This document shows positions 1-54,487 of a DNA stretch of 54,487 nucleotides, piece after piece (within the stretch, counting starts at the first letter, position 1; every line of letters starts with the position of its first letter). Origin of the DNA: a virus (Duplodnaviria > Caudoviricetes); IMG/VR virus record IMGVR_UViG_3300028588_000029, positions 1 to 54,487 of that record; one strand, 5' to 3'. A program made the position numbers and the translations under genes. The notes under the pieces were generated by a model, which did no database searches, was not told the DNA's origin, and saw nothing but the letters and a program-made list of their open reading frames with translations.

Positions 1-126
1 TCGCCGGCCTGCAGGGCGGCAAGCACGTCTACGCCGGCACCGTCCCGGAGAAGGAGTGCAAGCGCCGGATCGCGGCCAACAAGGTCGCCCGCCGCTCGCG
101 CCGCATCAACCGCCAGCGGTAGATCG
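1..126 (+). repeat. Terminal direct repeat, copy 1 (probable circular-assembly overlap)
   Basis: Identical to 54358-54483; lies inside a small CDS. Confidence 0.9.
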
Positions 127-162
127 CCCCCCATCAACCTCCCCCCTGACCGAAGGAGCCCC

Positions 163-573
163 ATGAACATCCGCAAGCCCCTCACCGCCGCCGTCGCCGC
201 CCTCGCGCTGCTGACCGTCGGCGCCTGCTCGTCTGACGCCGACCGCGCCAGCCGCAACCTGTCCACGGCCGCCGAGAACTTCGAGATCGAGCGCCGCGTC
301 ATCTTCGTCAACGGCATCACCGACGAGTACATCCTCGAGATCACCGGCCGCTGCTCGGTCGAGACCGAGAACAGCGCCGCCGAGGGCTCCGTCGAGGTGA
401 CGTGCAAGATCGGGCCCGACGAGTACAAGAAGCACTACCTCGGCCTGTCGGACAACGTCACGTTCATGGTCGAGCAGCTCGACCCGATCGACGTCTCGCT
501 GTACAACTACCGCGTGATCTTCAAGCCGCAGAACCTCGTCCCGTCCATCGAGCTCTCCACCGGCGAGGAGTGA
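163..573 (+). CDS. Putative lipoprotein
   Basis: Basic N-terminus, hydrophobic stretch, lipobox-like VGAC; GAAGGAG RBS upstream. Confidence 0.75.
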   Translation: MNIRKPLTAAVAALALLTVGACSSDADRASRNLSTAAENFEIERRVIFVNGITDEYILEITGRCSVETENSAAEGSVEVTCKIGPDEYKKHYLGLSDNVTFMVEQLDPIDVSLYNYRVIFKPQNLVPSIELSTGEE

Positions 574-575
574 CC

Positions 576-1073
576 ATGACCGACTTCACGCCCATCGTGG
601 CGACCGCCGACTCGTACTACGACCGCGAGGAGGGCCTGACCGCTCTCCACGAGGAGAGCCGCAACGAGATCACCGAGCTCCTCATGGGCCACAAGGTCGA
701 GAAGGTCGACGGCGAGCACCTGCTGCTCGACAACGGCGTGCTCATCAAGGCCATCGGCCACCGTGGCGGCTGCGCCTGCTCGGCTGGCGACTACGACCTC
801 TCGGTGCTGAACGGCGTCGACAACATCGTCACGAAGGTCGAGTTCGACTACAGCCCGGCCGGCGACTACGACCGCGCGCCCAGCGACAACCCCCACCCGG
901 ACGACCCGGAGGACCTCTGGACCGGCTACTACCGGATCTTCGTCTACGCCGAGAACCAGCGGATCAACCTCATGCAGGTCGACGGCTCGGACGGCAACGG
1001 CTACTACGGCACGGGCTTCGAGCTGCTCGTCCGCCCGGCTCACGGCACCGCGCCGTCGGACGGGGGTGCCTGA
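576..1073 (+). CDS. Hypothetical protein
   Basis: ATG 576 just after previous stop; high-GC3 frame; GGCACSAG motif. Confidence 0.75.
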   Translation: MTDFTPIVATADSYYDREEGLTALHEESRNEITELLMGHKVEKVDGEHLLLDNGVLIKAIGHRGGCACSAGDYDLSVLNGVDNIVTKVEFDYSPAGDYDRAPSDNPHPDDPEDLWTGYYRIFVYAENQRINLMQVDGSDGNGYYGTGFELLVRPAHGTAPSDGGA

Positions 1074-1498
1074 TGGGCAAGATCGCAATGACCGTCCAGG
1101 ACGGTCCGAACACCTACAGCGGCACGATCGCGCGCATCGTGCGCACCTCGCTCGGCTTCAACGACCGGGGCATCTTCACCGCCAGCCTCGAGGTCGCCGA
1201 CGGCGCCGTGCATGTCGACCCGACGGGCGGCTACGTGCTCGACGAGCCGATCCTCGGCGCCAAGGGGGCCGACCGGCGCCGTCGGGGCACCCGCGTCGGC
1301 CACATGGTCATCTGCGAGATCCTGCGCGTCGCCGGGGTCGAGCGCTGGGAGGACCTCAAGGGCCGCGACCTGATCGTGCTGTACCGCGAGGACGACAGCG
1401 GGTGGGGCTCGCGCGCCCTCGGCATCGCCGCGCTGGACGGCGAGACGGTGCTGGTCATGGAGGACTTCATCAAGGCTCTGCTCGAGGACCAGAAGTGA
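1073..1498 (+). CDS. Hypothetical protein
   Basis: TGATG coupling with upstream gene; coding-like codon usage. Confidence 0.75.
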   Translation: MGKIAMTVQDGPNTYSGTIARIVRTSLGFNDRGIFTASLEVADGAVHVDPTGGYVLDEPILGAKGADRRRRGTRVGHMVICEILRVAGVERWEDLKGRDLIVLYREDDSGWGSRALGIAALDGETVLVMEDFIKALLEDQK

Positions 1499-2172
1499 GC
1501 GCCGCCGAGAACTCCAGCGCCATCGACTTCGTCCCCGGCCTCGCCGAGGTGAAGAGCCCGGCCATGCGAAAGGTCGAGGACACCGCGCGCGACCTGCTGG
1601 CGGCGAATGCCGAGCTCCAGCGCCAGGTCGCCGCCGGGAAGCGGAATCGCGCCGTGCAGCGCCTCGAGATCGAGGACCTGACCGCCGAGCGCGACGCCGC
1701 GCGAGCCGATCTCGCCACCGAGCAGGCCGACCTCGGCGAGCAGCTCGCTCAGGCCCGCGCCGACGCGCTCAACGCCGCCGCCGACCGCGACACCTTCCTG
1801 CAGCAGCGCGACTTCGCGATCCGCCAGCTCGACCGCGTCTGCAACGAGCGGGACGCCGCGAAGGCTCGCGTGGTCCACTGGAGCGGTCGCGAGAAGGCCG
1901 CGCGCAGCCAGCTCGACAACCTCCGGGGCGAGATCGAGGCCCGCGAGCGCGGGAACCGGAAGTGGCGCGAGGCGGCCTACGGCGCCCAGGCCGAGGTCGA
2001 CCGCCTGGAGGAGGCCCTGGCCGACCAGCACGAGCGCGCGAGCGCCGTCGTGGCCGCCTGGACCGAGGAGGGCCCCGTCGCCCGCATCCACCGCCGTTGG
2101 AAGCAGCGCGTGCGCGGCGGCTGGCCGGCCCTCGGCCGCGCGCTCGACCGCCTCGCGACCGAGGTGCGCTGA
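1495..2172 (+). CDS. Hypothetical coiled-coil protein
   Basis: GTGA overlap; A/E/R/L-rich heptad-like sequence. Confidence 0.7.
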   Translation: MSAAENSSAIDFVPGLAEVKSPAMRKVEDTARDLLAANAELQRQVAAGKRNRAVQRLEIEDLTAERDAARADLATEQADLGEQLAQARADALNAAADRDTFLQQRDFAIRQLDRVCNERDAAKARVVHWSGREKAARSQLDNLRGEIEARERGNRKWREAAYGAQAEVDRLEEALADQHERASAVVAAWTEEGPVARIHRRWKQRVRGGWPALGRALDRLATEVR

Positions 2173-2684
2173 TGGTTGCCGGCCCCATCACGATGCTCGA
2201 GGAGGAGGTCGCCGAGGCCCGCAGCTACCTCGAGGCGTGTGACCGCGAGATCGCGGCCATCGAGCGGACCCTGGAAGCCCAGCAGGCCAACCGCGAGAAG
2301 GCGGCCTCCCATCTCGAGCGGCACGAGGTCGCCCTGCACGCCGTGAAGGCGGCGCTGGGCGACACCCCGGAGCCTGGCCTGCAGGGTGACGGCGAGAAGC
2401 TGGCGTCGAAGGGCGACGAGCCGTTCACGCCGGAGGAGATCGAGAGACTGCACAACGACCCCGACTTCCGGCCCGACTTCCGGCCCGTGAACGCCTATCC
2501 GCAGTGGTCGGAGATGATCGACCGGCAGCGGGCCGAGGTTGAGCGGGCGGTGCTGGCTCAGGTCCCAGCCCGGAAGGGCGCGCTCATGCGCAGCATCGAG
2601 CGCATCCCCGGCTGGGCCGACCAGCCGATGGACACCCGTCCCAGGGGCTCTGACCGGCCGCTCTACGACTCCTCCGACCTGTGA
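2172..2684 (+). CDS. Hypothetical protein (N-terminal coiled coil)
   Basis: TGATG coupling; starts MVAGPITM. Confidence 0.65.
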   Translation: MVAGPITMLEEEVAEARSYLEACDREIAAIERTLEAQQANREKAASHLERHEVALHAVKAALGDTPEPGLQGDGEKLASKGDEPFTPEEIERLHNDPDFRPDFRPVNAYPQWSEMIDRQRAEVERAVLAQVPARKGALMRSIERIPGWADQPMDTRPRGSDRPLYDSSDL

Positions 2685-3118
2685 CCAGGCACGGCACGAA
2701 TCGCTGCTACAACGAGGGCTGCAGGCGGCCGGAGTGCATCCACGCCCACGGCGTCGCGACGCAGCAGTGGCACCTCCGCGCCGCAGCGAATGGCGGGTCC
2801 TCCATGGTCCCCGCCTGGCGGGTCCACCGCCGCATCGAGGCCCTGGTCGCGATCGGCTACAGCGCGCAGCAGATCGCGGACGAGATGGGCTGCTCGGTGC
2901 ACCGCGTCAAGTCGCTGCGCCGGAAGAGCCCGAAGAGCGTGCTGCTGAGCACCTTCCGGTCGGTCGACGCGGCCTACCGGCGCCTGGAGCACACCCCGGG
3001 GCCCTCGGACTGGCTGCGGACGTGGGCGAAGAACCGCTCATGGCCGCCGCCGGCCGCCTGGGAGAACATCGACGACGAGAACGAGAACGCCGCGAAGGCG
3101 ATCAGGAAGGAGGCGTGA
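2681..3118 (+). CDS. Putative DNA-binding protein (His/Cys N-terminus plus HTH-like segment)
   Basis: HGTNRCYNEGCRRPEC motif; GYSAQQIADEMGCSVHRV resembles an HTH. Confidence 0.6.
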   Translation: MTRHGTNRCYNEGCRRPECIHAHGVATQQWHLRAAANGGSSMVPAWRVHRRIEALVAIGYSAQQIADEMGCSVHRVKSLRRKSPKSVLLSTFRSVDAAYRRLEHTPGPSDWLRTWAKNRSWPPPAAWENIDDENENAAKAIRKEA

Positions 3119-4830
3119 TGGACGTCCTCAGCACCGCGCTCCAGCACCTCGGCTACGCCGAGCGCCCCCAGCAGCGCCGGCTCTACGAGGCGCTGCTGGC
3201 CAACGACGAGCTCGTGGCGCAGGCGGGCACCGGCGTCGGGAAGTCGATCGCCATCCTCTCGGCGGCGTTCCAGCGGTCGATCATCGAGAAGCCGTCGCTC
3301 GTCGTCGTCCCGACGAACGTGCTGATGGATCAGTACGCACTCAAGGACGGCCCGGCCTTCGCCGAGGCCACCGGCGCCGTCGTGCGCACGCTCAAGGGCC
3401 GGGGGAACTACCTCTGCCCGTACGGCTCCGGCTGGATGGGCCCGGACGTCTCCGACGACCTCAAGGCGCGACTGGCCAGCCTCGACGTCCAGGAGGTCGG
3501 CCCGGACGAGGCGGACTTCGGCTGCCCGGGCTCGCGGATCTGCAAGGGCGCGAAGGACTCCAGCCACTGCCACTACGTCCACGCGCGGGACCTGCTGGCC
3601 GGCGCCGACGTCATCATCACCAACGCCAACCTGCTGGTGATCGAGTCGAGCTTCATCCAGATGCGCAAGGCCGCCGCCGAGGCGGCGCTGCTCGAGGAGG
3701 ACGACGGCGACGACGACCAGCCGGCAGGCGAGGGCCCGCGCATCTTCCCCGACTTCGGCATGGTGTTCGTCGACGAGGCCCACACCCTCGAGGCCGTCGT
3801 GCGCGAGTCCGTCGGCGTGACGATCGGGCTGCGCACCGTCGTCTCGATGGAGGAGGCCGGGGAGGGGATGGCCGCCTACCTGCGCCAGTGGCGCGGCGAG
3901 GACCCCGTGCGCACGTACCCCAACGCCGCGCTCGCCCAGGCGCTGCACGGCCTGCGCCGTTGGAAGATCCCGGAGAACCCCCAGGGCCACAAGCGCCGGA
4001 TCGAGGTGAAGGAGGCCGCCGAGAAGCTCTACACGCTCGGCTCGAACGGCGCCTTCACCAACTCGGCCGCCGTGATGTGGGTCGAGCCGGGCGAGCGCGC
4101 GGTGCTCAAGGCGATGCCGGTCTCGGTGGCACTGACCGCCGGTTCGATGCTGACGAATGGCCCCTTCGCCCTCGTCTCGGCCACCGTGCCCTCGACGATG
4201 GCGGGCAGTCTCGGCGTGGCGCACGCACCGTTCCTGGACGTCGGGCACCCGTTCGACTACCGGCGTCAGGCCGCCCTCGCGATCTCCGGCTACGCGGGCA
4301 CCTACACCGCCGCCCAGACGAACACCGGCACGCGCGCGGACGAGCTCTGCGAGCGGATCCTGGCTCACGGCGGCGGCGCGCTGGCGCTGTTCACCAGTTA
4401 CCGCGACCTCGACGCCGTGCACCGGCGGCTCGCGCCGCGCCTGCGCAAGGCCGGGCTGACCGTGCTGCGCCAGGAGCGCGACAGCATGAAGCGCGAGCTG
4501 GGAGAGCGGTTCAAGGCCGACGGCAACGCCGTGCTGTTCGCGACGCGCTCCTTCGCCACGGGCTTCGACGCCCCCGGCGACGCGCTGCGCTTCGTCGCGA
4601 TCTGGAAGCTGCCGTTCCCCGGCCAGAGCCCGCTCGTCTCCGCGATCCGCGACCGCTCCTGGGCGGCCTACGAGGACATGATGCTGGTGGAGATGACGCA
4701 GGCCGCCGGCCGCTTGATCCGCACCGACCAGGACCAGGGGGAGGTCTGGATCGGGGACAATCGAGCCCACCGCTACGTCAGTCGCTCCGACCCGATGCTC
4801 TTCCACTTCCGCGACTTCCGTCGCATCTAG
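3118..4830 (+). CDS. dinG: DinG/XPD-family SF2 helicase
   Basis: Walker A AGTGVGKS, DEAH, SAT, LFTSY, QAAGRLIR; four Cys between motifs I and II consistent with an Fe-S cluster. Confidence 0.88.
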   Translation: MDVLSTALQHLGYAERPQQRRLYEALLANDELVAQAGTGVGKSIAILSAAFQRSIIEKPSLVVVPTNVLMDQYALKDGPAFAEATGAVVRTLKGRGNYLCPYGSGWMGPDVSDDLKARLASLDVQEVGPDEADFGCPGSRICKGAKDSSHCHYVHARDLLAGADVIITNANLLVIESSFIQMRKAAAEAALLEEDDGDDDQPAGEGPRIFPDFGMVFVDEAHTLEAVVRESVGVTIGLRTVVSMEEAGEGMAAYLRQWRGEDPVRTYPNAALAQALHGLRRWKIPENPQGHKRRIEVKEAAEKLYTLGSNGAFTNSAAVMWVEPGERAVLKAMPVSVALTAGSMLTNGPFALVSATVPSTMAGSLGVAHAPFLDVGHPFDYRRQAALAISGYAGTYTAAQTNTGTRADELCERILAHGGGALALFTSYRDLDAVHRRLAPRLRKAGLTVLRQERDSMKRELGERFKADGNAVLFATRSFATGFDAPGDALRFVAIWKLPFPGQSPLVSAIRDRSWAAYEDMMLVEMTQAAGRLIRTDQDQGEVWIGDNRAHRYVSRSDPMLFHFRDFRRI

Positions 4831-4942
4831 GCTCCCCGCCGGGGCCGGCGATTCACTCCCCATGTGGGTCCGATACCGCGCCCAGAGCCCCGGCGGGGCT
4901 ACCATCTCGTCAAGATCGCCTCTACCGGATAGGATCACCGCC

Positions 4943-5329
4943 ATGACGTACTCCACCAGCCCTTACGACCACGCCCACATGCTCGAGCGCCACGGCCGCC
5001 GCATCGGCGAGCTGGAGGGCGTCATCGAGGCGCAGGGCAACCTCATCCAGCTCCTGGTCGACCAGCAGTTCCCCGACGGCCTGCCCGACCCGCAGGAGGT
5101 CGAGGACGCTCCCGAGGGGCCGTCCGAGGCCAACGGCGAGATCCGGGGCGAGATGACCGAGCCCGTCGAGCCCGTGGACCCGCCCGCCGAGTTCGACCCG
5201 TCCGAGCACACCGCTGAGGAGGTCATCGCCTACCTCACCGGCCTGGGCCCCGACGGCAAGACCGAGGGCGAGCGCGTGCTGGCCCTCGAGAAGGCCGGCA
5301 AGAACCGCTCCACGATCGTCGGCAAGTAG
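4943..5329 (+). CDS. Hypothetical acidic protein upstream of terminase
   Basis: ATG 4943 preceded by -10-like TAGGAT; C-terminal helical motif FDPSEHTAEEVIAYL...KNRSTIV. Confidence 0.65.
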   Translation: MTYSTSPYDHAHMLERHGRRIGELEGVIEAQGNLIQLLVDQQFPDGLPDPQEVEDAPEGPSEANGEIRGEMTEPVEPVDPPAEFDPSEHTAEEVIAYLTGLGPDGKTEGERVLALEKAGKNRSTIVGK

Positions 5330-5340
5330 ACTCGACGACG

Positions 5341-5372
5341 CGGCCCCGTCCTCCTCACGGGGGGCGGGGCCG
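5341..5372 (+). terminator. GC-rich stem-loop (terminator or processing hairpin)
   Basis: CGGCCCCG...CGGGGCCG inverted repeat after stop; no U-tract. Confidence 0.45.
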
Positions 5373-5421
5373 TCCCCGTACCAGCACGAGCGGCCGAGAT
5401 GGCCGGAGATAGGAGCCCGAG

Positions 5422-5934
5422 ATGGGCGAGCGAGGACCAGCCGGCAAGCCCCCGAACGCGCGCGCCGGCCACCGGACGAAGGCCGAGGACGAGGAGTGGG
5501 TCATCGTGCCCAGCGTCAACGGCAACGCGCCGATGCCGCCGGCAGAGGACGACTGGCACCCTCGCGCGAAGGCCTGGTACGAGTCCCTGGACAAGTCGGG
5601 CCAGCGCTACTTCTTCGTCCCCTCGGACTGGACGACGGCGGCGATCCTCTGCGAGAACGTGAGCCGCGAGCTCAAGCCGCAGCCGATCCTCGTGACGATC
5701 GGGCCCGACATGCAGGAGATCCAGTGGGTCTACAAGCCCATGTCCGGCCCCGCGCTCAACGCCTTCCTCAAGGGCTGCACCCAGCTGCTCGCCACGATCG
5801 GTGACCGACGTCGCGCGCAGATGGAGCTCCAGAAGCCCCCCGGCGACGATGCGGCGCAGATCCCCGACGACATCAGCGGCCTCCTGGCGCAGCTGGACGG
5901 CGGCGGCGCCCCGCCCGCACCGGTGGAGAAGTGA
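5422..5934 (+). CDS. terS: Terminase small subunit (actinophage type)
   Basis: DWHPRAKAWYESLDKSGQ...PSDW motif and TIGDRRRAQMEL; directly upstream of TerL. Confidence 0.8.
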   Translation: MGERGPAGKPPNARAGHRTKAEDEEWVIVPSVNGNAPMPPAEDDWHPRAKAWYESLDKSGQRYFFVPSDWTTAAILCENVSRELKPQPILVTIGPDMQEIQWVYKPMSGPALNAFLKGCTQLLATIGDRRRAQMELQKPPGDDAAQIPDDISGLLAQLDGGGAPPAPVEK

Positions 5935-7892
5935 CCACGCCCGTCGCCGTCGACCCCGTGGCAGCGGCGGCGGAGGCCGCCACCGTCATGCGGGCCGACG
6001 AGGACAAGATCCTCCGCGCCTCCCCCCACGAGCACGAGGTCGAGGACGGGCGCCCCCCGGCGATGGAGCGCTACTCCGAGGTCTGCCACGCCAGCTACTG
6101 CGACTTCTGTGACGAGTGGCTGGAGGGCACCCCGTACGTCGTGCCGCAGTATCTCGGCCCGACCTGGCACCGGGGCCCGGACGGCCGTTTCGTCATGCCG
6201 CAGAACTCGCTCGGCCCCATGGCCATCCTCTGGATGTACACCTGGCTGCAGCTCGCCGGCAGCCCGTTCATCCCGACCTACGAGCAGGCGCGGTTCATCT
6301 GCTGGATGTACGCCGTCGACCACCGTGGCCGCTTCATCTACCGCGACATCACGCTGCAGCGCCTCAAGGGCTGGGGCAAGGACCCGCTTGCCGCCGCGCT
6401 GTGCCTGTTCGAGCTGCTCGGCCCGTGCCGGTTCGACCGCTGGGCCGTGGAGGCCGACGTGAAGAGGGGGCTGGCCACGCGCGTCGGCGCCCCGATCGGC
6501 CGCGAGGAGACCGACGCCTGGGTCCAGGTGTTCGGCGTCGCGGAGGCCGGCACGGTCAACACCATGGGGATGCTGCCCCAGCTCATCACGGACAAGCTCA
6601 AGGCGAAGGCCTCGCTCGACGTCAACAAGTCGATCATCTACGCCTACGGCGCGCGCCGTCGCCTCGAGGCCGTGAGCTCGAACTGGCAGACGCGCGAGGG
6701 CAACCGGCCGACGTTCCAGATCGGCGGCGAGCCGCACCACTGGAACGCGGCGAACGCCGGGCACGACCTCGCGGGCGTGATGGTCCGCAACTCGACGAAG
6801 ATCAAGGGCGGCCAGTCGCGAATCCTCTGGATCACGAACGCCTACGACTCCAGCAGGGAGAGCGTCGGCAAGGCCGCGCGCGACGCCTACGACGACGTGC
6901 TGGCGGGCGCGGCGGACTCCGGCATCATGTACGACTCCCTGGAGGCTCCGCCGTCGGCGCGGCTCATCGAGCGCGAGATCCCCGTGGTCCTCGAGTCCGT
7001 GCGCGGCGATGCGACATGGCTCGACATCGAGACTATCACCAAGACGATCCTGGACGGCCGCACCACGCCGAACGAGTCGCGCCGGTTCTACTACAACCAG
7101 ATCGTCGCCGACGAGGAGGGCTACTTCCGCCCGAAGGACATCGAGGCGACCCGGCACCCGACCGTCAAGGCGTGGCGCACCGACCCCGACGTCGAGCTGG
7201 ACCTCGCCCGGCTGGGCTGGCCGATCGTGGACCCGCGCGACGAGATCGTGGTGTTCTTCGACGGCGGCAAGAGCGGCGACTCCACGGCCATCTCCGGCTG
7301 CCGCCTCTCCGACGGCTACACCTTCGTGATCGGCCACTGGCGCAGGCCCCCGAAGCGCGAGACCGAGAAGGAGGACGAGCGCTGGAACGCGCCGCGCCAC
7401 GAGGTCGACCACCGGATGCGCGAGGCCAAGAGGCGCTTCAACGTCGTGGCCATCTACGCCGACCCCTCGCACGCGAAGGACGACGAGGGCGACGCCCCGT
7501 ACTGGATGCCGATCATCAACGGCTGGCACCGCGACTGGAAGGACGAGCTCGAGCAGACCGTCTGGCCCGTCAAGACGGGCAAGAACGTCCACAGCGTGCT
7601 GTTCGACATGGCGATCGACAGCAACCAGGCGATCTTCGTGCCGGCGGCCAAGCTGTTCGCCCAGGCGATCACCGAGCACGAGATCCAGCACGACGGCCAC
7701 CCCATGGCCGAGAACAACATGCGCAACGCCCGGCAGGGCTCGAGCAAGCACGGCATGACCATGGTGAAGCGCAACCGGAAGTCGCCGTACAAGATCGACC
7801 AGGCCATCACCCACGCCGGCGCCTACATGCTCCGCGACCTCGTGCTGAACGCGCGCGTCGAGGCTCCCCCTGGCAGCGGTGAGCTGTGGTGA
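5931..7892 (+). CDS. terL: Terminase large subunit
   Basis: Walker A-like QRLKGWGKD, EGNRPTF, nuclease FDGGKSGDSTA and KIDQA; position before portal. Confidence 0.93.
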   Translation: MTTPVAVDPVAAAAEAATVMRADEDKILRASPHEHEVEDGRPPAMERYSEVCHASYCDFCDEWLEGTPYVVPQYLGPTWHRGPDGRFVMPQNSLGPMAILWMYTWLQLAGSPFIPTYEQARFICWMYAVDHRGRFIYRDITLQRLKGWGKDPLAAALCLFELLGPCRFDRWAVEADVKRGLATRVGAPIGREETDAWVQVFGVAEAGTVNTMGMLPQLITDKLKAKASLDVNKSIIYAYGARRRLEAVSSNWQTREGNRPTFQIGGEPHHWNAANAGHDLAGVMVRNSTKIKGGQSRILWITNAYDSSRESVGKAARDAYDDVLAGAADSGIMYDSLEAPPSARLIEREIPVVLESVRGDATWLDIETITKTILDGRTTPNESRRFYYNQIVADEEGYFRPKDIEATRHPTVKAWRTDPDVELDLARLGWPIVDPRDEIVVFFDGGKSGDSTAISGCRLSDGYTFVIGHWRRPPKRETEKEDERWNAPRHEVDHRMREAKRRFNVVAIYADPSHAKDDEGDAPYWMPIINGWHRDWKDELEQTVWPVKTGKNVHSVLFDMAIDSNQAIFVPAAKLFAQAITEHEIQHDGHPMAENNMRNARQGSSKHGMTMVKRNRKSPYKIDQAITHAGAYMLRDLVLNARVEAPPGSGELW

Positions 7893-7926
7893 CGGTACGA
7901 TGCGGCGAGACCCTGGGAGGGCGAGG

Positions 7927-9336
7927 ATGAAGAACAGGAAGGCAGCCGAGGTTGCGAAGGATCTCTTCGACGACTGGAAGGCCACCACCGAGAAGCACCG
8001 CAAGCTCGACATCTACGCCACCGGCGGGCGCTCGGACGAGCTCTTCATGCCCTCGGAGTCGCGCGACGAGCACGCCCAGCTGAACCACATGTCCAACGGC
8101 GGCTACGGCGAGTCCGTGGTCACCGCCGTCTCCCAGCAGCAGTACGTCGAGACGCACCGCCGCGCCACCGACGAGTCGGCCAGCGAGGTGTTCAAGCGCT
8201 CGTGGAACCCCAACGGCATGGCGGCCCGCCAGCTCGCGATCCACCGAGGCGCCAACGCCACGGGGCAGTCGTTCTGCTCCACGCTCCCTGGTCGCGTCCC
8301 CGGGACCGACCTGCGGATGCCGATCATGCGCGGCCACTCGTCCACGAAGATGGTCGTGTTCTACGACCGTCACGACGACGAGTTCGGCACCTGGGCGATG
8401 GAGGGTGAGCGCAAGCGCCGGGCGAACGGCGAGGCGTTCTTCTCCTTCCGCCTCATGGACGACGAGAAGGTCTGGCAGATCTCCACGCAGGATCTCAGCG
8501 CGAGCGGGAAGTGGGTGGTCGACGGCGTCGAGATGATCCACGACGTCGGCGTGCTCCCCGTGCACCGCTTCGTCCCGCGCCTGGACCTCGAGGGTCGCAC
8601 CGTCGGCGAGATCGAGCGCATCATCCCGACGCTGCGCCGCCTCGACCAGGACATCCTCGACCGCATGATCGTCCAGCGCTTCGGCGCCTGGCGGATCAAG
8701 TACGCCACGGGCCTGGCGAAGCCCAAGACGGCGGCCGAGCGCAAGGCCGCGAAGATGATGCTCTCCCTCGAGCACCTCCTCATCTCGGAGAAGTCGGACA
8801 GCAAGTTCGGCACGCTGGAGCCCTCGCCGCTGGACGGCTACATCAAGGCCCGCGAGGCCGACGAGCGTGTGCTCTCGGTCCAGACGCAGATCCCGGCCTA
8901 CCAGCTCTCCGGCACCGTCGACAACGTCTCGGCCGAGGGCCTGGACATGATGCAGGCCGGGCTCAAGCAGCACGCCGAGGAGATCCGCACGTCGTTCGGC
9001 CAGACGTGGGACCAGATCATGCGCACCAACGCCTACATGCTCGAGGGCATGTACCCCGGCAAGGGCTTCCTCGACCTCGCGCTGGACTACGAGACGACGA
9101 CGATCTGGCGCGACACCGAGATCCGCTCGCTCGAGCACGCTGCGAACGCGCTCGGCAAGCTCTCCACCGACCTGGGCATCCCGCCGATGGTCCTGCTGCG
9201 CCGCATCCCCGGCTGGACGGCCGCCGACCAGGCGCTGACCGAGTCGCTCGCGGGCGAGGCCGGCATCCTCGACGAGCTGCGCGGCGTGCTCGCCCCGCTC
9301 GATCAGCAGGGGGCCACGGGTGCCAACGCCGCTTGA
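7927..9336 (+). CDS. Portal protein (SPP1 Gp6-like)
   Basis: About 470 aa after TerL; GEIERIIP, NVSAEGL, WRDTEIRSL, RIPGWT motifs. Confidence 0.88.
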   Translation: MKNRKAAEVAKDLFDDWKATTEKHRKLDIYATGGRSDELFMPSESRDEHAQLNHMSNGGYGESVVTAVSQQQYVETHRRATDESASEVFKRSWNPNGMAARQLAIHRGANATGQSFCSTLPGRVPGTDLRMPIMRGHSSTKMVVFYDRHDDEFGTWAMEGERKRRANGEAFFSFRLMDDEKVWQISTQDLSASGKWVVDGVEMIHDVGVLPVHRFVPRLDLEGRTVGEIERIIPTLRRLDQDILDRMIVQRFGAWRIKYATGLAKPKTAAERKAAKMMLSLEHLLISEKSDSKFGTLEPSPLDGYIKAREADERVLSVQTQIPAYQLSGTVDNVSAEGLDMMQAGLKQHAEEIRTSFGQTWDQIMRTNAYMLEGMYPGKGFLDLALDYETTTIWRDTEIRSLEHAANALGKLSTDLGIPPMVLLRRIPGWTAADQALTESLAGEAGILDELRGVLAPLDQQGATGANAA

Positions 9337-10078
9337 GCTGATGTGGGAGCGCGACCGACTCGCGCGCGCCCGCCTCGCCGCCGCCGCCGGCACCCTGGTG
9401 GCCAAGGCGCTGCGCGAGGTCTGGACGCCGAACGACCCGCAGGGCAGCTTCGCCGAGTTCGTCAGCGTGGCCCTGCCAATCGTGCGCGTGACGTCGCGCC
9501 AGGCCAACGAGATCTCCCGGCTGCAGTTCTCCACCAGGGCCGAGCCCGGCGCCTGGCGCCCGTACGAGCGCAGCGCCGATCAGATCGCCTCCGGCTTCTG
9601 GGCTACGGGCTGGCGATCGCTGGAGGCTGAGCGCCCGCTCGCCGTCGCGCAGAGCCTGGTGCTCGGCGTCGCGGCGCGGCAGGTCACCTCAGCGTCGCAG
9701 CAGTCGGTGATCGACTCCCTGCGGCGCTCGCGGATCCGCGCGGCCTACCTGCTCGTCAACGGCTCGAACCCGTGCTGGTTCTGCGCCATGCTCGCCTCGC
9801 GCGGGCCCGTGTTCCAGGACGACTCCTTCGACGAGTCCGACCCGCGCTTCGTCGGCCCCGGCACCGCCCGCGTGCACGACAACTGCGGCTGCTCGCTGGT
9901 CGTCGTGAACACCCGCGAGAGCACCGAGATGGCCACCTGGCAGGAGCTCGAGCAGCAGTGGAAGGACGTCACCGGGGAGGTCACCGGCCAGGCGAAGCTC
10001 GTCGCCTGGCGCGACCACTGGAACTCCACCCACACGAAGCCGAAGGTCCCGCGCTGGAGCCAGTTCGCATCGGCGTGA
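9320..10078 (+). CDS. Minor capsid/head morphogenesis protein (MuF/VG15-like)
   Basis: CWFCAMLASRG and HDNCGC motifs; between portal and scaffold. Confidence 0.75.
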   Translation: MPTPLELMWERDRLARARLAAAAGTLVAKALREVWTPNDPQGSFAEFVSVALPIVRVTSRQANEISRLQFSTRAEPGAWRPYERSADQIASGFWATGWRSLEAERPLAVAQSLVLGVAARQVTSASQQSVIDSLRRSRIRAAYLLVNGSNPCWFCAMLASRGPVFQDDSFDESDPRFVGPGTARVHDNCGCSLVVVNTRESTEMATWQELEQQWKDVTGEVTGQAKLVAWRDHWNSTHTKPKVPRWSQFASA

Positions 10079-10157
10079 CTTCGCTCGCCGTCGCATGTAA
10101 TCTCACCGCAGAGTCAGCCCGAGAGGGGCGGACGTGATTGGCCCCTAGGAGGGCACC

Positions 10158-10730
10158 GTGTCAAAGCTTGCACCGTTCGACACCTGGAAGGCTCCGTGGG
10201 AGGAGAAGGGCGAGGACTTCAACGCCGACACAGCGAAGAAGTACATCCACGGCCTGCTCTCCGATCGGGAGTCGCGTGACGGCACGATCTCGTCCCTCAA
10301 GGCCGAGAACAAGACGCTCACGACGGACCTCGCGGCGGCGAAGGACTCGTCCCTCACTGCGGAGCAGCGCGCCGAGAAGGCCGCCAGCGACGCTCAGGAG
10401 CGGGACGCCAAGTTCGCCAAGCTCGAGCGTGAGAACGCTCGTCTCCGCATCGGTCAGGAGAAGGGCCTGAACGCCAAGCAGATGCGCTACCTGAACGGCG
10501 AGACCGAGGAGGAGCTGACGGCAGCCGCCGACCAGATCCTCGAGGACTTCCCGGCCAGCGCCACCGACGACAAGGGCAAGGGCAAGCAGCCTCAGCCCCA
10601 GCGTCGTCAGCCCGTGGAGGATCTGCGCACCGGCGCGGAGAACCTGCAGGACGGCGAGGTCGTGGACGCTGGCACTCCGGAGGCGGCTCTCAAGCTGCTC
10701 GAGGGCTCCGGCGACAACGCCTGGCAGTAA
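10158..10730 (+). CDS. Capsid scaffolding protein
   Basis: Charged helical protein with GETEEELTAAA motif directly before the major capsid gene; AGGAGG RBS. Confidence 0.8.
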   Translation: MSKLAPFDTWKAPWEEKGEDFNADTAKKYIHGLLSDRESRDGTISSLKAENKTLTTDLAAAKDSSLTAEQRAEKAASDAQERDAKFAKLERENARLRIGQEKGLNAKQMRYLNGETEEELTAAADQILEDFPASATDDKGKGKQPQPQRRQPVEDLRTGAENLQDGEVVDAGTPEAALKLLEGSGDNAWQ

Positions 10731-10784
10731 CCCCCCGCTCCCATCCGTCCCATCCCGGGCCAGATACCAGAAAGAGAGAGCCCC

Positions 10785-11828
10785 GTGGCTTCCAATCTCC
10801 CCAACGAGCACGAGATCATCCGTGCCGACCAGTACATCAACCTCGCGCTGGCCGCTCTCGTGCGCGACTCGGTGCTGCCCCGGGTGTTCACCATCCTGGA
10901 CGGCAACCGCTTCAAGGGCGCCCCGTCCAAGACGGCCGGCGGCGTGCTCGGCCAGGCGCTCAACTACGAGATGGACCGCGTCGCGGGCCCGGCTCGTGAC
11001 TACGACTGGCGCCGTCGTGTCGACCCGATCATCCTCGACCGGATCGGCACCGTCACGCAGCAGATCCTGCTGAACAAGCACATCTACCACGGTGTGGCCG
11101 TGACGAACGAGCAGCTCACGCTCGACATCACGAACTTCGGCACGCAGATCGCCACGCCCCAGGCGAAGGCGCTGCGCGAGAAGCTCGAGCGCGCGATCGT
11201 GGACGGCCTGCAGACGCTGCCGTTCAAGCGGACGGACCTCGACGCCCCGGCGACGATCGACCCCTACCGCTACGCGCTCAACCTGCGCCGCGTCCTCAAC
11301 GCGCAGGGCACCCCCGAGGAGGGCCGCGTCCTGCTCGTCGGCGACGGCGTCGAGTCCTGGCTGCTCGAGTCCGACCGCCTCTCGCGCCTCTCGGAGACGG
11401 GCTCCACGTCCGCCCTCCGCCAGGCCACCCTCGGCGACCTGGCCGGCTTCCGCGTCGTGCGGACCAGCCTCATCGGCGAGGACGAGGTGTTCGCGATGCA
11501 CCCGTCGGCGATGCTCGTCGCCAACCTCGCCCCGGAGCAGCCGCTCGGCAACGTCTACGCCGCGCGTCAGGGCTTCCAGGGCATGTCCATGCTGCTCACG
11601 CGGGACTACGACACGTCGTACCAGCAGAGCCGCTCGGTGATCTCGACCTACTTCGGGATCAACTCGGTGAACGACGACCTCAAGCGGGCCACCGCCGAGG
11701 ACGTCGCGGCCAACCGCGCGCAGTTCGAGGGGCAGATCCTCTTCGACGCCGACGGCAACCCCCAGGTCGAGGCCTGGAACGTGCGCGGTGCGCGCGGCAA
11801 GATCACCGGCCTGGAGGCCGCGTTCTGA
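10785..11828 (+). CDS. Major capsid protein
   Basis: 347 aa after scaffold; GRVLLVG and LGDLAGFRVV motifs typical of HK97-fold capsids. Confidence 0.85.
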   Translation: MASNLPNEHEIIRADQYINLALAALVRDSVLPRVFTILDGNRFKGAPSKTAGGVLGQALNYEMDRVAGPARDYDWRRRVDPIILDRIGTVTQQILLNKHIYHGVAVTNEQLTLDITNFGTQIATPQAKALREKLERAIVDGLQTLPFKRTDLDAPATIDPYRYALNLRRVLNAQGTPEEGRVLLVGDGVESWLLESDRLSRLSETGSTSALRQATLGDLAGFRVVRTSLIGEDEVFAMHPSAMLVANLAPEQPLGNVYAARQGFQGMSMLLTRDYDTSYQQSRSVISTYFGINSVNDDLKRATAEDVAANRAQFEGQILFDADGNPQVEAWNVRGARGKITGLEAAF

Positions 11829-11850
11829 TCGGACGCCTCCAGCGTCACCC

Positions 11851-11885
11851 GGCGGCCCCGTCTCCCACAAGGGGGCGGGGCCGCC
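11851..11885 (+). terminator. GC-rich stem-loop after capsid gene
   Basis: GGCGGCCCCG...CGGGGCCGCC; similar to 5341-5372. Confidence 0.5.
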
Positions 11886-11907
11886 GCCCTTCCACCGAGG
11901 AGCCACC

Positions 11908-12405
11908 GTGCCCACGATCACCCCGCGCGAGCTGTCCCTGCTCGTCTACCAGGACGCCGACAGCATCGAGGCGACGGACGAGGCAGCCCTCTTCCTCATC
12001 GAGCGCGTCGAGCAGCTGGTGCTCCCCAAGGCCGGCCTCGCCCCGAACGAGCTCCTGGCCGACATCCCCATCAAGATCCGCTACGACGTCCAGCGCATCG
12101 TCCTGAACGTCTGCGCGCGCACCTGGGTCAACCCCCAGCTCCTGCAGCGCCGCGCCGTCGGCCCCCTGAGCCGCAGCTGGTTCGAGTCCAACGTCACCGG
12201 CCTCTCGCTGCGCCCCGGCGAGGTCGAGGAGCTGGCCGGCTTCATCCCCGACAGCTCCGAGTTCGGCGACCTCTGGGTCATCGAGACGACCCGGCAGCGC
12301 GAGACCCCGGGCAACACGTACGTGCGCTACAAGGTCGACGGCGCCCTGGCGAACACGATCGAGCACGGCGACCCGTTCCCGCTGTACGCCCCCGGGGAGC
12401 CCTGA
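11908..12405 (+). CDS. Head-to-tail adaptor
   Basis: Position after capsid; ARTWVNPQ...VGPLS motif; GAGGAG RBS and GTG start. Confidence 0.7.
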   Translation: MPTITPRELSLLVYQDADSIEATDEAALFLIERVEQLVLPKAGLAPNELLADIPIKIRYDVQRIVLNVCARTWVNPQLLQRRAVGPLSRSWFESNVTGLSLRPGEVEELAGFIPDSSEFGDLWVIETTRQRETPGNTYVRYKVDGALANTIEHGDPFPLYAPGEP

Positions 12406-12710
12406 TGCGCAAGGTGTCCCTGCTGCCCGAGGCGAAGCGCGACCAGCACGGCCAGCCGCTGCCGTCCGGCCCGGCGCGCGAGGCTCGCGTCGAGGGCGTC
12501 TGGCCGGCCTCGACGACCGAGACCGTCGTGGACGCCGAGACGCGCACCGACGACCTCATCATGGTGACGCACCGCAAGGACCGCCCGCTGGACACCGACG
12601 TCGTGCTGTACCTTGGCGGCAGGTATCAGATCGTCGGCGTCGTGCAGGCGCTGGAGGACGAGGGCCGGATCGAGGGCTGGCAGGCCCGGCTCAGGAAGGT
12701 GAAGGGCTGA
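12405..12710 (+). CDS. Head-to-tail stopper
   Basis: Synteny; about 100 aa beta-rich, ends LRKVKG. Confidence 0.6.
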   Translation: MRKVSLLPEAKRDQHGQPLPSGPAREARVEGVWPASTTETVVDAETRTDDLIMVTHRKDRPLDTDVVLYLGGRYQIVGVVQALEDEGRIEGWQARLRKVKG

Positions 12711-13075
12711 TGGTGCGCTACCGCCCCAACCACCGCTCGATGGCCCGGTTCCTGGTGTCGAACCAGCTGGCCAAGCCGGTCATGCAGGTCACGCGCCAGA
12801 TCCGGCGCCGCGCCGCCGCGATCGCCCCGAAGGACTCCGGCGAGCTCGCCGAGTCCTACCGCGTCAGCCGTGGCGTCGCGGCGCACCCGACCGACAACCC
12901 GACCCGGCGCTGGCCTGGCGGCCTCCGCGTCGTCGGCTACGTCACCAGCACCGACGACATGGCGGCGGCCGTGGAGTTCGGCGACAGGCGCACCGATGAG
13001 CAGCGCATCCTCCGTCGTGCCGGTGCGCGCTACCACAACCCGGACGCCGACGCAGGGACGGTGCGCAGCCGATGA
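12710..13075 (+). CDS. HK97 gp10-like neck protein
   Basis: APKDSGELAES and AVEFG motifs. Confidence 0.7.
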   Translation: MVRYRPNHRSMARFLVSNQLAKPVMQVTRQIRRRAAAIAPKDSGELAESYRVSRGVAAHPTDNPTRRWPGGLRVVGYVTSTDDMAAAVEFGDRRTDEQRILRRAGARYHNPDADAGTVRSR

Positions 13076-13464
13076 CCGACATCCAGACCCGCGCCGTCGA
13101 GTGGGCGCGCACCAGCGTCACCGACCTGGTGGGCCCCGACGGCGACCCGTACCGCCACGTCGGCACCGTCACGCCCGGCGACCTGCAGGACCGCTTCCCT
13201 TTCCTGCGCGTCAGCGTCGGCATCGGCACGCGCACCGTCCGGTCGCAGCTCGCGACCCTCGACTTCGATCTCTTCGACTCCGACCGCGATCGCGCCTACC
13301 ATCTGAGCGAGGAGATCCAGGACGGCCTCCTGGTGCCGCTGCTGAGACTGGCAGGGGCTCGCATCGACTCGGTCGTGGTCGAGGAGGACATCCGTCGTCT
13401 CCCGTGGGATGGCGATGACACCGTTCGCTTCGGCTTCACCAACACGCTCAGCCTCCGTCGCTGA
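13072..13464 (+). CDS. Tail terminator
   Basis: Synteny before major tail protein; PFLRV and DFDLF motifs. Confidence 0.65.
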   Translation: MTDIQTRAVEWARTSVTDLVGPDGDPYRHVGTVTPGDLQDRFPFLRVSVGIGTRTVRSQLATLDFDLFDSDRDRAYHLSEEIQDGLLVPLLRLAGARIDSVVVEEDIRRLPWDGDDTVRFGFTNTLSLRR

Positions 13465-13482
13465 GTCCAACCAGGAGGAACC

Positions 13483-14154
13483 ATGACGTACCAGCAGCTC
13501 CAGGATCGGAAGAACGAGCTGATCCGCAAGGCGCTCGAGGGCTCGGTGTTCATCGCCGACTCCAGCGTCACCGCCATCGACGTGCTGACGATCGCCACCG
13601 GCACCGGCGCCACCGCCGTTGTCGATCTCAAGCCCCTGCCCGTCGGCTACGACGACCTGGGCTGGCTCTCGGAGGAGGGCATCGGCTTCGGCCGCGAGAT
13701 CGCCACCTCCGACATCTCCGCGTTCGGCTCCACGCAGCCCGTGCGCTCCGACGTCACGACCGACACCACCACGATGACCTGCACGGCGCTCGAGACGCGC
13801 GCCTCGGTCCTCCGCGTGGAGACGGGCGCCGACATCGCGGCCCTCACGCCCAACGCCGACACCGGCGAGGTCTCCCTCGCCAAGCCGGCCCGCCCGGCGT
13901 CCCGCTACTACCGCGTGCTCGCCCTCGCGGTGGACGTGGACGACGACGGCAACGAGATCTACATCGCGCGGTTCCTGCCGCGCGCGAAGGTCACGTCGTT
14001 CGGCGACAAGTCGTTCACGTCGGGCGACACGCCGGTCCAGGCCGGCTTCACCTTCCAGGCCTACGAGGACTCCGAGCTGGGCTACTCGGACAAGCTCTTC
14101 TGGGGCGGTCCGGGCTGGAAGAACCTGCTCGAGAAGATGGGCCTCGAGGCCTGA
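13483..14154 (+). CDS. Major tail protein
   Basis: LGWLSEEG and PVRSD motifs; strong AGGAGG RBS; position. Confidence 0.85.
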   Translation: MTYQQLQDRKNELIRKALEGSVFIADSSVTAIDVLTIATGTGATAVVDLKPLPVGYDDLGWLSEEGIGFGREIATSDISAFGSTQPVRSDVTTDTTTMTCTALETRASVLRVETGADIAALTPNADTGEVSLAKPARPASRYYRVLALAVDVDDDGNEIYIARFLPRAKVTSFGDKSFTSGDTPVQAGFTFQAYEDSELGYSDKLFWGGPGWKNLLEKMGLEA

Positions 14155-14241
14155 TCGACCCGGGGGCCGCCGCTGGATGGGTGCCGGCGGCGGCCCCCTG
14201 GATCACCTCCCACCCGCTCGCACTGACAGAAGGAGCCCATC

Positions 14242-14547
14242 GTGGCTGACGAGACCCCCACCACCGACGCCAACGCCCCCGAGGTGTGGCTGCACCGCGA
14301 GGGCAAGACGCGCATCGTGCGCGGCGAGCCCGACAAGGTGAACGCGCGCTACCTGGGCTTCCTGCCCAAGGGCGAGTTCGACGAGCGCCAGAAGGTGCTC
14401 GACGAGCGGGCCCAGGCGAAGTCCAAGGAGCGTGACGCCCAGGTGAAGGCCGACGAGAAGGCGGCGAAGGATCTCGCCGCCGCTCAGGCCGACGCCGAGA
14501 AGGTCGCGAAGGCCGCCGCCGAGCGCAACGCCGCCGCCGCCTCCTGA
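14242..14547 (+). CDS. Hypothetical protein in tail block
   Basis: GAAGGAG RBS, GTG start; charged helical C-terminus. Confidence 0.7.
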   Translation: MADETPTTDANAPEVWLHREGKTRIVRGEPDKVNARYLGFLPKGEFDERQKVLDERAQAKSKERDAQVKADEKAAKDLAAAQADAEKVAKAAAERNAAAAS

Positions 14548-14554
14548 GCCCGAC

Positions 14555-14591
14555 CGAAGCCCCCGACGCCCACGCGGCGCCGGGGGCTTCG
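14555..14591 (+). terminator. Stem-loop, probable terminator
   Basis: CGAAGCCCCCG/CGGGGGCTTCG 11-bp stem, followed by -10-like TAGTAT at 14600-14605. Confidence 0.6.
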
Positions 14592-14642
14592 TCGTGTCGT
14601 AGTATGGTTCCGCACCTACACCCGATCCCCCAGGAGCAGACC

Positions 14643-15065
14643 ATGGGCAAGCCCACCACCCCCGACGAGATCCTTCCCGCGACGGGCACCGCCGACAGCG
14701 TCGGCTTCGACTTCGACATCACCTCGGACGCGGTCCAGAAGTCGCCCGGCTTCCGCGTCCGCGTCACGGCCGACGACGACATCGTGCACCTCGCCAACCC
14801 CGAGGATCTCGAGTGGAAGGAGTGGGAGGTCACCATGCGCACGGGCAACGCCTTCTCCATCTTCGGCGCTCTCATCGAGGACGAGAAGGAGGCCGAGGTG
14901 TTCTTCAACACCGACCTCACGCTCGGCGTCGTGAAGCGCACCCTGCAGCGCTGGGCCGAGCACTTCTCGGTCGAGATCGACGTCCAGGGCCTCAACGGCG
15001 GCCAGGTCGCCGCGAACCGCGCCGAGAAGCGCGCGGCCGGCCGGAAGGGCCCGCGCCGCCGGTGA
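14643..15065 (+). CDS. Tail assembly chaperone (G-like)
   Basis: Between major tail and tape measure; AGGAG RBS. Confidence 0.65.
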   Translation: MGKPTTPDEILPATGTADSVGFDFDITSDAVQKSPGFRVRVTADDDIVHLANPEDLEWKEWEVTMRTGNAFSIFGALIEDEKEAEVFFNTDLTLGVVKRTLQRWAEHFSVEIDVQGLNGGQVAANRAEKRAAGRKGPRRR

Positions 15066-15799
15066 ACATCCAGGCGCTCGAGCAGGTCCAGGACGGGCCT
15101 CTCGTCATCAAGCTCAGCGGGCAGCGGATCACCCTTCCCCTGCCCGCTGAGCTGTCCGTGCACGAGATCATGGACGCCTACAGGACGTTCGGCGCCACGC
15201 TGTTCGACCCCCGTACGCCGGGGATGACGAACGCGGTTGCTGCGCAGGCCTTCGACCTCTGGAAGGCCCGGCACGACCTGTTCGCCGAGGAGGTCGACCT
15301 CAGCGCCTTCCTCTGGCTGATCGACAAGTACGGCGACGCCGCCGAGCTGGACCTGCGCATCGTCGCGCGGGTCAGCCTCGTGGACGAGTGGAAGGCGCGA
15401 AACTGGCGCCACCTCGCCGCGCTGCTCAACGCCCTGCCGCTGGCCTCCCACACGAAGGCCGCGATGCACACCGACCCGAAGTACGCCGAGATGGTGGCCG
15501 CGCAGGTCGAGAAGCGCAAGGGCGAGGCCGGCAAGCAGCCCGACGAGCCCGGCGGCCCTTCGCTGGTGGAGTGGACCCTCGCGGCCGAGCTGGCCACCAA
15601 GACGCTCGACGAGATCCGCGCCCTGCGCACCACGCTGATCGCCGTCAACTCCACGAAGGGCAAGCAGCCCGCAGCCCCGAAGCCGGAGCCGCGCCCGCGC
15701 ACTGCGCACCACGAGGTGAAGGAGACCTCGCGCATGGTGAAGCACCGCGCGCTGAGCGCTCGCATCCTGCCGGGCAAGAGCACTCCGCCAGCAGACTAG
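15062..15799 (+). CDS. Tail assembly chaperone (T-like)
   Basis: GTGA overlap in the -1 frame; directly before tape measure. Confidence 0.6.
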   Translation: MNIQALEQVQDGPLVIKLSGQRITLPLPAELSVHEIMDAYRTFGATLFDPRTPGMTNAVAAQAFDLWKARHDLFAEEVDLSAFLWLIDKYGDAAELDLRIVARVSLVDEWKARNWRHLAALLNALPLASHTKAAMHTDPKYAEMVAAQVEKRKGEAGKQPDEPGGPSLVEWTLAAELATKTLDEIRALRTTLIAVNSTKGKQPAAPKPEPRPRTAHHEVKETSRMVKHRALSARILPGKSTPPAD

Positions 15800-15841
15800 G
15801 ATCGGGGGAGTCCAGCAGCTCCCCCGGAAGGAAACCACGAC

Positions 15842-18800
15842 GTGGTGAGGTACAGCGCCGGTACGGTCATCCTGCAGGTCGCGCCGTCGTTCCGTGGGTT
15901 CCAGGAGGCCGTCGAGAAGCGGGCCAAGGCCGAGGGCCTCCTGATGGAGCGCTACCTCTCCGATGCGTCGGAGGCTGCGGCGAAGAAGGAGAACGACCGC
16001 CGCGCCGCGACGGCGGCGCAGATGGAGCGCGACCTCGCGGCAGCGAACCGGGAGGCCGAGAAGTCGCAGCGGGCCCACCTCCAGAAGCTCGCCGAGAACG
16101 AGCAGCGGCACGCTCACCGGGTCGCCGAGATCCACGAGAGCGCCCGCGCCAAGGTCAACACCGAGGTGCAGCGGGCGGCCATCCGCGCCGAGGACAAGGC
16201 CGAGGGCCAGCGCCTGGACCGCGCCGTCGCCCGCGAGCGCGACCTGGCCAAGCGGATCCAGCGCGTCCGCGACCAGGCGCGCGGCAACGTCGTGCGCGAG
16301 GGCACCGACACCGACGGCTTCGCAGCCGCCCTGGCCGAGCGCCAGCAGAGCGCCCAGCGTCTCCGCGTCATCCGGAAGGAGGCCGAGGTCGAGAAGGGCA
16401 TCAGGTCCGACCTCGGCGACTTCACCCGGAAGCAGGCCGCGCGCACGCTCGCCGAGCAGATCGACGGCGACCGCGACCTCTGGGAGAGCCGGAAGCGTAA
16501 CCAGGCCGCCACCGTCGCCTCGTGGGCGGCCGACGTCGATGACCTCGCCGAGTTCCAGAAGCGCGCCGACGACGGGCTGTTCGAGCACCAGGTCCGCAAC
16601 CTCCGCGCTCGCCAGGCGTTCGAGCTGGCCAACTCCCGCAGCGCGCAGGCCCACCAGGCCGCGTTCCAGGCGCAAGAGCGGGCCGAGCGGGCCGTTCGCG
16701 ATCGCGACAACCAGGCCCTCGCCGCCGCGATCGCGAAGCAGGACTCCGACGCCTCCAAGCTGCGCTCGCAGATCGGGAAGGACGTCGCCCAGACGCGCGC
16801 GCAGATCCAGGCGCTGAACGCCGAGGGTCAGGAGGCGTGGGCCCGGAACTACCGCAAGGGCATGGAGTCGGGCGCGATCCCGCAGCTCCGCCGCGTCAGC
16901 GACGGCAACCCCGACGACCCCGGCGTGCGGGAGTTCAACGACAACGTCGACCGCATGAACGCGCTGCGCCGCTCCGTGGGCCTGGAGGTCCACATCGAGG
17001 ACGAGGCGCAGGCGATCGCCGAGTACGACGCCCTGATCGCCCAGCTGGAGGGCATGAAGAGCGAGCTGGAGATCCGCCCCGAGCTCGCGGGCGACGAGGC
17101 GTTCATGGCCGAGATGCGCAGCCTTATGGCGCGCGCGGACTCGATCCCGAACCCCCACAAGACGATGGAGCTCGACACCGCCAGCTTCAACGCCGAGGCC
17201 GCGCGAGTCGACGCCACCTCGCGCCGCCTGAGCCGTCGCGACATCACCAAGGACGCGAACCTGCAGACCGCCGGCTACATCGCTGGCGCCGCTCAGGTGA
17301 TCGCCGCCGACGGGGCGATGCGCAACTCCAGCCGGCAGACCCAGGCCGCGCAGAAGGAGGCCGGCAACGGCGCGGGCACGGCGGCCAACTCCTTCCGAGC
17401 CATGAACGGTGCGCTGTTCGCCGCCGTCACGATCGGCCCCGCCCTCATCCCGATCCTGGGCGGCATCACCGCTGGCCTGCTCGGCGTCGCTGCCGGCGCC
17501 GTGACCGTGGCCGGCGCGCTCGGCGTCGGGATGCTCGGCCTGTCGGGCATGGGCGGCGCCCTGACGGCGCTGGGGAACCGGGACAAGGATCTGCGCAAGC
17601 AGGCCGCCACCCCGCAGAAGAGCGGCACGACGGCGGCCAACGACGAGGCGGCGCGCGCGAAGCGCATCCGTGACGCCCTCGCCGGCCTGACCGACGCCCG
17701 TCGCAACGCCTCCCGCTCCGAGGCGCGCGCGGTGCGCGACGTCGGGGACGCCGAGGAGAAGCTGGCTGATACCCGCCGCTCGGCCGCCGACCGCGTGGCC
17801 AGCGCCGAGGACCGCCTGGCCACCGCGCAGCAGCGCGCGATCGACAACCAGAAGCGCCTCAACGACGCCCGGAAGGAGGCCTCGCGCAACCTCGAGGATC
17901 TCGCGTTCCAGATCCGTGGCGCGAACCTCGCCGAGCAGCAGAGCGTCTACGAGATGCAGCGCGCCGGCATCCGCTACAACGCCGTGCTCGAGGATGACCA
18001 GGCGACGTCGCGCGAGAAGGACGAGGCGCGGATCACCTACGAGCAGGCCGTCCTCGCGAACGACCAGGCCAAGGTCGGCAACCAGCGGCTCCGCGAGGGG
18101 GACGCCACCGCGCGCGCTGCGGGCGTGGAGGGCGCCCCCGCCGTCGTCGAGGCGAAGGAGGCCATCAGCACCGGCGCCGCCGACATCGTCGAGGCTGAGA
18201 AGGATCTCGCCGAGGCTCGCGTCAAGGGTGACCGCGACGTCGAGAGCTCGCGTCGCGACCTCGCCGACGCGCTGGACGCCCTGGACAACACCCGGTACAA
18301 CAACGTGCGCTCGCTGCAGAAGGCGGAGGAGGCGCTCGCCGAGGCGTACCGTCGCGACGCCGCCGCAGCTGCTCAGTCGACGGCGGAGTTCGACTCCAGC
18401 CTGTTCGACCTCAACGAGGCCATGAACAACCTCTCCCCCGCCGGCCAGCGGTTCGCCACCTGGCTGTACGGGCTCAAGCCGCTGCTCGACGAGCTCCGCT
18501 TCACAGCGCAGGAGACGTTCCTGCCCGGCCTGCAGGAGGGGATGCAGGGCCTGATCGACCGCTACGGGCCCGAGTTCACGACCTTCGTGGGCACCATGGG
18601 CACGGCGCTGGGCGACTCGGTCGTGAAGTTCTCCGAGTGGCTGACCTCCCCGGCGATGGCGTCGTTCTTCGAGACGATGGCCGCCAACATGCCCGCGTGG
18701 CTCGACATCTTCACGCGGATCACGACGGGCGGGCTGGGCGGCCTCCTGTCGATCTTCGAGGCCCTCGCGCCGGCCGCCACCACCATCGGTGAGGCGATCG

Positions 18801-21070
18801 CCGTCGCGGCCGAGGGCTTCGCCGTCTGGGCGGCCAGCGAGGAGGGCCAGGAGGCCATCAAGGCCTTCGGCGACTACCTCACGCAGATCGGCCCCGAGGT
18901 CTGGGCCCTGTTCGCCTCCGCCATCGCCGCACTCGCCAACGCCTTCATCGCAATGGCCCCGTACGGTGAGTCGGTCATGCTGCTGCTGACCGGGTTCTTC
19001 AACTTCATCGCCGACATGGACCCGGCCACGCTGGCGCTCATCATCCAGGGCATCTTCGCTCTGATCGCGGCGTTCCAGATCGTGTTCACCATCGGCGCGC
19101 TGGTCGGCACGATCATGCTGGGCATCGGCGTCACGGCCGCGCTCGTCATCGGCGTCATCGCCCTGGCGGTCGCTGCGGTGATCGTGTTCTGGGACGAGAT
19201 CTACGCCTTCCTGCTGAACCTCAGCACGCAGATCTCCGCCTGGTACGACAAGAACCTCGCGCCCACCTTCGACCTCATCGCCAAGGGCGCGATGTGGCTG
19301 TGGGAGAACGTCTTTGTGCCGGCGTTCGAGGGCATCGGCAAGGTGATGAACTGGCTCTGGAACGAGGTCATCTGGCCGCTGGCGCAGAACATCGGGACCT
19401 TCTGGTCCGGCGTGCTCTCCGGCCTGCAGTTCTTCTACAACGCCTTCGTGATCGCCTGGCACATCGCCGGCCTGGTGTGGCAGACCCTCTGGGACAACTA
19501 CATCGAGCCCCTCTGGACCACGTACCTCGAGCCGTGGCTGAACACCATCGCGGGCTTCATCGACGAGCACGTCAAGCCGAAGTGGGAGTCGGGCGTCAAG
19601 GCGCTCGGCGAGGCGTGGGACGCCCTCAAGGCCCTCGTGGCGACCCCGATCAAGTGGGTCATCGAGAAGGTCATCAACGAGGGGATCATCGACAACTTCA
19701 ACGACTTCGCCGGTAACTTCCCCGGCACCGTCAAGGTCAACCACGTCCCCGTGCCCGGCTGGATGGAGGGCTACGCCACCGGCGGCATCCTCCCCGGCTA
19801 CACCCCGGGGCGCGACGTGCACCGCTTCCGCAGCGCCACCGGCGGCACGCTGGACCTCTCCGGCGGCGAGGCCATCCTGCGCCCCGAGGTCACGCAGGCC
19901 GTCGGCCCGAGCTGGGTGCACCGCGTCAACGCCCTGGCCCGCTCCGGCGGCGTCAGCGCCGTCCAGCAGCACCTCGGCGGCTTCGCGACCGGCGGCATCA
20001 TCCCCTCGAGCGGCCCCCGCCACCAGGCCTTCGCCGGTGGCGGCATCTGGGGCAGCATCACGGACGCCGTCGGCGGCGCTGCCGGGATGCTGGGCGACGT
20101 CGTCGACTCGGTGATGAAGTTCGTGAAGGACCCGGCGGCGGCGCTCCAGACGGCGATCGACGGCCTGCTGGGCAACTTCGTCGGCGGGGACACCCCGTTC
20201 GGCTCGCTGGTGCTCGGCGTCCCGAAGAAGGTCATCGAGACGGCCACGAACTACGTCAAGAGCATCTTCACCGGGGAGTCGATCGCCGCCGCCGAGGCCG
20301 CGAAGGTCCAGGGCGGCGCGCTGGCCGGCCTCGAGGCTGGCGGCGCTGCCGCCCCGGCCGTCCTGCCTGGCGACGGTGGTCGCTCGTGGGCCAACCCGAC
20401 GGTCGGCCCGATCACCTCGCGCTTCGGGATGCGGACCATCTTCGGCAAGACGAGCCTCCACGCGGGCACCGACATCGCTGGCGGCGGTCGCACCTTCGCG
20501 GCCTCCTCCGGCACCGTGCGCGACGTCGGCTGGAACCTCATCGGCGGTCGGTCGGGCTACGGCATCCTGCTGCAGCACACCCCGCTGCTCACGACCTACT
20601 ACGGCCACAACCCGACGAACGGCGTCGTGGTCAACCCCGGCCAGGCCGTCGTCGCTGGGCAGCACATCGGCCGCCAGGGCGCGACGGGCAACGTGGACGG
20701 CATCCACCTCCACTACGAGGTCGCCACCGGTGGCCGGCCGGGCTCGTCGACGAACCCCGAGCCGTTCATGCGGGCGCGCGGCATCCAGCTCGGTCGCAAC
20801 GCCCCGCTGTACGACGAGGGCGGCTACCTGCAGCCCGGCCTCAACGCCGTGATGAACCTGACCGGCAAGCCGGAGCCCGTGCTCACGGCGCAGGAGCTCG
20901 AGATGTTCAAGCAGGCGGCCGACCTGCGCGGCGGCGGCGGCGACGGCACCTCGTTCGATGGTGCTAACTTCTACTCGTACGACCCGACCGACATCCTGGA
21001 CCGCGCCCGCGAGGAGCGCCGTCGGGATCTCGCGATGGCGGGTCTGGCCGAGATCGAGGTGAGCATCTAG
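15842..21070 (+). CDS. Tape measure protein with C-terminal M23 peptidase domain
   Basis: 1742 aa Ala-rich helical protein with hydrophobic and Trp-periodic segments; HAGTD (HxxxD) and HLH (HxH) M23 motifs. Confidence 0.93.
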   Translation: MVRYSAGTVILQVAPSFRGFQEAVEKRAKAEGLLMERYLSDASEAAAKKENDRRAATAAQMERDLAAANREAEKSQRAHLQKLAENEQRHAHRVAEIHESARAKVNTEVQRAAIRAEDKAEGQRLDRAVARERDLAKRIQRVRDQARGNVVREGTDTDGFAAALAERQQSAQRLRVIRKEAEVEKGIRSDLGDFTRKQAARTLAEQIDGDRDLWESRKRNQAATVASWAADVDDLAEFQKRADDGLFEHQVRNLRARQAFELANSRSAQAHQAAFQAQERAERAVRDRDNQALAAAIAKQDSDASKLRSQIGKDVAQTRAQIQALNAEGQEAWARNYRKGMESGAIPQLRRVSDGNPDDPGVREFNDNVDRMNALRRSVGLEVHIEDEAQAIAEYDALIAQLEGMKSELEIRPELAGDEAFMAEMRSLMARADSIPNPHKTMELDTASFNAEAARVDATSRRLSRRDITKDANLQTAGYIAGAAQVIAADGAMRNSSRQTQAAQKEAGNGAGTAANSFRAMNGALFAAVTIGPALIPILGGITAGLLGVAAGAVTVAGALGVGMLGLSGMGGALTALGNRDKDLRKQAATPQKSGTTAANDEAARAKRIRDALAGLTDARRNASRSEARAVRDVGDAEEKLADTRRSAADRVASAEDRLATAQQRAIDNQKRLNDARKEASRNLEDLAFQIRGANLAEQQSVYEMQRAGIRYNAVLEDDQATSREKDEARITYEQAVLANDQAKVGNQRLREGDATARAAGVEGAPAVVEAKEAISTGAADIVEAEKDLAEARVKGDRDVESSRRDLADALDALDNTRYNNVRSLQKAEEALAEAYRRDAAAAAQSTAEFDSSLFDLNEAMNNLSPAGQRFATWLYGLKPLLDELRFTAQETFLPGLQEGMQGLIDRYGPEFTTFVGTMGTALGDSVVKFSEWLTSPAMASFFETMAANMPAWLDIFTRITTGGLGGLLSIFEALAPAATTIGEAIAVAAEGFAVWAASEEGQEAIKAFGDYLTQIGPEVWALFASAIAALANAFIAMAPYGESVMLLLTGFFNFIADMDPATLALIIQGIFALIAAFQIVFTIGALVGTIMLGIGVTAALVIGVIALAVAAVIVFWDEIYAFLLNLSTQISAWYDKNLAPTFDLIAKGAMWLWENVFVPAFEGIGKVMNWLWNEVIWPLAQNIGTFWSGVLSGLQFFYNAFVIAWHIAGLVWQTLWDNYIEPLWTTYLEPWLNTIAGFIDEHVKPKWESGVKALGEAWDALKALVATPIKWVIEKVINEGIIDNFNDFAGNFPGTVKVNHVPVPGWMEGYATGGILPGYTPGRDVHRFRSATGGTLDLSGGEAILRPEVTQAVGPSWVHRVNALARSGGVSAVQQHLGGFATGGIIPSSGPRHQAFAGGGIWGSITDAVGGAAGMLGDVVDSVMKFVKDPAAALQTAIDGLLGNFVGGDTPFGSLVLGVPKKVIETATNYVKSIFTGESIAAAEAAKVQGGALAGLEAGGAAAPAVLPGDGGRSWANPTVGPITSRFGMRTIFGKTSLHAGTDIAGGGRTFAASSGTVRDVGWNLIGGRSGYGILLQHTPLLTTYYGHNPTNGVVVNPGQAVVAGQHIGRQGATGNVDGIHLHYEVATGGRPGSSTNPEPFMRARGIQLGRNAPLYDEGGYLQPGLNAVMNLTGKPEPVLTAQELEMFKQAADLRGGGGDGTSFDGANFYSYDPTDILDRAREERRRDLAMAGLAEIEVSI

Positions 21071-22011
21071 TGACCACGCCCCTGCTGGCGCCGCAGACGT
21101 CGGCGAATCCGGTGCGGCCCCCGATCGACTTCGGCTGGGACCGGCTGGACATGTGGTTCGTCACCCAGGCCGGTGACCGCTTCGAGCTCTCGGAGTGGGC
21201 CACCGGCGCGTTCCTCATGCCCGGCGTGACCGGCATGTCGATGCCGAAGATCAACCACCAGACGCTGAGCTACGCGAACGCGCACGGCAACGTCTGGAAC
21301 GGCCTGCTCATCGAGCCGCGCGAGGTGTTCTGGCCGCTCTACCTGTACAACGACGAGACGAGCCAGGGCTACGTCGACCACATCCGCGCGTTCTGGGAGG
21401 CCCTGAGCCCCTTCGAGACCGTGCGCTGGCACGTCCGCGACGTCACGGGCACCGAGCGCTACCTCGACGTGCGGCTCAAGGACGACGGCGGGCCCGGCAA
21501 CGACCACGACGACGTCTACTACGGCTGGTCGAAGCACCGCGTCGTGCTCGAGGCCCACCAGCCGATGTGGCGCTCCGTCGTGCCCATCCAGCGCCCGTTC
21601 GAGGAGAGTGGCGGCGTCAAGTTCTTCGGCCCCGCCGGCAACAACGGCCCGCCTTTCCGTCCCTCGCGCAACTCGGCGGCGGGCACGGCGGCGCTGCCGA
21701 ACGACGGCGACCTGCCCGCCTACGTCACCTGGGAGCTGGTGGGCCCGCTCAACCCCGCGACGCTGAGCCACGGCGGTCACGTCATCGACGTCCCGTTCGT
21801 CATCAACCAGGGCCAGACGGTCGTCATCGACACCAACCCCGAGTCCCTCACGGCCTTCCGCAACGGCGTGGAGATCACCGAGCTGATGACGGGTCGCTTC
21901 GACGCCGCGCCGATCCCGCGCAAGGCCACCACCGCGCTGCAGGTCGAGTACGGCGGCGACGGCTCGATCACCGCCTCGATCACGCCGTCGTACATGCGAG
22001 CCTACGCATGA
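21070..22011 (+). CDS. Minor tail protein (distal tail-like)
   Basis: First gene after tape measure; NDGDLPAYVTW and VVIDTNP motifs. Confidence 0.8.
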   Translation: MTTPLLAPQTSANPVRPPIDFGWDRLDMWFVTQAGDRFELSEWATGAFLMPGVTGMSMPKINHQTLSYANAHGNVWNGLLIEPREVFWPLYLYNDETSQGYVDHIRAFWEALSPFETVRWHVRDVTGTERYLDVRLKDDGGPGNDHDDVYYGWSKHRVVLEAHQPMWRSVVPIQRPFEESGGVKFFGPAGNNGPPFRPSRNSAAGTAALPNDGDLPAYVTWELVGPLNPATLSHGGHVIDVPFVINQGQTVVIDTNPESLTAFRNGVEITELMTGRFDAAPIPRKATTALQVEYGGDGSITASITPSYMRAYA

Positions 22012-23168
22012 GCCTGCAGATCGAGGTGTTCGACCGCACCGGCAAGCTCAAGGGTCGCCTGGGCGCGTTCCGTAGCGCGGCGCTGCTGGACACGTTCAAC
22101 ACGACGGCGTCCTCCTCCTTCGCCATCGACTCTCGCCACCCGCGCGCGGCCGACCTGCTCGAGCCCGGCGCCATGGTCCGCTTCGAGACGGACGGGCTGA
22201 TCCAGACGGGCTGGGTGAACACCTACACGCTGGAGGGCCCGAGCCGCGCCGCGCTGCTGGACTTCACCGTCGACAGCCACTTCATGCTCTTCCAGGACGT
22301 GCTCGGCTGGGTGCAGCCCACGCGGCCCATCGACCAGCAGGGCATCGCTGGTGACAACGCCGTCTACGGCGGCACGACGGGGGGCGCCGAGGAGACGATC
22401 GTCAAGCAGATCATGCGCGAGAACGCCCTCCAGCGCCTGGGATGGCCGCTCGAGATCCCCCCGAGCCAGGGGCGAGGCCGGCAGGGCATGAAGGTCAAAA
22501 TGCGCTTCCACCCCGTCTACGAGAAGCTCTTTCCCGTGGTCGACGGCGCCGGCCTCATCGACGGCGAGCTGCGCTGGACGATCGTGTTCGACCCCAGCAC
22601 GAAGAAGCTGGTGCTCGACTGCGCGCCGGTGCGCACCTACCCGCGCCTCCTGACCGAGCAGAGCGGGCTCGCGCAGTGGAAGGTCACCAGCGCCCGCCCG
22701 ACGGCGACCAACGTCGTGATCGGCGGCGCGGGTGAGGCCCAGATGCGCGACTTCCGCATCATGCCCCGGCCCGGCGACGATGGCTACGGCCGCTCCGCCG
22801 AGTGGGGCGTCTATCGCGAGCGCTTCAAGGACGCGCGCGACGCCGACGGCGATCCCGAGCTGATGTACCGGCGAGGGCAGGAGAGCCTCGACGAGGGCAA
22901 GGCCAAGGCCGGGATCAGCACGACCCTGGACGGCGTCGCCGCGCGCAACTACGGCACCAGCCTCAAGGTCGGCGATCGCGTGAACGTGAAGCTGGACAAC
23001 GGCATGACGTTCGGCCCCGAGATTCTGCGCGAGGCGCGGATCAACTACACTCGCGAGCGAGGCCGTGAGGTCACCCCGAAGATCGGGGACTACGACAGCA
23101 ACCCGGACTCCCGCATCACCAAGCTGGTCGCCGCAGTGGCCCGCTCGATCAGGAAGGTCGTGCCGTAA
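22008..23168 (+). CDS. Minor tail protein (baseplate hub/Tal-like)
   Basis: ATGA overlap; VVIGGAGE, RERFKDARD and LKVGDRV motifs. Confidence 0.8.
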   Translation: MSLQIEVFDRTGKLKGRLGAFRSAALLDTFNTTASSSFAIDSRHPRAADLLEPGAMVRFETDGLIQTGWVNTYTLEGPSRAALLDFTVDSHFMLFQDVLGWVQPTRPIDQQGIAGDNAVYGGTTGGAEETIVKQIMRENALQRLGWPLEIPPSQGRGRQGMKVKMRFHPVYEKLFPVVDGAGLIDGELRWTIVFDPSTKKLVLDCAPVRTYPRLLTEQSGLAQWKVTSARPTATNVVIGGAGEAQMRDFRIMPRPGDDGYGRSAEWGVYRERFKDARDADGDPELMYRRGQESLDEGKAKAGISTTLDGVAARNYGTSLKVGDRVNVKLDNGMTFGPEILREARINYTRERGREVTPKIGDYDSNPDSRITKLVAAVARSIRKVVP

Positions 23169-24217
23169 TGGCCATCAGGAACTGGGGCTTCGGGGTCGAC
23201 GCGCTCGACACCTACGGCGAGATCGGCACGGTCCAGTGGGCGCAGATGGCGTCCTACCTCGGCGCGCAGTACAGCGTGCTCCCCGTCGGGGCCCCGAACG
23301 CGCTGGAGGGCCTCGGCGGCTACCTGCCGAACTCCGGCGAGCGACGCATCGACATCCGCACCGGCGCGGCCGTCGCGTACGGCGTCTACACCGTCTCCGA
23401 CACCGTGGTCCCCATCGAGATCCCCGGCGTGACGTCGGGCTCGCGCTGGTACGTCGTCGGCTTCCGTCGCGACTGGACGAAGAAGGCCCCGACGCCGCCC
23501 ACCACGCTCGGCGTGCTCGGCCAGGGGGCGACGATCGCGGCGGCGCTGAACACCCTGACGCACAACCCCGGCGTGCTGGATGACCAGCCGCTGTGGGCCG
23601 TCCAGGCGACCGCCGGCAACGGCGGCGTGACCGGCCTGGTCGACCTGCGCGTGTGGGGCTCTGGCTCCCAGCTCATCGCGCACAGCACCGAGGTGCTGAA
23701 CTACCTCTCGCGGCGGGGCACCGAGATCCGCATCGGCAACCTGAGCTACACCCGCACCGTCGACCAGAACTACAACGAGTTCTGGTCGGACTCGCGCGGC
23801 GGCGGCATCATCAACTCCTACCCCGGCACGTTCCTCACGCTCCCGCCGTCGGGCGCCCTCGGCTCCGGCGTGCAGGTCTGGGGCAACGCGCGCCAGGTGG
23901 TCGGCTACATCGACGTCGCAGACCCCGGGGTGCCGTGGCGCTTCGCGATGCACGCGCAGGGCTTCATGGGCGCGGAGACGCCTGGCACGAGCTGGCGCTT
24001 CACGTTCGAGGTCGACGACGTCGAGATCTCGGCGCACGTCGGGGAGGTCGACCTCTACTCCTCCCGCAAGAGCTTCATGTGCCTGCCGACCAACCAGATC
24101 TTCACCGGCGCGAAGCGCATCCACCTCATCGCTTCTCGTCGCGCGGGGACCGGCTACGGCGCGATCATCCCCAACGATCGCGGCCTGCGCGCCGTCATCT
24201 ACGGGGCGGCCCTCTGA
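23168..24217 (+). CDS. Minor tail protein
   Basis: Synteny; beta/Gly-rich. Confidence 0.7.
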   Translation: MAIRNWGFGVDALDTYGEIGTVQWAQMASYLGAQYSVLPVGAPNALEGLGGYLPNSGERRIDIRTGAAVAYGVYTVSDTVVPIEIPGVTSGSRWYVVGFRRDWTKKAPTPPTTLGVLGQGATIAAALNTLTHNPGVLDDQPLWAVQATAGNGGVTGLVDLRVWGSGSQLIAHSTEVLNYLSRRGTEIRIGNLSYTRTVDQNYNEFWSDSRGGGIINSYPGTFLTLPPSGALGSGVQVWGNARQVVGYIDVADPGVPWRFAMHAQGFMGAETPGTSWRFTFEVDDVEISAHVGEVDLYSSRKSFMCLPTNQIFTGAKRIHLIASRRAGTGYGAIIPNDRGLRAVIYGAAL

Positions 24218-24219
24218 CG

Positions 24220-25152
24220 ATGTACCTCTTCCCCCAGACGGTCGTCATCGACCCCATCACCGGCACCCTGGTGAAGGGGGCCGAGGGGCGCGTCTACGCG
24301 GAGGACGACACGGCGTTCACGACGCCGCTGGAGGTCGAGCGACTGGATGGCCTGCGGGTCACCACGGTGCGCGTCGGGCTCGTCGGGCTGACCGAGGCGT
24401 TCCGCGCGCCGGCCCCGCTGCTCATCTGGAAGGCCGGCGACATCGCCGTGCCCGTGACGTCGTACCAGGCCCTGTTCCAGCTCTCTGAGGAGACCCGTGA
24501 GATCGCGCGAGATGCAGTCAGTCTGGCCCAGGCGGCGCAGATCCTGGCGGGCTCCAACAACCGCGTCTGGCCCCCGTCCTACACCCCTCCCGACGGCGCC
24601 AAGGTGGGCGACCTCTGGATCGACGAGAGCGCGAACCGGGCCCTCAAGCGATGGAACGGCTCCATCTGGGAACTCGTCCAGGACTTCGACGGCGTAGCCC
24701 AGGCGCAGCTCGACGAGATCCGCGAGGAGCTGGCCGACGCGGCCGGCGCCGTGAAGGACTTCACCGACGTCAAGCTGCCCGTGCTGAATGACCGCCTCGA
24801 CCAGGCCAAGCTCGAGGTCGAGGCGGCGATGGCCGACGCGAAGAAGGCCCTCGACAGCGCGGTGCTGCGCATCGACTCGAGCCGAGGCACGGCCTTCAAG
24901 AACAACGAGATCTCCACCGTGCTCACCGTCACCGTCATCCGGGGCGGCACCCCGATCACCGACATCGTCTCGCTCCGAGAGGCCTACGGCGCGGGTGCCT
25001 ATCTCGAGTGGTCGTGGCGTCGCCTCAACGACGCGGACTTCGGTACTCTGTCCGCACTGGACCCTCGGATCTCTCGCGCTGGGTTCGCACTCACGGTCAG
25101 CCCGACCGACGTGGACACCAAGGTCGTGTTCATGTGCTCGCTCAACACCTAG
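24220..25152 (+). CDS. Minor tail protein
   Basis: GDLWID...RWNGSIW motif; C-terminal RIDSSRGTAFKN module. Confidence 0.65.
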   Translation: MYLFPQTVVIDPITGTLVKGAEGRVYAEDDTAFTTPLEVERLDGLRVTTVRVGLVGLTEAFRAPAPLLIWKAGDIAVPVTSYQALFQLSEETREIARDAVSLAQAAQILAGSNNRVWPPSYTPPDGAKVGDLWIDESANRALKRWNGSIWELVQDFDGVAQAQLDEIREELADAAGAVKDFTDVKLPVLNDRLDQAKLEVEAAMADAKKALDSAVLRIDSSRGTAFKNNEISTVLTVTVIRGGTPITDIVSLREAYGAGAYLEWSWRRLNDADFGTLSALDPRISRAGFALTVSPTDVDTKVVFMCSLNT

Positions 25153-25164
25153 AAGGCACCCACC

Positions 25165-26409
25165 ATGGCCAAGGCCGCAGACCAGATCACACTCGTTGAC
25201 CTCACCGACGCCTACTCGGTCATCCTGACCTCCGAGGCGAGTACCATCCCCGGCACGACCACGAACGCCATCCAGACGGCGGTCACCACGCAGGTCGTGG
25301 CGATGCGCGGCGACGAGCAGGTCACCGCGACCGTCAACGCCGCGAGCATCGCGACCCCGGCGGGCGTGACGGCGTCCGTGGTGGCCAACTCCGGCTCCCC
25401 CGTCGTGACGATCACGGTCGGCACCTCGGTGACGTCGAGCGGGGTCGTGCGCATCCCGATCGTCATCGGCGACATCACGATCTACAAGGACTTCTCCTTC
25501 TCCCTCGCGCTGCGCGGCCAGACCGGCAACGAGGGCGCGCCGGGTCGCGGCATCGCGTCGGCCACGGTGACCTACCAGCAGAGCACGAGCGGCACGACGG
25601 CGCCGACGGGCACCTGGTCGGCCACCATCCCCACCGTCACCCCGGGCAACTTCCTGTGGACGCGGACGGTCTACACCTACACCGACGCCAGCGCGGCCAC
25701 GACGGCCTACGCGGTGGCCCGGGCGGGCGCGAACGGCGCGAACGGCACGAGCATCAAGGGTGACAAGGGCGACACGTCCTACCTCCACGTCGCCTACGCC
25801 ACGAACGCGACCGGCTCGACGGGCTTCTCCACCACGGACCCGTCCGGCAAGACGTACATCGGCACGTACGTCGACCTCGTCGAGGCGGACTCGACCGACC
25901 CCACGAAGTACGAGTGGGTGCTCATCAAGGGCGAGGTCGGCAACACCGGCAAGGGCATCCAGAGCACCGCCGTCACGTACCAGGGGGGCGCGTCTGGCAC
26001 GTCGACCCCGACCGGCTCCTGGGTGGCGTCGCCGCCCGCCGTGGCCGACGGTCAGTTCCTGTGGACCCGGACGATCATCACGTTCACCGACGGCGCCACG
26101 CAGACCTCCTACGCCGTCGCGAAGCAGGGCGACAAGGGCTCCACCGGCGACCCGGGCGCCGACGCCATCACGCTGTCGGTCACCTCGTCCGCCGGGCTGA
26201 TCTTCAAGAACAGCGACATCGTCACCACGCTCACCGCCACGGTCTACCGCGCCGGCACCGAGCTCACGGCGGCGCAGGTCGCCCAGCTCGGCACCGTGCG
26301 CTGGTACAAGGACGGTGGCACCACCGCCGTCGGGACCGGCCTGACGCTGGCGATCACCGCCGGCCAGGTCACGAACCGCGCGACGTACTCCGCGCAGCTG
26401 GAGGCCTGA
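25165..26409 (+). CDS. Tail fibre/adhesin-like protein with short collagen-like linkers
   Basis: Thr-rich; duplicated TYQ..SGT..PTG.W...FLWTRT module; GDKGD triplets. Confidence 0.75.
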   Translation: MAKAADQITLVDLTDAYSVILTSEASTIPGTTTNAIQTAVTTQVVAMRGDEQVTATVNAASIATPAGVTASVVANSGSPVVTITVGTSVTSSGVVRIPIVIGDITIYKDFSFSLALRGQTGNEGAPGRGIASATVTYQQSTSGTTAPTGTWSATIPTVTPGNFLWTRTVYTYTDASAATTAYAVARAGANGANGTSIKGDKGDTSYLHVAYATNATGSTGFSTTDPSGKTYIGTYVDLVEADSTDPTKYEWVLIKGEVGNTGKGIQSTAVTYQGGASGTSTPTGSWVASPPAVADGQFLWTRTIITFTDGATQTSYAVAKQGDKGSTGDPGADAITLSVTSSAGLIFKNSDIVTTLTATVYRAGTELTAAQVAQLGTVRWYKDGGTTAVGTGLTLAITAGQVTNRATYSAQLEA

Positions 26410-26412
26410 CCG

Positions 26413-28299
26413 ATGGCGGTTCGCGCGCGTGACGACCTGACGCTGGCCCAGGTGACTGAGGTCCAGAACGTCCGGCGGTACTACAAGCTCGTCCCCGGCA
26501 CGGCCTCGGCCCCGGCGGCGCCCACCACGGTGCCCCCGGCGTCCGGGTCGGGCTGGGAGACGACCGAGCCTGGCTACACCCCGGGCAGCTCCGACGTCCT
26601 GTACGTGGTGGACGTGACGATCCTGACCGACGGCGCGTTCGACTACACCCCGGTGAGCAAGTCCTCGGCGTACGAGGCAGCCCGGCAGGCGTACAACAAG
26701 GCCGTGGCGGCCCTGGAGGCGGCCGAGACGGGCACGGTGGCGATCAGCCGCCTGGTGGCCGGCCAGGCGGTGATGGGCGACCTCGTGACGCAGACGCTGG
26801 CCGCGCGCATCGGTGCGTTCATCGAGCTCTCGGCGGAGCAGATCGTGGCCGGCACCATCGCGGCGAACCGGATCAACGTCGAGGACCTTGCGGCGACGCT
26901 GGCCACGATCCTGACGCTGAACGTCGACCGCCTCACGGCCACGTCGGCCTCGATGGCGACCGCCGTCGTCGACAAGCTGTGGGCCGACGTGGTGCGCTCT
27001 CGCAAGATCACCGCCGACATGGTGCTGATCCCGGCCGGGAAGAACCTCGCCGTCGACCCGAACTTCGCCAACCCGGCGGCGTGGGCCACCCCGGCGCACA
27101 TTCAGACCACCGGCGGCAAGCTCGCCCCGGGGTCGCTGCTCATCCCCGCCTCGGCTACCACGGTGACGTCCTACGCCGGTACGCAGCCGGAGTACCTGAT
27201 CCCCGTGCACCCGGGCGAGAAGTACCGCGTGACGGCGACGTTCAAGCCCGGCGCGACCGTCTCGGCCGCCAACCGGTTCTCGATCGGCGTCCGCTACCGC
27301 ACGAGCGCGGGCGGCACGACGGCGCTGACGACGGTGGTCCAGAACACGGCCTCCGTGGCCGCGAACGCCGAGGCGGAGCTGACGGGCGTCATCACCGTGC
27401 CGGCCAACGCCACGCACATGGCGATCGGCTTCACGAAGGCCAGCGTCCTCAACTCCACGCTGCGGGTCACCGACTACCTGATCTCCTCGATGGTGGACGC
27501 CTCGCTCGTCGTGGAGGGCAGCCTCAAGGCCGCCAACATCGACGTCAACGACCTCGTGGCCAGCGCGGCGTTCATCCAGGCGCTCACCGCCGGGACCGTG
27601 GTCGCTGACGCGCTCTCCGGTGCGACCGTCACCGGTGCGATCATCCGGTCCGCCGCGACGGGCGTGCGCGTCGCGCTCGACCGGGGTAACAGCGGGCTCG
27701 CCGATTGGGGGCTGCGCTTCTACAACCAGTTCAACCAGTCCTCCGGCGAGATCGTCGGTCGTGGCGACTCGGTCCTCATGCGCGCCGGCGCCGAGGGTAC
27801 GGCCGCCATCTCCGGGTCGCGCGTCGAGATTGTCAACTCCGACAGCGGCGCCACGGTCGGCGACATGCGCTACGAGCGGGTCCACGACAGCGGCGTCTCG
27901 TGGTGGGCGAAGTCCCGCTACAACGGGTCGACCTACCAGCGTCTCGACACCCTGTGGCAGGACCTCACCCTCATCTCCGGCTGGACGCCCACGCCGGGTT
28001 GGCCGACCCCGCAGTGGCGCCTCCGCGAGGGCAAGGTCGAGCTGCGCGGTCGCATCTCCGGCACGGCAGCGGCGGGCACCACGATGTTCCGCCTGCCGCT
28101 GGAGGCTCGCCCGCTGGCCTTCGGCGACGTCATCGTCCTGCCGGGCGACGCCAGCGGCTACGCCCGCGTGGCCGTCTACACCCGGCTCGCCGACAACGCC
28201 AACCAGGCGATCGACGGCAACGTGTTCCTGGCGGGCAAGGCGGGCGCCATCACCGGCCTGTCGCTGGACGGCCTGCCGCTGTGGAGCGTCGTCCCGTAG
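26413..28299 (+). CDS. Tail fibre/receptor-binding protein with CBM-like insert
   Basis: KITADM-type repeats flanking a beta-rich NLAVDPNF domain; C-terminal FRLPLEARP motif; last tail gene. Confidence 0.75.
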   Translation: MAVRARDDLTLAQVTEVQNVRRYYKLVPGTASAPAAPTTVPPASGSGWETTEPGYTPGSSDVLYVVDVTILTDGAFDYTPVSKSSAYEAARQAYNKAVAALEAAETGTVAISRLVAGQAVMGDLVTQTLAARIGAFIELSAEQIVAGTIAANRINVEDLAATLATILTLNVDRLTATSASMATAVVDKLWADVVRSRKITADMVLIPAGKNLAVDPNFANPAAWATPAHIQTTGGKLAPGSLLIPASATTVTSYAGTQPEYLIPVHPGEKYRVTATFKPGATVSAANRFSIGVRYRTSAGGTTALTTVVQNTASVAANAEAELTGVITVPANATHMAIGFTKASVLNSTLRVTDYLISSMVDASLVVEGSLKAANIDVNDLVASAAFIQALTAGTVVADALSGATVTGAIIRSAATGVRVALDRGNSGLADWGLRFYNQFNQSSGEIVGRGDSVLMRAGAEGTAAISGSRVEIVNSDSGATVGDMRYERVHDSGVSWWAKSRYNGSTYQRLDTLWQDLTLISGWTPTPGWPTPQWRLREGKVELRGRISGTAAAGTTMFRLPLEARPLAFGDVIVLPGDASGYARVAVYTRLADNANQAIDGNVFLAGKAGAITGLSLDGLPLWSVVP

Positions 28300-28313
28300 C
28301 GCTCGGCCCTGGG

Positions 28314-28351
28314 ACCTCCGGGGGGTAGACTGCGGTCGACCCCCCGGAGGT
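28314..28351 (+). promoter_or_regulatory. Hairpin sequestering the endolysin Shine-Dalgarno, with a -10-like TAGACT inside
   Basis: Perfect 13-bp stem 28314-28326/28339-28351 containing GGAGG at 28346-28350; ATG at 28358. Confidence 0.6.
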
Positions 28352-28357
28352 TCATTC

Positions 28358-29590
28358 ATGGCACTCTTCGACTGCGCAACCGTCAAGCGCATCGACCACT
28401 CCTACGGCACGCGCATGGTGCGGGTCGACGGCCTCATCATGCACATCGCGGTGAGCAACTCCCTCTTCCCCAGCTACCTCAAGGGGACGAAGGCGCACTT
28501 CTACGTGCGCAAGGACGGCACGATCGTCCAGGAAATCGACACCGCCTTCCAGTCGGGGGCCCACCGCCAGGGCAACCCCTACTGGCTCTCCGTCGAGACG
28601 GAGGGTGGCGTCGGCAACGACGTCAACAACGGCTGGACGGCCGCCCAGGTCGCCGCACTCGGTCGCCTGTACGCCGAGGTCGCTCGCCGGCACGGCACCC
28701 CGTTCCGCCTCATGGAGTCCTCGCGGCTCGGCGAGCGCGGCCTCGGCTGGCACCGCCTCGGCATCGACGGCAACTTCCCGGCCACCGGCCTGCTCCGTGG
28801 TCGCAAGCAGCGCGGCGGCGGGCTGCTGTTCTCCTCCGCCGTCGGGAAGCTCTGCCCCACGGACGCGCGCATCGTCCAGGCGCCGGCCATCCTCGCCGCC
28901 GCTCAGGGCGGGCCCGTTACCCCGGCGCCGCTCCCCGGCACCAAGCCCCGCCTCCCCAGCGCCGAGCAGCGCGAGATGCTGACCTGGCTGGGCTTCAACG
29001 ACACCGTCGAGTACCAGCGTGCTCGCGTCCTCCACCCCGATGGCGACATGGGTCCCATCACCGCCAACACTCTCCAGAGGGAGTACGACATGACCGCCGC
29101 CAGCCTCGAGAAGAAGGTCGACGACCTGCTCGCTGCCATCAACGGCAACCGCATCCACGCCGTCGTCCGCCACGAGCTCGACAACGTCACCAGCGCCGGT
29201 CGCCCCGACCCGCTGACCGACGAGGTCGGCCACATCAAGGACAAGCTCGCCCGTCAGGACCTGCGCTACATGCTGTTCGACACGGTCGACGGCCGCAAGG
29301 GTGTCCAGATCGTCGCGACCCGCGAGTGGATGATCGCGCCCGACGAGGACACCATGCAGCGCTTCCTCGACGTCCTGATGTTCCAGGGCTTCACGCTCCG
29401 CAACGACCAGTGGGGCACGATCCGCGAGTGGTGGTTCGTGCGCGGCCTGCCGCAGGGCACGCCGGTGCAGAACCTCTACGCGCTCGGCCGCCAGGTCGAG
29501 TGGCGGCCCGAGCCTGCCGCCGAGGACGCGCCGCCGGCCGAGGTCACCGTCGAGGTCGAGCACGTCGCCGACCCCACCATCAAGGGCTGA
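28358..29590 (+). CDS. Endolysin, N-acetylmuramoyl-L-alanine amidase (Amidase_2-like)
   Basis: IMH, AHFYV, SVETEG, GWH and KLCP ligand pattern; GGAGG RBS. Confidence 0.88.
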   Translation: MALFDCATVKRIDHSYGTRMVRVDGLIMHIAVSNSLFPSYLKGTKAHFYVRKDGTIVQEIDTAFQSGAHRQGNPYWLSVETEGGVGNDVNNGWTAAQVAALGRLYAEVARRHGTPFRLMESSRLGERGLGWHRLGIDGNFPATGLLRGRKQRGGGLLFSSAVGKLCPTDARIVQAPAILAAAQGGPVTPAPLPGTKPRLPSAEQREMLTWLGFNDTVEYQRARVLHPDGDMGPITANTLQREYDMTAASLEKKVDDLLAAINGNRIHAVVRHELDNVTSAGRPDPLTDEVGHIKDKLARQDLRYMLFDTVDGRKGVQIVATREWMIAPDEDTMQRFLDVLMFQGFTLRNDQWGTIREWWFVRGLPQGTPVQNLYALGRQVEWRPEPAAEDAPPAEVTVEVEHVADPTIKG

Positions 29591-29593
29591 GCC

Positions 29594-30052
29594 GTGAGGG
29601 GGAAGATCCACGGGAGCTCGTGGCGGTTCAACGGCCACCGAGGGCGCTATCTCGTGTTCAAGGGGCTGCTGTTCATCGTCATCGGCATGAGCTACCTCCT
29701 GCCCGCCCCGACGTCGGGCACGGAGCGCTCCCTGGACTTCCTCCTCCGGCTCGGCCTGCCGATCGCCATCGCGGGCATCCCGTGGATCCTGGCCGGCGGT
29801 GCGGCGATCGTGGGGGCCTTCCGGTCGCCGCCGGGCAGGGACGGGTGGGCCTTCCAGCTGCTCGCCCTGCTCGCGGTCGGCTGGGCCAGCATCTACTTCT
29901 TCTCGTGGGTGTTCGGTCCCTCGACCCGTGGCTGGTTCCTCGCCGTTGTGTTCCTCGCGATCGCCGGCAGCACCTACACCGTGGCGTCCATGATCTCCGT
30001 CGACCAGGTCCGCGTGGTGGAGCGAGCGCAGGGGGAGGTCGGCGACCGATGA
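29594..30052 (+). CDS. Membrane protein, about four TM segments (holin candidate)
   Basis: Four hydrophobic segments; directly after endolysin. Confidence 0.65.
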   Translation: MRGKIHGSSWRFNGHRGRYLVFKGLLFIVIGMSYLLPAPTSGTERSLDFLLRLGLPIAIAGIPWILAGGAAIVGAFRSPPGRDGWAFQLLALLAVGWASIYFFSWVFGPSTRGWFLAVVFLAIAGSTYTVASMISVDQVRVVERAQGEVGDR

Positions 30053-30396
30053 ACGTCCAGCTCTGGCACCTGATCGTCGGTGGCGTCCTGACCATCGCCG
30101 CCTCCGTCTGGGCCGCCAAGGTCACGGGTAAGGCGTCGGTGAAGGTCGCCGAGGTGACGGTTGAGTCCGGGGCCTACGGAAGGGCCGAGGCCATCTACAA
30201 GGGTGCAATCAGCCGCCTCGAGACGGAGAACGGCCAGCTCCGTGCCGACCTCGAGGTGGAGAAGAAGGCTCGCGAGGAGCTGAGCCAGAAGCACGAGGCG
30301 CTCAACCGAGCGTTCAACGAGATCGTCATCGAGCTGGAGAGCCTCAAGCGGCGCCTGCAGCACGACGGCACGGACGTCTCCGACGTCCCCGACTGA
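30049..30396 (+). CDS. Single-TM coiled-coil lysis-cassette protein
   Basis: N-terminal hydrophobic helix followed by coiled coil; GGAGG RBS. Confidence 0.65.
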   Translation: MNVQLWHLIVGGVLTIAASVWAAKVTGKASVKVAEVTVESGAYGRAEAIYKGAISRLETENGQLRADLEVEKKAREELSQKHEALNRAFNEIVIELESLKRRLQHDGTDVSDVPD

Positions 30397-30408
30397 GGGA
30401 GCACCAGC

Positions 30409-30804
30409 ATGATCCGTCCCAACTACTTCGAGCGCATCGGGGGCGTCCTCAAGCGCTTCCTGGCGCTCGAGCCTGCCGTGATCGCCGGCTTCGTCCGCGC
30501 GATCGTCTACCTGGGGGCGACCCTGGGCTTCATCCTGCCGAACGACCTGGGCGACCGCGTCGTCGGGGTGTTCGTGGCCCTGGTGGCCGTGGTCGAGATC
30601 GGCATGACGATCTACACCCGCGCGGTGGTCACGCCGACCGTGAAGGTCGTCGAGCAGATCGCCGCCGACGGCGAGAGCGTCGTGGCAGGCCCCGCGAATC
30701 AGATCGTGAACGAGGGCGACCACATCCGTCTGTTCGACGAGGCCCTCACCGCCAACGGCAACGAGCACCCCCCGACGAATCCGCCGCCCCTGCCGGGCGT
30801 GTAG
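30409..30804 (+). CDS. Holin-like two-TM membrane protein
   Basis: EPAVI...two hydrophobic helices...RAVVTP pattern. Confidence 0.6.
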   Translation: MIRPNYFERIGGVLKRFLALEPAVIAGFVRAIVYLGATLGFILPNDLGDRVVGVFVALVAVVEIGMTIYTRAVVTPTVKVVEQIAADGESVVAGPANQIVNEGDHIRLFDEALTANGNEHPPTNPPPLPGV

Positions 30805-30832
30805 GCTTCATCCCACGGCCAAGCCGTCCAGC

Positions 30833-30867
30833 CGAGATCCTCCCGCCCATCACGCGGGAGGATCTCG
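30833..30867. terminator. Perfect 14-bp hairpin at end of the late operon
   Basis: CGAGATCCTCCCGC-N7-GCGGGAGGATCTCG. Confidence 0.6.
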
Positions 30868-30906
30868 TGCTATGTTGGCTCCTCACCCCTGCCGAGGGGT
30901 CGAACA

Positions 30907-30941
30907 ACGAAGCCCCCCACTCAGCGAGCGGGGGGCTTCGT
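30907..30941. terminator. Hairpin between convergent arms (probable bidirectional terminator)
   Basis: ACGAAGCCCCCC/GGGGGGCTTCGT 12-bp stem. Confidence 0.65.
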
Positions 30942-30952
30942 CATGCCTGGGG

Positions 30953-31147
30953 TCAGAGGCCGAGGTGAGCCAGCGCCTCCGGGGGCCCGGAGACCTGGTA
31001 GCGCAGCTCGCGGGTGCTGATCGAGAGCTGGGTGTGGCCCTCGAGTTCCCAGGTCAGGCCGTAGCCGTCCAGCTTGGCCTCGACCTGCTGCTGGTCGTCG
31101 GCGTCGAGGGTGATCGTGGTGAAGGGGTGAGTGTCCATGGCGGTCAT
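30953..31147 (-). CDS. Hypothetical protein
   Basis: Starts just after the endonuclease VII stop; coding-like codons. Confidence 0.6.
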   Translation of the reverse strand: MTAMDTHPFTTITLDADDQQQVEAKLDGYGLTWELEGHTQLSISTRELRYQVSGPPEALAHLGL

Positions 31148-31148
31148 A

Positions 31149-31730
31149 CTACGCCTGCCCGGGGGCGCCCGACGGCGGCTGCTCGAGGTAGGCGACGGCG
31201 GCGCGCAAGATCGTGACGCTGTCGTGCGCGGAGCCGAGCAGGCCCTTGTTGCAAGAGGCGCCCTCGTCGGCCGAGCACAGCAGGCCGCGCACGAGGCCAC
31301 TCTCGTGGTCGTGGTCGACCGCCAGGCGTCGGGAGCGGGGGATGGACCCGCAGATCGCACAGCGGCCGTGCTGGCGGGCCAGGAGGACGTCGTAGGTCAC
31401 CCCCTCCGGCCAGATGTACTCCTTCTCGACGCGGGCGCGGTGGCCGGTCATCGACGAGCAGGCGCGGCAGCGCGAGCCGCGCGCGTAGAAGAGGGGGATG
31501 AAGCTCTGGCACCCGGAGCACCAGCGCGTGCCGGGCGGCCACTCGGCGGCGGGCACGCGGGAACGGTACTCGACGAGCCCGGAGGCGGTCGCGCGCGCGA
31601 GGCGGCTCAGCGCGGCCTTCTCCTGCAGCTCGATCGGCTGGTTGAGCAGCCAGTGGAAGCCGCACGAGCGCTTCTGGGGGATGCACGGGTAGGGACAGTC
31701 GAGCTCACGGCAGGGTCGGTTCTTCGGCAT
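31149..31730 (-). CDS. Recombination endonuclease VII (Holliday junction resolvase-like)
   Basis: CAICG...LAVDHDHESGLVRGLLC...CNKGLLG; extra N-terminal Cys clusters. Confidence 0.88.
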   Translation of the reverse strand: MPKNRPCRELDCPYPCIPQKRSCGFHWLLNQPIELQEKAALSRLARATASGLVEYRSRVPAAEWPPGTRWCSGCQSFIPLFYARGSRCRACSSMTGHRARVEKEYIWPEGVTYDVLLARQHGRCAICGSIPRSRRLAVDHDHESGLVRGLLCSADEGASCNKGLLGSAHDSVTILRAAVAYLEQPPSGAPGQA

Positions 31731-31750
31731 GTCGGACTCTCGTGGTAGAG

Positions 31751-31790
31751 GCAGCGCCCCCAGCCGGGAGACGTCGGCGGGGGGCGCTGC
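31751..31790 (-). terminator. Intergenic stem-loop
   Basis: GCAGCGCCCCC/GGGGGCGCTGC. Confidence 0.45.
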
Positions 31791-31813
31791 GGTATCGGGG
31801 TGTGGGCGCTAGA

Positions 31814-32575
31814 TCAGGACCACGGCGGGGCCCAGCCCGGCTCGACAGCCGGCGGGGAGGCCGGGGCTGCCGGCTGAGCGGGGGCCTGGGGCGGCGCCTG
31901 CGGGGCCGGGGCGGCCTGTGTCGGCTGCTCCGGCGTCTGCACGGGCTCCTGCGGCTGGTTGGGCCGGTGCGGGGGCTCCTGCGGGACGTGGACCTCCGTG
32001 GGCGCCTGCGGGGCGGCGGGGGCCTGGTGCGTCGGCTCGGCCGGGGTCTGGACGACCTGGCCGGTCTGCGCGCCGTGCACGGCCCCGACGCTCGCCAGCA
32101 CCGTCTCCGGCTCGCCGTCGTCGGACGCCTCGCCCGGGAGCGGGGGCAGCGGGACGCCACGGAGCTGGTACTCGATGACGTCCTTCTCCTTGTAGCCCTG
32201 GGCCACGAGCGCGTCACCGCGCGCCTTCTCCTCCTTGTTCCGGCGCTTGCGGCCGGTGGGGGCCTCGGCGTCGTCGTGCGGTGCGGGGGAGTCGGGGATC
32301 AGGTCGTGCTCGAGGACGGTCGTCGGGATCTCGGCCGGCGCCTCCTGCAGCGTGGAGACGTCGGTGGGCTCGTCCGGCGCGTTCTCGTGCTGCTCGGCCG
32401 TCCGGTACTCCTCCGGCTCGTCGCTCTCGTTCTTCACGGCGTGGTGGACGTGAACATCGCTGACGCGGCGGGGCGACTTCGCGCTGCCCAGGTGCTCGGC
32501 GGCGGCGCGGGCGGCGGCGATGATCGCGCCGTCATTGTCGCGGGTGCCGTCGATCTCGATCAGAATGCGGGCCAT
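31814..32575 (-). CDS. Hypothetical Pro/Gln/Glu-rich protein
   Basis: AGGAGG RBS; low-complexity C-terminus. Confidence 0.7.
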   Translation of the reverse strand: MARILIEIDGTRDNDGAIIAAARAAAEHLGSAKSPRRVSDVHVHHAVKNESDEPEEYRTAEQHENAPDEPTDVSTLQEAPAEIPTTVLEHDLIPDSPAPHDDAEAPTGRKRRNKEEKARGDALVAQGYKEKDVIEYQLRGVPLPPLPGEASDDGEPETVLASVGAVHGAQTGQVVQTPAEPTHQAPAAPQAPTEVHVPQEPPHRPNQPQEPVQTPEQPTQAAPAPQAPPQAPAQPAAPASPPAVEPGWAPPWS

Positions 32576-32607
32576 GCTGGACCTCCTAGGTCGGGGAAGG
32601 GGAGAGA

Positions 32608-32644
32608 AGGTGGGGCGGCAACCTGAGATGAAGCCGCCCCACCT
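32608..32644 (-). terminator. Intergenic stem-loop after SSB gene
   Basis: AGGTGGGGCGGC/GCCGCCCCACCT 12-bp stem. Confidence 0.5.
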
Positions 32645-32661
32645 CCGTCAGGGGGTGTCGA

Positions 32662-33561
32662 TCAGTACGGCGGCTGCTGAGCGCCGGCCCACGGGTCGTC
32701 GGCGGGCGCCTGGGTCGGCGCCCCCTGGTTGGCCCACGGGTTGGCGTCCTGCTGCGGCTGCTGCGGGGGCGGACCCTGCGGGGCCTGCTGCTGCACGGCC
32801 GGCGGGTACGTCGTCTGCTGCTGGGGCGGGGGCCCCTGCTGCGCGGGCGGCGCCTGGTAGGCCTGCTGCGGGGGCGGGCCCTGCTGCTGGGGCTGCTGCG
32901 CGTAGCCCTGCTGCGGCTGCTGCGCCGGGTACTGGGCCTGCTGCGCCGGAGGCGTCTGCTGGTAGCCCTGCGGCGCGTACTGCTGCTCCGGCGCCTGGTA
33001 GGCCTGCTCCGGCGCCTGACCCTGAGCGTTGCCGCCGAACATCCCGGTGCCGGCCGCGATGGGGGCCTTCTTGTAGTGGGCCTGGAACTGGCGGAACGGG
33101 CCGTTGGGGCCGTTGCCGATCGAGGTGCACCGGACGGCGAGCATCGCACCCTCCTCCGGGTAGCCGCTGTGGCCGGCCGCCGCCATCGCGTCACCGACGG
33201 CGCCCTCCATCCAGCCCTTCACGTAGATCGACCGCTTGCCGTCGTCCTCGTGGGCGGGCTTGAAGTTGCCCTGGTCGTCCTTGGGGATGTTGTCCGCCGA
33301 GACGCCCTGCCAGTTGCGCAGGTCGGTCTCGAGGATGATGTGGAGCTGCTGCCGCTGCTGGCCCTTCTTGTCCAGGAGGGGCTCGGCGACGTAGCCGGGC
33401 GGCGGGTTCTTCATGTACTTCGTCTGGCCCTGCTGCTTCGAGGAGAAGATGCGGCCACCGATCTCGCGGCCGATGTGGCTCTGGTCGATGTCGCGCCCAC
33501 CCCAGTCGAAGGAGGGGGCGGAGGGGCCGGACTGCTGGAACATCGCGGGGGGAGTGCTCAT
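32662..33561 (-). CDS. Putative single-stranded DNA-binding protein with Q/P-rich tail
   Basis: LETDLR and DDGKRSIYVKG core recalled from actinophage SSBs; tail ends DDPW...PPY; near exonuclease. Confidence 0.65.
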   Translation of the reverse strand: MSTPPAMFQQSGPSAPSFDWGGRDIDQSHIGREIGGRIFSSKQQGQTKYMKNPPPGYVAEPLLDKKGQQRQQLHIILETDLRNWQGVSADNIPKDDQGNFKPAHEDDGKRSIYVKGWMEGAVGDAMAAAGHSGYPEEGAMLAVRCTSIGNGPNGPFRQFQAHYKKAPIAAGTGMFGGNAQGQAPEQAYQAPEQQYAPQGYQQTPPAQQAQYPAQQPQQGYAQQPQQQGPPPQQAYQAPPAQQGPPPQQQTTYPPAVQQQAPQGPPPQQPQQDANPWANQGAPTQAPADDPWAGAQQPPY

Positions 33562-33632
33562 GGTTCTGGGTCCAATCTGTCGAAGATCAAGGATCGAATC
33601 TGATGTGCTGCTGGATGAACGTACACCCGATT

Positions 33633-33647
33633 CATACTATGAAGCAA
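33633..33647 (-). promoter_or_regulatory. Repeated promoter/operator motif CATACTATGAAGCAA
   Basis: Exact copy at 36845-36859; contains TAGTAT on the - strand. Confidence 0.55.
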
Positions 33648-33655
33648 GCGGGGAT

Positions 33656-34180
33656 CTAGCGGTTGTCCCCGGAGCCGCCGAGCACGCCACGGAGCGCGCG
33701 GGAGGCCAGCTTCGAGAGGTTGCCCTGCGCGACGTCGCGGAGCGAGACGCCGAGCACGACGGCGACCTGCGCCACGTACCAGAGCACGTCGCCGAGCTCC
33801 TTCACCATCTCGTCGCGCAACTCCGGCGTCATCTCGCCGTCGCCGTCGCGCTGGTGCTTGGCCCACTTGTCGCCGACCTCCATGGCCTCGGAGCCGAGCT
33901 TGATGAGCAGGTAGGGCAGCCCGCGCCGCTGCCGCTCGGTGACGCTGGCGCGCGGCAGGTCGGTGCCGGGGTAGATCGCCGTCGCGCTCGTAGCCGTCTG
34001 GTACTCATCCAGGCCGACGATGGCGATGCTCTCGAGGCACCGTCGGCACGTCGCGAACTGACGATCGGCCCAGGGGAGCACCTTCGGGTCGTCGGCGCGC
34101 TTGTAGAGGCCGCACTTGGTGCGGAAGGCGTCGCCTGGCCCGGGCCGGTCGGCGATGTGGGTGGCCGTGGGGACGGTCAT
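33656..34180 (-). CDS. mazG: MazG-like nucleotide pyrophosphohydrolase with N-terminal Cys motif
   Basis: EAMEV...KELGDVLWY...NLSKLASR...GSGDNR. Confidence 0.88.
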   Translation of the reverse strand: MTVPTATHIADRPGPGDAFRTKCGLYKRADDPKVLPWADRQFATCRRCLESIAIVGLDEYQTATSATAIYPGTDLPRASVTERQRRGLPYLLIKLGSEAMEVGDKWAKHQRDGDGEMTPELRDEMVKELGDVLWYVAQVAVVLGVSLRDVAQGNLSKLASRALRGVLGGSGDNR

Positions 34181-35175
34181 CGGGACTCCTGACTCTGGAT
34201 CTCGTAGGCGCGGCGGTCGCCGGCCTTGCGCTCGCGCTCGGTCCACGGCTTCGTCTTGTCGTAGACCTTCGTCAGATCCTCCAGCGTGGCGGCGTGGAAG
34301 ATCTGGGAGATGGTGCTGGCGGCCACGGGCTTCACCTTCCTCTTGCCGATCTTGCGGAGCTCGCGCACGTCCATCGCAGCCCTGACGGCGCGGTGGCCGA
34401 GCTGGAGGTCGTACTCCACGAGGTGGCACGTCCCGGCGTCGGCGTCGAGGTCGATGATGACGCCGACCTCCTGATCCACCTCGAACGGGAACGCCGTGCG
34501 CGTCTCCGTCTCGCCGTCGTAGGCGCACCCGCTGGAGTACGGCGCGAGCTGGGTGGGGAACGAGAGCCCGCCGTAGGACATGTCGCCCGTCTTGAGGTCG
34601 AGCACGCGCGGCAAGCGCCAGTCTGCGCGCTTCCCGAAGCGGTCGGCCGTGCCGGCCACGCGGTACTCGTCGTGGACGATGAACTGCTCGAACGCGAGCC
34701 ACTCGATGCCCTCCGTCGCGAGCTGGTAGGCCGTGACGGCGCGGCGCAGCTCCGGGGGGACGAACGAGATCGGCAGGCCACGGTCGAGGCGCTCGGTGAT
34801 GCCGTGCAGCGCCGTGCCGCGCTCGCGCTTCTGGTTGGCGCCGGCACGGTCCATCGCCATCTCGATGACGTCGTCCGCGCGCGCCTTCTCGTCCCGGTCC
34901 TCCAGGTCGAGGTAGGCGATCGACTGCTGCAGGTCCGGCCAGCGGGCGACGCCTTGCGCGGCGTACCGTGCCCGCCAGCCGCCGATCCCGAAGCCGTCGT
35001 CGAGCGCCTTGGCCATCGTGCTGGCGCGCGTGTACGGCTGGCGGCTCCCGTCGGCCTGGAGGATCATCGGCCGGTCGAAGCGGTCCCTCGCGATCCCCTG
35101 GGGGATGTAGAGGTCGTCGTCGTCCTCCAGGCGGTCGGAGAACATCGGCGCCGGGGGCGGGATGACGGCGCTCAC
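34177..35175 (-). CDS. PD-(D/E)XK exonuclease (RecB-like)
   Basis: GTALH, VAGTADR, VLDLKTG and QLAPY motifs. Confidence 0.85.
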   Translation of the reverse strand: MSAVIPPPAPMFSDRLEDDDDLYIPQGIARDRFDRPMILQADGSRQPYTRASTMAKALDDGFGIGGWRARYAAQGVARWPDLQQSIAYLDLEDRDEKARADDVIEMAMDRAGANQKRERGTALHGITERLDRGLPISFVPPELRRAVTAYQLATEGIEWLAFEQFIVHDEYRVAGTADRFGKRADWRLPRVLDLKTGDMSYGGLSFPTQLAPYSSGCAYDGETETRTAFPFEVDQEVGVIIDLDADAGTCHLVEYDLQLGHRAVRAAMDVRELRKIGKRKVKPVAASTISQIFHAATLEDLTKVYDKTKPWTERERKAGDRRAYEIQSQESR

Positions 35176-35321
35176 CCGAACACCACGCCCCACAGCACCT
35201 GGAAGGCCCACAGCAGCATCAGGGTGCCGATGCCGGCCACGAGCAGCACGAGCACGAGGATGAACAGCGCCAGGATGACCCCCGCCGTCGTCGTCGCGAA
35301 CCGCGTCCAGTCGAAGGTCAC
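35172..35321 (-). CDS. Small membrane protein (49 aa, absent from ORF track)
   Basis: GTGA overlaps at both ends; VTFDWTRFATTTAGVILALFILVLVLLVAGIG. Confidence 0.65.
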   Translation of the reverse strand: MTFDWTRFATTTAGVILALFILVLVLLVAGIGTLMLLWAFQVLWGVVFG

Positions 35322-35674
35322 AGTCGCCACGCCTCGGCCTCGAAGCCCTTGAGGCCGGAGAAGTCGATCACGTAGACCGCCCCGTGGTCGGTGATGCCGG
35401 GCGCGAGCTGACCCAGGTCGAGGTCGAGGTAGTGGTCGGCCCGCAGGGGGAGCGCGAGGCCCCGGAAGTAGTCGGCGTCGCGCGGGGGGTAGCGCACCTC
35501 GCGGTGCTTCACGGCGGCGTGCGACGTGAGCGCCTGGACCTCGACGCGCCCCAGCGACTCGCTCTCGATGACGATGGTGACCTTCACCTCCTCGTCGGCG
35601 GAGTAGGTGGTGTGCTGGGTCTGGCGGCCGTAGTCGTCGTCCTTGGTCGTGTAGGTGTTCCTCGTGAGGCTCAT
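35318..35674 (-). CDS. Hypothetical protein
   Basis: Coupled start and stop; coding-like codons. Confidence 0.7.
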   Translation of the reverse strand: MSLTRNTYTTKDDDYGRQTQHTTYSADEEVKVTIVIESESLGRVEVQALTSHAAVKHREVRYPPRDADYFRGLALPLRADHYLDLDLGQLAPGITDHGAVYVIDFSGLKGFEAEAWRL

Positions 35675-36030
35675 CGCAGCACCATCCGAGCGTTCTCGGC
35701 CTCGACGTCGGCGGTCGTGGTGTAGCGGAACCGCGCCGTCGTGAGGTCGGTCTCGGCGTCGTAGGTGGCCTCGTACACGGTCACCATCTCGCCGCCGGGG
35801 ATCGGGCCCTTGATCGGGTCGGCGAGCAGGCCCTCGACGACGTCGCCACGGTAGTTCAGCCGGCCGACCTCGAGGTGGTCGCGGACGCCCTCGTGGAAGC
35901 CGGTGAAATCGGGCTTGATCTTGAGGTCGGCCTCGCCCAGGCGGTTCAGCTCGGCCTTCTCGGCGAGCTCCACCTCCAGCGGGATCTCGTAGTCGTCGTC
36001 CTCGGCGTAGTGCTTCTCGTTCGTGCTCAT
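35671..36030 (-). CDS. Hypothetical acidic protein
   Basis: Starts MSTNEKH; GGAGG RBS. Confidence 0.7.
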   Translation of the reverse strand: MSTNEKHYAEDDDYEIPLEVELAEKAELNRLGEADLKIKPDFTGFHEGVRDHLEVGRLNYRGDVVEGLLADPIKGPIPGGEMVTVYEATYDAETDLTTARFRYTTTADVEAENARMVLR

Positions 36031-36443
36031 CAGAGCCTCCTCGGGTTCATGGCGTGGCGGTGCGGGAATGCCCACACCCGGCGGTCGTGCAGGTCGTTGT
36101 GCAGGTTGTGGATCTGGGCGTACGTGAGGTCGGGCGCGGCGATGACCTTGTGGACGGCCGCCAGGTGAGCCCGGACCTCGTGGGTGTTGCGGACGTGCTC
36201 GACGAGGATCTCCCCGCCCAGCATCTCCGCGACGAGCAGCGGCGCCTCCATGGAGGGCGGCAGCGTGTACGCCGTCGGAGAGGTCAGCGGCCGGCGGAGC
36301 GTGAAGATCGTGCCGTCGGTGCGCTGGAGTCGGAGGTTCGAGGGGTCCTTCGGGTGGATCGCGATGACCTCGACCGTCTCGTTGGTCTGAGGGTTGAGGA
36401 CCATCGCTCCGACGACGAGGTTCCCCCAGCGGCCCTGCCTCAT
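36030..36443 (-). CDS. Hypothetical protein with His-rich C-terminus
   Basis: Starts MRQGRWG; TGATG coupling. Confidence 0.65.
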   Translation of the reverse strand: MRQGRWGNLVVGAMVLNPQTNETVEVIAIHPKDPSNLRLQRTDGTIFTLRRPLTSPTAYTLPPSMEAPLLVAEMLGGEILVEHVRNTHEVRAHLAAVHKVIAAPDLTYAQIHNLHNDLHDRRVWAFPHRHAMNPRRL

Positions 36444-36793
36444 CAGCCGCCCATCTCGTCGTCGGTGTCGCGCTCGCTGCGGGCGACGACGGGGCGCGGC
36501 GGCTGGCTGGCCATCCACTCGGCGCGCGCACCGTCGGTGCTGTCGCGGGCGACGGGCGGCGCCATCGTGCCGTTGGGGTCGCGCTGCAGCAGCTCGACGA
36601 ACTGGACCTGGGTCAGGCCGGTGATGTAGACGACCTCGGCGACGGCGGCGCCGAACGACTCGACCTGGGCCACCAGCTGGTCGTGGCCGGCGGCGATCTG
36701 CTTCGCCAGGGCGCTGTTGTCGACCAGCGTGTTCGTGACGAACAGCGGCGAAAGGATGATGTAGGTGGCGTCGGGGTGGATCTGCGTGGTCAT
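36443..36793 (-). CDS. Hypothetical protein
   Basis: GAAGGAG RBS; first gene after a divergent promoter region. Confidence 0.7.
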   Translation of the reverse strand: MTTQIHPDATYIILSPLFVTNTLVDNSALAKQIAAGHDQLVAQVESFGAAVAEVVYITGLTQVQFVELLQRDPNGTMAPPVARDSTDGARAEWMASQPPRPVVARSERDTDDEMGG

Positions 36794-36825
36794 GCTGTGC
36801 TCCTTCGGTCGGGGAGTGGGTGCTC

Positions 36826-36859
36826 GTGTACGATACTACCAATCCATACTATGAAGCAA
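36826..36859. promoter_or_regulatory. Divergent promoter region
   Basis: ATACTA (TAGTAT on -) at 36833 and 36846, TACTAT on + at 36847, GTGTAC at 36826. Confidence 0.55.
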
Positions 36860-36874
36860 CAGAGGAGAGCCACG

Positions 36875-37042
36875 ATGGCCACGTACACCGAGCGCGTCCA
36901 GGTGATGCTCGACCCCCACACCGCCCATCTGCTCGAGGAAGAGCGGAACCATCGCGGCGTGCGCGGGGCCTCGATCGCGGCGCGCGAGGTGCTCAGCGAG
37001 GCCCTCGAGAACCTTCGGCGCGAGCGCGAGGCCGCCGAGTGA
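36875..37042 (+). CDS. Putative ribbon-helix-helix DNA-binding protein
   Basis: 55 aa; alternating strand ERVQVMLD followed by two predicted helices; GAGGAG RBS. Confidence 0.6.
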   Translation: MATYTERVQVMLDPHTAHLLEEERNHRGVRGASIAAREVLSEALENLRREREAAE

Positions 37043-37290
37043 GCGACCTGCAGCCGGCGTGCGCCGATGCCCCGGACCCGGAGATCTTCTTCCCGGAGGG
37101 GCGCAAGGACAAGGTGGCCATCGCGACGTACAAGGCCACCAGCTACTGCGCGCGATGCCCCGTCGTGGAGTCGTGCCTCGAGATGGCTCTCAAGTCGCGC
37201 GGCGCCCAGGTCGGCATCTTCGGCGGCAAGACGGCTGAGGAACGCGAGAAGATCATCCGCACGCGACGGCGCCGCGCTCGCGCCGTCTGA
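37039..37290 (+). CDS. whiB: WhiB-family transcription factor
   Basis: C...DPEIFFP...CARCPVVESC...GIFGG..AEER with basic tail. Confidence 0.93.
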   Translation: MSDLQPACADAPDPEIFFPEGRKDKVAIATYKATSYCARCPVVESCLEMALKSRGAQVGIFGGKTAEEREKIIRTRRRRARAV

Positions 37291-37297
37291 GCATGGA

Positions 37298-37332
37298 GAA
37301 GGCCCCCCTCGAGATTAGCGAGGGGGGCCTTC
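37298..37332. terminator. Perfect 14-bp hairpin between convergent genes
   Basis: GAAGGCCCCCCTCG-N7-CGAGGGGGGCCTTC. Confidence 0.7.
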
Positions 37333-37388
37333 GGTGTCCCCGACCGAGGGACAGAACCATGAACAGGTCCGCGAGATCGACTCTACGC

Positions 37389-37679
37389 TCAGGTGGCGTT
37401 GGGGTCAAGCTCCTGCTCGGGCTCGACGGGCTGGCCGATGGCGTCGCCCGTCTCGCCAGGCACGCGCTCCCACGTCTCGGTCAGGCGGCCGGACGCGGAT
37501 GCGCCGTTGGGCGTGTCGCCGTAGCCCTCCGAGACCTGGACGGGGGTGCTGTGCTCGCCCAGGACGGCGCGCTTGCCCCAGCCCCGGTGCTCGGCGAGGC
37601 GCACCTTCTCCTCGGAAACGCTGACGGTGTCACCGGGCTTCCCACCGTAGACGGGCTGGTGCAGCTTCAGGTCGACCAT
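37389..37679 (-). CDS. Hypothetical protein
   Basis: AGGAGG RBS; GKPGDTVSV motif. Confidence 0.7.
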   Translation of the reverse strand: MVDLKLHQPVYGGKPGDTVSVSEEKVRLAEHRGWGKRAVLGEHSTPVQVSEGYGDTPNGASASGRLTETWERVPGETGDAIGQPVEPEQELDPNAT

Positions 37680-37682
37680 GTC

Positions 37683-37997
37683 CTACCTCCTCTGCCGACG
37701 CCCAGGGTGGGCCTCTGGCGCTCTCAAGGGCTCAGCGTACTTCCGCCGGGCCTCCTGAGCACGCCGCTGGGTGTCGGCCTGGTGGTGGGCCGAGCAGAGC
37801 CACCTCAGCATCTCGATGCGGTGGTCGTCCCGATCGCCGATGTGGTCGCACTCCGAGCCCTTCGCCGAGCACCGCTGGCCCGCCTCGACCCACTCGCAGA
37901 TCCAGTGCGCGCGGTCGGCCACCTCCAGCCGCAGGGCCCGCCAGTTCGCGGGGAGGTGCTGGCGGCGGTCGCTGCTCTTCCACTTCCCCGACGTCAC
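37683..37997 (-). CDS. HNH endonuclease
   Basis: LPANW...CEW...C...ECDHI...DDH..MLRWLCSAHH. Confidence 0.85.
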   Translation of the reverse strand: MTSGKWKSSDRRQHLPANWRALRLEVADRAHWICEWVEAGQRCSAKGSECDHIGDRDDHRIEMLRWLCSAHHQADTQRRAQEARRKYAEPLRAPEAHPGRRQRR

Positions 37998-38068
37998 GCG
38001 TTGTCCCAGAGCCAGACGACCAGAAAGCCGGCGAGCACACCCACGACGATCTGCAGGCCCGTGCTCAC
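37994..38068 (-). CDS. 24-aa hydrophobic micro-protein
   Basis: VSTGLQIVVGVLAGFLVVWLWDNA; GTGA overlaps on both sides; GGAGG upstream. Confidence 0.5.
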   Translation of the reverse strand: MSTGLQIVVGVLAGFLVVWLWDNA

Positions 38069-38220
38069 AGCGGCCTCCGACGGTCACGGCTGCCGGCGAA
38101 CCACGCGCAGCCGCCCGCGAGCGCGTAGAGCATGGCGGAGGCCGCTGTGGGCTCACCGGCGGTGATCTGGGCCGACGCCCCCTGGAGGGCGAAGATGACG
38201 GCGAATGCCAGCGCGGTCAT
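38065..38220 (-). CDS. Small membrane protein
   Basis: Starts MTALAFAVIF; two hydrophobic segments. Confidence 0.6.
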   Translation of the reverse strand: MTALAFAVIFALQGASAQITAGEPTAASAMLYALAGGCAWFAGSRDRRRPL

Positions 38221-38852
38221 CAGATCGCCTCGCGGATCTCGGTCACGAGCTGGCCGGCCGGGATGTGCTGATCGGGGTAGCACGCCCAGCCGCCCTCGAT
38301 GTCGTTGCGGACCACGCGCACGCCGCAGCGCATCCGGTGCGCGCGCGCCTTCGTCTCGGCCAGGGCCTCGAACTGAGCCTGCGATGACGGCGCCAGGCGG
38401 ATGCGCGTCAGGTCGTCCTCGGGCTCGGTGAGGTTGATCGGCGGCGCGAACGGGTCGGGCGGGATCGGGAGGTTGCCGAGCATCTTCCGCATCGTGGCGA
38501 ACGGGTCGTCGCTGTCCTCGCCGACGTCGCCGCGCATCATCGTCGGGATAGCGTTGAAGCCTTCCCAGCGGATCCAGCGCTCGTTGTCCTCGGGCTCGTC
38601 GGGGTGCCAGTAGTGGATGCGCGCGCGCTGCTCAGGGGGCGTCCTGTACGCCGTGCGGGTCAGCGCGTGCCAGACCGCCAGCGGTAGCGCCCCCACGACC
38701 ACGTAGGAGAGGCCGTCCGCCTCCGCGAATCGCCGGCCGTAGAGGGCTGCGCCGGTGGAGAGCATGTCGACGCGGCCGAGCTTCGCCTCCGGGTGCGCGG
38801 CGCACCACTCCTCAGCCACCTCGCGGTCGGCCGCGATCAGCGCGTACCTCAC
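38220..38852 (-). CDS. Hypothetical protein
   Basis: GTG start overlapping previous stop. Confidence 0.65.
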   Translation of the reverse strand: MRYALIAADREVAEEWCAAHPEAKLGRVDMLSTGAALYGRRFAEADGLSYVVVGALPLAVWHALTRTAYRTPPEQRARIHYWHPDEPEDNERWIRWEGFNAIPTMMRGDVGEDSDDPFATMRKMLGNLPIPPDPFAPPINLTEPEDDLTRIRLAPSSQAQFEALAETKARAHRMRCGVRVVRNDIEGGWACYPDQHIPAGQLVTEIREAI

Positions 38853-39154
38853 GGCGTCACCAGCCGCAGCGGTGTCTCGGTCGCCTGCTTCTCGAACTGC
38901 TCCCATGTCATTCTCCTCCCGTTGCCCTGCTCGAACCATGCGTAGAGCTCCTCGCTGGCGTACTTCTCCACGCGGGAGAAGGGGCCGTAGAAGAGCGATC
39001 GGGCGTCGATGCCCTTGGTGCGGCCGAGTCGGTTCAGCAGCACCCCGTTGAGGTCGGTCTCGGCCGCCCCGTACATCGCGTCCAGGTAGGCCGCGAACTC
39101 GAGCCGGAGCTGGCGGTACGCGACCTGGAAGGCCTCCCACAGTGGGCCGGTCAC
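38849..39154 (-). CDS. Hypothetical protein
   Basis: GIDARSLFYGP...YASEEL..WF motif; GTGA overlap. Confidence 0.65.
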   Translation of the reverse strand: MTGPLWEAFQVAYRQLRLEFAAYLDAMYGAAETDLNGVLLNRLGRTKGIDARSLFYGPFSRVEKYASEELYAWFEQGNGRRMTWEQFEKQATETPLRLVTP

Positions 39155-39384
39155 TGGTGGATCCCGCGCTCGACGTCGTGCGTGAAGAGGTGCGCGGCGG
39201 CGTCGCTCATGTCGTGGTCGTGCATGATCGCGATCGTGCCGGTGCCGCGCACGCGGCCGATGCCGGCGCGGATCTCCACATCGATCATCTCCCCGCAGAA
39301 CGGGCACGGCGGCAGCGGGATCTTGCCCACGACCTCGAGCGGCCGGACGACCTCGACCTCCATCTCACCGCTGCCGTCGGCCAT
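39151..39384 (-). CDS. Hypothetical protein with CPFC motif
   Basis: CxxC plus His cluster; start uncertain. Confidence 0.6.
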   Translation of the reverse strand: MADGSGEMEVEVVRPLEVVGKIPLPPCPFCGEMIDVEIRAGIGRVRGTGTIAIMHDHDMSDAAAHLFTHDVERGIHQ

Positions 39385-39580
39385 CGAACACCCCGATCCG
39401 CTTGAGCTTGGCGCGGAAGTTCTTGACGCCGCGCCGGTCGGACAGGCCCCAGTGGGTCGAGGCGACGCCGTCGTCCTCGCCCTTCCCGTACACGATCACG
39501 CCGTCGTGCGAGTGCCGGGTGCGGAATCCGAGCCGCTCCGCCTCGCGCACGAGGGCGACGATCTCCTTGTTACGTCCCAC
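39365..39580 (-). CDS. HicA-like small protein
   Basis: 71 aa; AERLGF...SDRRGVKNFRAKLKRIG fits the HicA-like pattern; canonical GSH is not exact. Confidence 0.55.
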   Translation of the reverse strand: MGRNKEIVALVREAERLGFRTRHSHDGVIVYGKGEDDGVASTHWGLSDRRGVKNFRAKLKRIGVFDGRRQR

Positions 39581-39884
39581 GCTTGATCTCCTTCACTGCC
39601 TCGGTGACTCCTACGACCTGGATGGTCTCGCCGGTCGGCTTGATCCACCCCGTGTCGGCCGCCCACGCCGACGTCGGCTTCGGCCGGCGCCAGAAGCACG
39701 CGACCTTCCGCCCTTCGAGCTGGGCCATGACTCCGATCATGTCCGAGCCGTCCTCGGCCCCGGAGTCGGTCACGATGTACTCGACCCCCAGCCCCTTCAC
39801 GAGCTTCGCCACCCGGCCGGGGCCGAGCGGGAGGAGGTCGTGGAACTGCTCCGGGACGATCCGCGCGCGGCGGATCTCAGCCAT
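39570..39884 (-). CDS. Hypothetical protein
   Basis: Overlapping operon arrangement. Confidence 0.65.
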   Translation of the reverse strand: MAEIRRARIVPEQFHDLLPLGPGRVAKLVKGLGVEYIVTDSGAEDGSDMIGVMAQLEGRKVACFWRRPKPTSAWAADTGWIKPTGETIQVVGVTEAVKEIKRGT

Positions 39885-40134
39885 CGTCGTCCTCGTCGCG
39901 GGCGTACTGCATGTCCTCGATGTCGCTGACGCCCTCCGTCAGGAGGCCCTTCGCCTGGTACGGCAGCATCGGGGAGTAGAGCGCGAGCGTCCACCCGTCC
40001 ATGCCGTCGTCGCCGAAGGTGCGGATCTCGTACGCGAGGGCGAAGTTGGTGACGTGCTGGCCGTCCTCCACCAGCTTCTGCAGGGACGCGAGGATCTCTT
40101 CCTTCACGTCGTCGAGCAGCTTCTCATCAGCCAC
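39877..40134 (-). CDS. Hypothetical acidic protein
   Basis: AGGAGG RBS; PYQAKGLL motif. Confidence 0.65.
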   Translation of the reverse strand: MADEKLLDDVKEEILASLQKLVEDGQHVTNFALAYEIRTFGDDGMDGWTLALYSPMLPYQAKGLLTEGVSDIEDMQYARDEDDDG

Positions 40135-40717
40135 GGGCGCTGACCTCCTTCACGATCTCGAGGACCCCCCGCAGGGAGCGGACAGGCTTGTCCTGGCCGA
40201 CGGACGTGCCGTAGACGTAGAACGGGGTCGAGAGCACCATGCGGTTGTTCTCGAGGTGGTAGTCGTCGCCGCCCGACGTCGACATGCGGTAGTGCTGGCG
40301 GGCGGCGTGGTGGCTCACGATGGCGTGGGCCAGGCGGGGACTCTGGAAGGCGAACACGAACCACTTGGGCTTCATCGTCCAGAGCCACCAGATGGCGGCG
40401 GCGTGGTGGTAGGGCCGGCGGCTCTGGTCACGGCAGCGGTGGAACTCGTCCATCGTGTACTCCCCGACCGTGGCCAGGTCGCCGTAGACGAGCTCGTCCT
40501 CGCGCCGCAGGAGGGCCAGCAGGCCGTCGATCCCGCCCGTGGCCGACTTCGCCATCATCTGGCCGGCGTGGACGTCGAACTCCATGCCCTCGGGGGCGGA
40601 GGGCCACGCCTCCGGGCGCCCCGGGGACGGCCCCACGCCGAGCGTCGGGCCGGGCAGGACACTGCTCAGCGCGCGCTCGAAGGAGCCGTCCCCGGGGAAC
40701 AGCGTGACGACCTTCAC
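40127..40717 (-). CDS. Hypothetical protein
   Basis: GTG start overlapping previous stop. Confidence 0.65.
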   Translation of the reverse strand: MKVVTLFPGDGSFERALSSVLPGPTLGVGPSPGRPEAWPSAPEGMEFDVHAGQMMAKSATGGIDGLLALLRREDELVYGDLATVGEYTMDEFHRCRDQSRRPYHHAAAIWWLWTMKPKWFVFAFQSPRLAHAIVSHHAARQHYRMSTSGGDDYHLENNRMVLSTPFYVYGTSVGQDKPVRSLRGVLEIVKEVSARG

Positions 40718-40854
40718 GGGTTGGCCGCCGCGCGGACGCACTCGCGGTGGGCGACGACGCCGGGACGGACCCGCATGACGACGTCGGCGGGCGTGACTGC
40801 GCAGCGGCAGTGGTCGCAGACGGGGGGCGGGGAGGCGGCGGGTTCGATCTTCAC
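40714..40854 (-). CDS. Small Cys/His (zinc-finger-like) protein
   Basis: CDHC...HREC; GTGA overlaps. Confidence 0.55.
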   Translation of the reverse strand: MKIEPAASPPPVCDHCRCAVTPADVVMRVRPGVVAHRECVRAAANP

Positions 40855-41963
40855 GAGAGGAGCTCCTTCACGATGCGGTGGGCGAGTAGCGGCGGGACGG
40901 CGTCGCCGACCTGCTGCCACTGCGAGGACTTGGACCCCTGCCACGGGTAGTCGGCGGGGAAGGTCTGCAGGATCGAGGCCTGCGGGAGGGTGATGCGCAC
41001 GGAGCCCTTCGCCTTCTGGCGGGGACCGTCGCCGGGCCGGCGCCACGCGGGCATCGCCACGACGTCGGGGGAGAAGGTGCCCACGATCGTGGGCGAGGGG
41101 CGCTCCATCGGCCAGGTCGGGATCTCCGGCTCGCCGTTGGCGGGCTCGGGCACCCAGTCGGCGCCGAGCGCCGTGGCCATGCTGGTCCACTTCTCCACGC
41201 CGGCGTCGAGCTGGGCCGGCGCGTGCCGGTGGTAGCGCGAGTGGGTCGGGGTCGGCAGGGCGGCGGCGACGCCGTCGCGACGGGCCACGAGGATCGCACG
41301 ACGGCGAGCCTGCGGGACGCCGTAGCGCTCGGAGTCCAGCACGCCGGTGCGCACCGAGTAGCCCAGGCGGCGCAGCACATCGGCGTAGGCCTCCCAGATC
41401 GGCAGCACCGCGATGACCTGCTCCAGCGCGATGCGCTCGGGCATCAGCGTGACGATGTACCGCAGCGGCTCGAGCACGAGGATCGAGCGCGCGTCGTTCA
41501 TCTTGCCGCGCAGGTACTCGAGGCCGATCGGGAACCGCTCGGGGCGGTCGAGGTCGGCGATCGCCCGGATCAGGAGCTCGGAGTCCAGGCGCCCCAGCCC
41601 CTTGCCGGCGAGCGTGAAGCCCTTGCAGGGCGGGGAACCGATGAAGAGGCGCACGGGCAGCCGTCGGCTCTTGCTGTGGGCCACCCGGAGCACCGGGTGC
41701 GCTCCCGTGGTCTCGCCACCCTTGCCCAGCGGGGCGTCGAGGTGGTCGCCGTCCCGGATGCGCGCGACGGTGAGCGAGTCGACCAGCGCGAGCGGGTCCA
41801 CCTGGGTCATGTCGGCGAGCACCCGGAGGTGGCCGGCCGCGCGCGCCGTCGCGGTGGCGTCGCGGCCGAACTCGACGCCGATCGCGTGCACGCCGAGGCG
41901 GCGCAGGCCTTGACCCCAGCCCCCAGGGCCTGCGCACACCTCGATGTCGACGCAGTCGCTCAT
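40851..41963 (-). CDS. DNA (cytosine-5) methyltransferase
   Basis: Motif I CAGPGG, IV SPPC, VI EQV, VIII GVPQARRR, X QVGDAVPP. Confidence 0.92.
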   Translation of the reverse strand: MSDCVDIEVCAGPGGWGQGLRRLGVHAIGVEFGRDATATARAAGHLRVLADMTQVDPLALVDSLTVARIRDGDHLDAPLGKGGETTGAHPVLRVAHSKSRRLPVRLFIGSPPCKGFTLAGKGLGRLDSELLIRAIADLDRPERFPIGLEYLRGKMNDARSILVLEPLRYIVTLMPERIALEQVIAVLPIWEAYADVLRRLGYSVRTGVLDSERYGVPQARRRAILVARRDGVAAALPTPTHSRYHRHAPAQLDAGVEKWTSMATALGADWVPEPANGEPEIPTWPMERPSPTIVGTFSPDVVAMPAWRRPGDGPRQKAKGSVRITLPQASILQTFPADYPWQGSKSSQWQQVGDAVPPLLAHRIVKELLS

Positions 41964-42274
41964 GCGTCGCCTCGGAGGCGGGACTCGAGGTGGCGCGGGC
42001 GGACGTAGAAGCGCTCGCGCCGCCTCGCGATCCGCTTGAGCCCGACGATGACCTCGTAGCCGAACGCCAACAGGTGCACCCGGCGGTGGTCATCGTCGGC
42101 CAGGTGGGAAAGTCCCCACCGAGGGTCGATCTGACGCGTACCGACCATGGCGAACAGGATCGAGTGCCGCGTCAGGATGTCCGGGGCGACGATCCACCCC
42201 GGCTGGCGCCCGGCCACGCCGGCGAGGTACGCCAGGCGGCCGGGGATGATGTCAACAACCCGCTGCCGAGTCAT
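41960..42274 (-). CDS. Hypothetical protein
   Basis: ATGA overlaps at both ends. Confidence 0.6.
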   Translation of the reverse strand: MTRQRVVDIIPGRLAYLAGVAGRQPGWIVAPDILTRHSILFAMVGTRQIDPRWGLSHLADDDHRRVHLLAFGYEVIVGLKRIARRRERFYVRPRHLESRLRGDA

Positions 42275-42651
42275 GCGCCGTTGAGGGTCAGGCGGTCGAG
42301 CTGCGGCAGCGTGAGGGTCACGCCGCCGTCGGCGTCGGGCATGAGCGCGTCGACCCGCTGGAGGGCCTTCGCCTTCGCGGCCAGGATCTCCTCGACCTTG
42401 GCCTCGAAGTTGCGCACCGTCCGGTACGGCTGGCGCGGCTTGTCCGGCGAGGTGTAGGTGTCGATCTCGGCGCCGGCCATCACGGCGTGCCTCTGGTCGT
42501 TCAGCCAGTCGAGGGCGGCCTCCCTGTACTTCGCCGCCTCGACGTCCCCGTTCCAGTCGCGCGCGGCCTCGTAATCGGCCGTGGCGATGGCGAGCTTCTC
42601 GTCGAAGCGCTCCTCGACGACGGCGCGCAGCGCGCTCTTCTCGTAGCGCAT
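42271..42651 (-). CDS. Hypothetical protein
   Basis: Starts MRYEKS; TGATG coupling. Confidence 0.65.
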   Translation of the reverse strand: MRYEKSALRAVVEERFDEKLAIATADYEAARDWNGDVEAAKYREAALDWLNDQRHAVMAGAEIDTYTSPDKPRQPYRTVRNFEAKVEEILAAKAKALQRVDALMPDADGGVTLTLPQLDRLTLNGA

Positions 42652-43544
42652 CAGACGCCGGTGCCGACGTAGATGGTCCGGGGCAGCGCGCAGATGTCGG
42701 CCATCGCAGCCGCCGCCCTGTCCGTCTCGATCATGTTCACGGCCACGGGGTCCGAGAACCGGACCTGGCTGAACCGGTCGACGGGGCACATCGTCTCGGG
42801 CAGCGTGCCGATGCTCACGTAGGAGGCCGGCTTCACCTCAGGGCCGCCGCGCCGCTCGTCGGCGCCGGGGTTGCGAGCCTGCCAGAGGGGCTCGACCGTG
42901 ACCTCGACGACGGCGTAGGCGCCGCGCTTGATCTGGAGCTTGGTGGCCTCGGTCAGGAACCGGACGCGGAAGGCCTCGGCGCGGTCGAAGTCGTCGCCCT
43001 CGTAGATGACCTCGCTGGTGCGCTCGACCCAGCCCTTGGACGTGTGGCGGCCGGGCGTCTCGATCACGGTGCGGACGCGGGTCGCGCCGACGTGGCGCTG
43101 CAGCCAGTTGAGCTGGCCGCGCAGAGCGTCGTTCTCGCGGCTCCGGGCGGAGCGTTCCTCACCGGCGGCCTTGCGAGCGGCGTCGCGCTGCTCGGTCAGG
43201 AGGTCGTTGGCCTTCCGGGCAGTCCTGAGCTGGCGGCCGAGCTCCTCGACGGTGGCCTGGAGTCGCTCGATTCGCCGCTTCGCGGCCTGGTAGCGCTCGC
43301 TCAGGCTGCGGATGGTGGCGCGAGCGCGGCGGCCGGAGATCCGCATCTTCTCGATGAGGCGGTCCTGCTCGCGCGCTCGCTCGGCGTCGGTGTAGCGGAG
43401 CTCGCGCAAGGTGTTCTCGGCGTGGCGGGAGCGGTCGTCGGACGCGGTGAGGCGGCGCTTGAAGGTGCGCCGCTGGAGGGCGAGGGCCGTCAGGTAGGCG
43501 ATCACGAGGACGATGATGAACAGGGTGTATGCCCAGTCAGGCAT
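42651..43544 (-). CDS. Membrane-anchored coiled-coil protein
   Basis: N-terminal TM helix followed by long coiled coil. Confidence 0.7.
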   Translation of the reverse strand: MPDWAYTLFIIVLVIAYLTALALQRRTFKRRLTASDDRSRHAENTLRELRYTDAERAREQDRLIEKMRISGRRARATIRSLSERYQAAKRRIERLQATVEELGRQLRTARKANDLLTEQRDAARKAAGEERSARSRENDALRGQLNWLQRHVGATRVRTVIETPGRHTSKGWVERTSEVIYEGDDFDRAEAFRVRFLTEATKLQIKRGAYAVVEVTVEPLWQARNPGADERRGGPEVKPASYVSIGTLPETMCPVDRFSQVRFSDPVAVNMIETDRAAAAMADICALPRTIYVGTGV

Positions 43545-43582
43545 GGTGGGGCTCCGATCGGTCGGGGGGTGGTGTGGGATTC

Positions 43583-43611
43583 ATACTATGGAAGTGTGAG
43601 CGATCGCGCAA
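43583..43611 (-). promoter_or_regulatory. Housekeeping-sigma-like promoter
   Basis: TTGCGC-N17-TAGTAT on the - strand. Confidence 0.6.
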
Positions 43612-43702
43612 CCTCAGCGGATGGCGCGCCTCACCAGGAGGCGCAGCAGCACCGGCATGGGCAGCGTCGGGTACTCGGCGCGGATCTCGAGAGCGCGGCG
43701 AA

Positions 43703-44431
43703 TCACTCGGGGACCGTGATGCCGCCGGCCGCGATGATGGCGTCGAGGGCGGCGATCCCCAGGTCGGTCACGCCGTGTCGCGAGAGCTGCTCGGCGATCG
43801 AGTTGCGGCGCCGCGCGATGTCGAAGTCCTCCAGCTCGGCAAGGCGCGCCTCCATGGCGTCGGCCATCGCCGCCCAGCGGTGCGCCTTCTGGCGGGCGCG
43901 GTCGATGTCGTGCTGGTTCAGGTTCGTGACGTCCTGGCCGTGCTCGTCGCGGCCGATCACACGCCAGATGTCGCTCGGGCGGCCGGAGGGCAGCTCGACG
44001 TTGAGGAACTCGACCCTGACGGGGAGGCCGGCCGTGGGCGCCTTCTCCGGGAAGAGCTTGTCGAGGGTGGCGCGCAGCTCGTTGGCGTCCAGGGCGAAGC
44101 GGGCGACGGCCCGCGCGCCGTCGTGCACCACGACCGCCAGCGCCGGCTTGTCGCTGTAGCTGTCAGGCTCGGCCTCCACGCTCCAGCCGAGAGAGCCAAC
44201 GAGATTCGTCAGCTTCACAGCCTTCTCGCTCCGCGTCGGCCGCGCGTCGGGCAGCTCCTCCGCCACGGCCTGACGGAGGTCGTCGAGGTTGACGATGATG
44301 CCGGTCGGTTCGAGCGCCTTCTGGCGGGCCGTCCCCTCGATGACGAGGTGGACCCGCTCCCCGGCTGCCTTGACGGTCAGGGTGCGGGCGTCGATGTGGG
44401 GGCCGTTGGCCTGGTCGATCTTCGTGGTCAT
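43703..44431 (-). CDS. Hypothetical protein
   Basis: 242-aa ORF with coding-like codons. Confidence 0.7.
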   Translation of the reverse strand: MTTKIDQANGPHIDARTLTVKAAGERVHLVIEGTARQKALEPTGIIVNLDDLRQAVAEELPDARPTRSEKAVKLTNLVGSLGWSVEAEPDSYSDKPALAVVVHDGARAVARFALDANELRATLDKLFPEKAPTAGLPVRVEFLNVELPSGRPSDIWRVIGRDEHGQDVTNLNQHDIDRARQKAHRWAAMADAMEARLAELEDFDIARRRNSIAEQLSRHGVTDLGIAALDAIIAAGGITVPE

Positions 44432-44440
44432 GTCGGGGAC

Positions 44441-44530
44441 CTACTTTCTGCGGTAGCGGATGGAAAAGATGGCGGCGGCCGGGAGGACGCCGAAGAGGAT
44501 CACGATGGCCAGCCAGCCGTCGGCGGTCAT
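44441..44530 (-). CDS. 29-aa membrane micro-protein
   Basis: MTADGWLAIVILFGVLPAAAIFSIRYRRK; ATGA overlap. Confidence 0.55.
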   Translation of the reverse strand: MTADGWLAIVILFGVLPAAAIFSIRYRRK

Positions 44531-44904
44531 GCCCAGGCCAGCGCGCGGGTGCGGACCTTGCGGCTCAGGAACACGGGGTCGAGCACGACGTCGTACTGCA
44601 TGGTCTCGGGGATGACGTCGTGGGTCAGGAGGCGGCGCACGAGCTCGTCGGTGATGCGCTCGACGGCGGCCCGGTTCGTCGCGACCTCGTCTGCGATGGC
44701 CATCGACTGGCCGAGCTGGCGGAGCGGGCGGATGTGACCGTAGGTGGTGGAGCCCCAGCGCAGGAGGTTGTAGGTCACCCACTCGAGCTCCCACGGCTTG
44801 CCCTCGAGCACGAAGGCGGCGTTGAGGACGTCCCCCCTGCTGAGGTCGACCTGGTTCGTCTCGCCGACGAACGGGCCGTCGAGGAACTTCACGGGGCGCT
44901 TCAC
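44527..44904 (-). CDS. Hypothetical protein
   Basis: FLDGPFVG motif; GTGA overlap. Confidence 0.65.
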   Translation of the reverse strand: MKRPVKFLDGPFVGETNQVDLSRGDVLNAAFVLEGKPWELEWVTYNLLRWGSTTYGHIRPLRQLGQSMAIADEVATNRAAVERITDELVRRLLTHDVIPETMQYDVVLDPVFLSRKVRTRALAWA

Positions 44905-45113
44905 GACTTCGGCTCCCGCTTCCGCGCGACGGTGAGCTTGCGCTGGGCCTTGCACCAGGCGACGGCGTCGGCGTGCAGGTAGACGGCGCCCATCCGGAGG
45001 GTGGCCACCGGCTTCGGGGCGCCCGGCTTCTGCAGGTAGCGCCAGATGGTGTGCGGGTGGATGTCCAGCTCGAGCGCGATGTCGCGCTGGCCGGCGAGCT
45101 TGGGGATCTTCAC
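44901..45113 (-). CDS. Small HTH DNA-binding protein (AlpA/excisionase-like)
   Basis: LAGQRDIALELDI...PKPVATL..GAVY...VAW; AAGGAG RBS. Confidence 0.7.
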   Translation of the reverse strand: MKIPKLAGQRDIALELDIHPHTIWRYLQKPGAPKPVATLRMGAVYLHADAVAWCKAQRKLTVARKREPKS

Positions 45114-45274
45114 GGGGTCTCCTTCTGTGCTGCCGCGCGGGCGGCCATGCTGCGGATGAGGTGGACGATTTCGGGGTCGCGACGGACCCCGGAGCCGTCG
45201 ATGATGAGGCAGTCCTCGCCGGGCTCGGCGAAGCACGTTCCGCACTCGACGTCGTGCGCGATGGTGTCGGCCAT
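45110..45274 (-). CDS. Small zinc-finger-like protein
   Basis: CGTCFAEPGEDC...VHLIR. Confidence 0.6.
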   Translation of the reverse strand: MADTIAHDVECGTCFAEPGEDCLIIDGSGVRRDPEIVHLIRSMAARAAAQKETP

Positions 45275-45570
45275 CAGTGCCGCCTCCCCGCGCTGATCTC
45301 GACGGCGATGTCCAAGCAGGCGTCGCACACGGGGTACTGCTTCGGGTTGGCCTTCGGGATCCAGGTGTGACCGCAGACGGCCACGACCTCGGTGCCCGCG
45401 AGCCGGGCCATGTCGATGATGTCCTGCGACGTCGTGGGGTCGTCGGCGCGGGTCACGCCGTTGTCCGCCGGCCGCACCAGGTGCGCGCGGTGGTTGGGGT
45501 CGTCGTTCGTCTCGAACGGCACGAGGGTGAGCTCGATGTCGGCGACGGTGTCGGGCGTGAGGGTGGTCAC
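45274..45570 (-). CDS. DUF3039-like protein
   Basis: AH...GTEVVAVCGHTWIP..NP..YPVCDAC matches the actinobacterial family pattern as I recall it. Confidence 0.75.
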   Translation of the reverse strand: MTTLTPDTVADIELTLVPFETNDDPNHRAHLVRPADNGVTRADDPTTSQDIIDMARLAGTEVVAVCGHTWIPKANPKQYPVCDACLDIAVEISAGRRH

Positions 45571-45989
45571 GGCTGGTCCTTCCGATCGGTGGGGGTGGGG
45601 ATGTGCCAGCCCCAGGCGGGGGAGTCGGCCGGGGTGGCCGACGGCGGGGCGTCGTCATGGAAGCTGGCGCGCAGGGCGTCGAGCTTCGGGGCCGCGATCT
45701 TGTCGGCGTAGATGCCCTGGACGCTGATCGACGTCGGGCCCATCAGCCGGCGCTCGAGGTCGTGGCGGCGCTCGCGCTCGTTCTCGAGCTCGTCGCGGAG
45801 GTGGGCGATCTCGCTCCGCTGCTTCATCAGCAGGTCGGCCGCCCGCACCAGCGTGTCGGAGGGTGCCGTCACCGCCATCGCTGACTTCGCCGCCTTCACC
45901 CGGCGGCGACGCGGGCTCTCGGCGAGGGCGATCGCGGTGAAGGATGTCACCATGCCGCCGAGCAGCAGGAACAACCCCAGCGCGGTCAT
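45567..45989 (-). CDS. Membrane-anchored hypothetical protein
   Basis: N-terminal TM helix, short coiled coil; ATGA overlap with ftsK stop. Confidence 0.65.
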   Translation of the reverse strand: MTALGLFLLLGGMVTSFTAIALAESPRRRRVKAAKSAMAVTAPSDTLVRAADLLMKQRSEIAHLRDELENERERRHDLERRLMGPTSISVQGIYADKIAAPKLDALRASFHDDAPPSATPADSPAWGWHIPTPTDRKDQP

Positions 45990-47425
45990 CGCGCACCGAC
46001 CTTGCGGAACCAGCGACGGCGCGCGCGGGCGGGCATCTGCTGCGCGACCTGGGCGGCCATCGGGTTCACCGGCGCGTCCTCGTAGGTCGGGATACGGCAG
46101 TCGGCGGTGAGGCAGACGCTCGCGCCGGGGTAGGCGCGGTGGTGGTTGCACATGTAGCAGAGGCGATCGGCGGCCGTCATGGGCGTGCCGTCGGGCGCCT
46201 GGCCCACGTAGACCGGCACGACGTCGGCGACGGTGAGCGGGGGGAGCTCGCCCGGCATGGGAGGTAGCGGCTCGACCTCGGGGGCGTGCTCGACGACGCG
46301 CGTGGCGATCGGCTCGGCCTTGCCCATGACGTGGAACGTGTTGATCGTCGGCTCGAGGTCGGCGTCCGGCTCGGCCTCGTCGGGCGTGCCGTAGGTGGCG
46401 GGGTCGACCTCCTTCGGCTTCCAGCTCGCGGCGGCGGCGCGCATGTAGTCGTCGGAGACGTAGCACGAGAGCACGCGCTGGATGTTCGGGTTGCCCGCCT
46501 CGCGGAAGAGGCCATCGCCCTGGCCCAGCAGCTTCTCGGCGCCGGACTCTCCGAGGGCGACCTGGCTCTGCGTGTGAGCCGCGACGGCGAACACGAGGCG
46601 GCTCGGGACGTTGGCCGAGAACAGCGACGTGACGACGTCGGCCTTGGGGTACTGGGTGGCGGCCAGGAGGTGGACTCCGGCGGCGCGACCGAGCTGGGCG
46701 ATGCGGACCATGGGGCCCTCGGCGGCACCCTTGGTCTGCAGCATCAGGTCGGCGATCTCGTCGAGCACCACGACCAGGTAGGGGAACGGCAGGGCGGGGA
46801 GGTCCCCGATCTTGCGCACGCCCATGTGCTGCAGGACGTCGTAGCGGCGTTCCATCTCGGTGACGGCGTAGTCCAGCATCTTGAGCATGTCCGCGACCTC
46901 GGTCGCCACGGGGCCGGCCAGGTGCGGCGCTCCGGCGAAGAGAGCGAGCTCCACGCGCTTGGGGTCGGCCATCAGGAACTGGCATGTCGCGGGGGAGTTG
47001 CGCACCATCAGCTGAGAGACGATCGAGGTGAGGGCGATCGACTTGCCGGAGCCGGTCTGGCCCGCGATCAAGAGGTGGGGGAGCTTGGCCAGGTCGGCGT
47101 AGATGGCCTGGCCGTCAGTCCCGGAGCCGACGTGGAAGGAGAGGGAGGGCAGGGGATCGTCTGCCACCACCGGCGTGACCGTCGGGCGGTCGATGCGAGC
47201 CACGGGGACCTCCACGCCGACGAACGAGGTGCCCGGCACCGGAGCGATGCGCACGGCCTGAGAGGCCGTCGCCATGGCCAGCTCGGCGGAGAGCTTGACG
47301 ACGGCGTCCACCCGCGTGCCGGAGGGGATGGCCAGGTCGTAGCGCGTGACGGCGGAGCCGTGGTGCTCACCGGCGATGCTGGCGATGATGCCGTGGGCGC
47401 GGAGGGTGGAGAGGATGGCAGACAT
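45986..47425 (-). CDS. ftsK: FtsK/SpoIIIE-family DNA translocase motor (alpha-beta domains only)
   Basis: VTRYDL...VGVEVP alpha domain, PHLLIAGQTGSGKS, DPKRVEL, VLDEIADLM, RAAGVHL, GAEKLLGQGD. Confidence 0.93.
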   Translation of the reverse strand: MSAILSTLRAHGIIASIAGEHHGSAVTRYDLAIPSGTRVDAVVKLSAELAMATASQAVRIAPVPGTSFVGVEVPVARIDRPTVTPVVADDPLPSLSFHVGSGTDGQAIYADLAKLPHLLIAGQTGSGKSIALTSIVSQLMVRNSPATCQFLMADPKRVELALFAGAPHLAGPVATEVADMLKMLDYAVTEMERRYDVLQHMGVRKIGDLPALPFPYLVVVLDEIADLMLQTKGAAEGPMVRIAQLGRAAGVHLLAATQYPKADVVTSLFSANVPSRLVFAVAAHTQSQVALGESGAEKLLGQGDGLFREAGNPNIQRVLSCYVSDDYMRAAAASWKPKEVDPATYGTPDEAEPDADLEPTINTFHVMGKAEPIATRVVEHAPEVEPLPPMPGELPPLTVADVVPVYVGQAPDGTPMTAADRLCYMCNHHRAYPGASVCLTADCRIPTYEDAPVNPMAAQVAQQMPARARRRWFRKVGAR

Positions 47426-47452
47426 GCGGGGTGTTCCTTCCGGTCGGGGAGG

Positions 47453-47479
47453 TGTGAGAGATAGCCTCTCACATACTAC
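47453..47479 (-). promoter_or_regulatory. Probable ftsK promoter with overlapping inverted repeat
   Basis: TGTGAGAG-N5-CTCTCACA perfect inverted repeat at 47453-47473 abutting TAGTAT on the - strand. Confidence 0.6.
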
Positions 47480-47488
47480 GGATGGGGT

Positions 47489-47707
47489 CTAGAGGGCGCG
47501 GAGCTGGTGGAAGCGGGCGATGATCGCGGCCCGCTCTTCCGAGCCGTCGTCGTCGTAGCCGGCGAGGTGAATGGCCATGGTGAGGGCGCCGTTCGCGTAT
47601 TCGCTCTCGAGGTCGGGAGTGTCGTCGTCGTCGAACATGTCCGCCAGGATCGAAGCGGCGTTGAGAATGAGAGCGTTCCGGATGGCGTCTAGCGTGGCGT
47701 TGCGCAT
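47489..47707 (-). CDS. Small acidic hypothetical protein
   Basis: GGAGG RBS at end of upstream gene. Confidence 0.65.
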   Translation of the reverse strand: MRNATLDAIRNALILNAASILADMFDDDDTPDLESEYANGALTMAIHLAGYDDDGSEERAAIIARFHQLRAL

Positions 47708-47711
47708 GGTG

Positions 47712-48569
47712 TCAGGCCTCCAGCGTGGCGAGGTAGGTGGAGACGGCCTCGGAGAGGTGATAGCCGGCGTCGTCGGGGGTGAGCTTCTCGGAGGCCTCGA
47801 GGGCGTCGCGCAGAGCGTTGAGGGCGTCGCGCGAGGCGGCGGCGTCGGAGATGGCCAGCTCTTCGGCGGCGGCGTCGGCCTCGCGCTGCTCGCGAACCTC
47901 GTCCCACGCCTCCGAGACGAGGTCGGGCACGACGTGCCAGACCTGAGACTCTTCGGTGCCAGGCCAGTAGTCCCCGACCTCCACGCAGCCGCACGTCGCG
48001 TAGGAGAGCTCGCGGCCGTCGTCGTCGGTGAGCGTCACGGTCACGGTCTGAAACGTCCACTCGTTCTCGCGCCACGCGGCCACGTCGTCGGCGGAGTAGC
48101 AGTCTTCGCCATCCTCGCCGGGGGTGCGGCCGTCGTCGTAGGAGAGGGTCACCACGGCCGTGACGTCGTCGGGGAGCGTGATCCCGCGCGTGACCGGGGA
48201 GCCGTCGGCGTTCGTGACGTTCGTCAGCGGCTTCGACGTCACGCGGTCGAGCGCGTCGGCGTCGATGATGTAGCCGCCCGTGTGCCCGTTGAGGTAGAGC
48301 ACGCTCGCGGCGTCGTGCGCGTCGACTGCGGCGGCGTAGGCGCGCGCCACGGTCTGGCCGGCGCCACGGCTCTCGGAGTAGCGGGCGGTGGCGGCGCGGG
48401 CGGCGGCGTCAACGGTGGCGATGCGGCGCGAGGCGGCGTCGCGAGCGATGCGCTCCGGGTCGAGCGGAGCCATGCGGCCGCCGCGCCACGGCATGGTGGA
48501 GCGTCCGGCGGCGTGAGTAGCGGCGTAGGCCTGGCGACGACGGGCGGCGGTGGAGAGCTTGCGAGCCAT
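47712..48569 (-). CDS. Hypothetical protein, basic N-half and acidic C-half (starts MARKLST)
   Basis: GAAGGA RBS; ATG at 48569. Confidence 0.75.
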   Translation of the reverse strand: MARKLSTAARRRQAYAATHAAGRSTMPWRGGRMAPLDPERIARDAASRRIATVDAAARAATARYSESRGAGQTVARAYAAAVDAHDAASVLYLNGHTGGYIIDADALDRVTSKPLTNVTNADGSPVTRGITLPDDVTAVVTLSYDDGRTPGEDGEDCYSADDVAAWRENEWTFQTVTVTLTDDDGRELSYATCGCVEVGDYWPGTEESQVWHVVPDLVSEAWDEVREQREADAAAEELAISDAAASRDALNALRDALEASEKLTPDDAGYHLSEAVSTYLATLEA

Positions 48570-48609
48570 GGTGTGATCCTTCGGTCGGAGTGAGGCGGCG
48601 CGGGTTGCG

Positions 48610-48678
48610 CCGCCGTCGTGCCCGGGTGAGGTCGTGAGCCTCGCGCCGCCTACGCGGTCCCGGGCGGTAGTGCCTAGG
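48610..48678 (-). repeat. 69-bp structured intergenic repeat, copy 1
   Basis: Identical to 49874-49942; includes the TAG stop of the upstream gene. Confidence 0.92.
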
Positions 48679-49510
48679 AGACGATGCGCTCGACGCGGAC
48701 GTCGGACCACTGGCGCTCCGCCTTCGGGACCTTCCATCCGTCGAACGTCATGCGCGTGTCGTGGGCGTTCCGGAGCGGGACCGTCGCGAGCGTCGTGCGC
48801 TCCGAATCCTTCCGAGAGCGGTAGCGGCGCGCGGTGAGGTTCACCAGGTCGTCGGGCGCGACCACCTCACCGTCGATGAATCGGTGGTCGCGCGCCCCCA
48901 GCTCCACGCCGTTCCACGTCGTCACCGTCACTGCGCCCGGGACCGTGGCGAGAATGAGGCCGCGCCGCGCCTCGCGCTGGTGGCTGGTGGTGGAGGGGGA
49001 GTAGGTGACATCCGGGACGACGGCGCGACCGTCGGCGGCGATCCAGCCGATCGGCGTCTGACGCGAGAACACGACGTAGGTGGGCGCGTCGTCGCGGTAC
49101 TGCGCGACGACCTCCGGAGACATCCAGTGGTGCCAGGGGAGCTCTGCTCCGGCGGTCGCGCGGCCGGAGATGTTTCCGGCGCGGAAGTCGCGGCGATCGG
49201 CGATCGCACGGGCGCAGTCGCGCGTCGCGAACACGGTGCGGCGTCCGAGAGACTTCCGGAGAGCCGCGCGGCCCATGGCGTCGTCGTCGCGAACGATGTT
49301 GACGACGCGGCCGGCGCGGGTGAGAGAGAGAGTCACCAGGTCACCCCGGCGGAAGTTGCTCGCGGCGTAGCCGATCGAGCCGTTCGCCTCGGTCCGGTAG
49401 TCGACGCCGTCGACCTGCACGCGGTAGGTCGGGTTCCCCATGGTGCTGGTGCCGACGTGGACGGCGGAAGTGGAGATGGTGCCGGTGAGGGTGGAGAGCT
49501 TGCGAGCCAT
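48674..49510 (-). CDS. Hypothetical multi-domain protein (starts MARKLST)
   Basis: GAAAGG RBS; YVVFSRQTPIGW...YSPSTTSHQ motif recalled from phage hypothetical proteins. Confidence 0.75.
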   Translation of the reverse strand: MARKLSTLTGTISTSAVHVGTSTMGNPTYRVQVDGVDYRTEANGSIGYAASNFRRGDLVTLSLTRAGRVVNIVRDDDAMGRAALRKSLGRRTVFATRDCARAIADRRDFRAGNISGRATAGAELPWHHWMSPEVVAQYRDDAPTYVVFSRQTPIGWIAADGRAVVPDVTYSPSTTSHQREARRGLILATVPGAVTVTTWNGVELGARDHRFIDGEVVAPDDLVNLTARRYRSRKDSERTTLATVPLRNAHDTRMTFDGWKVPKAERQWSDVRVERIVS

Positions 49511-49556
49511 GGTGGTGGCCTTTCGTGAGGGTGGAGCGGGGAGGGGGGAGTTGCTT

Positions 49557-49581
49557 TGTGAGTGACAGTCTCTCACACTAT
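49557..49581 (-). promoter_or_regulatory. Probable promoter with GTGA-N7-TCAC site
   Basis: TGTGAGTG-N5-CTCTCACA overlapping TAGTGT on the - strand. Confidence 0.5.
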
Positions 49582-49684
49582 CGGCGAGAGCGCCACCGGG
49601 TGACGAGAGCGGGGAGAGCCACGGTGAGGTAGCAGAGCGGGAGGCCAATCGCGGCCCAGAGCAGCGGGGCGGCCCAGAGAGGCA

Positions 49685-49822
49685 CTAGCGCGCCGTCGTC
49701 GTCGTGCGGATAGCGGCCGGCGCGCCCTTGGCCTGGCGCGTGGCGATGCGCTCACGTCGCGCCTTTCCGAGAGCCTTGCGGGCGGCGGCGGACGGGCGGC
49801 GGGTGTGCGAGGTGGTCGACAT
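49685..49822 (-). CDS. 45-aa basic micro-protein
   Basis: MSTTSHTRRPSAAARKALGK...; GGAG RBS. Confidence 0.55.
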   Translation of the reverse strand: MSTTSHTRRPSAAARKALGKARRERIATRQAKGAPAAIRTTTTAR

Positions 49823-49873
49823 GATGTGTCTCCGATTCGTGAGAGCTTTTCGGTGAGAGACAGACCGGATGGT

Positions 49874-49942
49874 CCGCCGTCGTGCCCGGGTGAGGTCGTG
49901 AGCCTCGCGCCGCCTACGCGGTCCCGGGCGGTAGTGCCTAGG
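49874..49942 (-). repeat. 69-bp structured intergenic repeat, copy 2
   Basis: Identical to 48610-48678. Confidence 0.92.
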
Positions 49943-50246
49943 CGTCGTCGTCCGCGTGGGCGAGGCAGTCAGCGGCGATCCAGCCGCGCGCCCGGTAGTC
50001 GGTCGAGCAGAGGCAGGGGACCTCTTCAACGTGGAAGGCGTACGTGCCGCCCATGGGGACCGAACCGGCGGCGTCACGGTTCGTGACGTGCAGCGCCGTG
50101 TGCGCCTCGAGGTACGCGCCGTCGTCGGCGATGTCGTTGATCTCGGATGCGACGTACTCCCACGCCTCGCGCGCCGTGGAGAACGTCAGGACGTCGTCGG
50201 TCGTGTCGGGGAGGCATCCGGCGGAGTTAAGGGTGACGGTGAACAT
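49938..50246 (-). CDS. Hypothetical protein with C-terminal Cys/His motif
   Basis: Starts MFTVTLNSAGCLPD; CLC...CLAH. Confidence 0.7.
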   Translation of the reverse strand: MFTVTLNSAGCLPDTTDDVLTFSTAREAWEYVASEINDIADDGAYLEAHTALHVTNRDAAGSVPMGGTYAFHVEEVPCLCSTDYRARGWIAADCLAHADDDA

Positions 50247-50293
50247 GGTGTGTCTCTCTTTCGTGGGGTGAGGCGGGGTGACGGGGGAGGGGG

Positions 50294-50818
50294 TCAGCGT
50301 GCAGCGTGCTGGATGTACTCGGTCCCGACGGTGGCGCAGTACGTGCACACCCGGACGTCGGTCGGAGCGTGCTTCCACGCCTTACCCATGACGGCGCAGT
50401 CGCGCTCTTCGCACGTACCGTCGGCGTGACCGTCGTAGCAGTCCGCGCAGATGGCAGGCGTAGCGGAGAGGATCTCGTCCAGGACGTCGGCGATCTCTTC
50501 GGTCGTGTGAAACTCGCGGCCGCCGTCGGCGATCCAGTGGGCGCGCTCGGAGACTTCGTCGACCATGGCTGCTCCGACGTCCTGGCGGGCGTGGCTGTTC
50601 TCGCCCGTCATCATGTCCGATCCTGCCTGCACGGTCGCCCAGTCAGCGGTACTCACCAGCGCCGCTACGCCAGTCTCTGCGGACAGCCACACGGTGCGGT
50701 CGCCCACGGTCACGCCGTACTGCCATGCGCCTGCCAGCGTGCTGACCTCTGCCACACCCTGCACGCTGCTCATTGCGACTGCCTGCATGACCTGCTCGTA
50801 CGTGTACAACTCGCCCAT
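50294..50818 (-). CDS. Hypothetical protein with Cys-rich C-terminus
   Basis: AGGAG RBS; CADC, C..RDC, CTYC. Confidence 0.7.
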   Translation of the reverse strand: MGELYTYEQVMQAVAMSSVQGVAEVSTLAGAWQYGVTVGDRTVWLSAETGVAALVSTADWATVQAGSDMMTGENSHARQDVGAAMVDEVSERAHWIADGGREFHTTEEIADVLDEILSATPAICADCYDGHADGTCEERDCAVMGKAWKHAPTDVRVCTYCATVGTEYIQHAAR

Positions 50819-50819
50819 G

Positions 50820-51585
50820 TGCTCGTCTCCTACGCTCTTGCGTCCCGGTCTGCCCTGGTGGCGTTCCCTGCTGACGTGACTAACTCTCACACACATCAGC
50901 GCTGCATGTGACCAACTCTCACACATTGGTGCCGCGATCGTTGCTATTGCAACGCAAACTCGCATCGCTCACCCCGCAGCTTTTGCGCCGGCACCATCGC
51001 TATCTGACACATCGACGCGTTCGTGTCGCCAAAGCTGGCTCGTGACCGGCTCTCACGTCGACCCCCTCCCCCCCGGGCGTCGCGAGGGACCGGGGCGCAT
51101 AGGGCGTTAAATCGCTCCCGGGTATACATACGCGATAGGTTGTCACACTGTTTGTGAGAGGTAGTCACCTCTTTGCTGACAGATCCGCCCTCGCTGTCAG
51201 CAAAAGCATGGCTGAGTGACAGGGCGCTGTCAGGGGTGTCATCGGACTATTCGTTGCTATAGCAACGGAATGTCGGGATGACGTGACAGGGGGGTGGGTC
51301 CAGCCCTTCCCTATAGAAAAGGGGGAGCTACATAGAGTGATAGGTACTCACATATATAACTGTGATAGATACTCACATATACAGTAACTACTCCTTCTAT
51401 ACCTATGAGATCTAGTGTCATAGGTGTCACTGGAGTCACTAAGGGCTAGATTGCAACGAAAAGTCGATGACACCCCGATGACACCCTTGACACCCGGCAC
51501 CTCGACCACTGGCTGGCCGGCCCGAAGCCGTGGTAGCGTCGTCAACCCAGGCGCCAGAAGAGCACCCCGACCGACAGGAGCACCC
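50820..51585. other. Long non-coding divergent region: candidate genome end and replication origin
   Basis: No credible CDS; palindromes, repeated motifs and an AT-rich tract at about 51310-51425. Confidence 0.6.
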
Positions 51586-51867
51586 ATGTTCGTCCCCATC
51601 GCCACCTCCGCAGCGCCCCCCGGCTGGGCGGCCGAGGTCGAGACGCACAAGCGCTGGGAGGAGGGCCTCAGCGTCCAGCACATCCGCCTGCCCGTGGTCG
51701 TCTACCTCACGATGCGCGACTTCGCCGACGTCAAGGGCGGCAACATCGTCGTGCCGGGCGTGATCGTCGAGTCCTGCCCGCAGATCATCGCCCTCGACGA
51801 CCTCGACATGCTCGCCGAGGAGCTCGAGGTCGACACGGTCCACTTCCGCAAGATGGTCGCCGAGTGA
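51586..51867 (+). CDS. Hypothetical protein
   Basis: AGGAG RBS; extended -10-like TGGTAGCGT at 51531-51539. Confidence 0.7.
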   Translation: MFVPIATSAAPPGWAAEVETHKRWEEGLSVQHIRLPVVVYLTMRDFADVKGGNIVVPGVIVESCPQIIALDDLDMLAEELEVDTVHFRKMVAE

Positions 51868-54254
51868 CCGCCCTCGAAGCTGCCCTCGCGCAGCACCAGC
51901 GCGGCTTCATCATCCAGGCGGCGCACCGCGCGACGCACCCCTCCGGCGGGAAGCACCCGCTGGCGACTGGCTGGCAGAACGCCGAGCGGCTCTCGACGCC
52001 GGACGTCTACGCGACGTGGGACGTGGAGAACCCGCCGAACATCTCGGTGCTCACCGGGGAGCGCGCCGGCATCTTCGTCATCGACATCGACGGCGCCGAC
52101 GGCGCTACGGCCATGAACGAGCTCGTCACGAGGCTCGGCGTGCCGCCGGACACCTACACCGTGCGCACCGCGTCGGGCTCCACCCACCTCTACTACCGCC
52201 AGCCGCCCGGCGTGCACGTCCCCAGCAACAAGAGCCGCCTCGGCGCCCACATCGACCTCCGGGGCGACGGCGGGCACGTCATCGGCCCGGGGTCCGTCGC
52301 CTTCTCGAAGCAGGCGAACGCCACGGGGCCCTACGACGTGCTGCGCGACCTGCCGGTGGCCGAGTGCACGCCGTCGTGGATGGAGGCGATCCTCGCCACG
52401 GCCACGCACCAGGTCGTCCGCGCCGAGGAGGACACCTCGCCGTCGTACTCCAGCCTCTCCCCCGACATGCAGCGGGCGGCGGCCGAGTACACGAAGCGCG
52501 CGGTCGACGGCAACCGCCAGGAGATGCTCGACTCAGGCACCTGGGAGGTCGGGAAGTTCGACGACCGGGGTCGGGGCTGGGAGAAGATCCAGGCCGACGC
52601 CGCGTACAAGATCGCCGAGCTCGTGAAGGCGAACTGGAGCCCCATCTCGCTGGAGGAGGGGTGGCGCGCGTTCTCGACGGCGGCCCCGACCGACGCCACC
52701 TGGACGATGCAGGACGTCGAGGCGAAGTGGCAGTCGCAGTACGCCCGCGCGACGGCGCGCGCAATGCCGGCCAATCTCGGCCAGCGCACGGGGGGCTTCC
52801 TGATCCAGCCGGGGGAAGCCCCGGCCCCCGCTGAGGGGGGCGCAGCACCGCAGCAGCAGTGGCCCGCGCGGACGTGGGACGACCTGGGCAACTCCGAGCG
52901 CCTGCTCGCGCTGCACGGCGACCGCCTGCGCTGGGTGCCCGAGCGCGACCGCTGGGCCCGGTACGACAACGGCGTGTGGCGCCTGGAGAAGGACGCCGCC
53001 GACCGCCTGATGATCGACACCCTGGAGCGCACCGGGGCCCTCGAGGGCCACAACTACAGCGCCCAGGCCAGCGCCGGGAAGGACGGCGAGCCGACGACGT
53101 CGCAGGCCCAGAAGTTCGCGAAGTGGCTCACCACGCAGCGCTTCGCCGTGCGCGTCACCTCGGCCGTGCGCACGCTGCGGATGCGGGGCGTGGTGACCGC
53201 CTCGGCGCGCGACTTCGACCAGCATCCGATGCTGCTGTGCGTCGCGAACGGGGTCATCAACCTCGAGACGGGGGAGCTGCTCGCGCACGACCCCGCGTAC
53301 CTGTTCCAGCAGCAGACGCCGATCGCCTACGACCCCGCCGCGACGGCGCCGATGTGGGAGACCTACCTCGAGCGCGTCATGCCCGATCTGGCGATGCGCC
53401 AGTACCTGCAGCGGATCGTCGGCTACACGCTGACCGGCCTGACGTCGGAGCAGGTGTTCTTCATGCACTACGGCGTCACGAAGAACGGCAAGAGCGTGTT
53501 CCTCGAGGTCGTCGAGGCGATGCTGGGCGGCTACAGCCAGGGCATCCCGCCGTCCACGCTGATGACCAAAAAGTTCGAGCAGCACCCCGCCGACATCGCC
53601 CGGATGGAGGGCAAGCGGCAGCTCCTGCTCAGCGAGACGCCGCAGGGCGCCCGACTCGACGAGGCGCTCGTGAAGCGGCTCTCCGGCGGCGACACCGTGA
53701 CCGCGCGCGGGATGGGCGAGGAGTTCCGCGACTTCAAGATCATGGGCAAGGTGCACCTGGTCACCAACCACCTCCCGCACATCAACCACGACGAGGCCAC
53801 GATGCGCCGGATCCGGCTGGTGCACTGGGGCGTCACGATCCCCGAGGGGCAGCGCGACAAGCACCTCTCGAAGCGGATCATCTCGCGCGAGCTCCCCGGC
53901 GTGCTCGCCTGGGCCGTGCGCGGCACGCTTGAGTGGCAGAAGCACGAGCTCGCGCCGCCGATGTCGGCCGTGATGGACCTGGCCGGCTACGTCGAGCGCG
54001 AGGACCGGCTGGGCGAGTTCATCTCGGCTCGCCTGCTGCAGGACCGGGACGGCTTCACGCCGTCGGCGCAGATCTACGCCACCTACCGCGCCTGGGCCGA
54101 GTCGCAGGGCACCCGGCCCATGGAGTCGAGCACGCTGATCCAGGAGCTGCACCAGCGCGGCTTCGAGAAGCACCGCACGGCGACGCTGCGCGGCCTGCGC
54201 CTGCGGATCATCGCGGAGACCTTCACGCCGGTGCAGCCAATGTTCCAGCAGTAG
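51864..54254 (+). CDS. Bifunctional primase-polymerase fused to a P4/D5-family SF3 helicase
   Basis: GKHP, VIDIDG, TASGSTHLYY, IDLRG prim-pol motifs; NGVINL; Walker A GVTKNGKS; KRLSGGD; TNHLP. Confidence 0.93.
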   Translation: MTALEAALAQHQRGFIIQAAHRATHPSGGKHPLATGWQNAERLSTPDVYATWDVENPPNISVLTGERAGIFVIDIDGADGATAMNELVTRLGVPPDTYTVRTASGSTHLYYRQPPGVHVPSNKSRLGAHIDLRGDGGHVIGPGSVAFSKQANATGPYDVLRDLPVAECTPSWMEAILATATHQVVRAEEDTSPSYSSLSPDMQRAAAEYTKRAVDGNRQEMLDSGTWEVGKFDDRGRGWEKIQADAAYKIAELVKANWSPISLEEGWRAFSTAAPTDATWTMQDVEAKWQSQYARATARAMPANLGQRTGGFLIQPGEAPAPAEGGAAPQQQWPARTWDDLGNSERLLALHGDRLRWVPERDRWARYDNGVWRLEKDAADRLMIDTLERTGALEGHNYSAQASAGKDGEPTTSQAQKFAKWLTTQRFAVRVTSAVRTLRMRGVVTASARDFDQHPMLLCVANGVINLETGELLAHDPAYLFQQQTPIAYDPAATAPMWETYLERVMPDLAMRQYLQRIVGYTLTGLTSEQVFFMHYGVTKNGKSVFLEVVEAMLGGYSQGIPPSTLMTKKFEQHPADIARMEGKRQLLLSETPQGARLDEALVKRLSGGDTVTARGMGEEFRDFKIMGKVHLVTNHLPHINHDEATMRRIRLVHWGVTIPEGQRDKHLSKRIISRELPGVLAWAVRGTLEWQKHELAPPMSAVMDLAGYVEREDRLGEFISARLLQDRDGFTPSAQIYATYRAWAESQGTRPMESSTLIQELHQRGFEKHRTATLRGLRLRIIAETFTPVQPMFQQ

Positions 54255-54280
54255 GGGTTGTAACCCGTACACGATGTGTG

Positions 54281-54292
54281 TCATAGTATGAA
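54281..54292 (+). promoter_or_regulatory. Promoter motif TCATAGTATGAA
   Basis: Reverse complement of 33631-33642; contains TAGTAT; GTACAC at 54267. Confidence 0.5.
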
Positions 54293-54326
54293 CCGTCAGC
54301 ACGACCCCCCGACCAGAGGAGACACC

Positions 54327-54479
54327 ATGTTCGAGACCCCCTTCGCCCGCCAGATCCTCGCCGGCCTGCAGGGCGGCAAGCACGTCTACGCCGGCACCGT
54401 CCCGGAGAAGGAGTGCAAGCGCCGGATCGCGGCCAACAAGGTCGCCCGCCGCTCGCGCCGCATCAACCGCCAGCGGTAG
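54327..54479 (+). CDS. Small basic hypothetical protein (50 aa)
   Basis: GAGGAG RBS; HVYAGTV...NKVARRSRRINR; its 3' part is repeated at 1-122. Confidence 0.7.
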   Translation: MFETPFARQILAGLQGGKHVYAGTVPEKECKRRIAANKVARRSRRINRQR

Positions 54480-54483
54480 ATCG
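54358..54483 (+). repeat. Terminal direct repeat, copy 2
   Basis: Identical to 1-126. Confidence 0.9.
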
Positions 54484-54487
54484 GCGG

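Follow-up and report, generated by a model that had tools for sequence, protein, structure and literature searches.

A soluble FtsK-type motor of a phage of high-GC hosts, with a Cys/His tail in place of the gamma domain

SftA of Bacillus subtilis is a soluble FtsK paralogue, a cytoplasmic and membrane-free motor that keeps the gamma domain, while proteins of the EccC/EssC type carry several tandem FtsK-like ATPase domains and a membrane anchor and have no alpha domain. TraB reads the 8-bp repeats of clt with a winged helix. Phage-borne copies of FtsK are widespread, and one more soluble phage FtsK would by itself be ordinary. The closest described examples are the soluble FtsK motors with a non-canonical C-terminus from the Cluster J mycobacteriophages, which Pope et al. 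2013 presume to bind and translocate along phage DNA (PMC3706429). Many papers on actinophages list FtsK copies, to which none of those consulted gives a role. On Streptomyces conjugative plasmids, TraB is an FtsK-family ring motor that moves dsDNA and takes its aim from a C-terminal DNA-reading module (PMC4447253). For the Pseudomonas aeruginosa motor, a further paper names R620 as the trans-acting arginine finger, and R632, S634, G640 and K643 as the loop II contacts to DNA (PMC7321959).

The window analysed here is the whole 54,487-nucleotide stretch of virus record IMGVR_UViG_3300028588_000029, which holds tailed-phage structural genes. Its source is an uncultured phage of high-GC (actinobacterial) hosts. 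One of its genes, an ORF of 479 amino acids with an ATG start, matches PHROG 1358 (E 6e-76) and is of the type found in Cluster J: phage-borne, with an alpha/beta motor only, no membrane domain and a C-terminus other than gamma. The features discussed in this work are as follows.

45986..47425, minus strand: FtsK-like gene, consisting of alpha/beta motor, linker, Cys/His module and basic tip (ORF list, Pfam, PHROG 1358, PDB, model)
47204..47419, minus strand: alpha domain, residues 3-74 (PF17854; pLDDT 95-97)
46421..47149, minus strand: RecA-like beta (ATPase) domain, residues 93-335 (PF01580; Walker A/B, arginine finger R247, sensor Q258)
46610..46660, minus strand: remodelled loop II, residues 256-272, ATQYPKADVVTSLFSAN (alignment to 2iuu; residues as named in PMC7321959)
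46211..46408, minus strand: Pro/acidic linker, residues 340-405, predicted to be disordered (composition; pLDDT 30-53)
46091..46210, minus strand: Cys4/His module, residues 406-445, a probable zinc knuckle (invariant motif; pLDDT 80-87)
45989..46063, minus strand: basic C-terminal tip, residues 455-479, Arg-rich with Trp/Phe (charge; two predicted helices)
45567..45989, minus strand: downstream ORF of 140 amino acids, with a membrane helix at about residues 4-22, RRRR and a charged helical region (direct reading; Kyte-Doolittle)
47453..47473, no strand assigned: palindrome TGTGAGAG-N5-CTCTCACA, within the 63-bp gap that precedes the FtsK-like gene (direct reading)

The codon-position GC of the FtsK-like ORF (0.71/0.48/0.94) fits a genuine coding gene, and a ribosome-binding site, GGAAGGAA, lies about 8 nt 5′ of its ATG. 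The gene shows no decay: it is intact, and relatives at 56% identity preserve both its full length and the tail motif. It is the fifth gene of a leftward operon that leaves a control region at 50.25-51.59 kb, and we place it as early on the strength of this position and of a control-region motif copy just upstream. A look-up of sequencing runs lists one DNA run that contains the stretch, possibly its source, and no RNA run. The motif copy is the palindrome at 47453..47473, one occurrence of a motif that recurs in the early control region. Searched as GTGAGAG-N4-TCAC with at most one mismatch, the motif gives 10 matches against 1.53 +/- 1.27 in shuffled sequences (0 of 100 shuffles reach 10), and all 10 lie between 47458 and 51376. 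The palindrome may act as a promoter or operator. The first-pass annotation had given the gene a promoter of its own, a claim that is not confirmed by a sigma-70 consensus scan of 44800-51700, which finds no match. A packaging ATPase is excluded as the identity of the protein, since a separate large terminase is encoded at 5931-7892.

By sequence the protein matches FtsK of P. aeruginosa (2iuu) with E 5.5e-64, and Pfam recognises both FtsK_alpha (PF17854, residues 3-74, E 2.6e-14, with 53.6 bits where the cutoff is 22.9) and FtsK_SpoIIIE (PF01580, E 6.4e-41). It had first been described as a soluble motor without transmembrane segments, beginning directly at the alpha domain. Its solubility is borne out: FtsK_4TM (PF13491) has no Pfam match at E <= 0.1, and the best 19-residue Kyte-Doolittle window reaches 1.55, compared with 2.06 for the downstream membrane ORF. 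The N-terminal membrane part is indeed missing. The PF17854 match spans profile positions 28-100 of 101, which places the start inside the alpha domain, with the first ~27 positions absent as they are in the Cluster J proteins.

The catalytic apparatus is complete. Walker A (GQTGSGKS, with K128) and Walker B (LDE, with D222/E223) are intact, as originally noticed, and a gap-free alignment to 2iuu takes R620, the arginine finger in the text cited above, to R247. Across 121 homologues aligned with MAFFT under fast settings, K128, D222, E223, R247 and Q258 never vary; the four of these that were tabulated for the locus ORFs (K128, E223, R247 and Q258) are likewise invariant in 160 of 160. The full-length model has a mean pLDDT of 83.9, with the motor above 90. 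Among PDB folds the E. coli FtsK motor matches it best (E 1.5e-35, TM 0.79), and the E. coli and P. aeruginosa FtsK motors head the list, with TcpA far weaker (7.8e-21). The protein is an alpha/beta FtsK motor with all catalytic residues, the arginine finger included.

Neighbouring ATPase families were excluded. A type VII secretion ATPase of the EccC/EssC type does not fit a protein with a single ATPase domain and an alpha domain, and EccC chains match far more weakly than FtsK does (at best 1.3e-22 by sequence, and 4.9e-17 by fold). HerA helicase is rejected on a PF01935 match that scores 20.7 bits, where the cutoff is 23.2, and is confined to the P-loop; HerA folds match the model at about E 1e-6 with a TM of 0.35. 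A defence-system library returned domain-level ATPase matches only, to SspH, mad8 and HerA, and we do not take these as membership.

The protein shares with chromosomal FtsK (2ius, 2iut, 2iuu, 6t8b/g/o) the alpha/beta architecture, Walker A/B, the arginine finger and the sensor Gln. Unlike chromosomal FtsK it has no N-terminal 4TM domain, no long linker after it and no gamma winged helix, and without that winged helix there is no known way for it to read KOPS or to activate XerD. SftA is membrane-free too, but it has the gamma domain that the phage protein lacks. The Cluster J proteins (Omega gp203 and LittleE gp198, also in PHROG 1358) likewise start inside alpha and lack both 4TM and a Pfam gamma; they are 44-45% identical to our protein over residues 2/4-336 and fall in the same gamma-less clade (L006). 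They differ in a tail of ~100 residues without the Cys motif, in a canonical loop II (R, S, G, K) and in their setting, being encoded by 110-kb temperate phages with a gene context other than that of the window. TraB, which we set apart by its description rather than by direct sequence comparison, resembles the present case in being an FtsK-family motor on a mobile element in actinobacteria. It differs from it in that the tail here is no winged helix and no repeated 8-mer set was found in the genome.

Loop II is where the motor itself departs from its family. The first-pass annotation had pointed to ATQYP where FtsK normally has ATQRP; the motif is present at residues 256-260, with the correction that the ATPase site is unaffected and that the replaced Arg corresponds to the DNA contact R632. 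In P. aeruginosa numbering, R632 has become Y259, S634 K261, G640 S267 and K643 S270. The phosphate contact R632 is thus lost, and a basic residue stands two positions on, K261 at the S634 position. In loop I the positions of K657 and R661 are occupied by H284 and Q288, so that the set of basic phosphate contacts, made up of R632 and K643 in loop II and of K657 and R661 in loop I, is not kept. The K657 position is variable across the family anyway (Q in 47, G in 35 and H in 14 of 121 homologues). By comparison, the R632 position is R in 118 of 121 and the K643 position K or R in 118 of 121, loop II deviating only in our protein and in the metagenomic proteins P0002 and P0003. In all three a Lys or Arg at the 634 position accompanies the lost Arg, and 9 of 160 other loci, including two bacterial genomes, show a comparable shift (Ser/Thr at 632, Arg at 634). 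With three of the four conserved basic contacts now non-basic (R632 to Y, K643 to S, R661 to Q) and one new Lys, the grip on DNA may be weakened. On the whole, the changes look like a phosphate-contacting Arg shifted by two positions, a rewiring in which the grip on DNA would be retained rather than lost.

The tail follows the motor in three parts, and the Pro/acidic linker, Cys/His module and basic tip that had been read at the C-terminus are all present. Of the 66 linker residues, 13 are Pro and 13 are Asp/Glu, with just 2 Lys/Arg. The module has the pattern C423-x2-C426-x2-H429-x8-C438-x4-C443, and its four Cys and one His suggest that it binds zinc. In the tip, helices are predicted at 455-463 and 466-478 (pLDDT 50-77), and the last 30 residues have a net charge of +6. 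The proposal that gamma has been replaced, and has not just diverged, is upheld. FtsK_gamma (PF09397) gives no Pfam match at E <= 0.1, hhalign of the tail profile against canonical FtsK profiles including gamma returns a probability of 0.3%, and the predicted fold of the module is a small beta-hairpin knuckle with no helix-turn-helix (pLDDT 80-87).

Three metagenomic proteins, P0002, P0003 and P0009, have the same tail. Their linkers vary in length and sequence, as does ours, while C423, C426, H429, A431, V437, C438 and C443 are invariant in 4 of 4. Seven invariant positions behind motors that are only 46-62% identical (alignment A2) argue for selection on the tail. All four tips are strongly basic, with net charges of +4 to +8 in the three relatives and one or two aromatic residues each; a hydrophobic moment above that of shuffled sequences is seen for the tip of one of the four proteins only (p 0.14, 0.69, 0.007 and 0.33).

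Searches with the tail have found little beyond these proteins. There is no Pfam family for the Cys4/His module. The predicted tail fold has no match at E <= 0.001 in the PDB (Foldseek) or in BFVD, none with Z >= 2 among 48,161 chains (VIA wide) and nothing usable in the Atlas search. A word search with the tail alone (residues 385-479) finds the query only, among 108 candidates, and a tail-profile search of 1.84 billion representatives at E <= 0.001 finds only the query's own entry. The latter search can miss divergent bearers, as the known bearer P0009 is unlisted, either because it is itself no representative or because it falls below the threshold. Locus scans of viral, metagenome and genome collections with the four-protein alignment gave motor-level relatives only (residues 1 to ~380) among the matches listed. 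The soluble gamma-less motor is an already known type; the tail is the new part.

Motors of this kind are common in phages. The protein matches 374 phage records, and 48 of 79 FtsK relatives on viral contigs lack gamma (L040 is left out of this Pfam count), which makes the soluble gamma-less design the commonest form there. The best plasmid match, 40% identical, is to a Micromonospora 'DNA translocase FtsK', and actinobacterial FtsK is ~40-45% identical to the phage motor. In a careful tree of 60 rows, midpoint-rooted and with L049 and L075 dropped as long branches, 18 gamma-less actino-type forms make up one clade (93/82) beside canonical actinobacterial FtsK. Within it the Cys-tail forms group at 100/99 with the C-anchored forms and with L054, the nearest relative on a viral contig, and the AU test does not reject a single origin for the Cys tail (p 0.163). 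A phylogeny against chromosomal FtsK, TraB and HerA had been suggested at the outset; the tree covers the first of these, and HerA was compared by profile and fold.

What follows the motor in this gamma-less clade is diverse: some members have nothing there, those of Cluster J have a helical region of ~100 residues, others carry a membrane anchor at the C-terminus, and the present protein has the Cys4/His knuckle and Arg-rich tip. The C-anchored metagenomic motors (P0004, P0005, P0006 and P0017; also L026) resemble our protein in starting within alpha, in lacking gamma and in having an acidic/Pro-rich stretch. They differ in having a canonical loop II and in ending with a hydrophobic segment of ~35 residues and then RRR, rather than with a Cys knuckle and basic tip. 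We found no description of a C-terminally anchored FtsK in the literature searched. At the L054 locus the downstream gene is soluble and none of 15 other neighbour proteins from the window has a match, so synteny is not kept.

Coupling of the gene to a downstream transmembrane protein, a further claim of the first-pass annotation, is real in the sense that the start of ORF 45567-45989 overlaps the FtsK-like stop as ATGA. This ORF (GC3 0.95) has a Kyte-Doolittle maximum of 2.06 at residue 4, and the N-terminal membrane helix with a positive-inside RRRR would leave its helical part in the cytoplasm. It belongs to no Pfam or PHROG family, its Atlas scores stay below 0.9, a search of 5.8 billion proteins yields only the ORF itself among 144 candidates, and it does not resemble the anchor fused to the P0004 motor. 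Membrane ORFs lie downstream of 3 of 27 short phage FtsKs versus 8 of 28 gamma-bearing ones, a crude count that gives no general link. We regard the ORF as part of the FtsK-like system by hypothesis only. As for signals in the DNA, the 54-kb genome has no over-represented, strand-skewed 7- or 8-mer of the kind expected for KOPS-like loading, its most skewed or over-represented words being near Markov expectation and mostly tracking the direction of transcription, and no clt-like set or array of 8-bp repeats was found in it.

How might such a motor be used? The explanation that we prefer, with about even chances of being right, is that the phage gene is transcribed early and encodes a soluble ring ATPase of the FtsK type, which most probably still pumps dsDNA and would be re-aimed by its swapped tail. 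The knuckle and basic tip would take over the aiming job of gamma, and the ~65-residue acidic linker would be a flexible leash between the motor and its substrate or place of work. The analogy of zinc knuckles with neighbouring basic residues makes DNA the most likely target; an acidic membrane or a partner protein are other possible targets. No relative of known function is detectable for the tail, so its description as DNA-binding draws on composition and analogy. Without gamma, activation of XerCD in the known way would be impossible, and candidate roles include untangling or moving replicating phage DNA, and clearing or displacing host DNA or proteins. The first-pass annotation had put forward genome intake or segregation, dominant-negative inhibition of host FtsK and cell-to-cell DNA transfer as candidates.

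A different use of the same parts would be a membrane-tethered DNA pump. Here the C-terminal module would hold the motor at the membrane or septum in place of the 4TM domain, either with the Arg/aromatic tip as a helix that binds the membrane peripherally or with the knuckle bound to the co-translated membrane/coiled-coil protein of ORF 45567-45989. Like SpoIIIE or TraB, the motor would then carry phage DNA through septa or hyphal cross-walls. The hydrophobic anchor that the closest sister clade and L026 carry after a similar linker, at the very place of the tail, favours a membrane role over a DNA-reading one. The overlapping ORF with its membrane helix and RRRR, and the aromatic residues within all four strongly basic tips, are in keeping with this. 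We nonetheless consider a tether unlikely. Tip amphipathicity stands out from shuffles in a single protein, the downstream ORF has neither a detectable relative nor any similarity to the fused anchors, and L054 is followed by a soluble gene in a locus without window neighbours. Moreover, downstream membrane ORFs are, by the same crude count, no commoner after short FtsKs than after gamma-bearing ones, and clt-like repeats were not found in the genome.

Two further explanations assign the motor either to an attack on the host or to no fixed role, and to each we allow a slim chance. The phage protein might co-assemble or compete with host FtsK, thereby blocking chromosome dimer resolution or division to the benefit of the phage. 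Its derivation from actinobacterial FtsK (the two are sister clades, with the identity given above), its place in an early operon, and the loss of gamma and of the basic contacts R632, K643 and R661 speak for such interference. Against it, the ATPase residues are all strictly kept, which a mere poison subunit would not need, a basic residue has been regained in loop II, and ~55-60% sequence divergence makes mixed rings uncertain. In addition, the tail-bearing P0009, the C-anchored clade and Cluster J have a canonical loop II, so the common function of the family is independent of a weakened grip. The gene could also be a passenger ('moron'), a host-derived FtsK cassette that unrelated actinophages have captured and carry along, its tail being a lineage-specific add-on of little consequence. 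The PHROG category of the family is 'moron, auxiliary metabolic gene and host takeover', Streptomyces phage papers merely mention the gene and assign it no function, C-terminal regions vary freely in the gamma-less clade, and the window and L054 share no synteny. A passenger is hard to reconcile with the invariant tail positions behind such divergent motors, with fully kept catalytic residues, and with a gamma-less clade that is old and widespread on viral contigs.

Beyond the preferred explanation of this one gene, we offer a broader proposal, tentatively and with more doubt than confidence: that the FtsK motors of actinophages are one conserved engine whose C-terminal module is swapped. The knuckle and Arg-rich tip would then be an undescribed aiming device in place of gamma. 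It would load the motor on phage DNA or keep it at the membrane or septum, and in this way phage DNA could be moved or sorted in a compartmented actinobacterial host. Loop II rewiring recurs independently in other lineages and could inform our understanding of the hold of FtsK on DNA. The tail module is small and sharply conserved, and sits where chromosomal FtsK has its DNA reader, which opens it to direct tests with zinc, DNA, lipids and partner proteins. If these tails are interchangeable aiming devices, this would explain why phages keep the engine without its membrane and gamma parts.

The FtsK-like gene (45986-47425, minus strand) encodes a protein of 479 residues, and its ATG start has GGAAGGAA ahead of it. 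Its G+C by codon position (0.71/0.48/0.94) is typical of a real gene. The protein has Pfam matches to FtsK_alpha (residues 3-74, profile positions 28-100 of 101) and FtsK_SpoIIIE, and none to the C-terminal winged helix FtsK_gamma or the N-terminal membrane domain FtsK_4TM at E <= 0.1. Its most hydrophobic window (1.55) is too weak for a membrane helix. Among solved structures, the FtsK motors of P. aeruginosa and E. coli come closest (E 5.5e-64 to 4e-62) and align without gaps across the catalytic core. An AlphaFold model based on 36 sequences has pLDDT >90 at residues 1-335, and its best PDB matches are again these motors (E 1.5e-35, TM 0.79), with TcpA, EccC/EssC and HerA folds far weaker. 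Walker A K128, Walker B D222/E223, Q258 and R247 are identical in 121/121 homologues, and K128, E223, R247 and Q258 in all 160 ORFs taken from viral-contig and bacterial loci. The soluble FtsK motor with intact Walker motifs that had been proposed is thus borne out, and the rest of the description also holds: the protein has the ATQYP string, a Pro/acidic linker, a Cys/His motif and a basic tip.

Soluble FtsK-like motors are a known type of phage gene. The query matches 374 phage records, none of them beyond the motor region; Cluster J mycobacteriophages come first, at 44-45% identity. In the excerpts available from Pope et al. 2013 (PMC3706429), the Cluster J proteins have no membrane domain, their C-terminal ~90 residues resemble no gamma, and their function is described as unclear, with phage-DNA binding and translocation presumed. 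The available parts of the Streptomyces phage papers merely name the FtsK-like gene in gene lists, and our literature search found no study on the function of such a protein from an actinophage and no report of a Cys-rich tail. Among 79 FtsK relatives on IMG/VR contigs (80 loci taken, one left out), gamma is present by Pfam in 31 and absent in 48, two of which end at a contig edge. Many of these gamma-less proteins have 340-470 residues with nothing ahead of alpha, a short form seen in 1/80 bacterial-genome loci (L191). Some viral contigs also carry fusions of ~630 aa, in which an N-terminal PD-(D/E)XK nuclease domain (Pfam, E ~1e-10) precedes a gamma-less alpha/beta motor (L053:5068-6960, L055:5068-6960 and L062-L064:5086-6966). 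What is new in the query is the rare, putative zinc-knuckle tail and the re-wiring of loop II, and these alone.

The meaning of ATQYP can be read from the DNA contacts reported for P. aeruginosa FtsK in the excerpts of Jean et al. 2020 (PMC7321959). These name R620 as the arginine finger, R632, S634, V635, G640 and K643 as backbone contacts of loop II, and K657 and R661 as contacts of loop I. The spacing of the residues agrees with ATQRPSVDVITGLIK...SSKIDSR in the solved chain, and the query aligns to this string without gaps.

Contact residues named in these excerpts and their counterparts in the query
R620, arginine finger: R247, kept
R632 (the R of ATQRP), loop II DNA contact: Y259
S634, loop II DNA contact: K261
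G640, loop II DNA contact: S267
K643, loop II DNA contact: S270
K657, loop I DNA contact: H284
R661, loop I DNA contact: Q288

Since R632 maps to Y259 while the finger is kept, the ATQYP change lies, by this mapping, in the DNA grip and not in the ATP site. Across the 121 homologues, position 632 is Arg in 118, 634 Ser in 117, 640 Gly in 118 and 643 Lys/Arg in 118; the K657 position is variable throughout. The loop II deviants are the query and two metagenomic proteins, P0002 and P0003, only (632 Y/Y/H, 634 K/R/K, 640 S/P/S and 643 S/S/S, in that order). Arg at 632 is found in 59/80 viral-contig relatives vs 78/80 bacterial ones. Ser/Thr at 632 together with Arg at 634 occurs in nine of the 160 loci, two from bacterial genomes (L164, L211) and seven viral (L050, L056, L065, L076, L078, L080, L082), so the phosphate-contacting Arg can sit at either position. 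Judged from these alignments, ATQYP is one case of a recurrent solution in which the basic residue has moved by two. We read the loop II change as a DNA contact that is probably kept but altered; the main caveat is that positive charge is lost on balance in the pore, at K643 and, in the query only, at R661.

After residue ~338 the query continues in a Pro/acidic-rich linker of 66 residues, modelled as disordered (pLDDT 30-53), whose length and sequence are not conserved among tail-bearing proteins. It leads to a Cys/His module of ~40 residues, modelled as short beta-hairpins (pLDDT 80-87, alone and within the full protein). C423, C426, H429, A431, V437, C438 and C443 are invariant in 4/4 bearers: the query and the metagenomic proteins P0002 (442 aa), P0003 (492 aa) and P0009 (420 aa). 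The ligand pattern suggests that this Cys4/His module binds zinc. Two low-confidence modelled helices and an Arg-rich tip with Trp/Phe follow, and the last 30 residues have a net charge of +4 to +8 across the four proteins. The claim that gamma has been replaced holds. The tail has no Pfam match and no helix-turn-helix in its model, and comparison of its profile with a 12-sequence profile of canonical FtsK, gamma included, gives a probability of 0.3%; the module is thus distinct from gamma. The tail fold has no match in PDB or BFVD, and the Atlas gave no lead. A tail-profile search of 1.84 billion cluster representatives returned the query's own entry only; its reach is limited, as the known bearer P0009 was absent from the output.

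We placed the query by maximum likelihood, with a tree built on the motor region (60 rows, 361 columns, LG+G4, midpoint root; supports are ultrafast bootstrap/SH-aLRT). The query groups with P0002 and P0003 (100/100), and these with P0009 and the viral-contig protein L054 (97/90), which has no Cys tail. This group joins four C-terminally anchored metagenomic motors, P0004, P0005, P0006 and P0017 (100/99). A topology in which the four Cys-tail proteins form a group that excludes L054 is not rejected by the AU test (p 0.163). Of the viral-contig proteins, L054 (ORF 5917-7311 on an IMG/VR contig of 54,073 bp, G+C 0.69) lies nearest to the Cys-tail clade; it ends in a 127-residue tail with no Cys. 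The four anchored proteins and L026:5962-7290 are gamma-less motors with a hydrophobic C-terminal anchor and then RRR, that is, tail-anchored instead of N-terminally anchored; P0017 is found on 14 contigs, the longest of 216 kb. All 18 gamma-less actino-type forms, Cluster J included, fall in one clade (93/82, under the midpoint root). The comparison with chromosomal FtsK proposed by the first-pass annotation was run, and a separate quick tree places this clade beside canonical gamma-bearing actinobacterial FtsKs (SH-aLRT 94). The simplest reading is that an actinobacterial motor was captured once, long ago, leaving the membrane and gamma parts behind, and that the post-motor region then diversified.

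The whole virus record is linear (54,487 bp, estimated completeness 93%), its G+C is 64-73% along its length, and a PHROG scan of 72 GC3-selected ORFs gives a tailed-phage layout. No RNA sequencing run containing the sequence turned up. The portal protein matches 996 phage records, each at <60% identity (30-32% among the 12 matches listed). The genera listed for them (ten of twelve names) are all actinobacterial, led by Mycobacterium (624), Streptomyces (194) and Arthrobacter (85), pointing to a distant, uncultured actinophage. Neither an integrase nor a repressor or tRNA was detected. As the record is 93% complete, the phage may be virulent or may have a lysogeny module in the missing part. 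The tape measure (15842-21070, plus strand, 1742 aa) has peptidase and endolysin family matches at residues ~1510-1690 in the PHROG scan, and so a wall-degrading domain within it.

Features of the window
Rightward (+), PHROG: helicase, large terminase (5931-7892), portal, protease, scaffold, capsid, major tail, tape measure, minor tail proteins, lysin
37039-37290, rightward: WhiB gene
~50.25 to 30.95 kb, leftward (-), PHROG: small unknown genes, DNA methyltransferase, HNH, exonuclease, MazG, endonuclease VII
47489-47707 (-): strongly acidic 72-aa ORF, directly upstream of the FtsK-like gene
45274-45570 (-): DUF3039 protein, E 5.7e-12
45110-45274 (-): Phage_zn_bind_8 protein, E 3e-8
44901-45113 (-): small HTH protein, weak match
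51864-54254: primase/helicase gene, starting right of the 1.3-kb gene-poor, lower-GC putative control region

The FtsK-like gene is the fifth in a leftward operon. Upstream are ORFs without known family, including the acidic protein, which has no family in Pfam, PHROG or PADLOC. Downstream, the membrane/coiled-coil ORF 45567-45989 starts at the ATG of an ATGA that contains the FtsK stop, and has coding-type composition (GC3 0.95). The DUF3039, Phage_zn_bind_8 and HTH genes follow it in a row, adding two further small Cys-rich proteins to the operon.

The supposed promoter of the gene's own was not confirmed: a consensus sigma-70 scan found none. A perfect palindrome, TGTGAGAG-N5-CTCTCACA, in the 63-bp gap ahead of the gene (47453-47473) is a candidate promoter or operator. 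Related to it is a repeated motif, GTGAGAG-N4-TCAC, which with <=1 mismatch has 10 hits vs 1.53 +/- 1.27 in shuffles. All lie within 47458-51376, in the early region, several directly ahead of gene starts, and the motif would fit a promoter or operator common to early genes.

Sites of the GTGAGAG-N4-TCAC motif
47453-47473
49557-49579
50876-50893
50908-50925
51042-51056
51151-51168
51337-51351
51362-51376

The leftward and the rightward early genes diverge from 50250-51590, a 1.3-kb gene-poor stretch of lower G+C (0.64 in the 50-52 kb bin) that may serve as a control region or as an origin. It contains further ATTGCAACG-type repeats at 50946, 51259 and 51450 and a tandem pair GTGATAG(G/A)TACTCACATATA. 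Neither a KOPS-like word nor a clt-like repeat was found in the window.

Taken as a whole, the protein combines an FtsK engine, intact in all its ATPase residues, with a conserved Cys4/His module on a flexible leash; it lacks the membrane domain and gamma, and its gene sits in an early operon. We give about an even chance to an active DNA translocase in which the tail replaces gamma as the targeting part, its target being DNA or a membrane or partner. A more specific version, a membrane-tethered pump, seems rather unlikely, even though the C-terminally anchored sister group and the membrane ORF that overlaps the FtsK stop speak for it. The weak amphipathicity of the tip and a lack of conservation count against it. 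The downstream coupling, which the first-pass annotation had noted, is real in this genome but not a conserved feature: the gene overlapping the FtsK stop in L054 encodes a soluble protein, ORF 45567-45989 has no relatives in a 5.8-billion-protein search and no similarity to the fused C-terminal anchors, and by a crude count a membrane ORF follows 3/27 short viral FtsKs vs 8/28 gamma-bearing ones. When the L054 locus is compared with 16 window proteins, the motor alone matches. Interference with host FtsK, or a passenger gene without a fixed role, we each hold to be improbable. As an active translocase, the protein would assemble as a ring and pump double-stranded DNA with a re-wired loop II, while the knuckle and basic tip would aim the motor.
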